DNA of 64,000 bases from Marsupella aquatica (Eukaryota; Plantae; Marchantiophyta). The stretch spans positions 13,767,934 to 13,831,933 of the forward strand of contig OZ316899.1 of assembly GCA_973895155.1 (NCBI GenBank). The letters run 5' to 3'. Made by a program: the position numbers and the translations under genes. The notes below the pieces were generated by a model that saw only the letters and a program-made list of their open reading frames with translations, did not search any database and was not told the origin of the DNA. This document shows positions 1 through 64,000 of this stretch, piece by piece (within the stretch, counting starts at the first letter, position 1; each line of letters begins with the position of its first letter).

Positions 1-977
1 GAGTCTGCATAGCCGTAAAGCATGCATCCTCTTCCCGTGCAAAGTGTAATTGCACCTCCTTGGGGAGGGTCGCTGCCCAGCCTTTCTAGGTGTCATCTCT
101 TGTTGGAACGACATTGATGGGGTCAACCTCCTCCTCTTTGGCTTTCGCCTGCCTCCTGCTTCCCTGCTCTGCTGGTTTCCTGGCTGCCGCCGACCTCATT
201 CTTTTTGCAGGGGTGGCTTCTTCGTTGTTGTTCCCTTTCCTCTTCATAGCGGCTGCCATGGATGTTTCTCCTAGCATGGTTGCCTTCATCCACCCCTCTG
301 TGCTACCCTTCAACTCCCAGTGTATGTCGTTGCAGCGGTTGATGGCCTCCTGGATGCCGACTGTTCTGTTCTCACAAAACAGAAGATCGTCGAGTTCATC
401 GATAGTAGGCGTCCACAAGAGTTCAGCCGTAATGAGTTCTCCTCCTAAGAAGGCAGACTTCTGTAGTTCCCACAGCCGAGCGAGCTCCTGCCGTTCTTGA
501 GCCGCTCTCTCCGATTCTTCGTCCTCGTAGGTCCCAATGTACTCAGTTGCCCGTTCTAATAGGCATCCCCAAAAATGAGCAGCTTGATTAACGTTGCTCA
601 TACCCTTCTTGAGTTGATTGTCGGTATCTGCTTCCACCCCAAATGCTTGCCTGAGCAGCGAACAGTAGTTGGCCTCCCGTAGTCGTTCGCTTGGCTCGTG
701 CTTGCAAATGAGCCGCCATTCCTTGCGCTCGGTCCTTACCCCCCCTTGGCTGGTCTTCCTTCCCGTTGGTTACTCATAGCCGCCGGTACTTAGCGCGCCC
801 TAACCCTAATCGTGTTCCCTCCCCCGGCATCCTTACTTTCAGCCTTGGCTCGGGTTCCATAGTCACCCTTAATTGTTTATATTTCCCTATTTTTGTTACT
901 ATACTAAGGTGTTTCCTAGGGTACACTCCTGATTTTACTATTTAAACTGACCTAATGATTCCTGGCTAGGCATCACA
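1..977 (-). mobile_element. Partial giant LTR of a sister subfamily (A') of Gypsy A, with a decayed copy of the LTR-borne ORF (86-637)
   Basis: Ends ...CTAGGCATCACA at 977 exactly like the family-A LTR terminus (15288, 26178). ORF 86-637 (GMSNVNQAAHFWGCL..ERATEYI) aligns with the 551-aa LTR ORF but is clearly more diverged than A's two LTRs are from each other. Confidence 0.88.
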
Positions 978-2770
978 CATTGCCGCCAGGACGCCCGACC
1001 ACCTGAAATGCAAGAATACAACTCGGACCACGCAGAACACACCATCCGACACCATCAACAAACAACAAAGAACTCTACGACTACGAAGAACCAGTTCACC
1101 AGACTGGACAGTCATAAAAGATACACCTAGTAAAACAAAAAGAAGAACACTTACTGTTACAAACTGACCAAGATAAGGGCAATAGGCCAAACTATCAAAT
1201 GGGTGATGGTAACACTCTTTCCCCCCACAAAGGCGGAGGGGGGGTTTTAATGAGGTTACATCCCCATTTAAATAGACACAATAGCTTAGGCCTCAATATA
1301 AAACAGAGTAGACACAAGTGGGAGTATCATTTACCCAGAAATGTTACCCCCAAGGGGGAGTGTTATAACCCTAGTTAGACCTAGTATAACCCAGGGTTAT
1401 GTCTACTCTACCAGGGGCAGGAATAATTGCCTAACTACCAAGTCCTTAGGGACACACTATGTAACACCTCGGAGATGGAATGGAAGGATTGATTCTATGG
1501 AGAACACAACAGTTGTAGAATAAATAATCAAGATTCTTTGTACAAATCTTGAGATATGTAGCTCTAGGTATTTAGCCTAAGGTTGTTAAGAAAGATTCTT
1601 GACCTTAGATGTACTATGGCAATTGAGTGGCTTTGATTGGATTTGAGTGGAGGTCATAGGGCACCAACCATATAAATAAGAGGGAGTGGAGGCTCACTTC
1701 CTCACTTGCTCATTAGTTGCTCACTTGCTTGGAGGGGCGCCACTGGTTGGGACTCAAGGAAGGAGGAGTGGGGATTAGTGAGGAGTCAGAGTGTGTGGCA
1801 CCTTGGGAGTTAGGAGCTAGTGTTCATGAAAGACTCTAGTATTGAAGACCTTGGGTGGAGCCCAAGCTTGTACTAAGTTTACTTGATATAAACCTATGTG
1901 TCTTCTTTCCTTGGACACTCTTATTCTAACTTGTGAAGGGAGTGTGATACTTTCTTTCGACGGTTTTATGACATGTTTTTGACGGTTTTCTTTTGACATT
2001 TTTGTGACATCTTTTATAAGGAGTACTTTGGTGATAGAGTTTTGCTTACCAAACAACGTTGGAGTACATCACCAAGATTTCTTGGACAAGAAATGATGTG
2101 ATTGTATGCTCGGTGGTTGTTTGGCCAAGCACTAGAACACTAAGTGGAAACTTTATTTTTGTTTGAGGTTTTGAAGCCAAACTTTGGTGATCGAGTGTTG
2201 GTTGATCAAGAAGGCTCTGGGGTGTAGTATGAGCAAGGATTCCTATGGTGAGTCTTGACATGACTATATTGGCAAGATGCAATTCATTGATCGCTAGCGA
2301 ATCAAAGTGGCACTTCCATTTTTTGTGGTTAGACAATTAGAAGTTATATAGGCTGACTTGTTGGATGGTAGCCTGACATAACAATCCACGGTGGTGACAG
2401 CCCGTGGTGGTTCTGACATTGGTTGGTGCAGGGTGACCAGTTATAGAGGTTAGAAGTCTCCTTGATGGATTTCTCTTCTGACGACAGAAGTAAAATCATC
2501 TAGTGCAAGTTTGGATTTGATATAAGATTACTAATGTGGTGGCAGCCAATAATAGTCTTGTAATTGTTTGGAATAGTAAAATCTGTGGTATGTGTGTGAG
2601 GATTTAGTTTTCCTAAGATAGATGTGTTGTGAGTACTAATTTCCAAGATTACATCCCTCCTGAGAACCCGAAATGATAAGGGATTGTGTTTTGAGAGTAA
2701 AATGAATTACGTATGTGTTAAGTCCCAAAGCTGAGGTCTGACATAGTGTCAAACTCAACCTACTATTTTT

Positions 2771-2788
2771 TGGCGCCGCTACCGGGGA
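2771..2788 (+). promoter_or_regulatory. Athila-type primer binding site (tRNA-Asp-like), marking the 3' end of an upstream degenerate LTR
   Basis: TGGCGCCGCTACCGGGGA after a T-run, versus the canonical Athila PBS TGGCGCCGTTGCCGGGGA. Second copy at 50477-50494. Confidence 0.7.
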
Positions 2789-3892
2789 ATCAAACTAGTT
2801 TTTTGCAGACAACTAGTGGAGCCATGTACTTGGAAATAATTTTTAGAAGAAAGAAAAAAGAAAACAGAGTTTAGTGATATTGTGTATGTAAAATGGAGTT
2901 TCATTATATAGTACCTAAGTGTTTAGTTTGTGGAAGTATGGAACCTTAGTAGTCTTTAGAAGAAAACTAGTAAGAGATTATAAGTATGATAGTAAGGTTG
3001 AGAGGATTGATGTGCATGTGTGTCTAAGTAATATTATAGTTTATCTCTCACACCAAAGGAAAAGTTTTAAGTTGCATGTCTTAAGAATGCCTGGGTGTAG
3101 AATGCAAATACTGGAATTGAATTAAAAAGGAGACAATGGATTTAAATCAACCACCCACAGTCATATGTGCGCTGCGTTCAAACCTAACCCTTAAGATTAT
3201 GGTATGAAAAAAGTAGATCATCATGAAATGCTTACAGTGAGAAAGTTTGGAGAGGATGGATACAATGCTATCATTGCTTCCAAGGAGCCCTTAATCCTCC
3301 TAGGATTTCCACAAAATATTACATGTATCTGTATTTTTGTGTAAAAATAATAATGACAGTACTTAAGATAGAATTTTGTAATTTAGAGTAGTTGGTCAAT
3401 TGAAGTCATCATGAGTTGCAAACTACCAGGGGTATTTTAGTGACAAGACGGAGCAACACAAGAATATGTAGTGTTGATTTAAGAACTAACTCTTTAGCTG
3501 TCTGCTAATTATTGATAACAAGATACTTGGCATTGTTAGCATGAGATAGTGCAAAGTAGGCCAAACCTTATTGCATTAAGGATCCCAATTGTAAATCATT
3601 GTTAGCCTGTAGAGACTAACTAAGGAGCATGCAAGATGATTGGAGGTTTAGACGTATGGATTGGAGATATAGAGGTTCAGCTAGTTTAGAAACTGTAGTA
3701 GCTTATCCATGGTTGGAAATAGTTGTGTTGAGTGGAAATCAATTGTTTGTGATACAATTCATTTATGGACGACATGGAGTAGTGGTATGGTCATCCGGGT
3801 GGATTGATTTGTATCAACCAAGAAGGTTGTAATTAGAGTAATAGTGAAGTGATGGCTGATTACTAGCTAGGGCATGCCGCGAACAACACCCA

Positions 3893-4710
3893 TTCCATTG
3901 GTGTTGCACTACCTCTTGGAGGAACAAAACAAATGGCTCCATTTGCCTTTGGAACATAAGATATTCGTCCATGATGGTGCTTTTGGTAAATCACTCCAAT
4001 GTTGTATGACTTGGGAGTGATTTCCCCAAGGTTGCATCATCTAAGTAATTTCAAAAACATGGCTCCAAAGTGCTCATGGTGCAACTAGTGGTTGGAGAAT
4101 AGTAAGTATAATGGGTATAGTACCCTGCACGTAGTGGAGAGGTTGCCACCTTCATGTAGGGCCCAATGGCACACCTTAAGCTCCTAGACCCAAAAAGGGT
4201 CATTTATGATGGTCCATAATGACACCATGAGGGACCTCTATAATGACCCCATATGTAGTCATTTGGCACAAATGACCTCCAAAATGACTGCCAAAATGAC
4301 CCTTATTGTAGTCTTTGGCATTAATGACACTCTATTCCTCCAAAATGACCCAATGAAGATTACAACACCTACTCACAATGCCCCAACACTATTCATATGC
4401 AAAATGGAGTATTCCTCATCCAAACACCGGCACAAACATGACATGTTCCTAAAACGTATGACAACCTTCCATTGGTGTTGGGCGACTTCCTGGAGAGACA
4501 AAAATGGCGTTATTTGCCTTTGGAACCGATGGTTTGCATCCATGGAGACACTTTTGGCAAATCACTCCAAAGTCGTATGACTTGGGAGTGATTTCACCAA
4601 AGGTGCATCATGCCTTAAGTAAACGCAAAAACATGTGTCCAAAGTGTTTATGCCACAACTAGTGGTTGGACAATGATGAGTGTAGTGTCCTGCACCTAGT
4701 GGAGAGTTTC
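3893..4710. repeat. Two diverged ~240-bp direct repeats (~3893-4140 and ~4468-4710), each containing a ~36-bp palindrome
   Basis: Both start TTCCATTGGTGTTG and contain AAATCACTCCAA..ATGACTTGGGAGTGATTT and CAACTAGTGGTTGGA. Confidence 0.75.
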
Positions 4711-5573
4711 TCACCTCTACTCACTTTATCTTTTCTGAGACTACTCTTTTGGATATTTGAGATTTGAAAAGTTATACCCCTTTAGTTTCCTTTGTTAGAA
4801 GTTTACACCTATAAGACCCCTCAGTTTATCCATCTGTGGGGGGATACACACACTTTATTTAGAAAGATATTTTGAATAAGTGTTCCACCTTCCATTCTAA
4901 CAAGGATGTCTTGTATGGAAGTAAAACATGTGAATGAATTCAGGAGATTCCTTATGGTGATTGAATCACAACTTTTTAAGATTCTTATTGAATTCACTGC
5001 TAAGCTTGCTTGTTGTGTCAAGATTCATTAGTTAATTTGAGAATGGATGTTTGAATTGAAGGAGCAAAATTCCATCTTGAGTATCATAGTACCGTTGATT
5101 TACTTTGGCATATGTATTAGAGTTTGATTTGAATTGCGTATCGCTGATAATCAAACCATGTTGACGGCATTTTCATACATCTCAGTAAATCAGCCAAAAA
5201 TGTACTGTGGATTTGGTGAGCAAGAGAATCCTTTTATTTTTCAACTTTATGATTCCAAAAGAAAAGAGAGAAATTGATTTGGAAGGTTGAATTTTGTCTA
5301 TATTGAGTCCATAGTCCTTTATGAAGGAGTGGCAGTAGCATGTTAAAACCAATCTAATCATAGATTTCTTCTTCCTTTTGGATTTATAACTCAAGAGTTA
5401 TCTTTTCCTTGTGTTTTGTTAATTTTAGTATTTGTCTGAGATTGAAAGTTTTAGAGCAAGAGCTCTTAACCATCCAAATTCGTTAAATCATTCAATCTAC
5501 TTCCAATCTGTTCTTGAAGGGACCGAATTCCAAGTTTATAAAGATAAATTACTACTTTTTGTTCTTCCTATCA

Positions 5574-7237
5574 TACAATAGTCTATGCCGGATAACTGGA
5601 ACAATGCCTTCCAAAAGTGGCCCATGAACTTGGTGTCGCGGTCGGATAGGATATGCAACGGCAATCCCCGTTGTTGGAAGACATTGTCAAACATTAGGCC
5701 AACAACCTTTCGGCCCAAAACCATTTTTGTAGTCAGCAAAAAATACGCCTTCTAGGAAAAACTATCCACAATTGTTAAGATGGAGTTACTATCGTGGGAC
5801 TCAGGTAACCCCACAATGAAGTCCATGGAGATGGTCTCCCACGGAGCCATGGCTACTGGTAAGGGTTGTAGAAGTCCTCCTTTTGCCCTATAGACCGTTC
5901 GATTCTTTTGGCATGAGTAACAACTTTGCACGCGGCAAAGAACCAACTGCTTTATGTCTTGACACATGCTGCAATACGTAGCAGCTTGTCCGCCATGCCC
6001 ACCCCAGGCGAGTCATGGTACTTTTGCAGAACCTCCAATCTTAGAGACTTTGGGATGTACACATGCCTCTGCTTGTATCGCCATAATTAGACATTATGCA
6101 TGGTATACAACCCCAATAAAACATGCCTTACCTTGCCTTGGCTATCCCCATTGCTTTGCCACTCCTTGGCTAACCTATCATCCCCATATGCCTTGGCCAA
6201 AACCTTTTGCCACTTGGATTTGAGCATCGTGATCCCATTGACACAAGGATGGTTCCTACGTGATAACGCGTCAGCTGCCGTGTTTGTCTTCCTAGAAACG
6301 TGACGGACTTTGAAATCAAATCCGCCAAGAATATCTACCAGCGCATTTTGTTGGGGTTTAGCCTTGGCTTAGAACTGAAGTATGTTGTCGGCGAGGTATA
6401 TGTGTGTATTACCACCTTGGGACCGTTCTAAGGTAAATCTCCCACTTCTTCAATGTGTAGATCACAACATACATTTCCCTCTCCGGGGTGATCCAATGAT
6501 TTTCCAACTTACATGACTCAAAGGCCACTGGACGCCCGTCTTGGTGTAGACAAGCGCCAATGGTGTAATCAATTGCGTCTATCCAAATCTTGAACGGCTT
6601 CCCCGTCTTAGGTAACTTTAGAACTGGTGGCGTTATCATTAGCCGCTTGAGTTCTAGGAATGCTAACTCGCAATCTTGTGTCCACACAAACACTTTGTTT
6701 TTCATTGTTAGCGCATTTACAGGCCTCGCAATCCTTGCATAGTCTTTCATGTATCTCCGATAGAACCCCGTAAATCGTAAGAAGGCTCTAACTTGGCTTA
6801 CATTAATTGGATGGGCATTCCCATTCTTTGATCTCCTTAAGCTTATCCTTAATCTTGAGAAATCCCCTCCGTGGTAAAGGTATGGCCAAGGAACTGAATC
6901 TCGTTCATCGCAAACTTGCACTTGCTAGGTTTAGCAAAGAGACAAGCCTTACAAAGGCAAGAGAATATTTCTCTGAGCAATTGCTTGTGTTCCTCCAACG
7001 TTTTCAAGTACATAAGGATGTCATCAATAAAAACTACCACTCCTTGGTCCAACAAGTCATGAAAGATGGTATTCATCATTTTCATGAATGCTGCGGTTGC
7101 ATTACACAACCTGAACGACATATTAACCAAAAATTTGTAGGATCCAAACCTTGTGTGCATTGTGGTCTTATACTCATCTCCCTTAGCCATGCGGATTTGG
7201 TAATACCCAGACCGCAAGTCCACCTTTGAAAACTTCT
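5574..7237 (-). pseudogene. Chromovirus-like Ty3/Gypsy pol fragment (RT C-half, RNase H, integrase core) of element C, frameshifted
   Basis: FSKVDLRSGYYQIRM, VVVFIDDIL, VRAFLRFTGFYRRY, DAIDYTIGACL, GLLQPLPV..PWETISMDFIVGLP, ILSDRDTKF. Confidence 0.92.
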
Positions 7238-7599
7238 TGTTGGGATATGATCTAGACCAAACAAGATAGCATCAACACATGTGAACAACATCCATAGACT
7301 CTGACACTAAAAGTACGTGGTTCACCCTGTCTGCTACGTCCATGGCCGTGAGAGAAATGCAGTAATACACACCGATTACATCTGCCATAGCCAACGTGCT
7401 AGAGCTCCTCCTCTCATTCTCTCACTCTATCTCTTGAAGAGTGAACCTTCAAATATGAGCACAAGTTTTTGTTCCCCTTGGGTATACCCCCTCCCATGGT
7501 CTATGGGAACCTGGAACTCAAACTAGTGCTATCCTAGTATAGTGAAGTCTAGCTAGTACTATGGAAGTATATAGGTTATACTAGAGGCATAACCTAACA
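7238..7599 (-). mobile_element. 3' LTR (362 bp) of the Copia element
   Basis: TGTTGGG...CCTAACA termini. PPT (AAGGGGGAGTT on minus) at 7600-7610. Flank CTTCT (7233-7237) matches CTTCT at 62377-62381. Confidence 0.9.
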
Positions 7600-7949
7600 A
7601 ACTCCCCCTTGACTCTAGTCCTTAGCTAACTACCTGGTAGTGTTACTTCTAACTATCCGTATGAATCTCCTCGGGAAGTTCTAGAAGGTAAAACCAATGA
7701 GTTTTCCCTCTATACCCGAGAGCTAACTAGAACTAAGCCGTAGTTGACAAAGTATCAGATAGAGCAGACATACTTAGAAATAAACTACCTACCTAGTACT
7801 AGCTCTTGTTACCCATATGTATCTCCTTGGGAAATTCTAAACAGAAAACCTATGTTTCCCCCTTCTCCATGAGGGTTAACTGGAATTAGACCATAGCCGG
7901 TACATACCGGATAGAGAATACGTATGCAAGAAAACTAACACTAAGCATC

Positions 7950-10620
7950 CTTGTGCAAAATTTGAAGCCTTGCACAATGCTCCGTGAAACTAGCCAAAGG
8001 AATGACTTTGGTTAATTAACATATCAGCAGGATTGAGTTTTCCATCAATCTTGATTAACTCAATCTCTTTCTCAGCAACAACTTGCCTGAGAAAATGATA
8101 CCTGATATCAATGTGCTTTACCTTGCCATGCGTCACTTGGTTTGCCGCAATATGTATAGCACTATTGCTATCACAATGAAGATCCTCCAACTTACACATC
8201 CTCCTGCCAACATGAAAGAATACCCTGTTGTAGACTTTTGCTGATCCAAATCACCACCGTAGTCTGAATCCACATATCCAACAACGCATTGTTTGAATGT
8301 GCATCAAACAACAAACCAGATGTGCCGTGTAAGTACCTTAGAATCCATTTGACTGTTTTCCAATATACCTTCCCTGGGTTAACCATGTACCTACTCACCA
8401 CACCCACAGCACGCGTTATGTCTGGTCGAGTACTAACCATAAGGTACATCAAACTACCCACTGCACTGTCGTAAGGAATCTTAGACATCAACCCCTTTTC
8501 AATTGCATCTGTGGGACAAGATGGGGCCAAAAGCTTGAAATGTGTTGCCAGAGGAGTAGTTACATCCTTAGCACTTGCCATGTTGAACTTGCAAGTACCT
8601 TCTTTGTATACTTACTCTATGTCAGCCACAATTTTCCCTTTTTCCTGTCTCTATGAATCTCCATCTCAAGTATGCATCTTGTTGATCCTAAATCCTTCAT
8701 ACTAAACTCTGAGCTCTTGAACTGAGTCTTGAGTTTAATAATCTCTGCCATATCATCCACATAAAGGACCAGAACAATGAAACCAAACATTGCATTGCTC
8801 ACCTTCTTCATGTAGACACAACAGTCATATTCAATCTGAACAAAACCCAGTAACAACATAAAGGTATAAAACCTCTTGTTCCACTGCCTTGGACTTTGTT
8901 TCAGACCATAAAGCGACTTCAACAGCTTACACATCAAGTGCTCCCTACCCTTAGCCACAAATCCTTGTGGCCGCCTCATGAATATCAATTCATCTAGTAG
9001 TCCATACAAAAAAGCTGTGACTACATCCATATGCTCCATGCACAGATCAAACAGAGCAACCAATGCCATAATCAAGCGCAAAGTAGCCATCGCTACTACT
9101 GGTGAGAAGACCTCATTATAGTCCACACTCTTCCTTTGGGTGAATCCCTTGGCCACAAGCCTGGCCTTGTAGATCTTCTCTGCATGTTCAAAAGCGTCAT
9201 CCTTCTTCTTGAACACCCACTTGTTGTCAATGACCTGTTTACCTTCAGGAAGCTTAGCCAACTCCCAAGTCTTGTTCTTATGCAGTGATTGCATCTCTAT
9301 TTGCATGGCAACACTCCATTGTGCTTTATCCATAAAAGACATGGCTTCACCATATGGAAATGGATCACCATCTTCTGTAAGCATAATGGCTCCAGAATCA
9401 TCAATATCATCATCACTCTCCAACTGGTATGAGGAAAACCATGTACCATACCTTTTTGGAGCTTGAACTGGCCGTGAAGATGACCGCCTAGATGACTCAC
9501 CCACACTAGGAGCAACTGATTCTCCACTCACTATAGCTGCTGGTACTGGAGCCAATGGTACCGTCGGCACTGGTGTTGGTCCATGAGCATACTCATGCTC
9601 AATCTCCCCCTCAATCGTGTCAGCATCAGGAGTATGTGGCATTTCTTCCCCCTCCTTCAATGATGGACCTTCATTGAAGGAAACATCCCTGCTGACTACC
9701 AACTTTTGCGCCTCTGGGTTCCAAAAGACAATACCCTTTTACTCCCTTCTGGTAGCCAAGAAACACACATTTCATAGACTTTGGGTCAAGCTTATTTTGT
9801 GAAACTGGAGGCAACAACGCATATGCCTCACATCCAAACACACGCAACCTCGTGTAATCTGCAGGTCTCTTGTGCCATATCTCAAACGAAGTCTTAAGAC
9901 CAATACTACTAACTGGAGACAATGTTAGCAGGTAAGTTACTGTGTTGATAGCTTCAGCCCAAAAGATCTTTGATAGATTTGCTTGGCTCAAGATACTTCT
10001 GTACCTCTCCAATAGTGTCATGTTCAGCCTCTCAGAAACACCATTCTGTTGAAGAGTATATACATTGGTCAAATGTTGGGTAATGCCTTCACGCTCTAAA
10101 TAGAGATGAAACTCATTAGAGATATACTCACCTCCATTGTCTGAACAAAGAAATTTCACCTTCTTCCCTGTTTGTGTCTTAACCTGCATCTTCCACTTCT
10201 TGAAGATTGAGAACACCTCAGACTTCTCACGCATAAAGTACACCCAAATCATCCTTGAATAATCATCAATAAAATACTTAATACTTCATAATACGTAATA
10301 CTTCATTCATGACATTGAGAGCTCAGGTGATTCCCACACATAAGAATGAATGTAATCCAAAATATCTTTAGAGGTATGATTGGTTGCTGATAAACTTACA
10401 CGATGCTGCTTACCAAGGACACAATGTTGACAAAACCCCAACTTGCATGATTTTGCGCCTGGCAAGAGATTCTATTTGCACAACACAGTCAGCCCTTTCT
10501 CACTCATGTGACCCAACCGTGCATGCCACAATCATGTCTGATCCACCTCTGATGAAATTGAATTGGCACTACCAAGAATTGTGGTGCCTACTAGGATATA
10601 TACTTAGATTACCCTGCTTC
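7950..10620 (-). pseudogene. Ty1/Copia (Tnt1/Tork-like) pol: GAG-pre-integrase, integrase, RT, RNase H; frameshifted
   Basis: SDNGGEY..QQNGVSER, FWAEA, KLDPKSMKCVFLGY, KARLVAKGFTQ, KSLYGLKQSPRQW, LYVDDM, CDSNSAI..KHIDIRYHF. Confidence 0.96.
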
Positions 10621-10625
10621 CTACC

Positions 10626-13600
10626 TGTGGTGCGTCCCATGGCTCCCTAAACCCAAGAAACCCCCCAGCTCAAGCCGATTCCTGCAGGTTTCGCGCTTGG
10701 CGAGGCCGTTTCCGTGGCTTAGCGGCATGGGACGCTGCTAACCTTCTACTACTACTATTAACATTTTACACACATATACTGGACAGATCCTTCATCGGGT
10801 CATGAGATACGTAGCCGGCCTAATCTAGGCCTTCCCCTGTCTTCCCCTCCGTCTTGTTAGGTATGTTTGGATTCCGCCGCCGGAATGATCCCCAATAGGC
10901 TTGGTTAAGCCGCTAAGACCTCTCTCAGCTCGACACATCCAACTCTCACTCCCCTGCTTACTTTCCTTCCTTTTGGTTGATGTGGGCACTCTTCACACAA
11001 GTTAATGCGACACACAAATAGCAAAATGACTCATTCTGACTGAGTCATACCATGCACTTGCCATACAAACAGTACATCTCATACACAAGCTCTGCGAACT
11101 AAGCCGTGAGGCCAACTCTATTCAGCTCTTAGGCATGAGGAAACATGAATATACACAAGGGTCACTGTATGACTAACCGAGAGCTTCTCGTACTACTTGA
11201 TCCCAGCCCGGCTGGTGCAAACTAAAAACTTGCTAAAGAAGAGGCCCTGAGCTCCCCGCTACCCAGGTACTTATCCTGGTAGTGGATCCACCATTCTTTG
11301 CATCGTAAGCCTAATCTACTTAACAGTAATCTACTTGACCGAATCTACCTATGTACAGCAAGGCAGGAGCACAAGTGTTGCTCCTACCAGTGGGACCGCA
11401 ATCCCACTAAGCTAAGTGTCAGGGCCGCTCCTGGTCCTGATCCTAATCCTAAACTTGGAGATCCGCGCCCGCCCTACCCACTCACGCCTCCTCCCTCCAC
11501 GTCCGCCCTCCCTAAAAGGAACGGCGCCCTTGCACCGTCACGACACCGGTGGTGGATCCTTAATGGACGCCCCCAACGCTTCCTCCTCAGCCACTGCCGT
11601 AGGTTCATTTTCTGACAGATTACCTGCCCTTGACTGAGTCAACTCTCCATCGGCCTGACTGGGTCCACCATCGGCGTCGGCATCGGCTCGGGAATCGGTT
11701 ACGGCCTCAGCCTCGGCTACGGTCTCCCCGGCCTGCTCAAGAGGCGGATCTGGAATACCGGCCTCATTACTGAGTAGTTCGGCTTGGGCCGCACCACCGC
11801 CACCTGGGATGATAGCGGGATCTATTGCCGTATTCATGCCGGAGGATGGTGCTGGTTCTACCTCCTTGGTCACCACGGCTTGTGGAGTCGGATTACTCCT
11901 TGACCCTGAAGGTTTCCGCTTTTTCTTCTTTTCTGGTTCGGCAGCTGGTCCCTTCCCCTTCCCACTTACTTCCGGTACTGGTGCAGGTGGCGCGGCTTTT
12001 TCTTCGGCCAGTACCACTCCTGGTAACTTGGTTGCCCCAATTGGAGTTGGGCCTGATGAAGACAAGCACTTAAATACTGCGGCTTGTTTCTTCAGCCGCT
12101 CCGTTTGGTTGTCGGCCCGCCGCTGGAGGTTCTCCATCTTCCTCGTGATTTCCTCCAACTCCTCCTGGGTCTCATCCAGGTCCTTGCGTGCCTCCTCTAG
12201 TTCCTTCTGGGCTTCCTCCCGTTCTTGTTTCAAGGTAGTCCTCTCCTCCCGGGTTGCTCTTAGCTCCTTGTCGAGCTCTGCAATGATGACAGACTCCATC
12301 TGGTTCATCTTGGCGTAAGTCTGTTTGAGCATCTCGTCCTTCTCCCTTAGGTCGGCCTTGAAGCTGGCCGTCAGGGACGCAAGCTCCTGCTGCAGCGCCA
12401 TAATCCCTTGATAGGATTTCCCTAACTCGGCCTCCTTCTGCTCAAGGGCTCCGCGGATTTTCTCGAGCTCCCCCTTCAATGCCCATTCCTTTCTTTGGGT
12501 CTCCGCCATGGCCCGGCTGTTGGCTGTTATGTGGGCCTCCTCTGTATTCTTCAGCTCTTGCTTCCACTTCTCCCTCTCTTTGATCGTGTCGGCCAACTCT
12601 CCCTACGTCTGAGTCAGTTTTTCCTTGATATTCTGATTATCAACCTGCGCGGTGTCCAACTGCCCCTGCATGATGTTCAGCTCATGCCGTTTAATCCGCA
12701 GTTCATCTTGGGCTTTCTTGGCCGCCCTTAGATCTTCAATCTCGGCTTCCATCCTCCTAAGCCACCGAATGACCTCGTCCTTCTTGCTTCTCTCTAAAGC
12801 CACCGCTTCTTCTAATTGGTGCTTCTCCAACTGCTCCCTATAGAAAAAGGGTCCTACCTCCAACTCCTCTCCAAAGATGCCGAGCGCAAGTTCCCCACAC
12901 ATCTCACCATACTCCATGGCTCTATTCTTAGCATAGGTGGAGTAAGTAGAAGTGATCGGCATCGCCCATCGCGGCCTCTGCTCCCAAGCCGTCCTGCGGA
13001 TCTCTTCAATCGTGGCTAGAGGTTTTCTTCCTTTTTCGGCTAGCCGCCTGATGTCCTCCGGCCAATCTCCTCCTGGTAAATCCTTTTCCCTAGCCAGGGC
13101 TGCCTCCTCTTCCTGCCTGATTCGCTCCTGAAATTCCTGCACCGTCTGTTTTATGCCGTCAAAGCTCGGGGGAGCAACATCTGGTGGGGGAGACTCAGGG
13201 CTACTCTGCTGGTTGGGGTCCCCTCGCACTACCCTTGGAAGTGTGGGGACAAACCGGCCACAGGTCCTTACTCCTGGAACGTGATGGTCCGACCCATAGC
13301 CGGAATTATCATGGCTGCAGTCCTCCACTGCCTCCTCTACTTCTTGGACGTCCGGCTTCTCCCTCTCCTCTTCGTCGGTAGGAGCTTCAGGCAATTCTGC
13401 CTCAGATTCGGAGCTTGAGATTCCCACATACATTCGAACACCTGGCTTGGATTCCGGCCTGATTCTCTCCTTGTCTCCAGCAAAGGGGTTTTCTCTTGTG
13501 AGCCGGTGTAGGCCTACCTATGTAGTAGTGTCCTGCATTGTTGCCGTTGCCGTTGTTGTTGCCGATGCCGATTTCTTTTCTTTCTCCAGTAGTTTCAGCA

Positions 13601-15288
13601 GACTCTGCATGCCTGGTTGCTGCATCGGCAAGTCCTCCTTCCTGGGCCTAAACACCTGCTCGATCGTAGGGCTAACAGGTGGTTGAGGCTTCTCAGCCAA
13701 CGGCCTCGGCGTTGGAGCTTCCTCGGGTGCCCTTACCTGCAGGGGAAGTACTGGGGCAAAAGTCTGACCTCTGGCATACCGGCACAACAGCGGCATGTGA
13801 TAGCCAAGCCGCGATACGCTCCCCATGCCGATTACCTGCTGCTCCTCCTTTAAGATCTTCTTCAATTGGTTGAGGAGGTACCCGTTGTAGTCCCGGCTTG
13901 GGTCTGGCCTTTCTGCCAGATAGACCTGTGCTTTGCCGATCTCTGCCCTCGGCAAGTTACAATGCATGGTCACCCGCAAGAAATCGATCATCTCTCCTAT
14001 GTGCGGGTTGGTGCAGGTGTTCCGGAAGAAGCCATTCTTCGTTGATGGCCCGGGGAACGACCGGAACTCCTTGTCAGGCAAGGTCTTCCTGGTATCAACT
14101 TTGGTCTTATTGCCTATCGGCAAGCCAAACACTTCGGCAATTACCTTGGGAGTAAGATAGAAATCCTTCCCATATATCCTCGTGCAATTGGTCTCGGGTT
14201 CCCATGACCCCACAAATTCTAATAGGTCTGACTCCGGTACCTCCGGCTTCAGCCATGGTAATCTTACAAAGGCCTCTAAGCCGGATCCGGCCATGAAGCC
14301 TTGGTACTTCTTGGTCTGCATGGCCGTAAAGCATGCATCCTCCTCCCGTGCAAAATGTAGTTGCACCTCCACCGGTAGGGTTGCCGCCCAGCCCTTCCAG
14401 GTGTCATCCCTGGTTGGAATGGCCTTGATGGGATCGACCTCCTCCTCTTCGGCTTCTCCCTGCCTCCTGCTCTGCTGCTCGGCTGGCTTCTTTGGTGCCG
14501 CCGACCTCGTTCTTTTTGCCGGGGTGGCTTCATCGTTGACGGCTCCCTTCCTCTTCATCTCTGCTGCCGTGGAGGTTTCTCCTAGCACCATTGCCTGGGT
14601 CCACCTTTCCGTGCTACCCTTTAATTCCCAGTGTATGTCGTTGCAGTTCTTGATGGCCTCTCGGATGCCGACGACGCTGTCTTTGCAAAACAGAAGATCG
14701 TCGAGTTGATTGGAAGTAGGCGTCCACAGGAACTCGTCCTTGATGAGTTCGCCTCCTAAGAAAGCTGTCTTCTGCAGCTCCCACAATCGAGCGAGCTCCT
14801 GCCGTTCTCGAGCTGCCCTTTCTGATTCCTCGTCCTCGTAAGTCTTGATGTACTCAGTTGCCCGTTCGAACAGGCATCCCCAGAAATGTGCCGCTTGATT
14901 GACGTTGCTCATACCCTCCTTAGGTCGATCGTCGGTATCTACTCTCTCCCCAAGTGCTTGCCTAAGCAGCTGACAGTAGTTGGCCTCCCGTAGTCGTCTG
15001 CCTAGTTCGTGCTCGCAAATGAGCCACCATCTCCTGCAAGCGCTCCCTACCCCTCTCCTCTGCCTGTCCTTCTTCCCGTTGATCCTTCCTAGCCGCCGAT
15101 GCTTAACGCGCCCTAACCCTAATCGAGTTTTCACCCTCAGCGTCCTTACCTCCGGCCTCGGCCCGGGTTCCATGGTTGCCCCTAATTGTTTATATTTTCC
15201 TTGTTTTGTCCCTATACTAAGGTGTTCCTAGGGTGCCTTCCTACTTTACCCACTTAACTGGCCGAGTGATTCCTGTCTAGGCATCACA
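10626..15288 (-). repeat. 3' LTR of Gypsy A (4,663 bp)
   Basis: TGTGGTGCG...GGCATCACA on the plus strand; near-identical to 21513-26178. Confidence 0.96.
11538..15173 (-). pseudogene. LTR-encoded ~1,211-codon ORF (basic N-terminus, plant-transposon/PMD-like domain, acidic linker, long coiled coil), broken by 2 in-frame TAGs
   Basis: ORFs 13518-15173, 12603-13433 and 11538-12596 share one frame, separated only by TAG at 13518 and 12603. The 12603 codon is CAG in the other LTR. Confidence 0.85.
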
Positions 15289-18200
15289 TAGCTCCCCACT
15301 TAATTGTGAAGCGTCCTCGCGAACCACTTCATCTTCGTCCATATAGTATTTCTTGAGGCGGTCATAATGGATGCGAACTGGATATACCTCTCCCGTAATG
15401 TTGGCCAATTGTACGGAGCCATTGGGGAACATCATGGTTACTCTAAAGGGTCCTAACCAGCGAGTGTAAAGCTTTCCTGGAAACCTACTATACCTACTGT
15501 CATAAAGTAGCACAAGATCACCGGTGTGAATACTAACTACTTTCAACTTTTTATCATACTGCTGCTTCATGATATTCTGTCTATATTCTACTCTCTCGGC
15601 TGAAATCATTCTCGCCTCCTCTAAAGCTTCTAACCTATATTCTCGCTCCTTTAGGCTCTCCTCCGCTGAGGCTCTTTCCTCAATTGTAACTTGAAATGTC
15701 GGTATCTCAAGTTGCATGGGTACCAGGGCTTCTTGTCCAAAGGTTAAGAAGAAGGGTGTATGACCGGTAGTGGATTTATAGGCAAGATTGTAAGCAAAAA
15801 CAGCAGCAAACAATTTATCATCCCAATCGAGTTTGTTCTGAGCTACTGTCTTGTTCAATATCTTTCCTATAATTCCGTTTGCTCGTTCTGTCAACCCATT
15901 TGCCTTTAGATGGTAGGGAGTAGTAGGCCTATGTTTAACTAAATACTGCTCATTTAAACGACTAATTATATCATTCAAAAAATGGGTTCCTCTATCACTA
16001 ACTAATTCTAGGGGTGCTCCATACCTGGTGAAGATCTGCTCATACATGAATTTAGCCGTAGTAATTGCATCATCCTTCGTTGTTGGTCTGGCCTCTACCC
16101 ATTTAGTTGCATAATCCGTAGCCAGGATTATGTACTTGTTCCGTTGAGGGTGGGTCAGTGGTTTCAGAGGTCCAATGTAATCAATACCCCACTTCTCGAA
16201 TGGTGCCAGAGGTAGAATAGGGTGCAGTGGATGTCTGGTGGACGCCCTTGGTCCTCCCGCTCGTTGACAAGGATCGCATTGTTTGATAAACTGATAGACA
16301 TCCTTGTGCAAGGTGGGCCACCAGCAACCGGCATTTAATATCTTCTTAGACGTGGTTACTGGGGCAAAATGTCCTCCGGCTTCCTCTCCATGCATGGCCC
16401 GTAGGACTCGTTTTACCTCTCCCTTTTCCAAACACCTTTGAATCGTGCCGTTGATTCCATGCTTGTGCAGTATGCCTTTAATGCACTGATACTGTCTGAC
16501 CTTCCGCACAAAGACTGCGGCTTGCTCTCGGCTTAATCCTGGCTGTAATCTGGAAGTGCTGAGAAATTGTAAAATCTCAGGGTACCATGTATCAGCTATT
16601 TCCACAACGAATAGCTCCTCGTCGGGGAATCAATCATCGATGCAATCCGTGGCAGGTTTACCTGTGATCCTTGAAAAGAAGTCGGCATTGGCGTGTAACT
16701 TTCCCGGCTTGATCCTCAGCTCATAGTCAAACTTCTGTAATAGCAAAATCCATCTTGCTACTCTGCCTGTAAGGTCCGGCTTATTGACTAGGTACTTCAA
16801 ACTTTCATGATCGGTATGAAAGATTACCTTGTACCCTAGTAAATAATGCCTAAACTTTTTACAAGAATAAATGACTCCTAATGCTTCTCTCTCTGTGGTG
16901 GAGTAGTTCCGTTTGGCATCGGCAAGCTGACGGCTTGCGAAGTATATGGGATGGTCCCTTCCTTTCTCATCCAACTGACTTAGTACTGAGCCGATACAGA
17001 ACCCCGAGACATCTACAAAAACATGAAAATCTTTGTTCCAGTCCGGTGCTATCATGACTGGGGCCTCTACTAACATCTGCTTCAATTCTACCACCGCTGT
17101 GACTCGTTCGGGTGTGGGTTCGAAGTCTGCTCCTGTCTTGAGCATGTTGGTTAATGGTAAAGCTAGCTTGGCAAAATCCTTGATGAACCGGCGATAGTAA
17201 CCAATGCATCCCAAGAAGGATCTTACATCCTTTATGTTCTTAGGTTGCATGATATCTAGCCATACTGCTAGCTTACCTTTGTCAATCTCAATGCCCTTCC
17301 TTGATACCTTGTGACCTAGTAGCACCCCCTCGGTTACTGCAAAGAAACATTTATCTGGGTGTAACTTGAGACCCACCTCTCTACATCTCATGAAGGTTTT
17401 CCTGAGGTATTTAGCATGTTTCGATGCCTTCCCAAATACTGCAAAGTCATCAATGAAGATTTCCATGAACTTTCTCAAGTAATCATGAAAAATGTTCACC
17501 ATGAATCGTTGAAACATAGCTGGTGCGTTGCAGAGTCCAAACGGCATACGATTGAAGACATAGATCCCCCATTCCGTGATGAAGGCCGTCTTGATTTGGT
17601 CTTCCTGCCGAATCCTGATTTGGTTATAACCAGAGTATCCATCCATGAATGAATATAGTTCATGACTGGCTACCATGTCTAGTACCATATCAGTAAACGG
17701 TAAAGGAAAATGGTCTTTTAATGTTGCTTCATTTAGCTTCCTGTAATCCTGACAAACCCGGATCTTGGGTTTACCATCGGGTCCAGCTTTCTTGGGAACT
17801 ATCACAATTGGAGACACCCAGTCTGAATGCAGGACTGGAGTGATGAATCCAGCTTCCACTAGTTTGTCGATTTCTGTTTTGACCAGCAGGGAATACTTCG
17901 GGTTCATCCTTCGAATTGGTTGTCGAAATGATTTGGCTCCTAACATGAGATCAATTCGATGTTCCCCTAGTGTTGGATCTACTCCCTTTAGATCTTGGTG
18001 ACTCCATGCAAACACATCCTGAAATTCAATCAATAAGTCACTGATCTCTTTCTCGAGCTCAGGTGCTAGGTTTCTCCCTAAGTTCAGTTCTCTTCCCTCT
18101 CCTAAGTCGAGCTTCCGATATTGCCGTGCTTGGATCATATTAATCTGCTTCTTCAAATTCGGGTCCAGTTCGGCTTCCAGTCTCTCCAATCTCATACCTC

Positions 18201-21200
18201 CATAAACTGGAATCTCGGCTGGACTAGCCGAGTCGGTCCCTTCCTTGGTGTCCATAGATTGTCCCCTTGCCGGTCTATTCGGTTTTGAATTGGTGGTCGG
18301 CTCCCCTTCCTGTCTTGGCTCTGGATTGTGTTTGTCCATCTCATCCACCTCTTGCTCCTGAGAGTCAGGCCGTTGTGCTCTCTCGGCTTCTAATAGGGCC
18401 TCAATTTGTTCTGCCCTCGTAATCGGCTTGTATGCCGATCCCTTGGTATTTAATTCCTTGCCGATGATCGATGGCGTTGTGAACCCTGCCGGCTCTGCCA
18501 CAACGCCTGCAGAAAATCCACTGTCCCTGCTACTGCTCCCCACTTAGCCGTTTCATCCAATTGGTCTACATCCTTTACTTCCTCCGGAATTGCAGCTAAA
18601 AAGGTGGATTCTATTGTAAAGCAGTCCTCGACCTCTTCGTCTTCTTCTTCCAAGTCACCTTCCATTGGTTCTTGCCATAATCCGCTGGGGGGTACCTCTG
18701 GTCCAAAGACACTTTCTTCGGTTAGGTCAGTGAGGCATTCTAACCAACGTACTTCATCGGCTGACTCCAATCCACTGTTGTACCCATCTACTTCCCTTAT
18801 GCTTTTCCTATGGTCATCCTTAGTGTCCCAGGATACCGTGATAGAGGGGGTCCCAAAAGTGAACTGCTTTTTACCCCAATCTTCTATTACCTCGGCTAGG
18901 TACAGCCATGGCCTACCAATCAATAGTCGGAATGACGTAGGATTTACCGGCTTCATTACTACATAGTTAATGCTAAAGAAGATACCTCCTATCTCTGTCT
19001 TGATGCCGGTTAACACTCCCGTGGGAATGACCTGATATCCATTGGCCATGTTCAACACTCTTCTAGTCATCTCCGGTGTTAGACCCCACCCTTTTGCTGT
19101 TGAATCAATCATAATACATACCCCTGATCCTCCATCGATTGGTACCCGTAGTAATAATTCTCCTTGAATCATTAATGGTAATGCTGGGGCTCCTTGATCT
19201 TCTTCTATCATTAGTACGTCGGATCTGGTTGCTACCTTGGGTAATCTCGGCTTGCCGAGAATAGCCTTCCTTAATTGCTTCCGGAAGTACGGGCTATTTT
19301 TCAATAGTTGACCTACTATTGCCGAGACTCTAGATTCTAGTACATCTTTAGCCAGGTCATAGGGAACAATCGGCTTCTCCTCTGGTGGTGTCTCCGTCTT
19401 GGATTCGGCCAGTTTTGCCACGCTAGTCTCCACAGCTGTTGGGTCTTCCGAAGCAAACAATGCTTTTGCTCGTTTTACATCCTTGGCAATGGCTTCGGTA
19501 TTCTCCAAGGTTTCTAATTCTCTTAGTTGTTCCTTAACACTAGCCGTAACAGAGGGGTAGAACAACTTAGGATGATCTCGATTGAAGTCGCTATCTTGTG
19601 AAGGATTGGGTTCACTGGTGGGCTCATGGCTTACCTGTATTGCCGGAGCCCTCCCTTCTCCTTCCGTTGATGTTGACGAAGAGTCGATCTTTTCCTCCGT
19701 AACCTTCCCTTTATTTTTGGCCAGCCCATCCCACCTTTCCTTCCTTCTGGTAGATCGAGTAGAGACCCGGTAGCAATCATGATCTAAATCCTCCTCTGAG
19801 AAGGTTGATAGGGCTTCGGCCTCATCATCAGATGGTACAAACTCTGCCTCGGCATCCTCTTGCCATCCTAGTTCGATGTGGTTGATTTGAACTCCTCCGG
19901 GGGTAGTACCTGGCGGTAAGATCTTGACCGGCAAAAGTTTATGATTTGCGGCCAGGCCTGCCAACCAAGTAGGACATTGCCCTAGCATATGACCTTCCTG
20001 TCGGCATCCCATACATAGCTGAGCTGGTTGTCAATCACCTTGTTTGCGTGCATTCGGGCATTCTCTAGCAAAATGGCCAGGTTGACCACAATTATAGCAT
20101 GCCGCAAATCTTTGCACATTCGGCCTAGGAGGTACTGACGGGTTCTGAATAATCCGAGGATACATCTCTCCTGTGTTGTTCCTTAACCCTGACCATAGAG
20201 ATGCAGGTCTGTTGGATAGGTCTCGTGCTCCAATCTCACTGATGCCGAAAACACTATCAGCGGCATCTCCTAAAAAGTACTCTACTTCTCCCTGACATGG
20301 TTTGATCTCGGCCACATGCCGAACATGATTAGTATTAAGCTTAGGACACGCATCTTTATGGTGTCCGGTTTTATAACATAAGGCACACCATACAGAGCTA
20401 TCCTCCTATACTACCTTCTTCTTCGGTTTTACCTCTGCAATGATAGCCTTAAGTTGCTCGGTAAGGGCTACGATGTTATCTGGTGGCTTAGCCTCCAGCT
20501 TGACTTTCGTCTTCCCTCTCCTTCTGCCCTTCCTTTTGGTAGTTTTTTCTTCTTCAAAACTAGAAGATGACTCACTCTTGCTACTCCCACTATCCGAGCT
20601 TGACTTATCACTTCTAGACTTCTTAGAATGTTTCTTCTTCTTATCTTTTTTCTTATGGGGTGATCCCTCTTCTGATGAGGAACTCTCAGACTTAAGCTGT
20701 TTCTTCCGGCTTGTGATATCTGCATTAATGTATAATTGAATATCCTTAATTGCTTCGGCTAAAGTCTCCGGGTTCTCCTTCCTAATTGCAAAACTCATCT
20801 TCTGTGGCAAAGCATTCACCAACCATTGAAGTTGCATACCTTCAGATGCATTGGTCTTTGTACGTCTTACCAGTTTCTGAAAGCGTTGCAAGAACTTCCT
20901 GAAGGATTTGTTCTCCTTGAACCGAAGTCGTCCCAACTTCAGCACTGCTAGTTCTGAAGTTCCAATTGGTCGAAACTCCTTAACAAAGAGTGTTTTGAAG
21001 ATATCCCAGATGGCTTGATCTTCCACATCTAATGCTCTGTACCAAGGCCTAGCCTCACCCTTGAACAGGCCGGGAAGAATCTGCATCTTGATGGCCGATT
21101 CTCCATTTGCTGCAGCGGTTCCCTCGAAATCATCCAACCATTCATCCGGATCCTCATCTCCTCTCCCATGAAATGCCTTGTAATGTATGCACGACCGCTG

Positions 21201-21443
21201 GCTCAATCTGGTCCCTGGCCTCTCGTCTGGCCGTGCCTCTAGTTCCCCCATGTCGGTTGGAGACTCACTTCTCCTTACCGACTCTTCTTCTGGTATGTCT
21301 TCTTCGACGCCACTTCCAGTTTCGGAGCTACCAGCTCTTTCTGCCCCTCTCAGTCGCTGTGTATCATGCCACCCGGCGAGCTGCTGCAGTCGAGCTCTCT
21401 CCCGTTGAATCACTCTTTCTTCCCTCGGCGTAAGGTCAGTCAT
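15277..21443 (-). pseudogene. gag-pol of Gypsy A: gag with three Zn-knuckle-like motifs, protease, RT, RNase H, integrase; 3 in-frame stops and 1 frameshift
   Basis: CALCYKTGHHKDAC, CYNCGQPGHFAREC, CMGCRQEGHMLGQC; PIDGGSG; RVCQDYRKLN, MDGYSGYNQI, FIDDF; DVSGFCIGSVL, NYSTTERE; H..GHF..C..C, WGIDY, SDRGTHF, ANGLTER, WLGPF. Stops at 20406, 20031 and 16630; frameshift near 18450-18540. Confidence 0.96.
15289..15301 (-). promoter_or_regulatory. Short polypurine tract of Gypsy A, inside the integrase coding sequence
   Basis: Minus strand AAGTGGGGAGCTA immediately precedes the LTR start TGTGATGCC. Confidence 0.7.
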
Positions 21444-21490
21444 TACCTACGCTTCCGTTCTAACTTCATATCTCACGGCTTAAGAAATGC

Positions 21491-21508
21491 CCCCTCCATC
21501 TGGTGCCA
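21491..21508 (-). promoter_or_regulatory. Primer binding site of Gypsy A (primer tRNA not identified)
   Basis: Minus strand TGGCACCAGATGGAGGGG, 4 nt after the 5' LTR end. Confidence 0.75.
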
Positions 21509-21512
21509 AAAA

Positions 21513-24500
21513 TGTGGTGCGTCCCATGGCTCCCTAAACCCAAGAAACCCCCCAACTCAAGCCGATTCCCGCAGGTTTCGCGCTTGGCGAGGCTGTTTCC
21601 GCGGCTTAGCGGCATGGGACGCTGCTAACCTTCTACTACTACTATTAACATTTTACACAGTCACATATACTGGACAGATCCTTCATCGGGTCATGAGATA
21701 CGTAGCCGGCCTAATCTAGGCCTTCCCCTGTCTTCCCCTCCGTCTTGTTAGGTATGTTTGGAATCCGCCGTCGGAATGATCCCCAATAGGCTTGGTTAAG
21801 CCGCTAAGACATCTCTCAGCTCGACACATCCAACTCTCACTCCCCTGCTTACTTTCCTTCCTTTTGGTTGATGTGGGCACTCTTCACACAAGTTAATGCG
21901 ACACACAAATAGCAAAATGACTCATTCTGACTGAGTCATACTATGCACTTGCCATACAAACAGTACATCTCATACACAAGCTCTGCGAACTAAGCCGTGA
22001 GGCCAACTCTATTCAGCTCTTAGGCATGAAGAAACATGAATATACACAAGGGTCACTGTATGACTAACCGAGAGCTTCTCGTACTACTTGATCCCAGCCC
22101 GGCTGGTGCAAACTAAAAACTTGCTAAAGAAGAGGCCCTGAGCTCCCCGCTGCCCAGGTACTTATCCTGGTAGTGGATCCGCCATTCTTTGCATCGTAAG
22201 CCTAATCTACTTAACAGTAATCTACTTGCCCGAATCTACCTATGTACAGCAAGGCAGGAGCACAAGTGTTGCTCCTACCAGTGGGACCACAATCCCACTA
22301 AGCTAAGTGTCAGGGCCGCTCCTGGTCCTGATCCTAATCTTAAACTTGGAGATCAGCGCCCGCCCTGCCCACTCACGCCTCCTCCCTCCACGTCCGCCCT
22401 CCCTAAAAGGAACGGCGCCCTTGCACCGTCACGACATCGGTGGTGGATCCTTAATGGACGCCCCCAACGCTTCCTCCTCAGCCACTGCCGTAGGTTCATT
22501 TTCTGACAGATTACCTGCCCTTGACTGAGTCAACTCTCCATCGGCCTGACTGGGTCCACCATCGGCGTCGGCATCGGCTCGGGAATCGGTTACGGCCTCA
22601 GCCTCGGCTACGGTCTCCCCGGCCTGCTCAAGAGGCGGATCTGGAATACCGGCCTCATTACTGAGTAGTTTGGCTTGGGCCGCACCACCGCCACCTGTGA
22701 TGATAGCGGGATCTATTGCCGTATTCATGCCGGAGGATGGTGCTGGTTCTACCTCCTTGGTCACCACGGCTTGTGGAGTCGGATTACTCCTTGACCCTGA
22801 AGGTTTCCGCTTTTTCTTCTTTTCTGGTTCGGCAGCTGGTCCCTTCCCCTTCCCACTTACTTCCGGCACTGGTGCAGGTGGCGCGGCTTTTTCTTCGGCC
22901 AGTACCACTCCTGGTAACTTGGTTGCCCCAATTGGAGTTGGGCCTGATGAAGACAAGCACTTAAATACTGCGGCTTGTTTCTTCAGCCGCTCCGTTTGGT
23001 TGTCGGCCCGCCGCTGGAGGTTCTCCATCTTCCTCGTGATTTCCTCCAACTCCTCCTGGGTCTCATCCAGGTCCTTGCGTGCCTCCTCTAGTTCCTTCTG
23101 GGCTTCCTCCCGTTCTTGTTTCAAGGTAGTCCTCTCCTCCCGGGTTGCTCTTAGCTCCTTGTCGAGCTCTGCAATGATGACAGACTCCATCTGGTTCATC
23201 TTGGCGTAAGTCTGTTTGAGCATCTCGTCCTTCTCCCTTAGGTCGGCCTTGAAGCTGGCCGTCAGGGACGCAAGCTCCTACTGCAGCGCCATAATCCCTT
23301 GATAGGATTTCCCTAACTCGGCCTCCTTCTACTCAAGGGCTCCACGGATTTTCTCGAGCTCCCCCTTCAATGCCCATTCCTTTCTTTGGGTCTATGCCAT
23401 GGCCCGGATGTTGGCTGTTATGTGGGCCTCCTCTGTATTCTTCAGCTCTTGCTTCCACTTCTCCCTCTCTTTGATCGTGTCGGCCAACTCTCCCTGCGTC
23501 TGAGTCAGTTTTTCCTTGATATTCTGATTATCAGCCTGCGCGGTGTCCAACTGCCCCTGCATGATGTTCAGCTCATGCCGTTTAATCCGCAGTTCATCTT
23601 GGGCTTTCTTGGCCGCCCTTAGATCTTCAATCTCGGCTTCCATCCTCCTAAGCCGCCGAATGACCTCGTCCTTCTTGCTTCTCTCTAAAGCCACCGCTTC
23701 TTCTAATTGGTGCTTCTCCAACTGCTCCCTATGGAAAAAGGGTCCTACCTCCAACTCCTCTCCAAAGATGCCGAGCGCAAGTTCCCCACACATCTCACCA
23801 TACTCCATGGCTCTATTCTTAGCGTAGGTGGAGTAAGTAGAAGTGATCGGCATCGCCCATCGCGGCCTCTGCTCCCAAGCCGTCCTGCGGATCTCTTCAA
23901 TCGTGGCTAGAGGTTTTCTTCCTTTTTCGGCTAGCCGCCTGATGTCCTCCGGCCAATCTCCTCCTGGTAAATCCTTTTCCCTAGCCAGGGCTGCCTCCTC
24001 TTCCTGCCTGATTCGCTCTTGAAATTCCTGCACCATCTGTTTTATGCCGTCAAAGCTCGGGGGAGCAACATCTGGTGGGGGAGACTCAGGGCTACTCTGC
24101 TGGTTGGGGTCCCCTCGCACTACCCTTGGAAGTGTGGGGACAAACCGGCCACAGGTCCTTACTCCTGGAACGTGATGGTCCGACCCATAGCCGGAATTAT
24201 CATGGCTGCAGTCCTCCACTGCCTCCTCTACTTCTTGGACGTCCGGCTTCTCCCTCTCCTCTTCGTCGGTAGGAGCTTCAGGCAATTCTGCCTCAGATTC
24301 AGAGCTTGAGATTCCCACATACATTCGAACACCTGGCTTGGATTCCGGCCTGATTCTCTCCTTGTCTCCAGCAAAGGGGTTTTCTCTTGTGAGCCGGTGT
24401 AGGCCTACCTATGTAGTAGTGTCCTGCATTGTTGCCGTTGCCGTTGTTGTTGCCGATGCCGATTTCTTTTCTTTCTCCAGTAGTTTCAGCAGACTCTGCA

Positions 24501-26178
24501 TGCCTGGTTGCTGCATCGGCAAGTCCTCCTTCCTGGGCCTAAACACCTGCTCGATCGTAGGGCTAACAGGTGGTTGAGGCTTCTCAGCCAACGGCCTCGG
24601 CGTTGGAGCTTCCTCGGGTGCCCTTACCTACAGGGGAAGTACTGGGGCAAAAGTCTGACCTCTGGCATACCGGCACAACAGCGGCATGTGATAGCCAAGC
24701 CACGATACGCTCCCCATGCCGATTACCTGCTGCTCCTCCTTTAAGATCTTCTTCAATTGGTTGAGGAGGTACCCGTTGTAGTCCCGGCTTGGGTCTGGCC
24801 TTTCTGCCAGATAGACCTGTGCTTTGCCGATCTCTGCCCTCGGCAAGTTACAATGCATGGTCACCCGCAAGAAGTCGATCATCTCTCGTATGTGCGGGTT
24901 GGTGTAGGTGTTCCGGAAGAAGCCATTCTTCGTTGATGGCCCGGGGAACGACCGGAACTCCTTGTCAGGCAAGGTCTTCCTGGTATCAACTTTGGTCTTA
25001 TTGCCTATCGGCAAGCCAAACACTTCGGCAATTACCTTGGGAGTAAGATAGAAATCCTTCCCATATATCCTCGTGCAATTGGTCTCGGGTTCCCATGACC
25101 CCACAAATTCTAATAGGTCTGACTCTGGTACCTCCGGCTTCAGCCATGGTAATCTTACAAAGGCCTCTAAGCCGGATCCGGCCATGAAGCCTTGGTACTT
25201 CTTGGTCTGCATGGCCGTAAAGCATGCATCCTCCTCCCGTGCAAAATGTAGTTGCACCTCCACCGGTAGGGTTGCCGCCCAGCCCTTCCAGGTGTCATCC
25301 CTGGTTGGAATGGCCTTGATGGGATCGACCTCCTCCTCTTCGGCTTCTCCCTGCCTCCTGCTCTGCTGCTCGGCTGGCTTCTTTGGTGCGCCGACCTCGT
25401 TCTTTTTGCCGGGGTGGCTTCATCGTTGACGGCTCCCTTCCTCTTCATCTCTGCTGCCGTGGAGGTTTCTCCTAGCACCGTTGCCTGGGTCCACCTTTCC
25501 GTGCTACCCTTTAATTCCCAGTGTATGTCGTTGCAGTTCTTGATGGCCTCTCGGATGCCGACAACGCTATCTTTGCAAAACAGAAGATCGTCGAGTTGAT
25601 TGGAAGTAGGCGTCCATAGGAACTCGTCCTTGATGAGTTCGCCTCCTAAGAAAGCTGTCTTTTGCAGCTCCCATAATCGAGCGAGCTCCTGCCGTTCTCG
25701 AGCTGCCCTTTCTGATTCCTCGTCCTCGTAAGTCTTGATGTACTCAGTTGCCCGTTCGAACAGGCATCCCCAGAAATGTGCCGCTTGATTGACGTTGCTC
25801 ATACCCTCCTTAGGTCGATCGTCGGTATCTACTCTCTCCCCAAGTGCTTGCCTAAGCAGCTGATAGTAGTTGGCCTCCCGTAGTCGTCTGCCTAGTTTGT
25901 GCTCGCAAATGAGCCACCATCTCCTGCGAGCGCTCCCTACCCCTCTCCTCTGCCGGTCCTTCTTCCCGTTGATCCTTCCTAGCCGCCGACGCTTAATGCG
26001 CCCTAACCCTAATCGAGTTTTCACCCTCAGCGTCCTTACCTCCGGCCTCGGCCCGGGTTCCATGGTTGCCCCTAATTGTTTATATTTTCCTTGTTTTGTC
26101 CCTATACTAAGGTGTTCCTAGGGTGCCTTCCTGCTTTACCCACTTAACTGGCCGAGTGATTCCTGTCTAGGCATCACA
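21513..26178 (-). repeat. 5' LTR of Gypsy A (4,666 bp)
   Basis: Same termini as the 3' LTR; differs by a 4-bp indel (~21659), a 1-bp indel (~25390) and scattered substitutions. Confidence 0.96.
22429..26063 (-). pseudogene. Second copy of the LTR-encoded ~1,211-codon ORF
   Basis: Same protein, with its own lesions (frameshift ~25390; stops at 24628, 23392, ~23330, ~23279) plus the shared TAG at 24409. Confidence 0.85.
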
Positions 26179-26183
26179 CTACC

Positions 26184-27030
26184 TTCCATCACCACTAGCG
26201 GACCATGTGTGACCCTCAAAACTCCATTGGTTGTACTCCATTGACAACCAAATGTGTCCAATGCTCCCAAAGAGATCAAATTCTGCTTCAAATCTGGAAT
26301 GTGACAAACGTTTGTCAACGTACGCACAACTCCATCAAACATTTGAATACGCACTGTACCTATGCCAATGACTTGACATGGTTGATCATTCCCCATCAAG
26401 ACGTTCCCTGATTTTGGCTCATAGGTGCAAAAGACCTCCCTGTCATGGTACATATGAAAGGAACATGCAGAATCTAAAATCCACTCCGGCCCCCACCCTG
26501 GAAAACGGTATATAAGGCAAAACCAGCATCATCATCAGAAGTAACAAAACTCGCCTGACTTTGAATGCTACCACCACTCATGCAATTCCTCTTAACGTGG
26601 CCCTTTTGACCACATTTCCAGCACTCAACACCCTTTGAGTCACGTGACTTTGATCTAGCCTTGGTTTTACTAGAGGAGCCTATAAAACGCTCTTGTGACC
26701 TGCCCCTGGTAATTGCTAGTACTGATCCAGATGAAGAAGAAGAACCGCTGTGTATCTTCTTTTGCATTTTGTTTGACAGCAGAGTGTTCAGTGTCTCATC
26801 ATAGGTCAATGTTGTCTTGCCATACAAGATTGTCTGGACCACGTGTTTAGGGTTTAGGGTTTAGGGTTTAGTTCTCATATGAGCATGGCAAGGAAGTAAG
26901 CAAATGAAGTGCCTTCTTCTCATCCTCCACCTTCTCATTGAGACTCGCCAACTCTGCAATGATTATATTAAAACCATCAATATGTACGTGCATAGTTTTA
27001 CCTTCAACCATCTTGAGGTTCATCAACTTC
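26184..27030 (-). pseudogene. Copia gag C-half, zinc knuckle and protease; 5'-truncated at ~27030
   Basis: KLMNLKMVEG..HIDGFN..LLTSLPCSYE, CWKCGQKGHVKRNC, WILDSACSFHM, VLMGN..GIGTVRI, NLISLGALD. Confidence 0.93.
26846..26871 (+). repeat. Interstitial plant telomere repeat (TTTAGGG)3TTTAG inserted in Copia gag
   Basis: Perfect repeats between gag codons ...SYE and VVQTILYGK. Confidence 0.92.
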
Positions 27031-27196
27031 AAGCATGTAGTTTGTGCATTCAGGAGAGTAGACACGGTACATGGTACATGACAGAGGATTTCAACGCTTG
27101 GTGTGGCAGAGTGCCGTGTCTGCAGGGTGTCTAGAAGGGGCATAGTGACTGCAGGTAATGCCTTGCTTGTGAGGGTCATGGACCATGCCCTCACAT

Positions 27197-29620
27197 TCAA
27201 TCGACGACCTGGACGCTTCCGGTACTCAACTGAATAGTGACACGCTGGTACTTGCAGTGAACCACACACTTCATCGACAGGTCAAGTTCACTGCTTGACC
27301 ACCACATGCAGTACTTGTCTTCAAAGTACTGCACCCATTGGCGACATTTCAGCTTGGGAGAAATTTGGGCATTCTGGAATGGAGGAAGTTGATTCCCATT
27401 GTGGCTGATTGATAGCAATGACTTTGTCACTGATAATTTCTTCTTGGGGTAGGAATTACTAGCCAGCATCAGGAGACATGGCCATCGACACAGGTGCTGG
27501 TCATGAAGTGGGATGACTTCTTTGCATTCGCAGATTAATTTTTGCTGCAATCCAGCTTTTCCAAAGTAGTGTTTCTTGCAGCTTTGTTGTAGAAATGGGC
27601 ATTTTGCATTCCATGGAATAGATAAGAGCTAGCACTTCAACTTACAACTCTGTGGGGTAACCCCTAAACCTCAATTCCCATTGTGGCGATCTTTGAGCAT
27701 TCTAAATTACGGAATTCTAAACTTGCAGTGGCCAGCCATTTGTAACTCTACCGAATTATTTCTGAAACTTCTGAATTGTTTTTTTTTTGTGAATGGGGTT
27801 TAGGGTTTACTGGGGTTTGAGTACACCTGGGGGTCGTGGTTTTGTGTGAATGTTAGTCCGGCTTTGTTCAGATGATTGCCTTAGTAAATGTTTTATGGCC
27901 AGGAGGTTTTGTTGTTGTGCATTGACGGAAATGCCAAAACATGAGATTTTTTCCCGAATGCCTTGGGTTGCCTTGAACCTTATTGGGCCATGATTAACAT
28001 TCAATGGGGCAGTGTGGGGAACACACTCAGAATTTGAGGAGGACACGAAGCACAGTGCAAACTGTTACTCAAAATTTGCTTCAAAACAGACATTTACAGG
28101 TTCGTGTGGGATCAGCATCTCCATGGAATGCAGAGTGATCACAGCAGAAGTGTCTACTATTGCTACTTGTAAGGAGGCTATCTATCCTATTGCAGATAGG
28201 CAGGACCTTCATATACGTAAGCGATTCCTCAGGTGTCCTGTTTGGACGGATCAGTTCAGTCAGTAGTGTTGTTGACTATTGAGCTCTCAGCAATGTCAAT
28301 TGGGTCTCCAGATCAATTCTGGCCCTCTTTTCCTTGTCCCTTTTCCGTATCCTATCCCTCACCCTGTTGTCCTTTGTCAATGCTTCGTGCGCGTCCCTTC
28401 TGTCAGCTAGTTCATTCGCTTTCCATCTATCGTGAGTTTAAATCATCTGCTGCCAGAATACGTTCTTCTCAGCTAACTTCTCCAAGGTAGGGATACCAGC
28501 CGTTTGAATGCGTGTGTCTGCAAGTACCTGGTATGGTTGGCCCGGTGAATATTCATGTGAAGGTTCTCCTCCATCCGATAGATATGTAACTTGACCACCA
28601 ACGGGGAAGCCAAAGGTAGGTGCACAGGCACGGCTTGTCCATTCTGCTTTTGGCCGGCCTCCAAAGCCACGATTGTGTTGCCTTCTTCTCGATATGAGCC
28701 TTCTGCTGGAATGGCTGGTATATGCGTCGGATGACAAACCTGCTGCCGCTCCGCTGTTCTCTTGTGATAACTACCTTTGCCCTCGCCCACTGGTACAACT
28801 CAAACAGGTGCGTGATGAAAGTGGTGTCTTGCCGAGAGCGATCAAGTCCCTCACCAAACTGCCAAACACTTATCTCCATCTAAAAACAACCAACCGATGA
28901 ACCGCTTGGAAGTGTACTTGTTGTTGACACGGACGGAGACAACTGTCTCGCAAAACAGCTGAGCCACGTAAACGATATGGTCACACAGGACACTCTCCGT
29001 GGTAGCTCGGTGAAGGTTAAAGGAGTCGTTGGAATGCGCAATGTACCTGGCTTGCTCGGCCAAGTGGAGCCCCAAAATGTGCTATTATTATTATTATTGT
29101 CGCAGCTGTGGATTGAGTCGCACCTATTATGTTCCGAGCAAAGGCCCTCCGTCTGTTCAATGTTGAGGCGGAGGCAATCCCGGCGAGAACGAGGAACACC
29201 CTAAATTGCTAGTACGTTGATATCCTTTGAGTGGGCACGGCTTGACTGTCGGTCACAGTGAGTATGCAATCTTGGCACCTTCCCCAATACAAAATTCCTT
29301 CACCGGAAAGGGGGAAACAAGGGCGGTTCATCACAATTATGGGTGGGAGCTCCAGCCTTCTCATTGATGTTGCCAAGTGACAAATGGGACTGGGAGGAGG
29401 GCCCGGATGTCCCTTATGCCTCCGAGCTTGAGTGGATCATGATTACGCCGCCAATCACCCGGCCGCCTGGTCCAAGTTTCAACATGAATGGGATCGAACA
29501 CAGATTCTTCCTTTGAGCTGGACAACGACTGTCACCCCGCCTCTTGCCATCATAATACAGGGTACTTCAGGTGGTGTTTTGCCGTCAACCACCGTCCTTC
29601 CTGCCTGGTCTTTCTATACA
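27197..29620 (-). pseudogene. Possible decayed coding sequence of unknown type
   Basis: Chain of overlapping minus-strand ORFs with coding-like composition; no motif recognised. Confidence 0.25.
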
Positions 29621-29943
29621 TAATACATATACACACATCATAATTACTCCCTACTGTAATTACGTCTAGCAAGGCATCATTGATTTTTGAAATAACAAAT
29701 GAATCATAGGGTTGGCAAAGGTAAGTTGAATTTGCTGGATGATAGATACCCGATCTATGTCATAATTTATTGCAAAGCTGCAATGGTACCTGGTGTCAGG
29801 TTGTGCCCATTGCAATTGTCCATCCATTGAATCTAGAGCTTGGAAGCCTTTTTTGTAGGCAGAGAGTGGTCCATAGAACAAATCCAAGCCACACAATGTA
29901 CTATGATTCCCAAAACTCGAACTGTCAACGTCTACATCAATAT

Positions 29944-31518
29944 TCAGACAATTGATTTCCTAAATAAGCTCACAACAATTCTTCTCCTAGCGGAATCCAT
30001 GTCCTGAGCCATGAAATCAAAAACCATGTCTAAACTACGGTACTCAGCAAATTTCATGACAAATACGCCACAGTTGTAGTTGTCGGTTTGGCAAGGAATG
30101 TCCTTGCGTGCGTGCCTGGGCCACTCACGAGCCCAAAGGTGCTTCTGATTTTTGGTTCTCAATTCGTCGTCCATGTATTTTGCCAGGTTTTTCAGAACAT
30201 CCGGCTCTTCACCGTGAAGGGAATCCAGATACTCTAGGCATTTCTCGTTCCTGTCAATGACGACCAACGTCCAATGGCTTCCGTCGTGGACATGAATAGG
30301 GACAAAAATACGATCACAATCAAGCAGGAAATACGTCAATTTTGAGGTCCATGACTCCACCGCCGCATAATTATAACCATTCTTTGTGAGTACCGAGTAG
30401 AACCAGGTATCAAAGAAATGGCACTTGAAGACTCTCATCTGTGATCTCTCTTCCATCACTTTGATGAGACCAAAATATGTGTTGATAACCTCGGAAGTTA
30501 TCCATTTTCCTGGAGAGAGGCATCTCATTTCTTTCCGGGTTATGATGCAACCATTAGCGGTGCTGACTAAAACAGCGTCTTGATCCAAGTCAGGACTCAG
30601 GCAAAAGTCTATAACGCCGTCGTTGGCCACCTGGTCCGGTGGAGGGTTTTCTTTTGGTGACTCATTGACAGTAGTAATGGATTTAGTTTTTTGGACCCGT
30701 GCGCCTCTTTGAATCGTAGGCTCGACGATAGTGCTATCCGATATTCCTCCTAGATGATGAACTTCAGCCGCGACAACGGGCTTTCGACCCCAAACTGGGG
30801 TGCTATTATTGGAAAGACGATATCGCGGACGATCATTATCGCGGACGATCGTTACTTGCGAGTCTCTTACCAAAGACTGTCTGGATAATAGCCCCGCCGG
30901 CACCACTGCCCTGTCACACGGCTGAGGCACGTCTGTGTCTCCTTGGAGACCCTCGTCCACAACGCTGTCCATTTGCATACTCGTAGGATAGTGACCTCTA
31001 GCTGCCCTGGCATTCAAATATTGTGTGGAGCAGCCCGGTGGTCTCCACAATGATTTTGCGAAGCTCAACACCTTGTCGAGAGACTTCATGTTCTCGGCAT
31101 ACGCCGTGAGGTCCATGACATCCTCCCTGGCGGAGCAGAATGAGAAGCACTCGCGTTCCAAGAGTAGTGCATGCTTCAGAACCTGCCCCCTGTAAAGAAA
31201 TCGAGCACTATTTCCTCCTTTTTTGAGAAAGCTTCTATTATAGCTCGGATTATTGATATTGGTAGTGAAGAAGCGGCCGTTGGGCGATCTGAATAGAACC
31301 CGATTTCCTAGCCTAACTTTCATTGTCGCTTGTTTGATGCTAGCCATCTCCCCATTGGGACGGTCCGTCGATTCTTCCTTGCTTGCCTTGCGGAGCTCCA
31401 CTTGGTCTCCATCTTTGAAGCTGAAATGGCCGGTGAAATTCTTGAAATGCGCTTCCCAATCCGGTTCCTTGTCTTGGGGAACGCCGAGAAAGATCACAGT
31501 TTCCACCACACCTCTCAT
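29944..31518 (-). CDS. 524-aa ORF ending in a Ulp1/peptidase C48 SUMO-protease domain (ESD4/ULP1a-like); 3' part of a larger interrupted gene
   Basis: RCLSPGKWITSEVINTY, KCHFFDTWFY, GYNYAAV..WT, DCDRIFVPIH, SHWTLVVID, YLDS, PCQTDNYNCGVF. His, Asp, Gln and Cys catalytic residues are present; no introns. Confidence 0.92.
   Translation of the reverse strand: MRGVVETVIFLGVPQDKEPDWEAHFKNFTGHFSFKDGDQVELRKASKEESTDRPNGEMASIKQATMKVRLGNRVLFRSPNGRFFTTNINNPSYNRSFLKKGGNSARFLYRGQVLKHALLLERECFSFCSAREDVMDLTAYAENMKSLDKVLSFAKSLWRPPGCSTQYLNARAARGHYPTSMQMDSVVDEGLQGDTDVPQPCDRAVVPAGLLSRQSLVRDSQVTIVRDNDRPRYRLSNNSTPVWGRKPVVAAEVHHLGGISDSTIVEPTIQRGARVQKTKSITTVNESPKENPPPDQVANDGVIDFCLSPDLDQDAVLVSTANGCIITRKEMRCLSPGKWITSEVINTYFGLIKVMEERSQMRVFKCHFFDTWFYSVLTKNGYNYAAVESWTSKLTYFLLDCDRIFVPIHVHDGSHWTLVVIDRNEKCLEYLDSLHGEEPDVLKNLAKYMDDELRTKNQKHLWAREWPRHARKDIPCQTDNYNCGVFVMKFAEYRSLDMVFDFMAQDMDSARRRIVVSLFRKSIV
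31185..31253 (-). other. DNA N6/N4-methyltransferase motif X-I (SAM binding) in an alternate frame
   Basis: Alternate frame reads IIRAIIEAFSKKEEIVLDFFTGG. One extra G in the G-run joins it to QVLKHALLLERECFSF of the 524-aa ORF. Confidence 0.72.
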
Positions 31519-31582
31519 GTGCTGCCGCGGAGAACCTCAAGGGTACTCTTGAAATAGGTGTCATATTCAAGATGGGCATTAT

Positions 31583-34007
31583 TGTGACGCCAATGACATG
31601 GTCCTTATTTTGTAATCTGATTAAGTAGGTTGCTGTATGCAAGGAGTAGCTATTGATATTGCATAACAATTAGCAAGATGGCAAGAATAAGGGCAATCAT
31701 GGCGTTAAGAATAGGGAAATAAAGGCTATGTCGCGGGTGGTCGGCGACCATATCTCTTTCAATATGTCACCAAATTCGGATCTGTAAAGAGCATTGGAAA
31801 GATCTGGTCAAGGCGAGTAAAATCGATATAAAACACTCGGGAAACGGAGGTGTATTAAGGAAGATACAACCTGATTAGTGTGACGGGTTAACTTGTGGCC
31901 GGAATTAGCGGATTCGGCTTCAGTTTCGGGTTAACCCAAGCTCGGCCACGGCTTAGCTTAGGTAAGCACGGTTTCAGCTTAGCTCAGGTAAGCACGGCTT
32001 CAGCTTAGCTCAGGTCAGCATAACTTCAGCTTAGGCTTAACCCGGGTTCGGATTAGATTGATCTCAGGTTAGACTGAACTTGGGTTAGCCTAAACTCGGG
32101 CTCGGGTTAGCATAGGCAAGCTCGGGTTCGGGCTCAGCTTAGCCTAGGTTAGCGGATAGTGGGTAGCGGCCTAACCCGAGACCACGGGTTAGCTCTACTC
32201 GGGTTAGATAGGATAGCTAGGTTAGCCGAACTCGGGTTAGCTATTTAACTCGGGTTAGCACAGCAGTGAGTACCCTCTCTCGGTTGCGGGGGCATAACTC
32301 TCTGTGTATTTGACCAAATCGGCTATAATTTACCTCGTTGGAAAGAGGAGCTCAAGCCGCTTCCAACTCTGCTATCCGCGCAGAAAATGGTTGAATAGAG
32401 AAATCGGGAGAGGAGGTGCAAGCTCGCAAAAACCATGGAGGAGGGCCAAATCCGAAGTACATAGCCAATTCGAGATAGAAATAAAGTTGCGAGTTAGGGT
32501 TCAGTAGTTAGAGATAGTGGCGGCTCTGTTAGGGCTGGGATGGGGCTCCAACAGCGTAGTATCCACCCATTTGGGCTCAGTATGAGAGTATATAGAGCAG
32601 CCCCCCGGTAGAGGCAAGGGGGGGGGGAACTTCAGTTGTGTGATCTCACGTAGATTGAGCAGCAGGGAGGAGCTCTGTGCAAGGAAGGCTGGGCTTGGAA
32701 GCTGTGTGTTGGGGAGAGCTTGGTTGTGCTATTACTCAGGGAGTAATCAGCCATGCTTCACAACAACAGTTGGCCAGGTTTGCAAGCTGGATTGTGGCTC
32801 TTTCTAGTAGGCAACACAACTGGGTTCTTTTCCCCCGATACAGAGCCTTGGTGATAGGTGACGGGTTGGTGATTGTAAAGTGTGGGGAGGATTTCAATGT
32901 GATTTGCGGTGAGCACAGTAGGGAGGCTGAGATATTGATTGAGGGGCAGTAGGAGGAGCATTTATAGTTTAGTCTGGCAAGGCTACGTGATCCATGGGGA
33001 GTCCCGGCCTTTGTCTGGTAGAGAGCACTAAGGGATTTATGGCCAGAGCTGAGCTTGCAAGGCAAGCATGAGGTCGGGCCTCATTATAGTCTGGGGTAGA
33101 TTGCCGTTAGGCCTGGTACCTGCTTTGAAGTCGAGTCAACTGTGCATGCGTACTTGACATTCTGAAATGGAGGTGTGAGATCTGTACATGCCCCCAAGAA
33201 TGAAGTGCAGTGAAGGAGGTTGAGTTCAGGATTGAGTTTGCAAGGCAAGTACGGGATTGGTTCGAGTCCAATCTGTCATCGCAATCTGGAGTGAGCCGGG
33301 CTCAGGTTCAAGATTGAGCTTGCATGGCAAGCACGGGGCTTGCAGGGCAAGCACGTCGCAATCTAGAGGAGACAGCCTTCAAGCCTAGTGTTCGGATCAA
33401 GTGTTCTAAGTGAACTATTGTGCACATCTTTGAATCTAATTGAGTTTTCCTCTCAGGCCTCATTTCTCTCATGGATGTGTGTGTGTGTGTGAGGCAATCT
33501 GAGTGTATGATGGGACTAGCAGCGCCACTGAGAGGTGTACCGGGTGCACTGAAGTGGGTTGGGTGAGGGCTGTCACAACTCTGATTGCGGAGAGTGGAAT
33601 GGCATAGTGGTGGGGCAATGGCTTAGAAGTCCTAAGCCGGGAATCAGTCAAGAGTCACTGGTTTATGGGTACATTCCGGTGGCGGAATAGAAATATACCT
33701 ATGACAGTAAGCATACGTATAGACATATGCGCACCGTAGCACTAGGCCCTGTGTGTACGGGCCCGATATGAATACCCCTTCTCACCAGAACTATCATGAG
33801 CACAGGATCTGATTCCCAACCTTGGTTCCTAAGGATTGAACTTGGGTGATGTGTGACAGAGTCTTGCTATGATAGTCTGGTGTTAAGGGCATAAATTGGT
33901 GTTTACTGGCCTTCACAACATCCCTTCGTGATCCTCAGGTACAAGGAGATGGTTTTGGCACCCATAGTGACGTTTTTGGTGTTAAGACCCATGTCAATCG
34001 CGTGACA
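31583..34007. mobile_element. Solo LTR E (2,425 bp) inserted in the ParB-MTase-Ulp1 gene
   Basis: TGTGACGC...GCGTGACA termini; TSD ATTAT at 31578-31582 and 34008-34012; internal GCTTAGCTCAGG/CTCGGGTTAG short repeats at 31930-32260. Confidence 0.88.
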
Positions 34008-36225
34008 ATTATAGTTATCGGGGGGACCTCGCGCCGCCTCAATGATTTGTGCTAGAAGTATTCCCGGATGCACAAAAAAGACGAGGGTCAGTGACTCGTT
34101 GGCCGGAATATTGACGACAATTTTCAAAAAATTCAATATTTCTGATTGTGTCCACGTATTGCCCCCGGTGTGTGTTAAGTCCACGATTGCAAGGGATGCC
34201 ACAATGCTCTCACTACAGCTGGCGCAATCGAACGGCGGCTCGGCCGAAGCAAGAAAATCTCCAGTGTAAAAAATTCTGTAGGGATCCATCCTCGACCGAA
34301 TATGTTCGCCAAACTTCTTCAGATACTGATTTTGTAGCCTATTTTTCAAAGGCTCCGGCATGTCGGCCCTCTCGGACACCTTCACCAGGCTCCTGAAATA
34401 TCCGGCATCGACCAATGCGTAACAGCAATCGAGTTTGTCGTTCGTAAAATCAAACATCCGAATGACGTCTGTCCAGAGAGCACCAGCCAAAAACATTCTG
34501 TCATAGTTTGCACGATAGAATCGCAGGATTGCGCCTTTGAGCTTGTCCGTATACTTTGCCTTTGCTGCCAAGTCGGACATGGTCGGCAGATCAGTTAAAG
34601 CATGTTTCTTTCTAATCAATAGCACATCACCCGAACAGACTTTCATTAAGATGTCGGTGATGTTGGATTCCCGCGCACCCTTGAACACTCGGAACATACT
34701 TCCGTTTAACCTCTTTGCTTCCTTTGGTTTGTGAGTAACCTCTCCAATGTTGTCGGGAAAATGTCCTTTCAACCAACTATTGCAAACCGCTCTCCATAGT
34801 TTGTACAAGTCTTCCGATCCGAATAGGATCCAGTTGTACTCGCTAATGGTACTCACCTGCAGCGTGAGTTTTGCAAGCGCCTTGTACTCCTGATCATTAT
34901 CAATCATAAATATGTGAATTGGAGAATTGGAGAATTACACACGCCGCGTACACTACATACCCTGCATACCCGTTCACTAAAACACTTAAAAATGTAGTAA
35001 TGATTTTCTGCCCACTCATCATATATATAAACACAAATCCTCCATATACTACCTGGAATTTGGTAGACTTATGCCCAGAAGGAAGTGGACAAGCTGGACG
35101 ACCCATTTCAATGTACTGCAACCGGGCGTGCTCCACCTGATCGATGAATGGAGATGAAAACCTGTGTGCTTCGGCTTGCATGTTGTTTGCATGGGAAATC
35201 TCCACCAGAACTTGGGCAGGGGTCGAACCCTTCAAGATTCGACCCCGTCAATATTTCAGTAACTTGGCCGTTTGCATCAACGCCGATTGCGTTTGCGGAC
35301 TCCTAATTATCCTCTTTGCAGCCATTGCCGAGTGTTGTCCACTGATTGCAAAATATTTTAATTCGGACAACTTGTTGGAATCAGAATCAAAATCAGAAAC
35401 AGGTAGGTCGATGAGTTTGTAAGCCCCGTCGATGCCAATGCTATAGGCAACCAGATCTGCAGGTAGTGGCTCTTGACCACTAATCATGAGTAATCATGAG
35501 TTTGATGAGGCGATTGACGTGATCGTCATTCAGTAAACGCTCGTTCATCTTGGCCGGCGGAGTGTGGATATTTTCCACTGGAACCGTGCAAAGCGTAGAT
35601 AGTCCAAAGGAATATCAACACTCGTACAACTGCAAAGTCCTCTCTGCATTTTCAAGACGAGAACGATCGACAGCAATGTCAAACTACATCCACATTCAGC
35701 TCGACGATGTCAATCGACTCCCTTTCCTTCTTCTCGACCCTGCTTGTGTCCCCTTCCTCTATCTTTGTTTTTGCTCCACATGCTTGTTCAATGTTCTCCT
35801 CCTTGCTTCTTTTCACCGTTCTTTCTGCTATCGCCTGAGGTTTCTGTTTTCCTGATGCCTCCCCTTTTCGTGCTTCCTTTCCTTCTTCCCTGGCTGCTGC
35901 TGCTGCTCTCTCTCTCTCTCGTAACGACCTTTCTTTTGGCTGCTTTCCTAGGCGTCTCATTCTTCGGCCCGGTCTTTGTTTGGGGTTCTTTGTCTTTGCT
36001 CCTTTCAACTTGCTGCCTCCCTCGCGTGCTTGGCACCGTCAACTGTATATAGCCCCTGTTTCTCTTTTTGCGATTTATGAATTGATCCGGCCATAATATG
36101 ACTTCAAGCAGTTCCTCCGACATGTTGCATCTACCTTTCACACCCTCATTATTACCCCCAAATCTGTCTGAATGAGATGGATGACAAGGTTTCAGCTTCC
36201 TTGTTTTTGGCCCTGATTTGGACAA
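34008..36225 (-). pseudogene. 5' part of the interrupted gene: K/R/E-rich N-terminus, ParB/Srx-like domain, helical region, N-half of an MTase-like fold; one intron (34890-35052)
   Basis: Reconstructed VPVENIHTPPAKMNERLLNDDHVNRLIKLMISGQEPLPADLVAY...YFAISGQHSAMAAKR. GT..AG intron joins FQ|EY in frame. SLAIVDLTH..LTLVFFVH. Lesions: 10-bp duplication at 35481-35500 and TGA stops at 35248 and ~35615. Confidence 0.72.
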
Positions 36226-37502
36226 ACGTCCAGCTTGACAAAGAGCTGGGTGCTTACGGATCCAAGTTTTTACATAATCACAATTGAATTCGTTTGTAGT
36301 TTGCTATGAAGAACCAAAAACACACTTAAAGGCCTTCAAACTCGGTATTCGTTCCTGTAAAGAACAAGATGGGGTTGGTTTGATAGATTTAAACAATAAT
36401 AAAGAACTAAAAATGTTTTCCACACATAGTAATCAAGTTTGATTACTTTAATAAGGTATTTTGAAGATTTCTCCATAGCAGTGAGTAGTTTTTAATGGTA
36501 ACTCAGCATTGGGTAACCATAAATTAATGAAAATGAAATGATTAACAAAACACAAGAGAAAATAATCTCAAAGTACGCTAAGGGAGTCTGGAATAGACCA
36601 AGTTTACTCCTTAGACATAAGTCAAAATGAAAAGACTTAAGGATTCAAATCCATATTGCTTTTCAGATCTAAACTGCTTACTAGAGTACCTTTTAAAATG
36701 CCGTCAACATGTCTTATCCTTTCTTTCTAAGTGGTACTCAGATAAGATCTAAAAGGTAGCTACTTCAACATTTAGATGGTACTGAGCAACACGAAAGAAA
36801 ATCCATCAATTTCAATGAGACTTAAACTCAATGAGTTAACTTTAAGAACTCAAGAGATTGCAATGAGTCACCAACAAGGAATCTATCATTACAACTCAAA
36901 AGATTTGCACAAAAGGAATTTTACTTCCTGTGTTTATAATCATAGGTAAAAACACAAGAAGAAGGTAAGTCTCTCCAAATGTTAAACCTGATCTCGAACT
37001 CATAGATTCATGATCACCTAGTTTAACACAAGGAAAAGGCAAAAATGCATAACTTAACCATCAACTACACTAGTGGTGGAGGGGGTCTTATAGTAAAAAT
37101 TTACAGAGTAAGAGGTCATAAAGTCGAAGAGACATGCCTCTTCATACTCCTCAAAAAGTTAAAATGACGATTCAGTAAGTGAAAAGCCAAAAATCTGGCT
37201 AAGTCTGAACTCGTAAACTAGTAAACTCGTAAGAATTTTACTTAGCAAAACTCGTAATTGTAAACTAGTAACTCTTAAACTAGTAAACTCGTAATGCGGT
37301 ATTCTTAAGGACTTGATGAATTCAACTATTTTTAACTTCCTACCTATAAGTCAGAAAACTCAAAGGTTTTGCCAGTAGGCTTTCCTAGGTACAGACTATA
37401 TACTTAAGAAGTATGACAGCTTCCAAAGCTCTAGAACGCATTTATAAAAATCAGATAAGATGCACTACTCTTAAACCTAACTAAATCACTTAAGACTACT
37501 CT

Positions 37503-39929
37503 TCAAACTTGCTGTTGGATGTCTTTTGGTTCGAGTAACTCCACAAGGGTAACAGTCTGATTCTGTGTAACTTCGATTAGCTCAGCTTGGCGTGGGGATC
37601 CTCGAGAGTAGGGTAGGCATCTTAGTTGTCTCTCAGGATACATCAGAGGCATTCTCTTCATTGAGTAACATGAATCAATACGAAGGGCTTCTCTATACAT
37701 CCCAATTACATCATAATTGTTGCAAGAGGCGGCATATACTAGGGGATAATGGTACAGGAATTCATCAGAGTTCAGCATCCTGGAATAGAAAGGTTGAAGT
37801 CTCCATCTGACATCTCTGAAGTACCGGTTGAAGTGGGTTAGGGTTTGAGTAGTGACATTGTTCCAGATCCTCTGTTTCTCAGTCAATGAACTGGTTGAAA
37901 CAAGGGTAACTTTGGGTCCTTGTGGAATGTAATCGTGTTGTAGAGCAGTAGACTTCTTGCTCTGCATCAGGAAAGAAACCACAAAATCCAGGGCATAGGC
38001 TACAAGGTTTCCAAAGTATGCCAAAACTAAATCTAGATCTTCTACCTCTACATCACCTTGAAGTAGCATCATAGCAAGAATAGGCCGGAAGTAGAGAGAG
38101 TCAGTCCAGAACTCATCAAATTGTGCCATCTCCACTCTGGAAGTCCCAAAACACCTGAGGTCGAAGATGTAGCTGGCCTCTATTTTCTTGAGATAGTAGT
38201 ATCTCCAGAACTCTCCAACCGGTGGTCTGTTGGCTTGCATAATCTTACAGGTCTCCACATACCTGCACACTTGGAACTCGGGAGGTCTCGGGTATCTGTT
38301 CTCGATGGTGGCATTCCGGGGTGTCTGAGTAGATGAGGTGACAACTGCTACTAAGTTGGGATTGGATCTTAAGGCAGTATCAACATCTTCAAATCCCTGT
38401 CTTGGTGACGGTGTTAAGGAGTTATCATAAGATCGAATGGAATTAAAATCAGAGGGTGGGTCAGAATCTTCAGGTAGATCCTCTCGAACGTAAGGATGCT
38501 CATACTGTGACTGACTGTAGGGCAATCCTTCTATGGGTTCATAGTTGGAATCAGGACTGTAAGGGTGGGAACTTGGACTAAGAGAAAGTGTAACAGTTGG
38601 ACATTGCTGCACTAAGTTGCTGACCACAGATGTTATCTGTCGAGGTTCACACTGTAGTATCTCTAGTAGATCATCTACGATAGCTGCACAACTTATACTT
38701 TCTGTCACGGGAACAGGGTCACTTGATTTTAGAAGAGGGACCTGTTGAGTAGCAAGGGTGAGAGTCACATATTCCATTGGTGTTGATTCTCCTGGGGGAA
38801 AGGTCATCCTGATAGGGCTTAACTGGTCAGGGAATGGTGACTTCAAACTGACATCTTCCATTCTTAAATCATTAACAGCATCATAGAGTCCATCATCACT
38901 ACAACTGAGAAGAGATGTCAACTTATCAATGAGTTGCTAATTCAATTCTACTTTCGAAGGAGTGGATGAGCTGGTTCTTAGAATGACAACAATAGTTGGT
39001 TCTGCAATATGCCCTTGTTGCTCAAAGAGGTCTTCATCCTCTTCATCTTCTTCAGCTACAGGTTGTTCTCCCATGCTGACTTCTCATGAGTACACTTGGT
39101 TATTTAGAGGATGTTGGACAAGCTCCAAGTTGTGTTCAGGCGAAGCTTCAAGACCTCCCACATATACATTTTCTATATCCATATCAATATCCTCATCATT
39201 GGATTTCAGGGAAATGGCATCCCCTGGTTCTTCCACATTGATTTCTTCCTCAATGCCCATCTTGATCAGAAGTAATCCCCTTTCTGTTCTCTCCTCCAAA
39301 TGTAAATAGTCATAGACATAATAGAGCTGAGAGAGATAATGTTGTAAGTAAGTGGTCCTCCCTGCTTTCAAGCTCCTTACTTGATCTTTCATAACATTAA
39401 ACAAAAGTAGGGCCCAATTTACTTTTATAACTCCACTGTGAGCAGCTACAATAGTGTTAGCCAAGGCCACAGGGCAGATAGTTGACTTTTTCGGATGGAG
39501 AATGGGTACTAGAAATTCCAAAAGAATTCTCAGATTGGGGTAATTGCACTGAGTCAGATTCCATCCATTTGTGAGGTTTCTGACTCCAGAGAAGTAAGGA
39601 GATGACAAGTCCTTCTTCTTGGAATACAATGCCGATCCTTCTGATGAGCAACCGAAGGCAAAAGAAATTTGTTCTACTGTCCACAGACTTGGTCGAGCTT
39701 GAATTGTTTGATGGAATTCAGGGGAAATAGTAGTGTCTTTGACAAAATCTTGCAAGTATGTGTCTAACTCCACATTCCATGGTATATGCAAGAGTTCTAA
39801 TCCCAGCTGCTGTAGCGACATTCTTAAATTGGCGTAGCTATTGGGCGCTTGTGGAATTTGGACCAACACTGCCTTGGGAAACACCAGGGATTCAACGCGG
39901 TACTACTCATCAGCTCCGAGGTCTACCAT
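37503..39929 (-). pseudogene. ~800-codon ORF homologous at its N-terminus to the LTR ORF of Gypsy A; 3 in-frame stops
   Basis: The 266-aa and 472-aa ORFs are in one frame, separated by TGA (39084) and TAG (~38937). GLELLHIPW..LQDFV..ISFAFG..NGWNLTQC..LLEFL..VNWA..TYLQHYL parallels the A ORF. Confidence 0.75.
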
Positions 39930-40137
39930 AGCTGATTCTCCGAATGTTCTTGCTGCTCGAGTTGCTACTAAGATCGTGGAGTAAGATAGAGGTAGAAGAG
40001 ATGTTAACAAGGCGCGCTTCTCTATTGCGCTTCAGCCGCTCTCGTCGCATACTCCCACCCCGTAGAAAGGTCCATTGAGATAGTCGTGAGACGTTGCGTT
40101 CGTAAGACTCCTCCGCACACCGCGAACTTGTAACCCT

Positions 40138-40380
40138 TAACTCGTAAGTCGTTAACTCGTAAGTTGTAATCCAATAATTACACTCGTTGTCGATACTCGT
40201 CAACCCATAACTCATAAGTCGTTAACTCATAAATCGTTAACTTGTAAGTTGTAATCCAATAATTATACTCGTTGTCGATACTCGTCAACCCGTAACTCGT
40301 AAGTCGTTAACTCATAAATCGTTAACTTGTAAGTTGTAATCCAATAATTACATTCGTTGTCAATACTCGTCAGCCCGTAA
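40138..40380. repeat. Tandem repeat, 3 units of ~70-85 bp
   Basis: Repeated TAACTCGTAAGTCGTTAAC..GTTGTAATCCAATAATTACACTCGTTGTCGATACTCGTCAACCC. Confidence 0.88.
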
Positions 40381-40559
40381 ACGGACTCAACTTGTAAACC
40401 CGTAATCTAGTAAACTAGTAAACTCGTAAGAAGTTTACTTAGTGACTCATAAATTGTCTGAGTTTAGTCGGAATGCAGTTTACTCTACGGTTAGCAATAA
40501 ACATAGTTTAAATACCTCAAAAAAAATTAAAAATTCCCAGTTTCTTTATACTTTTGGAA

Positions 40560-41144
40560 TTACTCACTACTTACATCGTTTGTGAAAATTATAGCTTTGT
40601 CGATAGTTATCCTCTCGCGAAGCACATCGTCAACTATGGTACATGCCATGATGTGTGCCACCTCTCTGGTTTGGGACAGGAAAAGTTCATGACTGCGCTT
40701 CAACAAGAAGCTTACCCTTCCAAGCCCGTACAGTATATCATCACAACATAAGTCACGATCCACATCCATGAACGACTCACACGTGGGATCAAATAATCCG
40801 TGCAATGTGATGTTCAGTCGGACATCGTAGGGTTCGAGGCAATGTGCACAACAAAATCTTCCAGCAAGTGCAAGATATTGCTTGAAACTCAAACCATCAA
40901 GATCCTCCACCATTATGATGAGCTGCCTCTCTCCCGGCCGTCGCTTGGGATCGGCAGTTACACAACAGTCCGCGCCTACACCAAAAGTGACCCAGCATTT
41001 CTGCTCCTTCTCCGTTGCTATGCCTTGAAGGACACACCGCCAGACGCTCGTCACTTGCATCAATTCAAAAGACCACAATGGAACCAACTCAGAGATACGA
41101 GCATATCCCTTCACTTTAGGTGTCTGTAGCGGCAGATGGCTCAA
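40560..41144 (-). CDS. Orphan 194-aa Cys-rich ORF, function unknown
   Basis: Uninterrupted frame with globular composition (FCCAHC motif), followed by an AT-rich tail; start codon uncertain. Confidence 0.4.
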   Translation of the reverse strand: MSHLPLQTPKVKGYARISELVPLWSFELMQVTSVWRCVLQGIATEKEQKCWVTFGVGADCCVTADPKRRPGERQLIIMVEDLDGLSFKQYLALAGRFCCAHCLEPYDVRLNITLHGLFDPTCESFMDVDRDLCCDDILYGLGRVSFLLKRSHELFLSQTREVAHIMACTIVDDVLRERITIDKAIIFTNDVSSE

Positions 41145-44100
41145 ATCGCAGAGAAGCGGTTTAACTCCTACGATCGAGCAACAAGCTATTTAGATTTTAG
41201 CACCACAAGAACATGAACGAAGGTGTTTCAACATGGCAAGCAACTAGAAAAATTGATGACTCTAAAGGATAGCAGAGATGCAAAAAACACAAAAATGAGC
41301 CATTTCAAACCCTAAATCCTAAAGCCATTCCCGTTGCCGACGATCGCCACAATGGAATACAGTGTGCAAATATGACATAGACAACCCTAATGGGTGAGAG
41401 CTGCCTCAGCGGGCCGGAAGAAAGGTTGACAACATCGCGCGTTGTATATCATCTCATTTGCATCGCCGCCCATGGTTCTCTGCAAAAGAAGTCGCATATC
41501 CTACCAAAGAGTCGCGTAGGGTAAATGATAGATGGGGGTTTAAGACCCTACCTTCCAATTGGATGAAAGCTTTGGTTGCCAATGCCAGAGAATCCGACGC
41601 CGGCAGAGTTGTCGTCATTCATTTGCGTGATCTCCCTATTCACTGGCGAGGGTGCAGAGAGAGCACAGACACGGGCAACAGTACGCTACGGTAGGGAGCA
41701 AGCCATAGGAAATCCACCGGAGGATACTGTTTAAGTAGTGTTGTTTTTTACTCTCGGGGTGGGCGAACCGTACAGTGTGGCCGATGGTTAGGTCTTTCAT
41801 GCAGCAGAGGCTGGGATGCTCCCGATGACTGCTACCAGACTAGCAATCCGCAACCCTACAGGCTCCATCCATCTTGGATCGCCATCGTACTCTCAATGCC
41901 CTCTTAATGCCGAGCCTCGCTTCCCGTCTGCTTCTCGTGTGATCTCTCATGAATGACGGCCAAGGATAAGTTACTCCTCAGGTGCCGCCTCCCAATTTTC
42001 AAGATCCAAGTACCATCAGTACTGCTCAAGGCTCCTACTACTGTCCCTCTCACTACCTAAAGCAGCGAGCCCAAAGTACCACAAACGGGCAAGTAACTCA
42101 GCATGAAAAGCACTGGCACGAGCCATCAACAGGGTATCAGCCATCATCATTAATTTCAAGGTTAAGAACCTCGTGGAGGTCGTGGATAGCCATCTGAAGT
42201 TGATGTGCCTTCTCAAGTGTTCACAATTTTTTAAAACCTATAATACAATGCTGGCGCCTTCTTATAACGTGCCAAAAAAACAAGTAACCCCAATAAACAG
42301 AGCAGGCATAACACCAAATGTGAACAGAATATAGCCTAAACCCTAAAGGACTGTAATATGAATGATAAGCTCCCCCCCCCACATATCTTACACCACTTGA
42401 GGACAGGGGGAGGGGTGCGGGGTACAAGTTGGTGGAGCGAGAGCATTCTCACCTCCTCATTCTTCACTGATGCTCTCATTCACTATGTTTCTTAATCGGT
42501 GGTATCTCGTTGGTGTAGCGTGTGATCGAGTGTTACACATTTAGCCTAGCCTAAGTTTAATTGGAGCGGGCCTGAATGGCCATAAAATGATGTCCAAAAT
42601 CATCATGCATATATAATCATTTTCATTCCATCCCGCCCACTCTAGAAGCTTGAAAATAACTGATGCAAAGATTGTAATTTCTCAACAGTTATAGAAAAAA
42701 CAATCCCCTTACCCTTTTTGGTATCCATTCTCAATAATTAAGAAAAACAATCCCTTGCCGTTTTTGGTCCCTTTAAGGTAGCCTTTCTTATCCGTCCCGC
42801 CTAAAGAGTCTAAAAGTTTGTTTGTTTGTTTGTTTTTCCTTTTTCATTCCTCCTCTCCTTTAAGATACCCTCGATCCTCAATCCCACTAAAAAATCATCC
42901 ATCCCTTATCCTAAACAAGAAGGGGAAAAAACAAAAGTCACCTTAATTGCTCTTATTTAGTCCCTTTAAAATAGTAGTCCCCTCTTCCAGGGGACCCATT
43001 TCACCCAAAGGAAAATAAATTTTAAAAAATAAAGAAATAAAAACTTGGAACAAACAAAGATATTGGATGCTGAATAAAAAAATCACCATTCATAGATCAG
43101 GGTATAATACTCATCCCACAACAGGATCTAAACAAGCATGAAATGCATCGCATTCAATAAGAATTATATTTTGCTGCACATACGCCTTTGTATAAATCTA
43201 CACATTATCAATTCCGCTTATTTGAGGTCGCCCACGGCATAAGTGACAATGAGACTGGTCCCAAATATACTTAAATGAGGACATTTCTATGGCAGTAAAA
43301 ATAGATGCTAAAAAAATCTTCCCTCCTCTTTGGCAGTTTGGGTTGGTGGTTCCCATCTATATCTCTATGGGGGTGCTCCTTCTCTGTTCAAGTCAGAGTG
43401 TTAAGTTACAGGTCAATGGTCTCTGGTCTATGCATGCGGTGTGACAAGTGGTCCTCTAGAGCGTGTGATCCAAACATGTGTAGACACCAAAGTGACCGGT
43501 GGTGGGGTCTGGGAGGGTAGGACAAGTGACATCACCAGACACACTACAGGATGGCGAGTGGTTCCAGATGATACATTGTGCTCTGTGCAAAAACCGACAT
43601 CCAAGAGAACGGTCATCCAACTCTGGGCCAGAAGCCCTACAGGCAGGACAGTCATATTGGCAATTGTGCACACACCCTTGGCACCTAATTTGTGGTGGGT
43701 CATGTACAAGAGACACAAATACCAAGGATGTCGGGAAGGGTACTGAAGCAGGTAGAGGCCAGCTGTAGTTGTTCCTAGCAAGAACAGGGTACTCAAAGTA
43801 CCATGCAGACTGGGCTGGAAGGATCCCCAGTCTGACGTACTCAAGGTGCAACATCTATGCCTTGCGTGCAAGCCGCACATGTTCAGCGTTGCGGGTCCTC
43901 ACCATAAGTGTTGCTTTTGTTGTGATGTCCTTTGTTCACGTCCTTTGATGAGCAAGGCGAGCAGGAGGTCGACTTGCCTTGCCCACAACAACCAACTTGC
44001 ACTTATCAGTTCCCACTCACTAAATTGGTTCCAACTACAGGTCACAGTATACACATAGCATGAAAAGTGCATAGTACATATTTGATGTTGAGTTCCTAAG

Positions 44101-44353
44101 ACAAAGAGCATGTATAGAAAACCATGTTCTCCATGGACATGTGCATAAATCATATTTGGATCTTGTTTTTTCATCCAGAAAGATCAAAAGTCTCACCTTG
44201 CAGGTTGCAGCAAAGAGAAAACTCACTGGTTGTCGTGTTGTGCAAGTGAACCTCCACTGAGGTGGTAGAAAGCTGACAAAGCTTCAGGAAGATGTGAAAG
44301 CAAAAAACTGCTCACAAGCTCAATTCATCCATGGCCCAGTTCAAGGCAAAACA

Positions 44354-44410
44354 GACTACAACATTCAGAAAGAGTCAACTCTACACTTGGTTGTCCAGAT
44401 CAAAATGTAG
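44354..44410 (+). pseudogene. Ubiquitin C-terminal remnant lacking the di-glycine
   Basis: GACTACAACATTCAGAAAGAGTCAACTCTACACTTGGTT = DYNIQKESTLHLV, identical to ubiquitin residues 58-70, then VQIKM*. In-frame DVKAK lies upstream. Confidence 0.82.
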
Positions 44411-45063
44411 CACACACCCTTCGCTTGCTATCCACACTATATTGACATGATCTTTAAAGTAGGCTATCAACCGCAACACAACTCAACGTTCACAGATTTT
44501 GAGGCAACTCAGTCTCTCACCAATAACAAATGAAGGTCGAGGTTGAGATGAGGTGAAGCGTTGGCTTACCTCCACAGCAAGGCGCCAAAGGAGCTCAACA
44601 AGGAGCTCAGCTGGCAAAGCAATATACAGCTCAATTAGCAATTCCTCCACATGCTAGGTTTGTCAATGGGAAAGCAATAACTCAACTGACAAGCAAACTA
44701 CTCAATACATGCTGTTGAGAAGGAGCATTTTTTTTAATCTGAAACTATGTAACAGTGTCACGATCAAGGAGGGCTGGCCTGAAAGGGAGAAGCAACAACG
44801 TGGAGTCTATTATCAAAATCCAATAAGAACTGGATGAGGTTTAGACAGGAGTTTAGAACTTGCCAATTGAATCCCGGTCTAGACTTGTATCTGCTAGCCT
44901 GTAGTTAGCTGTGACTCCTGTAAGCTTTGTTCACAACCCTCTTAAGATATAAACAATTAGAACAAACACAAGTTGTCAAGACAGATTTCACTGGAGCAAA
45001 AAGTCCAAATCAGGTGAACAAAAACCTAACGAGAGAAAATAACAATGAAACTAAGAAGGCAGG

Positions 45064-47520
45064 TGTCACGTCGTCGGCTGCGGCCTTAACTCAGACTTCA
45101 GCTTAGACGGGCACATCCCTCGTAAATCTGAGGGTTCGGGCAGGAAGGGAAGCACGTAATGCACCTTATTCTCGTAAACTAGCGCTAAGTGCGCATACTG
45201 CTAAATACGGACACCTCCTAGGTATGGTTTGTGTTCCGCCGCCGGAACGTACCTTAGTCGATAGCAGGATCGAACCCGGCTTAAGGGCTTCTAACCCTTC
45301 GTGCTGTCCGCCTTTGATCCGAATTCGATGATATAGGTCCTCAACCCGTGCTCGCAACCACTTACCCGCAGGCTGCACCCTGTGCACGTCTCGGGTAGTG
45401 CGTTCGGCCTGGCGCTGCCACCCATATACGAGAAACCCACACACATACACGCGCACATGCATACAATCTTGATTTACACGAAGGAAAATGATGGGAAAGG
45501 ATTTTACTACAAAGGGAACATATGCGTACACTTAGTTGACCCGACAGCCCCGGAATGAACAGGTTCAAGGCCGAGGGTGCACACTACAACGGAGCCCGGC
45601 TCCGCACTCGCCCGACGAGCTTAGTCCTACCCCCTCCCCTTGGTACTCTTTCATTCCCAGAGGTCGGGACTCCCCGCACATACCGCGGATGTCCAACTCT
45701 GCAACTAAAAACCCCCCTGCCTCTACCGAGGGGTGCACTAAATACTAAGGGACGAGGGACGGGGTGTCCTCTCGCCGAAGATTCGTTGACTAAGGTCCTA
45801 ACTAAGCTGACAGTCAGGCCGGAAAATGGCTGTGTCTTATTAGAAGATCCTAATCTACGCAGGCTGGACAGCATGGCAGCGCTGCTGTACCTAAGGCAGG
45901 TGCCTGTCCCAAGAGCCTGACTAAGCCAGTCCTAATCCTAATCTATTCCTACTCCGCTGCTAATGCCTGGCACGCTTGCCAGAGCCGCCCGAATGGGAGC
46001 GGCCATCCCGCTGCCTTCAAAGCCTGTCATTGTCCGCCTTGAGGAGCTGGACCTGGTCCAGCAGAGATTCGTTCTCTCACCTCGCCGCGTCCATCTCCTC
46101 TGCTGCCTCCTGACATGCCTCCTCCAGCTGCTGGGCATCGCTCGTCAGTTTACCCGCCAGCTGGTCCTGCTTCTCGGCCTCGGTTTGGAGCCGCGCCACC
46201 TCGGCCTGCAGCGTGGCTATCTCCGCCGTGTCCCGTTGGGCCCGTTCCTCGGCCTCCTCCAGGTCTTTCTGCCAGGTGACGGTTTGATTCTTCAAACTGT
46301 CAATCTGGTTCCGGAGTCGTGTAATCTCGGCCTCGTTCCCAGCTTTGGCCTGTTCGGCTAGGGCGGTAAGAGCGTGCGCCTTTGCTAACAACTCATCGGC
46401 GGCTGCAACCTTGGGTCGTAGTTGCAGAAGCTCAGCCTCTTGAGCTGCAACTTCGTTCTTTAGGTACACGGACTCCACCCGGTACCGCTCTATCCTCTAA
46501 AGGGCCTCTGACTGGGCCCGACCTGCCTTTACTGCGGCAACCAACTCCTGATTGAAGAAACAGGCTACCTTCCGAGCCATGAACTCCCCGGTATCCCGGG
46601 CAATTTGATGAGAGAAATCTCCCAGAAGCCCGTTCAGAAATGTACCCGGTACGAAGAGTTCCGGGTGGTCCAGGTTGTGCCTGTCCGGAGTTGGGCACGG
46701 GTAGACCTCAACACGCGCAGGGGCCGGGGCAGTGACGTCCAGCCCTGGGGATGTAACGTTGGAAGGGGCTGGAGTGTCCTCCTGCAACAATGTCCGGTTC
46801 TCCGGAATAGCCACCGATGGGTCTTTGGGAGACCCGGGCTCGGGTAAGACCTCCGTCGTACCAACTTCTGTACTTAGCCCGGCTTGTTGGGTCGCATCAA
46901 CGGTTGCGACAACCGACCCATCCGGTACCTCCTCGGTTACGACTACAGCTACTTGTGGAGGTGGGGTGGGTGAAGCTGGCGTGTCCGCTGGACTTCGGGC
47001 CTCGGGTTGGGGCCGTCTCTCCAAGGCCGGGAAAACCCACCTAGCTGGGACCAGCTTTGTAACGTTGACACGGGGAAGGGTTCGTCGATCAAACCGGGTG
47101 TACCACTCAAGAATGATCTCGATGTGGCTAGCAAAATACGTCTTCCCGCCAATGTACAGCGTCTTCCTTCGCCGCTCCATCTCTTCATGGAATTTCTTAG
47201 CGAAGTACGACGCCCACTTCCTAGGTCGATAGTTCTCGACCTGGATAACCTGGGCGGCGGAGATCTCCCCCCGGGGTTCCATCATGTGGAGGGCGTACCT
47301 CTGGAACTCCAGTCGCTCAGCTCGTAACCCGGGTGTGCGAATAGCGACCCGCCACCAGTCCAAACCTGAATTCCCTCTTATTGCCTAATGATGTCCTACC
47401 CATAATGATTACCTAAATACTATCGTTATGCTAATAATAGCGGCCTAAGACACTCCTAACGCGCGTGCTAAGCGCAGTTAGACCGAATCACTCATTAACC
47501 GCCGTACCGGCGGCGTCACA
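45064..47520 (-). mobile_element. Solo LTR B1 (2,457 bp, probably internally deleted) with a coiled-coil ORF; flanks do not form a TSD
   Basis: TGTCACG...CGTCACA termini; the same terminus appears inverted at 62213. Flanks GCAGG and CAAAC. It cuts the A' LTR at 47521. Confidence 0.85.
45960..47363 (-). pseudogene. LTR-borne ORF of family B (C-half of the PMD-like domain, Pro-rich linker, coiled coil)
   Basis: The 288-aa and 133-aa ORFs are in one frame. TAG at 46497 is CAG and TGA at 46077 is CGG in the B2 copy. EISAAQV..KWASYF..TYFASHI matches the A and D ORFs. Confidence 0.78.
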
Positions 47521-48683
47521 CAAACACTTTGGCAATCACTCGGGGAGTGAGATAGAAATCCTTCCCATACACCCTTGTGGAATTGGTCTCGGGCTCCCAT
47601 GATCCCACGAATTCTAGTAAGTCTGAATCCGGCACCTCCGGCTTCAGCCATGGTAAATTTATGAAGGCTTCCAAGCCGGATCCGGCCATGAAGCCCTGGT
47701 ATTTTTGAGTCTGCATAGCCGTAAAGCATGCATCCTCTTCCCGTGCAAAGTGTAATTGCACCTCCTTGGGGAGGGTCGCTGCCCAGCCTTTCTAGGTGTC
47801 ATCTCTTGTTGGAACGACATTGATGGGGTCAACCTCCTCCTCTTCGGCTTTCGCCTGCCTCCTGCTTCCCTGCTCTGCTGGTTTCCTGGCTGCCGCCGAC
47901 CTCATTCTTTTTGCAGGGGTGGCTTCTTCGTTGTTGTTCCCTTTCCTCTTCATAGCGGCTGCCATGGATGTTTCTCCTAGCATGGTTGCCTTCATCCACC
48001 CCTCTGTGCTACCCTTCAACTCCCAGTGTATGTCGTTGCAGCGGTTGATGGCCTCCTGGATGCCGACTGTTCTGTTCTCACAAAACAGAAGATCGTCGAG
48101 TTCATCGATAGTAGGCGTCCACAAGAATTCAGCCGTAATGAGTTCTCCTCCTAAGAAGGCAGACTTCTGTAGTTCCCACAGCCGAGCGAGCTCCTGCCGT
48201 TCTTGAGCCGCTCTCTCCGATTCTTCGTCCTCGTAGGTCCCAATGTACTCAGTTGCCCGTTCTAATAGGCATCCCCAAAAATGAGCAGCTTGATTAACGT
48301 TGCTCATACCCTTCTTGAGTTGATTGTCGGTATCTGCTTCCACCCCAAATGCTTGCCTGAGCAGCGAACAGTAGTTGGCCTCCCGTAGTCGTTCGCTTGG
48401 CTCGTGCTTGCAAATGAGCCGCCATTCCTTGCGCTCGGTCCTTACCCCCCCTTGGCTGGTCTTCCTTCCCGTTGGTTACTCATAGCCGCCGGTACTTAGC
48501 GCGCCCTAACCCTAATCGTGTTCCCTCCCCCGGCATCCTTACTTTCAGCCTTGGCTCGGGTTCCATAGTCACCCTTAATTGTTTATATTTCCCTATTTTT
48601 GTTACTATACTAAGGTGTTTCCTAGGGTACACTCCTGATTTTACTATTTAAACTGACCTAATGATTCCTGGCTAGGCATCACA
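47521..48683 (-). mobile_element. Partial A' giant LTR (duplicate of 1-977, extended leftwards to the B1 junction)
   Basis: Homologous to ~14126-15288; ends GGCATCACA at 48683. Confidence 0.9.
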
Positions 48684-51600
48684 CATTGCCGCCAGGACGC
48701 CCGACCACCTGAAATGCAAGAATACAACTCGGACCACGCAGAACACACCATCCGACACCATCAACAAACAACAAAGAACTCTACGACTACGAAGAACCAG
48801 TTCACCAGACTGGACAGTCATAAAAGATACACCTAGTAAAACAAAAAGAAGAACACTTACTGTTACAAACTGACCAAGATAAGGGCAATAGGCCAAACTA
48901 TCAAATGGGTGATGGTAACACTCTTTCCCCCCACAAAGGCGGAGGGGGGGTTTTAATGAGGTTACATCCCCATTTAAATAGACACAATAGCTTAGGCCTC
49001 AATATAAAACAGAGTAGACACAAGTGGGAGTATCATTTACCCAGAAATGTTACCCCCAAGGGGGAGTGTTATAACCCTAGTTAGACCTAGTATAACCCAG
49101 GGTTATGTCTACTCTACCAGGGGCAGGAATAATTGCCTAACTACCAAGTCCTTAGGGACACACTATGTAACACCTCGGAGATGGAATGGAAGGATTGATT
49201 CTATGGAGAACACAACAGTTGTAGAATAAATAATCAAGATTCTTTGTACAAATCTTGAGATATGTAGCTCTAGGTATTTAGCCTAAGGTTGTTAAGAAAG
49301 ATTCTTGACCTTAGATGTACTATGGCAATTGAGTGGCTTTGATTGGATTTGAGTGGAGGTCATAGGGCACCAACCATATAAATAAGAGGGAGTGGAGGCT
49401 CACTTCCTCACTTGCTCATTAGTTGCTCACTTGCTTGGAGGGGCGCCACTGGTTGGGACTCAAGGAAGGAGGAGTGGGGATTAGTGAGGAGTCAGAGTGT
49501 GTGGCACCTTGGGAGTTAGGAGCTAGTGTTCATGAAAGACTCTAGTATTGAAGACCTTGGGTGGAGCCCAAGCTTGTACTAAGTTTACTTGATATAAACC
49601 TATGTGTCTTCTTTCCTTGGACACTCTTATTCTAACTTGTGAAGGGAGTGTGATACTTTCTTTCGACGGTTTTATGACATGTTTTTGACGGTTTTCTTTT
49701 GACATTTTTGTGACATCTTTTATAAGGAGTACTTTGGTGATAGAGTTTTGCTTACCAAACAACGTTGGAGTACATCACCAAGATTTCTTGGACAAGAAAT
49801 GATGTGATTGTATGCTCGGTGGTTGTTTGGCCAAGCACTAGAACACTAAGTGGAAACTTTATTTTTGTTTGAGGTTTTGAAGCCAAACTTTGGTGATCGA
49901 GTGTTGGTTGATCAAGAAGGCTCTGGGGTGTAGTATGAGCAAGGATTCCTATGGTGAGTCTTGACATGACTATATTGGCAAGATGCAATTCATTGATCGC
50001 TAGCGAATCAAAGTGGCACTTCCATTTTTTGTGGTTAGACAATTAGAAGTTATATAGGCTGACTTGTTGGATGGTAGCCTGACATAACAATCCACGGTGG
50101 TGACAGCCCGTGGTGGTTCTGACATTGGTTGGTGCAGGGTGACCAGTTATAGAGGTTAGAAGTCTCCTTGATGGATTTCTCTTCTGACGACAGAAGTAAA
50201 ATCATCTAGTGCAAGTTTGGATTTGATATAAGATTACTAATGTGGTGGCAGCCAATAATAGTCTTGTAATTGTTTGGAATAGTAAAATCTGTGGTATGTG
50301 TGTGAGGATTTAGTTTTCCTAAGATAGATGTGTTGTGAGTACTAATTTCCAAGATTACATCCCTCCTGAGAACCCGAAATGATAAGGGATTGTGTTTTGA
50401 GAGTAAAATGAATTACGTATGTGTTAAGTCCCAAAGCTGAGGTCTGACATAGTGTCAAACTCAACCTACTATTTTTTGGCGCCGCTACCGGGGAATCAAA
50501 CTAGTTTTTTGCAGACAACTAGTGGAGCCATGTACTTGGAAATAATTTTTAGAAGAAAGAAAAAAGAAAACAGAGTTTAGTGATATTGTGTATGTAAAAT
50601 GGAGTTTCATTATATAGTACCTAAGTGTTTAGTTTGTGGAAGTATGGAACCTTAGTAGTCTTTAGAAGAAAACTAGTAAGAGATTATAAGTATGATAGTA
50701 AGGTTGAGAGGATTGATGTGCATGTGTGTCTAAGTAATATTATAGTTTATCTCTCACACCAAAGGAAAAGTTTTAAGTTGCATGTCTTAAGAATGCCTGG
50801 GTGTAGAATGCAAATACTGGAATTGAATTAAAAAGGAGACAATGGATTTAAATCAACCACCCACAGTCATATGTGCGCTGCGTTCAAACCTAACCCTTAA
50901 GATTATGGTATGAAAAAAGTAGATCATCATGAAATGCTTACAGTGAGAAAGTTTGGAGAGGATGGATACAATGCTATCATTGCTTCCAAGGAGCCCTTAA
51001 TCCTCCTAGGATTTCCACAAAATATTACATGTATCTGTATTTTTGTGTAAAAATAATAATGACAGTACTTAAGATAGAATTTTGTAATTTAGAGTAGTTG
51101 GTCAATTGAAGTCATCATGAGTTGCAAACTACCAGGGGTATTTTAGTGACAAGACGGAGCAACACAAGAATATGTAGTGTTGATTTAAGAACTAACTCTT
51201 TAGCTGTCTGCTAATTATTGATAACAAGATACTTGGCATTGTTAGCATGAGATAGTGCAAAGTAGGCCAAACCTTATTGCATTAAGGATCCCAATTGTAA
51301 ATCATTGTTAGCCTGTAGAGACTAACTAAGGAGCATGCAAGATGATTGGAGGTTTAGACGTATGGATTGGAGATATAGAGGTTCAGCTAGTTTAGAAACT
51401 GTAGTAGCTTATCCATGGTTGGAAATAGTTGTGTTGAGTGGAAATCAATTGTTTGTGATACAATTCATTTATGGACGACATGGAGTAGTGGTATGGTCAT
51501 CCGGGTGGATTGATTTGTATCAACCAAGAAGGTTGTAATTAGAGTAATAGTGAAGTGATGGCTGATTACTAGCTAGGGCATGCCGCGAACAACACCCATT

Positions 51601-53279
51601 CCATTGGTGTTGCACTACCTCTTGGAGGAACAAAACAAATGGCTCCATTTGCCTTTGGAACATAAGATATTCGTCCATGATGGTGCTTTTGGTAAATCAC
51701 TCCAATGTTGTATGACTTGGGAGTGATTTCCCCAAGGTTGCATCATCTAAGTAATTTCAAAAACATGGCTCCAAAGTGCTCATGGTGCAACTAGTGGTTG
51801 GAGAATAGTAAGTATAATGGGTATAGTACCCTGCACGTAGTGGAGAGGTTGCCACCTTCATGTAGGGCCCAATGGCACACCTTAAGCTCCTAGACCCAAA
51901 AAGGGTCATTTATGATGGTCCATAATGACACCATGAGGGACCTCTATAATGACCCCATATGTAGTCATTTGGCACAAATGACCTCCAAAATGACTGCCAA
52001 AATGACCCTTATTGTAGTCTTTGGCATTAATGACACTCTATTCCTCCAAAATGACCCAATGAAGATTACAACACCTACTCACAATGCCCCAACACTATTC
52101 ATATGCAAAATGGAGTATTCCTCATCCAAACACCGGCACAAACATGACATGTTCCTAAAACGTATGACAACCTTCCATTGGTGTTGGGCGACTTCCTGGA
52201 GAGACAAAAATGGCGTTATTTGCCTTTGGAACCGATGGTTTGCATCCATGGAGACACTTTTGGCAAATCACTCCAAAGTCGTATGACTTGGGAGTGATTT
52301 CACCAAAGGTGCATCATGCCTTAAGTAAACGCAAAAACATGTGTCCAAAGTGTTTATGCCGCAACTAGTGGTTGGACAATGATGAGTGTAGTGTCCTGCA
52401 CCTAGTGGAGAGTTTCTCACCTCTACTCACTTTATCTTTTCTGAGACTACTCTTTTGGATATTTGAGATTTGAAAAGTTATACCCCTTTAGTTTCCTTTG
52501 TTAGAAGTTTACACCTATAAGACCCCTCAGTTTATCCATCTGTGGGGGGATACACACACTTTATTTAGAAAGATATTTTGAATAAGTGTTCCACCTTCCA
52601 TTCTAACAAGGATGTCTTGTATGGAAGTAAAACATGTGAATGAATTCAGGAGATTCCTTATGGTGATTGAATCACAACTTTTTAAGATTCTTATTGAATT
52701 CACTGCTAAGCTTGCTTGTTGTGTCAAGATTCATTAGTTAATTTGAGAATGGATGTTTGAATTGAAGGAGCAAAATTCCATCTTGAGTATCATAGTACCG
52801 TTGATTTACTTTGGCATATGTATTAGAGTTTGATTTGAATTGCGTATCGCTGATAATCAAACCATGTTGACGGCATTTTCATACATCTCAGTAAATCAGC
52901 CAAAAATGTACTGTGGATTTGGTGAGCAAGAGAATCCTTTTATTTTTCAACTTTATGATTCCAAAAGAAAAGAGAGAAATTGATTTGGAAGGTTGAATTT
53001 TGTCTATATTGAGTCCATAGTCCTTTATGAAGGAGTGGCAGTAGCATGTTAAAACCAATCTAATCATAGATTTCTTCTTCCTTTTGGATTTATAACTCAA
53101 GAGTTATCTTTTCCTTGTGTTTTGTTAATTTTAGTATTTGTCTGAGATTGAAAGTTTTAGAGCAAGAGCTCTTAACCATCCAAATTCGTTAAATCATTCA
53201 ATCTACTTCCAATCTGTTCTTGAAGGGACCGAATTCCAAGTTTATAAAGATAAATTACTACTTTTTGTTCTTCCTATCA

Positions 53280-54943
53280 TACAATAGTCTATGCCGGATA
53301 ACTGGAACAATGCCTTCCAAAAGTGGCCCATGAACTTGGTGTCGCGGTCGGATAGGATATGCAACGGCAATCCCCGTTGTTGGAAGACATTGTCAAACAT
53401 TAGGCCAACAACCTTTCGGCCCAAAACCATTTTTGTAGTCAGCAAAAAATACGCCTTCTAGGAAAAACTATCCACAATTGTTAAGATGGAGTTACTATCG
53501 TGGGACTCAGGTAACCCCACAATGAAGTCCATGGAGATGGTCTCCCACGGAGCCATGGCTACTGGTAAGGGTTGTAGAAGTCCTCCTTTTGCCCTATAGA
53601 CCGTTCGATTCTTTTGGCATGAGTAACAACTTTGCACGCGGCAAAGAACCAACTGCTTTATGTCTTGACACATGCTGCAATACGTAGCAGCTTGTCCGCC
53701 ATGCCCACCCCAGGCGAGTCATGGTACTTTTGCAGAACCTCCAATCTTAGAGACTTTGGGATGTACACATGCCTCTGCTTGTATCGCCATAATTAGACAT
53801 TATGCATGGTATACAACCCCAATAAAACATGCCTTACCTTGCCTTGGCTATCCCCATTGCTTTGCCACTCCTTGGCTAACCTATCATCCCCATATGCCTT
53901 GGCCAAAACCTTTTGCCACTTGGATTTGAGCATCGTGATCCCATTGACACAAGGATGGTTCCTACGTGATAACGCGTCAGCTGCCGTGTTTGTCTTCCTA
54001 GAAACGTGACGGACTTTGAAATCAAATCCGCCAAGAATATCTACCAGCGCATTTTGTTGGGGTTTAGCCTTGGCTTAGAACTGAAGTATGTTGTCGGCGA
54101 GGTATATGTGTGTATTACCACCTTGGGACCGTTCTAAGGTAAATCTCCCACTTCTTCAATGTGTAGATCACAACATACATTTCCCTCTCCGGGGTGATCC
54201 AATGATTTTCCAACTTACATGACTCAAAGGCCACTGGACGCCCGTCTTGGTGTAGACAAGCGCCAATGGTGTAATCAATTGCGTCTATCCAAATCTTGAA
54301 CGGCTTCCCCGTCTTAGGTAACTTTAGAACTGGTGGCGTTATCATTAGCCGCTTGAGTTCTAGGAATGCTAACTCGCAATCTTGTGTCCACACAAACACT
54401 TTGTTTTTCATTGTTAGCGCATTTACAGGCCTCGCAATCCTTGCATAGTCTTTCATGTATCTCCGATAGAACCCCGTAAATCGTAAGAAGGCTCTAACTT
54501 GGCTTACATTAATTGGATGGGCATTCCCATTCTTTGATCTCCTTAAGCTTATCCTTAATCTTGAGAAATCCCCTCCGTGGTAAAGGTATGGCCAAGGAAC
54601 TGAATCTCGTTCATCGCAAACTTGCACTTGCTAGGTTTAGCAAAGAGACAAGCCTTACAAAGGCAAGAGAATATTTCTCTGAGCAATTGCTTGTGTTCCT
54701 CCAACGTTTTCAAGTACATAAGGATGTCATCAATAAAAACTACCACTCCTTGGTCCAACAAGTCATGAAAGATGGTATTCATCATTTTCATGAATGCTGC
54801 GGTTGCATTACACAACCTGAACGACATATTAACCAAAAATTTGTAGGATCCAAACCTTGTGTGCATTGTGGTCTTATACTCATCTCCCTTAGCCATGCGG
54901 ATTTGGTAATACCCAGACCGCAAGTCCACCTTTGAAAACTTCT
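53280..54943 (-). pseudogene. Duplicate of the element C pol fragment
   Basis: Translations identical to 5574-7237. Confidence 0.92.
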
Positions 54944-57900
54944 TGTTGGGATATGATCTAGACCAAACAAGATAGCATCAACACATGTGAACAACATCCA
55001 TAGACTCTGACACTAAAAGTACGTGGTTCACCCTGTCTGCTACGTCCATGGCCGTGAGAGAAATGCAGTAATACACACCGATTACATCTGCCATAGCCAA
55101 CGTGCTAGAGCTCCTCCTCTCATTCTCTCACTCTATCTCTTGAAGAGTGAACCTTCAAATATGAGCACAAGTTTTTGTTCCCCTTGGGTATACCCCCTCC
55201 CATGGTCTATGGGAACCTGGAACTCAAACTAGTGCTATCCTAGTATAGTGAAGTCTAGCTAGTACTATGGAAGTATATAGGTTATACTAGAGGCATAACC
55301 TAACAAACTCCCCCTTGACTCTAGTCCTTAGCTAACTACCTGGTAGTGTTACTTCTAACTATCCGTATGAATCTCCTCGGGAAGTTCTAGAAGGTAAAAC
55401 CAATGAGTTTTCCCTCTATACCCGAGAGCTAACTAGAACTAAGCCGTAGTTGACAAAGTATCAGATAGAGCAGACATACTTAGAAATAAACTACCTACCT
55501 AGTACTAGCTCTTGTTACCCATATGTATCTCCTTGGGAAATTCTAAACAGAAAACCTATGTTTCCCCCTTCTCCATGAGGGTTAACTGGAATTAGACCAT
55601 AGCCGGTACATACCGGATAGAGAATACGTATGCAAGAAAACTAACACTAAGCATCCTTGTGCAAAATTTGAAGCCTTGCACAATGCTCCGTGAAACTAGC
55701 CAAAGGAATGACTTTGGTTAATTAACATATCAGCAGGATTGAGTTTTCCATCAATCTTGATTAACTCAATCTCTTTCTCAGCAACAACTTGCCTGAGAAA
55801 ATGATATCTGATATCAATGTGCTTTACCTTGCCATGCGTCACTTGGTTTGCCGCAATATGTATAGCACTATTGCTATCACAATGAAGATCCTCCAACTTA
55901 CACATCCTCCTGCCAACATGAAAGAATACCCTGTTGTAGACTTTTGCTGATCCAAATCACCACCGTAGTCTGAATCCACATATCCAACAACGCATTGTTT
56001 GAATGTGCATCAAACAACAAACCAGATGTGCCGTGTAAGTACCTTAGAATCCATTTGACTGTTTTCCAATATACCTTCCCTGGGTTAACCATGTACCTAC
56101 TCACCACACCCACAGCACGCGCTATGTCTGGTCGAGTACTAACCATAAGGTACATCAAACTACCCACTGCACTGTCGTAAGGAATCTTAGACATCAACCC
56201 CTTTTCAATTGCATCTGTGGGACAAGATGGGGCCAAAAGCTTGAAATGTGTTGCCAGAGGAGTAGTTACATCCTTAGCACTTGCCATGTTGAACTTGCAA
56301 GTACCTTCTTTGTATACTTACTCTATGTCAGCCACAATTTTCCCTTTTTCCTGTCTCTATGAATCTCCATCTCAAGTATGCATCTTGTTGATCCTAAATC
56401 CTTCATACTAAACTCTGAGCTCTTGAACTGAGTCTTGAGTTTAATAATCTCTGCCATATCATCCACATAAAGGACCAGAACAATGAAACCAAACATTGCA
56501 TTGCTCACCTTCTTCATGTAGACACAACAGTCATATTCAATCTGAACAAAACCCAGTAACAACATAAAGGTATAAAACCTCTTGTTCCACTGTCTTGGAC
56601 TTTGTTTCAGACCATAAAGCGACTTCAACAGCTTACACATCAAGTGCTCCCTACCCTTAGCCACAAATCCTTGTGGCCGCCTCATGAATATCAATTCATC
56701 TAGTAGTCCATACAAAAAAGCTGTGACTACATCCATATGCTCCATGCACAGATCAAACAGAGCAACCAATGCCATAATCAAGCGCAAAGTAGCCATCGCT
56801 ACTACTGGTGAGAAGACCTCATTATAGTCCACACTCTTCCTTTGGGTGAATCCCTTGGCCACAAGCCTGGCCTTGTAGATCTTCTCTGCATGTTCAAAAG
56901 CGTCATCCTTCTTCTTGAACACCCACTTGTTGTCAATGACCTGTTTACCTTCAGGAAGCTTAGCCAACTCCCAAGTCTTGTTCTTATGCAGTGATTGCAT
57001 CTCTATTTGCATGGCAACACTCCATTGTGCTTTATCCATAAAAGACATGGCTTCACCATATGGAAATGGATCACCATCTTCTGTAAGCATAATGGCTCCA
57101 GAATCATCAATATCATCATCACTCTCCAACTGGTATGAGGAAAACCATGTACCATACCTTTTTGGAGCTTGAACTGGCCGTGAAGATGACCGCCTAGATG
57201 ACTCACCCACACTAGGAGCAACTGATTCTCCACTCACTATAGCTGCTGGTACTGGAGCCAATGGTACCGTCGGCACTGGTGTTGGTCCATGAGCATACTC
57301 ATGCTCAATCTCCCCCTCAATCGTGTCAGCATCAGGAGTATGTGGCATTTCTTCCCCCTCCTTCAATGATGGACCTTCATTGAAGGAAACATCCCTGCTG
57401 ACTACCAACTTTTGCGCCTCTGGGTTCCAAAAGACAATACCCTTTTACTCCCTTCTGGTAGCCAAGAAACACACATTTCATAGACTTTGGGTCAAGCTTA
57501 TTTTGTGAAACTGGAGGCAACAACGCATATGCCTCACATCCAAACACACGCAACCTCGTGTAATCTGCAGGTCTCTTGTGCCATATCTCAAACGAAGTCT
57601 TAAGACCAATACTACTAACTGGAGACAATGTTAGCAGGTAAGTTACTGTGTTGATAGCTTCAGCCCAAAAGATCTTTGATAGATTTGCTTGGCTCAAGAT
57701 ACTTCTGTACCTCTCCAATAGTGTCATGTTCAGCCTCTCAGAAACACCATTCTGTTGAAGAGTATATACATTGGTCAAATGTTGGGTAATGCCTTCACGC
57801 TCTAAATAGAGATGAAACTCATTAGAGATATACTCACCTCCATTGTCTGAACAAAGAAATTTCACCTTCTTCCCTGTTTGTGTCTTAACCTGCATCTTCC

Positions 57901-58331
57901 ACTTCTTGAAGATTGAGAACACCTCAGACTTCTCACGCATAAAGTACACCCAAATCATCCTTGAATAATCATCAATAAAATACTTAATACTTCATAATAC
58001 GTAATACTTCATTCATGACATTGAGAGCTCAGGTGATTCCCACACATAAGAATGAATGTAATCCAAAATATCTTTAGAGGTATGATTGGTTGCTGAGAAA
58101 CTTACACGATGCTGCTTACCAAGGACACAATGTTGACAAAACCCCAACTTGCATGATTTTGCGCCTGGCAAGAGATTCTATTTGCACAACACAGTCAGCC
58201 CTTTCTCACTCATGTGACCCAACCGTGCATGCCACAATCATGTCTGATCCACCTCTGATGAAATTGAATTGGCACTACCAAGAATTGTGGTGCCTACTAG
58301 GATATATACTTAGATTACCCTGCTTCCTACC
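54944..58331 (-). mobile_element. Duplicate Copia 3' LTR (54944-55305) and pol
   Basis: Near-identical to 7238-10625. Confidence 0.95.
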
Positions 58332-60731
58332 TGTGGTGCGTCCCATGGCTCCCTAAACCCAAGAAACCCCCCAGCTCAAGCCGATTCCCGCAGGTTTCGC
58401 GCTTGGCAAGGCCGTTTCCGCAGCTTAGCGGCATGGGACGCTGCTAACCTTCTACTACTACTATTAACATTTTACACACATATACTGGACAGATCCTTCA
58501 TCGGGTCATGAGATACGTAGCCGGCCTAATCTAGGCCTTCCCCTGTCTTCCCCTCCGTCTTGTTAGGTATGTTTGGATTCCGCCGTCGGAATGATCCCCA
58601 ATAGGCTTGGTTAAGCCGCTAAGACCTCTCTCAGCTCGACACATCCAACTCTCACTCCCCTGCTTACTTTCCTTCCTTTTGGTTGATGTGGGCACTCTTC
58701 ACACAAGTTAATGCGACACACAAATAGCAAAATGACTCATTCTGACTGAGTCATACCATGCACTTGCCATACAAACAGTACATCTCATACACAAGCTCTG
58801 CGAACTAAGCCGTGAGGCCAACTCTATTCAGCTCTTAGGCATGAGGAAACATGAATATACACAAGGGTCACTGTATGACTAACCGAGGGCTTCTCGTACT
58901 ACTTGATCCCAGCCCGGCTGGTGCAAACTAAAAACTTGCTAAAGAAGAGGCCCTGAGCTCCCCGCTGCCCAGGTACTTATCCTGGTAGTGGATCCGCCAT
59001 TCTTTGCATCGTAAGCCTAATCTACTTAACAGTAATCTACTTGCCCGAATCTACCTATGTACAGCAAGGCAAGAGCACAAGTGTTGCTCCTACCAGTGGG
59101 ACCGCAATCCCACTAAGCTAAGTGTCAGGGCCGCTCCTGGTCCTGATCCTAATCTTAAACTTGGAGATCAGCGCCCGCCCTGCCCACTCACGCCTCCTCC
59201 CTCCACGTCCGCCCTCCCTAAAAGGAACGACGCCCTTGCACCGTCACGACACCGGTGGTGGATCCTTAATGGACGCCCCCAACGCTTCCTCCTCAGCCAC
59301 TGCCGTAGGTTCATTTTCTGACAGATTACCTGCCCTTGACTGAGTCAACTCTCCATCAGCCTGACTGGGTCCACCATCGGCGTCGGCATCGGCTCGGGAA
59401 TCGGTTACGGCCTCTGCCTCGGCTACGGTCTCCCCGGCCTGCTTAAGAGGCGGATCTGGAATACCGGCCTCATTACTGAGTAGTTTGGCTTGGGCCGCAC
59501 CACCCCCACCTGTGATGATAGCGGGATCTATTGTCGTATTCATGCCGGAGGATGGTGCTGGTTCTACCTCCTTGGTCACCACGGCTTGTGGAGTCGGATT
59601 ACTCCTTGACCCTGAAGGTTTCCGCTTTTTCTTCTTTTCTGGTTCGGCAGCTGGTCCCTTCCCCTTCCCACTTACTTCCGGCACTGGTGCAGGTGGCGCG
59701 GATTTTTCTTCGGCCAGTACCACTCCTGGTAACTTGGTTGCCCCAATTGGAGTTGGGCCTGATGAAGACAAGCACTTAAATACTGCGGCTTGTTTCTTCA
59801 GCCGCTCTGTTTGGTTGTCGGCTCGCCGCTGGAGGTTCTCCATCTTCCTCGTGATTTCCTCCAACTCCTCCTGGGTCTCATCCAGGTCCTTGCGTGCCTC
59901 CTCTAGTTCCTTCTGGGCTTCCTCCCGTTCTTGTTTCAAGGTAGTCCTCTCCTCCCGGGTTGCTCTTAGCTCCTTGTCGAGCTCTGCAATGATGACAGAC
60001 TCCATTTGGTTCATCTTGGCGTAAGTCTGTTCGAGCATCTCGTCCTTCTCCCTTAGGTCGGCCTTGAAGCTGGCCGTCAGGGACGCAAGCTCCTGCTGCA
60101 GCGCCATAATCCCTTGATAGGATTTCCCTAACTCGGCCTCCTTCTGCTCAAGGGCTCCGCGGATTTTCTCGAGCTCCCCCTTCAACGCCCATTCCTTTCT
60201 TTGGGTCTCCGCCATGGCCTGGCTGTTGGCTGTTATGTGGGCCTCCTCTGTATTCTTCAGCTCTTGCTTCCACTTCTCCCTCTCTTTGATCGTGTCGGCC
60301 AACTCTCCCTACATCTGAGTCAGTTTTTCCTTGATATTCTGATTATCAGCCTGCACGGTGTCCAACTGCCCCTGCATGATGTTCAGCTCATGCCGTTTAA
60401 TCCGCAGTTCATCTTGGGCTTTCTTGGCCGCCCTTAGATCTTCAATCTCGGCTTCCATCCTCCTAAGCCGCCGAATGACCTCGTCCTTCTTGCTTCTCTC
60501 TAAAGCCACCGCTTCTTCTAATTGGTGCTTCTCCAACTGCTCCCTATGGAAAAAGGGTCCTACCTCCAACTCCTCTCCAAAGATGTCGAGCGCAAGTTCC
60601 CCACACATCTCACCATACTCCATGGCTCTATTCTTAGCGTAGGTGGAGTAAGTAGAAGTGATCGGCATCGCCCATCGCGGCCTCTGCTCCCAAGCCGTCC
60701 TGCGGATCTCTTCAATCGTGGCTAGAGGTTT
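58332..60731 (-). mobile_element. Truncated Gypsy A 3' LTR (duplicate copy) with the coiled-coil part of the LTR ORF
   Basis: Starts after CTACC; homology to A ends at GCTAGAGGTTT (60731). Confidence 0.95.
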
Positions 60732-62213
60732 GCTTCGCCAAACTCCGGGAGGTTGGTTGCGGCTGTAAGGGCAGGACATGCGCAGGTAGAGACAACGCAG
60801 AGAATAGAGCAAAATCAGGTTGAGTCTGCCTACCTAAAGGATGAAGTGGCAACCCTGGAGGCTGAACTCCAGCAACTATGGCCTCAGGTAACGGCCACGG
60901 AGGACCAGGTTGCCAAGGCTAGGGCCCGAGCAGCTTTAGCAAAACAGGCCGGGCTTGGAAAGGACGCTGAGATCGCACGGCTCCGGACCAAGATTGACGG
61001 TTTGAAGGGACAAGCCGTCAGTTGGCAAAAGGATCTGGAGGAAGCTGACTCTAGGTCTTAGCGGGACACAGTCGAGATTGACACCCTAAAGGTAGAGGTG
61101 GCACGGCTTCAAGGAGAAGCCACAAAACAGGCCCAGTTGGTGGATAAGCTAACGAGCAACACCCAGCAACTGGAGGAGGCACGCCAGGAGGTCGCCTAAG
61201 AGGCGGACACGGTGAAGCGGGAGAACGAATCTCTGCTGGACCAGGTCCAGCTACTCAAGCAGGATGCCGATAGACTCAGAAGGGAGCGGGATAGCCGCTC
61301 CCACTCAGGCGGCTCTGGCAAGCGTGCTAGGCATTAGCGGCGGAGTAGGATTAAAATAGAGTTAGGAATAGCTAAATCAGGCTATAGGGACAAGCACCTG
61401 CCTAGTTAAAGCAGCACTGCCATGCTGTCCAGCCTGCGTAGATTAGGATCTTCTAATAAGACAAGCCGTTTTCGGGCCTGATAGCCAGCTTAGTTAGGAC
61501 CTTAGTTAGCAAATCTTTGGGCGCGAGGGCACTCCGTTCCTCGGCCCTTAGTATTTAGTGCACCCCTCGGTAGAGGCAAGGGGGGGTTTTAGTCTCAATG
61601 TTGGACATCCGCGGTATGTGCAGGGAGTCCCGACCTCTGGGAGTGAAAGAGTACCAAGGGGAGGGCGTAGGACTAAGCTTGTTGGGCGAGTGCGGAGCTG
61701 GGCTCCGTTGTAGTGTACACCCTTGGCCTTGGACCTGTTCATTCAAGAGCTTTCGGGTCAACTAAGTGTACGCATATGTCTCCTATGTAGTAAAATCCTT
61801 TCCCATTATTTCCTTCGTGTAAATCAAGATTGTATGCTTGTGCGTATGTATATGTGTAAATCTTGTGTATAGGTGCCAACGCTTGGCCAAACGCCACTAC
61901 CCAAGTCGTGCACGGGGTGCAGCTTGCGGGTAAGTGGTTGCAAGCCCGGGTTAAGTACCCATATCATCGAATCCGGATCGAAGGCGAAGCCCGTAAGCCG
62001 GGGTCGATCCTGCTATCGACTGAGGTATGTTTTGGCAGTGGAACACTAACCATACCTAGGAGGTGTCCGTATATGACAATAGGCGCACTTAGCGCTAGTT
62101 TACGTGAGTTAGGTGCATTCCGTGCCTCCCTCCCTGCCCGAACCCTCATTTTGACAAAGGATGTGCCTGTCTAAGCCGAAGCCCGGGTTAAGGCCTAGAC
62201 TGACGACGTGACA
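60732..62213 (+). mobile_element. Partial LTR B2, inverted relative to B1, inserted in the Copia 5' LTR
   Basis: ORF 60753-61061 matches 46077-46478. Ends GACGACGTGACA at 62213, directly followed by Copia LTR sequence. Confidence 0.9.
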
Positions 62214-62376
62214 AAGAGTGAACCTTCAAATGTGAGCACAGGTATGTGTTCCCCTTGGGTATACCCCCTCCCATGGTCTATGGGAACCTGGAACTCAAAC
62301 TAGTGCTATCCTAGTATAGTGAAGTCTAGCTAGTACTATGGAAGTGTATAGGTTATACTAGAGGTATAACCTAACG
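62214..62376 (-). mobile_element. Outer part of the Copia 5' LTR, followed by TSD CTTCT
   Basis: Matches 7437-7599 with ~7 substitutions; CTTCT at 62377-62381. Confidence 0.92.
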
Positions 62377-64000
62377 CTTCTTAGCCTCAGAGAGGCAGTT
62401 GAAGAGGTCATCCATATGAGGTAATGGGTACTTGTTCTTTATTGTTTGCTTATTGAGGGCCCGATAATTTGTGGACAATCTCAAAGTACCATCCTTTTTG
62501 GACAAACAACGCGGGCGCCCCATAAGGACTCTTACTAAGATGAATGAACCCTTGGTTGATCAATTCTTCCAAGGCGTTTTCCAACATCATTTGTTTGCTC
62601 AGGTTTAGACGATAAGGAGATTTAGCTTGAGGAGCCTAACGTGGCTCCAACTCAACTTGGTGATCCACTTCCCTCCATGGGTATAAACCTTTAGGTAGCT
62701 TTTGCAAGAGCACATCATTGAATTCCTCTAAAATTTCAGGAATTTGACCGCAATCAGGCCTGACCTTAGCTGAACATCTTTAATTGGGTGGAAATGAAAG
62801 AAGAAACATTCATGTCCACCCTTGAAGTCTTTCCACCATTGCTTTCCTGATACACACGGAGAAAACCATGACACTTTACTTACTTTATGAAATCTTTATT
62901 TATTTCTGGTAATTTTGTGTACAATGATGGGCTCATCGCCCTTATCAGGAAAATTGAGCACCTCATCCCTCGGTGTCAAGGTAACATTATGCTTTTTGAG
63001 ATAGCCTACCAACAAAATGAAATCTACGGCTAGACCTTCTAGAACGTAGAACATTTGCTGACTAACAAAATTTTGTTGTTTGCCTATGACCTCTACTCAA
63101 AGTCTATGTACCACTCTTGATACTATCCCTTTTGTGTCGTTGACAAACTTGCACACTAATGGTTGTAGCAACTCTTGCACGTCCACCCCAAAATGTGCCG
63201 TCGCCTGCCCACTTATGAAGCAGGCGGTCGTGCCTGTATCCACCAAAGCAACATCCAAATTACCGTTAGAAGTGACATTCACAAAATCAGCTTGTTAGGA
63301 TCCATTGTCTTACCTTAGGTACTCTTGCAACAACACCTTTCCTCCAGCAAGAATATCCCTTACAGGGACCTCTCCAACTACTACGGGTTTGGTTAGAGCG
63401 ATACTTACCTTAAAGCTCTTCTGCCTCCCATCTCCGCTCAGCTTGCCACCTTTTGTGGGACAATCCTTATTTTGATGGCCCATGGCGCCACATGTGTAGC
63501 ACAAACCTTTAGCCCACCTCTGCTTCGTGAGCGCCTATTTTTTGCTTTTTGCGCCGATGAGGTTCCTTTCTTGAAGTTGTTGGCCTTCCGGTTGCCCTTT
63601 GCTTCTCCATTCTAGGGGTGAGGATCCAAACCACCGGCCCCCGCCCCCTCAGGCTGCTTGCGCTTGTTCTCAGGACCTTTCGCTTTCCCAGCTTCCCCTT
63701 TGGATCCCTTGCCACCCACCTTTGCCAAGCCCGGTTGGTTATTCACCAGCATAGTGGCTTTGTCAAAGGCGTCAAAAAGCATTTTAAACTCATGACGCTT
63801 CTCCTGTAACTTTTCCCTGAGCAACTACGAGAGCTTCACTATAAAGTTGTGAAGCTGCATATGTAGGGTCTATTGCCCCGCCGAGATACACGCCATTTGG
63901 TTCTGGTAATAAGTGATGAACTTTTGGATATCACCCATGAAGCTCATTTCAGTTACGCATTTTTGCTCATGCCGCTCATTCCTTTCGCAACTTCTTCCAA
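62377..64000 (-). pseudogene. Element C gag (Zn knuckle), protease and RT N-half
   Basis: [45 protein letters not shown] joins FSKVDLRSGY across the Copia insertion. Confidence 0.92.

Follow-up and report, generated by a model that had tools for sequence, protein, structure and literature searches.

We conclude that the DNA studied here, a 64-kb stretch of contig OZ316899.1 of the liverwort Marsupella aquatica (64,000 nucleotides; the window), contains a Ty3/gypsy retrotransposon with a large gene inside each of its long terminal repeats (LTRs). The reading that we favor, with a probability of about 0.6, is that this is an element of a bryophyte lineage and that the product of its LTR gene, with a predicted VANC21/PMD fold and a coiled coil, binds a motif of its own family and counters host silencing in trans.

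The element is a full-length non-chromovirus of 15,553 bp on the minus strand (10626..26178), nested in a Ty1/copia element whose gag/PR (26136-27281) and IN-RT (8192-10285) regions flank it. It is bordered by a 5-bp target site duplication (TSD), CTACC, at 10621..10625 (plus strand) and 26179-26183. The 5′ LTR (21513..26178, minus strand; 4,666 bp) and the 3′ LTR (10626..15288, minus strand; 4,663 bp), both TG...CA, differ by 53 substitutions and 2 indels and are 98.76% identical in an alignment of 4,667 columns. The primer binding site (PBS; 21491..21508, minus strand) begins with TGG, is separated from the 5′ LTR by 4 nt, and may resemble an Asn primer; no tRNA gene lies within the window. 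The polypurine tract (PPT; 15289..15305, minus strand) sits inside the final integrase codons, and the pol stop codon (15277-15279) falls within the 3′ LTR. The LTRs make up 60.0% of the element, and the 6,224-bp internal region consists of gag-PR and RT-RH-IN, in keeping with a first-pass annotation that had described 60% LTR and an internal region of about 6.2 kb, almost purely gag-pol. The gag and protease frame (18450..21443, minus strand; Retrotrans_gag and zinc knuckles) has two in-frame stops and the RT-RNase H-integrase frame (15277..18543, minus strand) has one; in the latter, Pfam matched neither a chromodomain nor a second RNase H. With three in-frame stops across gag and pol, the window copy is not autonomous; it is dead.

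Related sequences lie elsewhere in the window. A truncated third LTR of the same family (58332..60736, minus strand) ends a 13-kb duplication, and a piece of an LTR from a related family (81% identical; 47521..48683, minus strand; second copy at 3-977) served as the partner for the dN/dS measurements. A second family is represented by a 2,457-bp TG...CA unit without an internal region (45064..47520, minus strand), which holds the C-terminal half of domain B (see below) and a coiled-coil frame, and by an 80% relative of that unit at 60737-62213.

Frame mapping in both LTRs placed a single sense-strand frame wholly inside each, as had been proposed. The long frame (15173 to 11538; 1,211 codons) is real, but its start had to be moved from 15173 to 14912, leaving 1,124 amino acids from Met88. 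The correction rests on three observations: differences from the 81% relative are spread over codon positions in codons 1 to 87 as in unconstrained sequence (20/23/12; p=0.17), a 2-nt indel sits near codon 40 of that relative, and four homologues start at the place of Met88. The 3′ LTR copy of the gene (11538..14912, minus strand) has stops at codons 552 and 857. The 5′ LTR copy (22429..25802, minus strand) has one frameshift, caused by the loss of 1 nt near codon 225, and five stops, those at codons 479, 891, 912, and 929 being private and that at codon 552 common to both LTRs. Most lesions are private, then, with one shared TAG, as first described; the view that the family consensus is open except for this TAG held for the openness, but the TAG proved to be confined to the window insertion. 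In each of four runs out of four, >99.9% of the contig depth has a different letter at the shared stop, and the family frame is therefore continuous there. A division into two ORFs at the TAG was rejected, as family copies read through codon 552. Before the gene, the LTR has a non-coding head of 376 nt (14913..15288, minus strand), a candidate promoter with a TATA-like TATAAA at 15194-15189 that is retained in the 81% relative. Behind it is a non-coding tail of 912 nt (10626..11537, minus strand), likely the original U3-R-U5, judging by the LTR of about 1 kb in the sister clade; no relic PPT was found in this tail.

Purifying selection acts on the family gene, as measured by sequence comparison over codons 88 to 349. 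Between the window LTR frame and the 81% relative (dS about 0.6), dN/dS is 0.28 (95% interval, 0.20 to 0.38; 345 codons), whereas the two remaining frames give about 1.0. Differences in codons 88 to 349 are concentrated in third positions (29/24/77; p=3e-9), and dN/dS falls to 0.10-0.21 in codons 91 to 349, which answers the question of neutral evolution left by the first-pass annotation: the ORF is not neutral over these codons. The frame of the second family gives 0.28 as well (243 codons). Long LTRs are normal for the family, a further point left for checking, since contigs cover all 12 LTR bins in 4/4 runs. The two window gene copies have been decaying neutrally since insertion, with 14 of 36 differences between the 5′ and 3′ LTR frames synonymous, at the neutral expectation of 36-39%. 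A dN/dS of 0.37 between these two LTRs was rejected as a selection signal, being an artefact of transition bias. Of the variant rows that fall in the frame, the 14 with the best support include 5 synonymous ones, a neutral-like share. Summed contig depth is 3.7 and 3.5 times higher over the LTR than over the internal region in two runs, where 2 times would be expected without solo LTRs; contig depth is not copy number, and the excess is only a hint of solo LTRs.

Related elements on metagenome contigs have a homologous gene 3′ of integrase (hhalign of the LTR gene against these 3′ ORFs: 96.8%, E 2e-10, 167 columns), and homologues persist in elements with RTs that are 57-63% alike. Two architectures occur, and they form sister groups on a quick RT-RH tree, with 92% support for the clade of the window element and L001, L002, L005, L008, and L009. 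In the sister clade, the gene is internal, between two PPT-like sites, and the LTR is about 1.0 to 1.1 kb, similar in size to the 912-nt tail behind the window ORF; in the window clade, the PPT directly follows integrase. Of nine close loci, five have the PPT motif directly after integrase and two have it after the ORF, with an LTR of about 1 kb. The window-type motif stands at the LTR start of L001, L002, L004, L005, L006, L008, and L009, although the contigs of L001, L002, and L005 end too early to exclude a second PPT, and a PPT-like site after integrase is retained in L003, L004, and L007. Given an internal gene in the sister clade and a PPT right after integrase in the window clade, a PPT switch likely placed the gene in what would be U3, a direction of change that we infer from these layouts. 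The first-pass annotation had framed the gene by analogy with retroviruses; the evidence points instead to a bryophyte lineage whose ordinary 3′ extra ORF, with a predicted VANC/PMD fold, was relocated by a change of PPT.

The protein can be divided into three parts. Domain A (aa 88-200; 14574..14912, minus strand) is conserved and helical; a ferritin-like identity was not accepted, as Z scores of up to 6.7 are generic helical-bundle matches. Domain B (aa about 252-475; 13749..14420, minus strand) has a predicted VANC21-like (PMD-like) fold and is unbroken in the 3′ LTR copy. A long, charged helical region (aa about 780-1030; 12084..12836, minus strand), as read from the sequence, is likely a coiled coil; its coiled-coil Pfam matches are weak and below the cut-off. 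It is followed by a basic patch, KKKKRK, and a disordered tail. The LTR protein has no transmembrane segment (highest 19-aa hydropathy, 0.82).

The fold of domain B is predicted from two AlphaFold models, each compared with 48,161 chains. The VANC21-DNA structure ranked first for both, with Z 8.9 for the first model (214 residues aligned; rmsd, 4.5; next Z, 3.0) and 8.8 for the second (216 aligned; rmsd, 4.1), values that barely exceed the level that the comparison tool regards as common. Foldseek likewise ranked VANC21 first for both, with E-values that are not significant (0.48 and 1.2; TM, 0.45 and 0.28). Identity to VANC21 is 8-12%. Sequence searches brought no further assignment: Pfam gave no match to DUF1985, PMD, Transposase_28/32, or ATHILA, whether in the LTR protein, in 23 homologues, or in 9 further proteins (E up to 10 for domain B and up to 1 for the 23 homologues); a word-based protein search with the N-terminal half found no match; a profile search found three proteins, none Pfam labelled; all matches of a PDB sequence search had E above 0.4; and the 35 pattern matches of a metagenome scan with the LTR protein included no relative. 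VANC and MAIN-type PMD have a common fold according to the available text of PMC13547354 and bioRxiv 2024.09.27.615353, and PMD is a known extra ORF of gypsy elements in that of PMC5418596 and PMC6317226. Indirectly, through this published VANC-MAIN similarity, domain B would likely belong to the same fold superfamily as PMD. In the available part of the literature, the earliest descriptions of MAIN/MAIL1 are as silencing factors, and both also appear in the blocking of Polycomb, and the PMD/VANC fold can therefore act in either direction. A common fold is by itself no proof of function.

A candidate target emerged from motif counts. Under synonymous shuffling, ATGCCG occurs 22 times in the element against 5.0 expected (z 7.2) and AAGCCG 29 times against 9.0 (z 6.5), with a 95% maximum z of 4.5 under the null. 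The excess of A[AT]GCCG-type motifs extends to all frames and both strands, and lies mostly in coding DNA; two neighbouring fragments also reach about 4 motifs per kb. The non-coding parts of the window family have no significant k-mer excess (p=0.36 for 7-mers, and 1.0). Other motifs are enriched in L002 and L009 (ATCCGGA) and in L004 (AGCGCTA), with z 8-12, and the control has none. Short CG-containing motifs that differ between families are what would be expected of self-targeting DNA binders; the excess could also reflect context-dependent CG decay.

In the explanation that we favor, plus-strand priming would have switched to the PPT-like site directly after integrase, so that the new LTR took in the spacer and the gene along with the old LTR of about 1 kb. 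Each LTR would be self-contained, its head supplying a promoter, and the gene would therefore be doubled at every insertion and would persist in solo LTRs. The protein may target the A[AT]GCCG-type motif spread through family DNA and act in trans on family members, with repressive marks removed or excluded, as for VANC. The window element inserted although its two LTRs share a stop, which would fit a supply of LTR protein in trans. We also suggest, tentatively and as something less probable, that a whole lineage of bryophyte retrotransposons has VANC-type, family-specific anti-silencing genes far older than those of dicot VANDAL elements, and that in one branch a PPT switch made each solo LTR a cassette of promoter, gene, and target motifs, able to keep the family derepressed in trans once the coding core is gone.

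The protein may instead have the same fold and bind DNA or chromatin for a different job: it could simply activate LTR transcription in trans, serve as a tether that directs insertions to heterochromatin, or repress in a self-limiting way. We consider this unlikely. In its favor, the fold is also that of MAIN/MAIL1, which are reported to act in silencing and to block Polycomb, neither domain A nor the long coiled coil has a role assigned to it, the element lies in a nest of other elements, and the motif is absent from non-coding arrays. Against it, the only solved structural match is an anti-silencing factor, and the family-specific motifs of relatives fit co-evolving self-recognition.

Explanations in which the protein does not act on DNA fare worse. 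A role as an accessory protein of the env-like, structural, or particle-associated kind would suit the long coiled coil and the sense-strand place 3′ of pol, which is that of env-like ORFs in the available text of PMC7264820; we regard it as improbable, given the lack of a hydrophobic segment at the hydropathy reported above, the VANC21 fold match, and the basic, NLS-like patch. Least probable, and already largely refuted, is a passenger: the relic of a captured or nested gene, without present function, whose frame would be open simply owing to the youth and GC richness of the family. Both window copies are indeed broken and have decayed neutrally since insertion, but the third-position excess against the 81% relative at the dS given above and the retention of homologues among elements with RTs 57-63% alike speak against a passenger.

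The favored anti-silencing role is made directly testable by the fold match, the candidate motif, and pairs of families with different motifs. The role of extra ORFs in plant retrotransposons is an open question in the available text of PMC7264820 and PMC6317226, and the sequence-specific anti-silencing described previously, in the sources as available, is that of dicot Mutator-like elements. If bryophyte retrotransposons do have a VANC-like fold, the origin of such anti-silencing would move earlier and towards retroelements. A gene in the LTR escapes solo-LTR formation, the host's usual way of disarming such elements, and will be overlooked by annotation that takes LTRs as non-coding. A partial literature search found no report of a plant LTR holding a whole gene, nor of a VANC fold in bryophyte retrotransposons.

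Gag, the RT-RH-INT order, TG...CA LTRs, PBS, PPT, and TSD identify the element as Ty3/gypsy. It has no chromodomain (Pfam), its integrase ending at the LTR edge, which separates it from chromoviruses, and one RNase H in five gag-pol frames (by Pfam rather than REXdb profiles), which separates it from Tat elements (TatI-III, Ogre, and Retand), defined by aRH. On the RT-RH tree, which contains no REXdb-labelled rows, Calypogeia, Riccia, and metagenome rows form a group with it (99), and seven angiosperm rows lie outside that group. Like Phygy and Selgy, non-chromoviruses of non-seed plants, it has a polyprotein that fills nearly the whole internal region; in REXdb, however, Phygy has a 4-bp NCGN TSD and a length of 7.7-10.0 kb, Selgy has a 4-bp TSD and 4.4-6.7 kb, and neither has a listed eORF, whereas the window element has a 5-bp TSD, 15.55 kb, and an LTR gene. 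Phygy is further characterized by its RT clade and a tRNA-Trp PBS. A 5-bp TSD is found in 95% of Athila elements (REXdb), which use tRNA-Asp, Asn, or Ala as primer and have their extra ORF internal, 3′ of pol, rather than in both LTRs. The extra ORFs of Ogre, Retand, and Athila (PMD, Transposase_28, and Athila ORF-1) are likewise accessory ORFs downstream of pol in non-chromoviruses with a 5-bp TSD (available text of PMC6317226, PMC5418596, and PMC7264820), and Ogre has long LTRs of 1.9-6.5 kb (available text of PMC6431247); those ORFs are, as far as these sources state, internal and mostly antisense, in contrast to a sense ORF without a Pfam match in both LTRs of an element without a second RNase H. 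Retrosat2, RIRE3, and FRetro3 combine LTRs of >3 kb with an extra ORF, but this ORF0 is a single copy upstream of gag-pol and is not assigned to the LTR (available text of PMC3485330).

Retroviruses have genes in or overlapping U3 (MMTV sag, HIV nef, and foamy virus bel/tas), whose coding sequence is duplicated with the LTR as in the window element; the window ORF is far larger, belongs to a plant retrotransposon, and gave no hint of homology to them in any search. A close counterpart is VANC21 of Arabidopsis VANDAL21 (PDB 9LNK/9LNJ), with which such transposons reverse silencing by the host and which the LTR protein is predicted to resemble in fold over about 215 residues of domain B. Both are transposon-encoded accessory proteins with a short motif enriched in their own element (PMC5735166, available text), and a coiled coil is predicted for VANC21 too (PMC13547354, available text). 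VANDAL, however, is a Mutator-like DNA transposon and VANC is termed dicot specific in the available text of PMC13547354, whereas the window gene lies in a gypsy LTR of a liverwort and its product combines low identity with the lack of a DUF1985 match. The targets differ in placement as well: those of VANC are in non-coding tandem repeats (available text of PMC5735166), whereas the window motif is dispersed in coding DNA.

The Ty3/gypsy element at 10626..26178 (minus strand, 15,553 bp) is bounded by a direct repeat, 10626-15288 (3' LTR) and 21513-26178 (5' LTR), at 98.76% identity in a self-comparison of the window. Both LTR copies begin with TG and end with CA, a 5-bp duplication (CTACC) borders the element, the PBS lies 4 nt behind the 5' LTR, and a purine tract stands directly ahead of the 3' LTR. 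The LTRs make up 60.0% of the element, and the 6,224-bp internal region consists of gag-PR and RT-RH-IN, the integrase end reaching 10-12 nt into the 3' LTR; the LTR pair, 60% share, and ~6.2-kb gag-pol region of the first-pass annotation are all borne out. A copia element surrounds this nested insertion. The gag-pol region has three stops. Between the LTRs there are 53 substitutions and 2 indels, most of the differences being C-to-T or G-to-A transitions at CG and CHG sites; four of the five private stops arose through such changes, a pattern that reads as the mark of a methylated copy. The gag-protease frame and the RT frame, which differ in phase, share 93 nt (18450-18543), either as family layout or as a lesion; PR-RT-RH-IN forms a single frame in two related metagenome loci (L001 and L002).

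Each LTR contains the sense-strand frame that had been described, with one stop common to both copies. The 3' LTR copy has two stops, and the 5' LTR copy has a frameshift and five. Contigs from four public runs cover every bin of the LTR, so the long LTR, rather than a short one lacking the gene, is the family form. Nearly all contig depth reads another letter at the shared TAG (130,219/130,391, 362,844/362,931, 82.7/82.7, and 14.3/14.3 depth units in the four runs); this stop therefore belongs to the present insertion, and the family frame is open there. Compared with an 81% identical LTR fragment at 47521-48683, the ORF has a dN/dS of 0.28 over 345 codons (other frames, 0.99 and 0.98) and is not neutral, selection on this family's gene being measured within codons 1-349 of the long frame (15173->11538). 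By part, dN/dS is 1.3 for codons 1-90 and then 0.18, 0.21, and 0.10; differences by codon position are 20/23/12 ahead of codon 88 and 29/24/77 after it. Because the codons before 88 are unconstrained and four homologues (P0141, P0147, P0151, and P0156) start at Met88, we place the gene at 14912->11538, encoding 1,124 aa; the long frame from 15173 exists, but the ~1,200-aa protein first read from it is too long. The two LTRs of this copy diverge neutrally (14/36 changes synonymous; expected, 36-39%).

A phmmer search of 1.84 billion representatives (threshold E up to 0.001) gave 24 matches; they cover domain A (aa 88-200) and, as a second block, domain B (aa ~250-475). Calypogeia is the source name of 4 of the 10 match clusters examined, and no Pfam family scored above cut-off among the phmmer homologues. 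When a domain B model built from 24 sequences (pLDDT 73.7) was compared with 48,161 chains, DNA-bound VANC21 was the sole chain with Z >5 (Z 8.9, next 3.0; 214 aligned, rmsd 4.5), and it ranked first in Foldseek (E 0.48, probability 0.63, TM 0.45). A second model (34 sequences, pLDDT 75.3), which shares most input sequences with the first and is not independent of it, gave Z 8.8 (216 aligned, rmsd 4.1) and again Foldseek rank 1 (E 1.2). Domain B is thus predicted to have the VANC/PMD fold. According to the cited work, VANC and MAIN-type PMD share a common fold (PMC13547354, bioRxiv 2024.09.27.615353), gypsy elements are known to contain PMD (PMC5418596), and VANC binds a short motif and strips methylation from its own family (PMC5735166). 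Domain A has helical-bundle matches only in structure comparison; the remainder begins with low-complexity sequence and continues with a long, charged helical stretch, a basic patch, and a tail that is disordered. No transmembrane segment was seen on reading the protein sequence.

The LTR gene is homologous to ORFs of related elements. An RT scan of metagenome contigs yielded 132 loci, of which 80 were taken and nine (L001 to L009; RT identity to the window, 56-63%) examined for layout. A domain B ORF lies 3' of integrase on the sense strand in L002 (called by alignment) and in L004, L007, L008, and L009 (by HMM, E 3e-5 to 0.02), and the profile of these ORFs matches domain B (96.8%, E 2e-10); contigs L001, L003, and L005 end too early for the ORF, and L006 shows only its end. 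The window's PPT motif lies directly 3' of integrase in L001, L002, L005, L008, and L009. In L001 and L002, the bases after it mirror the LTR end before the PBS (11/12; first 9/12), and no second PPT motif follows the ORF within 218 nt (L008) or ~1,100 nt (L009). In L004 and L006, the PPT is 3' of the ORF, with LTRs of ~990 and 1,086 nt, respectively. PPT-like sites directly after integrase also occur in L003, L004, and L007, with scores at least as high in 3, 7, and 8 of 500 random windows, respectively. LTR boundaries in these relatives come from collapsed metagenome contigs and are weaker evidence than the window's direct repeat, and no proof. A well-suited reference for the sister clade is L004:1-10852, a complete element assembled as a circle, whose frames are intact and which has an internal 745-aa extra ORF, a ~1-kb LTR, and two PPT-like sites.

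In a quick RT-RH tree, the two layouts form sister groups (support 92 and 100; 97 for both combined). The tree has 48 rows; the best 25 of 120 proteins and 22 of 80 loci, ranked on score and length, were put into it. Most simply, the ancestral ORF would have been flanked by two PPT-like sites, of which the window's branch would use the upstream one for priming; spacer, gene, and old LTR would thereby have become the new LTR. The 912-nt tail 3' of the LTR gene matches the old LTR in size. Such priming would place the gene in U3. The reverse order of change is a conceivable alternative.

A candidate target motif was sought by k-mer excess. The element's non-coding parts have no 7-/8-mer excess (p=0.36, 1.0); those of 8/8 related units and of the window element at 37.5-40 kb have a 7-mer excess (p 0.005-0.02), and those of the control have none. 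With 60 synonymous-codon shuffles of the whole element as null (maximum z 4.5), ATGCCG (22 versus 5.0 expected, z 7.2) and AAGCCG (29 versus 9.0, z 6.5) are in excess, as are ATCCGG/TCCGGA in L002 and L009 (z ~12), AGCGCT in L004 (z 8.1), and ACTAAG in the second LTR-like family of the window (z 5.2); the control again has no motif excess. ATCCGGA/TCCGGA is over-represented 4-7 times in L002 and L009, coding DNA included, and leads the non-coding counts in L001 and L005. One LTR plus the internal region holds 51 A[AT]GCCG sites, spread over every reading frame and both strands. Their density is 4-6.5 per kb in the element, with none in the LTR head (376 nt 5' of the gene), versus 0-1 per kb in most flanks; two related fragments have ~4 per kb. 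Within one genome, three families each have a motif of their own, and this speaks against a single mutational bias. Context-dependent CG decay remains a competing explanation of the excess.

Most likely, a VANC/PMD-fold protein expressed from the LTR head counters repression of family copies in trans. We infer that a promoter in the head, whose TATA-like box is also present in the 81% relative, would drive the mRNA, and that the product, nuclear and oligomeric, would bind the family motif and keep family copies free of repressive marks. Solo LTRs would retain the gene; support for their existence is weak and consists of an LTR to internal depth ratio of 3.5-3.7, which is not copy number and only a hint, and of the solo-like unit of the window's second LTR-like family.

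Elsewhere in the window, the two copies of a 13-kb duplication (1-13030 and 47707-60736) show 7 differences over 10,625 flanking nt and 37 over 2,405 nt of LTR. This concentration, with the third LTR at its end about equally distant from the 5' and 3' LTRs, suggests that recombination with a further copy of the family created the junction. A PBS of the L001, L002, L004, and L006 type lies at 2756 and at 50462 (plus) and belongs to another element in the duplicated block. The second LTR-like family (45064-47520, minus; 60737-62213, plus) carries half of domain B and a coiled coil under selection (dN/dS 0.28); its unit is solo-like, its own motif weak, with no TSD and with PBS and PPT absent at its flanks. 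A Ulp1/peptidase C48 frame lies at 29944-31536 (minus), a gene carried by some plant DNA transposons, and frames 33903-34934 and 40560-41189 have no Pfam match. Two minus-strand frames at 37503-39902 are of the L004/L006-type extra ORF (domain B family), with no gag-pol seen beside them, and are flanked on both sides by AACTCGTAA-type motif arrays (37208-37294 and 40137-40429; p=0.005), the same layout as described for VANDAL.

The best RT matches are in Calypogeia fissa (66-70%) and Riccia sorocarpa (53-58%), with angiosperm elements at ~45%; these matches point to a leafy liverwort as the likely host. On the tree, whose rows are without REXdb labels, the window groups with two Calypogeia rows (100) within a Riccia and metagenome group (99), apart from seven angiosperm rows. 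It fits neither Phygy nor Selgy, which have a 4-bp TSD and shorter elements (REXdb Additional file 5), and no Tat-type aRH or chromodomain was matched in Pfam. It was already known that plant gypsy elements can carry extra ORFs, that LTRs can be long, that PMD occurs in gypsy elements, and that VANC and PMD are linked. The available part of a review treats extra ORFs as internal (PMC7264820), and those of PMC12885004, PMC7466625, PMC12859917, PMC3485330, and PMC6431247 contain no LTR-gene or bryophyte-fold case. Our literature search, which partly covered the VANC papers and REXdb, found neither a plant LTR described as holding a whole gene nor a VANC/PMD fold described in bryophyte retrotransposons. 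Genes located in U3 are found in retroviruses.

Follow-up and report, generated by a model that had tools for sequence, protein, structure and literature searches.

What does a reverse-transcribing element gain from a protein-coding gene placed within its own long terminal repeat (LTR)? The 64,000-nucleotide stretch of the Marsupella aquatica genome analyzed here (the window) is a nest of retrotransposons, and an initial annotation had proposed that three of its LTR-like units, A, D, and B, carry members of one accessory-protein family near the LTR start. We examined whether the units are LTRs, whether their proteins are related, and what such proteins could do. The features are collected in Table 1.

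LTR status of the gene-bearing units

The two 4.66-kb repeats of element A are direct repeats with 98.8% identity (53 substitutions over 4,662 aligned bases). Given their TG...CA ends, the GGTAG flanks, the TGG that follows the first repeat, the polypurine tract (PPT) that precedes the second, and the gag-pol region between them, they are true LTRs and element A is a Ty3/gypsy LTR retrotransposon, 15.55 kb in total with a 5-bp target site duplication (TSD) in a host Copia element. A tandem partial element was considered as the origin of the repeats and rejected, since the PPT, the primer binding site (PBS)-like TGG, and the TSD sit at their ends. Pfam gave a weak protease match (E 0.097) and no chromodomain or second RNase H in the internal region. 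The accessory open reading frame (ORF) lies downstream of the PPT, within the repeat, in both LTRs. That this gene might be two separate ORFs by design is considered less likely; the stop at codon 465 is present in both LTRs, a sharing which a single earlier mutation would explain. Positions 1-13030 of the window, with Copia sequence and part of an A LTR, are duplicated at 47707-60736 with 99.7% identity, which may be a recent segmental duplication or an assembly artifact.

Table 1. Positions of the features of units A, D, and B within the window
Feature	Position	Strand	Remarks
Element A 5' LTR	21513..26178	-	4,666 bp, TG...CA; accessory gene inside (ATG 25802; one frameshift)
Element A 3' LTR	10626..15288	-	4,663 bp, TG...CA
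Element A TSD	10621-10625 and 26179-26183		GGTAG
Element A PBS-like stretch	21492..21508	-	TGG beginning four bases past the 5' LTR
Element A gag-pol	15280..21446	-	gag, zinc knuckle, protease, RT, RNase H, integrase, gypsy order; ORFs and Pfam
Element A PPT	15289..15301	-	directly upstream of the 3' LTR
A accessory gene, 3' LTR copy	11538..14912	-	ATG 14912; 1,124 codons, single frame; stops at codons 465 and 770
A core	~13761-14348	-	coiled-coil-like region downstream of the core
A'	47521..48683	-	sister LTR with 81-82% identity to A, its first 1.16 kb up to the cut by B within the core domain; also duplicated at 3-977
3' part of an A LTR	58332..60736	-	within the 13-kb duplication, truncated at B'
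Unit D solo LTR	36295..40575	-	4,281 bp, TGTAAG (40575) to ACTACA (36295)
D TSD, downstream copy	36290..36294	-	AACGA
D TSD, upstream copy	40576..40580	-	AACGA
D accessory gene	37503..39929	-	ATG 39929; 808-codon frame; three in-frame stops (codons 9, 282, 331)
D conserved core	39252..39872	-	207 aa, predicted VANC21-like fold
D upstream motif cluster	40137..40429	-	4 exact TTACGAGTT, in and beside an 85-bp x 2.9 tandem array; CpG-rich
D second motif cluster	37208..37294	-	4 exact TTACGAGTT, same strand, just past the stop
Unit B probable LTR	45064..47520	-	2,457 bp, TGTGACG...CGTGACA
B accessory frame	45960..47384	-	C-terminal half of core, linker, coiled-coil-like region; internal stops 46499, 46079, 46019
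B'	60752..62213	+	3' portion of another unit of the B family (80% identity with B), ...GTGACA end
Hairpin-like motif (GCGG loop), B	45234..45247	-
Hairpin-like motif (GCGG loop), A	10872-10885	-

Unit D had been given a start at 36251; its true bounds are those of Table 1. Public contigs from four sequencing runs were aligned to positions 35800-42950 at 85% likeness, and runs X1 and X3 contain the empty site, in which 36289 is joined to 40576 and 4,286 bases are skipped, equal to the 4,281-bp LTR plus one 5-bp TSD. In run X3, a single 1,430-base contig spans 35803-36289 plus 40576-41373. With LTR ends, a 5-bp TSD, and an empty site but no internal region, unit D is strongly supported as a solo LTR; no full-length D element was seen in the 64-kb window or in the contigs of the four runs over the aligned interval. 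A purine run near 40060 was rejected as the LTR start because the TSD and the empty site place the start at 40575. Its minus-strand orientation would follow from the homology of its ORF with those of A and of L002, a related locus described below; a TATA-like word on the opposite strand, at loose contig ends at 37102, was considered as a sign of a reversed D. The D frame matches an intact 808-amino-acid relative (P0001) at 561 of 809 aligned positions.

An intronless 530-codon ORF at 29947-31536 (minus strand) with an Ulp1/C48 protease domain (Pfam, E 2e-34) has both the unnamed ORFs at 33906-35247 and the target sequence of the D insertion downstream of it, and lies near a 26-base tandem repeat of 3.2 copies (31951-32034). 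Mutator-like elements (MULEs) carrying Ulp1 exist, and this ORF may belong to a Mutator- or CACTA-type element.

Unit B, a damaged copy, is probably an LTR of the group that includes A and D. Its 5' end, seen once, falls exactly at the break in the A' LTR homology, and its 3' end is common to B and B', the latter being cleanly joined into a Copia-type LTR of which an uninterrupted copy lies at ~7437-7598. The flanks of B differ and show no TSD, which could follow from recombination between two copies. The N-terminal half of the core is missing and the frame opens 136 bp into the unit, already in the second half of the core; no full-length B element was recovered from the 64-kb window. Alternatively, B may be no third gene-in-LTR family at all, being a rearranged fragment with non-LTR ends or having an ORF that starts in, or is spliced from, an internal region. 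This is unlikely: it would account for the missing TSD, the absent half-core, the stops over the first 136 bp, and the lack of direct D-B homology, but not readily for the TG..CA ends with their near inverted repeat, the sharp 5' junction in A', the clean junction of the independent copy B', a tail motif in common with A, or the low dN/dS of the B frame (see below). We regard B as probably a deleted LTR from recombination between two copies, and thus as the weakest third of the finding, whose place in the gene-in-LTR set is nevertheless probable.

Gene-in-LTR architecture, as claimed, is thus seen in both LTRs of A and in a solo LTR with TSD and empty site in D, and for these two we hold it to be very probable; B, being damaged, is only a probable LTR. 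The ORF does begin near the LTR start in A (ATG 376 bp in) and D (646 bp in), but in B what opens near the start is a frame already in mid-domain. The stated tail of ~0.9 to 1.2 kb agrees with the measured ~0.91 kb in A, 1.21 kb in D, and 0.90 kb in B. The tails of A and B also share a 29-bp hairpin-like motif (E 2e-4), located 170-250 bases from the unit ends, which has two changes in the A 5' LTR and is absent from B' and D with three mismatches allowed. Because of this motif, the earlier statement that the units have no DNA similarity, while correct for D-A and D-B, was slightly too strong.

A locus scan with a 15-sequence sub-alignment yielded four loci (L001-L004) from 160 candidates. L002 is 62% identical to A in RT-RNase H and 51% in integrase, and its pol is followed by a 14-base motif, a purine tract, TG at ~2526, an ATG ~570 bases on, and a 641-codon frame of the family, so that its accessory ORF is also downstream of the PPT. 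The PPT and TG recur in L003. In L004 the LTR start is similar and the ORF begins 700 bases further on; what precedes this start is unrelated sequence, the arrangement expected of a 5' or solo LTR. No LTR boundary is visible in L001, and none of the four loci shows both LTRs. The gene-in-LTR arrangement is not confined to this genome: L002 and L003, which come from another source, show it in an element whose pol falls in the group of A. At least half of the sampled words of the A LTR are present in 5 of 16 listed runs (three studies, three organism labels, one of them perhaps the source itself); no RNA run holding A LTR words was among the matches listed, and none of 28 candidate viral contigs carries the family.

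The 14-base motif before the PPT is identical in element A (~15305-15325, minus strand) and L002 (~2490-2503), although their proteins share just 50-60% identity, and is likely a cis-element for reverse transcription or packaging. Both L002 (2526-2555) and L004 (27-56) start their LTR with a short inverted repeat, TGTGGGA...TCCCACA. In L001, L002, and L004, both in the LTR and in pol, CCGG is three to four times commoner than expected from base composition, which could represent a dispersed target word or a methylation-related host bias. Other gypsy RT-RNase H fragments in the window (6412-7271, minus strand) are 35-38% identical to the L002 pol and come from a different lineage.

Relatedness and selection of the accessory proteins

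All 19 peptides quoted in the initial annotation were found in stop-to-stop frames of the minus strand (A, 13521-15227; D, 39087-39902; B, 46500-47384). The A and B cores align with a local score of 73 that none of 2,000 shuffles reaches and with a BLASTP E of 5e-6 over 74 residues, limited to the C-terminal half of the core. Pairwise, A and D are weakly similar (score 46, 5/2,000 shuffles). A phmmer search with the D core returned 241 clusters at E≤0.001 among 1.84 billion, and an HMM built from D and the best 150 of these 241, without A or B, recovered both A LTR copies at E 6e-6 among 1,562 six-frame window segments, the next best standing at 0.82. In a profile-profile comparison (hhalign), the D family matched the N-terminal half of the A core with a probability of 84 over 103 columns (0/60 shuffles) but gave no significant match to B (11/60 shuffles). 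Direct D-B similarity was also not significant by pairwise score (23, reached by 1,564 of 2,000 shuffles) or HMM (score -1.8). The single family that had been proposed therefore stands for A-B and A-D, not for D-B; homology would run as a chain, from D to A through the first half of the core and from A to B through the second, with an overlap of ~15 residues.

Searches by name or by sequence added little to this. None of 20 clusters examined among the D-core relatives carries an informative name, and a word-index protein search gave no match for the A core or D, nor did one with the family alignment, in which the target proteins were of 1,415-4,040 residues only. A PDB sequence search had no match to the core, the only matches being coiled coils outside it. 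The coiled coil ascribed to A and B corresponds to many weak coiled-coil Pfam matches, all of them below cut-off; by a crude measure, a coiled-coil-like stretch is present in 17 of 32 long relatives and absent from D and P0001. The C terminus of D does differ in sequence, as had been noted. This fits swappable C termini, the swapping and its age being suggested by sequence comparison rather than by a tree.

Nei-Gojobori estimates of dN/dS were 0.09 over 90 core codons and 0.19 over 171 N-terminal codons for A versus A', 0.19 over 162 coiled-coil codons for B versus B', and 0.39 over 570 codons, with few changes, for L002 versus L003. The accessory frame is under purifying selection, and these low ratios indicate that the gene has been useful to the elements, even though all its copies within the window are broken.

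Predicted fold, candidate target motif, and possible function

The best structural match of the predicted D core model among 48,161 chains was VANC21 (PDB 9LNK), over 190 of 207 residues with 9% identity and a middling Z. Foldseek searches of PDB and of viral models gave no match at E≤0.001, 9LNK not being among its 171 chains. We consider it likely, if somewhat less so than the inclusion of B, that the modeled VANC21-like fold reflects real homology. The PMD domain that had been suggested was rejected on sequence, since PF10536 matched none of 33 window ORFs at E≤1 and none of 138 relatives at E≤0.02. At the latter threshold the 138 relatives also had no match to DUF1985/DUF287. PF20167 (Transposase_32) was matched by one of the 138 (P0079), in the C-terminal half of the core and at 17.2 bits versus a cut-off of 45; neither it nor PF03078 was found among the window ORFs. 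Structural likeness has been reported between VANC and MAIN/MAIL1, and a MAIN/MAIL1-like fold is therefore plausible by two steps, from the D model to VANC21 and from VANC to MAIN in print. The earlier guess of a chromatin or anti-silencing role gains support that is real, though indirect, from VANC21 as best match, with its fold reportedly shared with MAIN/MAIL1; the best match was not a host PMD protein.

It is improbable that the likeness to VANC21 arose by chance from the way the helices are arranged and that the protein is instead a factor of the particle, movement, or env-like kind proposed for the sense ORFs of Athila. The middling Z, the lack of a Foldseek or sequence match for the core, the sense orientation directly after pol, the long coiled coil, and the weak Transposase_32 match in 1 of 138 relatives would all be compatible with such a factor. 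However, the match covers nearly the whole core and singled out a plant transposon protein from the chains searched; A, B, and L002 have no clear transmembrane segment (best 19-residue hydropathy, 0.82-1.0; D borderline at 1.69), and A and B contain basic runs resembling nuclear localization signals.

VANC21 binds a 9-mer that is densely arrayed, in one orientation, in the noncoding tandem repeats of its own family (PMC5735166). In unit D, the 9-mer TTACGAGTT occurs in eight exact copies on one strand and is absent from the other 59.7 kb of the window; with one mismatch there are 22 copies in D versus 9 in the remaining window, and none of 100 dinucleotide shuffles of the noncoding parts of D reached a count of eight. 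The first 400 bp of D keep CpG (observed/expected, 1.86, largely TTACGAGTT itself). The parallel with VANC21 is limited, given that A and B have no comparable dense word or motif array and that the D gene body is CpG-depleted. One X1 contig joins 37294 to 40376, skipping 3,081 bases with a short side of 30 bases; this is either a gene-less D variant formed by recombination between the two motif clusters or a placement error between repeats.

We favor, with a probability of roughly one-half, a group of non-chromovirus Ty3/gypsy elements whose LTR gene, with its modeled VANC21 fold, would bind short motifs of its own family and act in trans against host silencing. On this view, a 3' accessory ORF like that of Athila would have moved into U3, been copied to both ends by reverse transcription, and been left behind in solo LTRs. 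Every round of reverse transcription places a U3 gene at both ends, and such a gene persists when a solo LTR forms. The 370-650-bp leader would contain the gene's own promoter; the core would bind DNA, while the coiled coil of A, B, and many relatives would oligomerize the protein. For family D, the TTACGAGTT clusters that flank the gene on one strand would serve as the target, the second at the expected place of the element's promoter, and binding would lower methylation so that the family stays transcribable.

The same architecture and DNA-binding fold could instead serve a transcription activator or chromatin tether, either MAIN/MAIL1-like or guiding integration, with no demethylation. The fold is common to MAIN, a host regulator, motif arrays are absent from A and B, and the D ORF is CpG-depleted, all of which would suit this alternative. 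Against it, the only experimentally characterized match is a transposon anti-silencer, and D has VANDAL-like same-strand motif clusters with CpG retained in its first 400 bp, so that we find it rather unlikely, although less so than a particle or env-like factor. Returning to silencing countered in trans, a wider proposal can be made only tentatively, namely, that the LTR would be a self-contained anti-silencing cassette in an old gypsy lineage, with a VANC-fold gene and family-specific targets in every solo LTR, such that the recombination meant to remove elements would seed trans-acting protectors. In that case, the VANC/MAIN fold would have originated in mobile elements long ago, before the VANDALs of eudicots, and this would be the first sequence-specific anti-silencing system of a retrotransposon.

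Comparison with known systems

What the accessory ORFs of plant retrotransposons do has puzzled the field for long, and retrotransposon anti-silencing ORFs are treated as an open question in PMC11728184 and PMC12844716. PMC12859917, PMC10508981, and PMC12885004 add nothing direct, and our literature search found neither a gene inside a plant LTR nor a retrotransposon protein resembling VANC; such relatives may be discussed in the 2022 survey of VANC and in the paper on the VANC21 structure, and the REXdb element tables might show LTR-internal ORFs. Published extra ORFs are described as belonging to the internal region, where most of them follow pol and precede the 3' LTR (PMC7264820, PMC6317226, and PMC11963269). 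A gene inside the LTR would escape surveys that seek extra ORFs between LTRs.

Our elements resemble those of Athila/OTA with sense extra ORFs in having a sense ORF after pol, a chromodomain-less gypsy pol, long LTRs, and a 5-bp TSD. They differ in the place of the ORF, which in A and L002 comes after the PPT; it is present twice in element A and persists in the solo LTR D. Since it is not internal, it falls outside the position that defines the Athila type. They are also like the non-chromoviruses Phygy and Selgy, with no chromodomain, no extra RNase H, and pol filling the internal region. Phygy and Selgy, however, are listed with a 4-bp TSD, mean sizes of 8.6 and 5.0 kb, and no extra ORF (PMC6317226, in the part of supplementary file 3 that covers them), whereas A has 15.55 kb, a 5-bp TSD, and a large ORF.

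With the retroviral genes sag and nef, the accessory gene shares a frame copied to both ends by reverse transcription. Sag of MMTV and nef of HIV are U3 genes inside or overlapping the LTR, of a few hundred codons, that act on host immunity. The protein described here is unrelated to them, and with 640-1,120 codons its gene takes up the greater part of an LTR of 4-4.7 kb. A large selected gene in the LTR makes a solo LTR a potential gene, beyond a promoter remnant.

MAIN and MAIL1 act in host silencing, and the PMD of Ogre elements is PF10536, which is unmatched here. The closest comparison is with VANC of the VANDALs, which are Mutator-like DNA transposons; here the carrier is a gypsy retrotransposon and the gene lies inside the LTR. 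Judged from the D model, the accessory protein likely works like VANC but is no member of that family, given the different carrier and the lack of a DUF1985/DUF287 match; identity to VANC21 is 9%, motif arrays are found in D and not in A or B, and demethylation is proposed by analogy only. According to the available part of PMC13547354, VANC arose through capture of a host MAIN-like gene. A diverse family of VANC-like fold in gypsy LTRs would offer an alternative route to the origin of VANC, and the combination of a predicted VANC21-like fold and TTACGAGTT clusters makes DNA binding and methylation loss directly testable.
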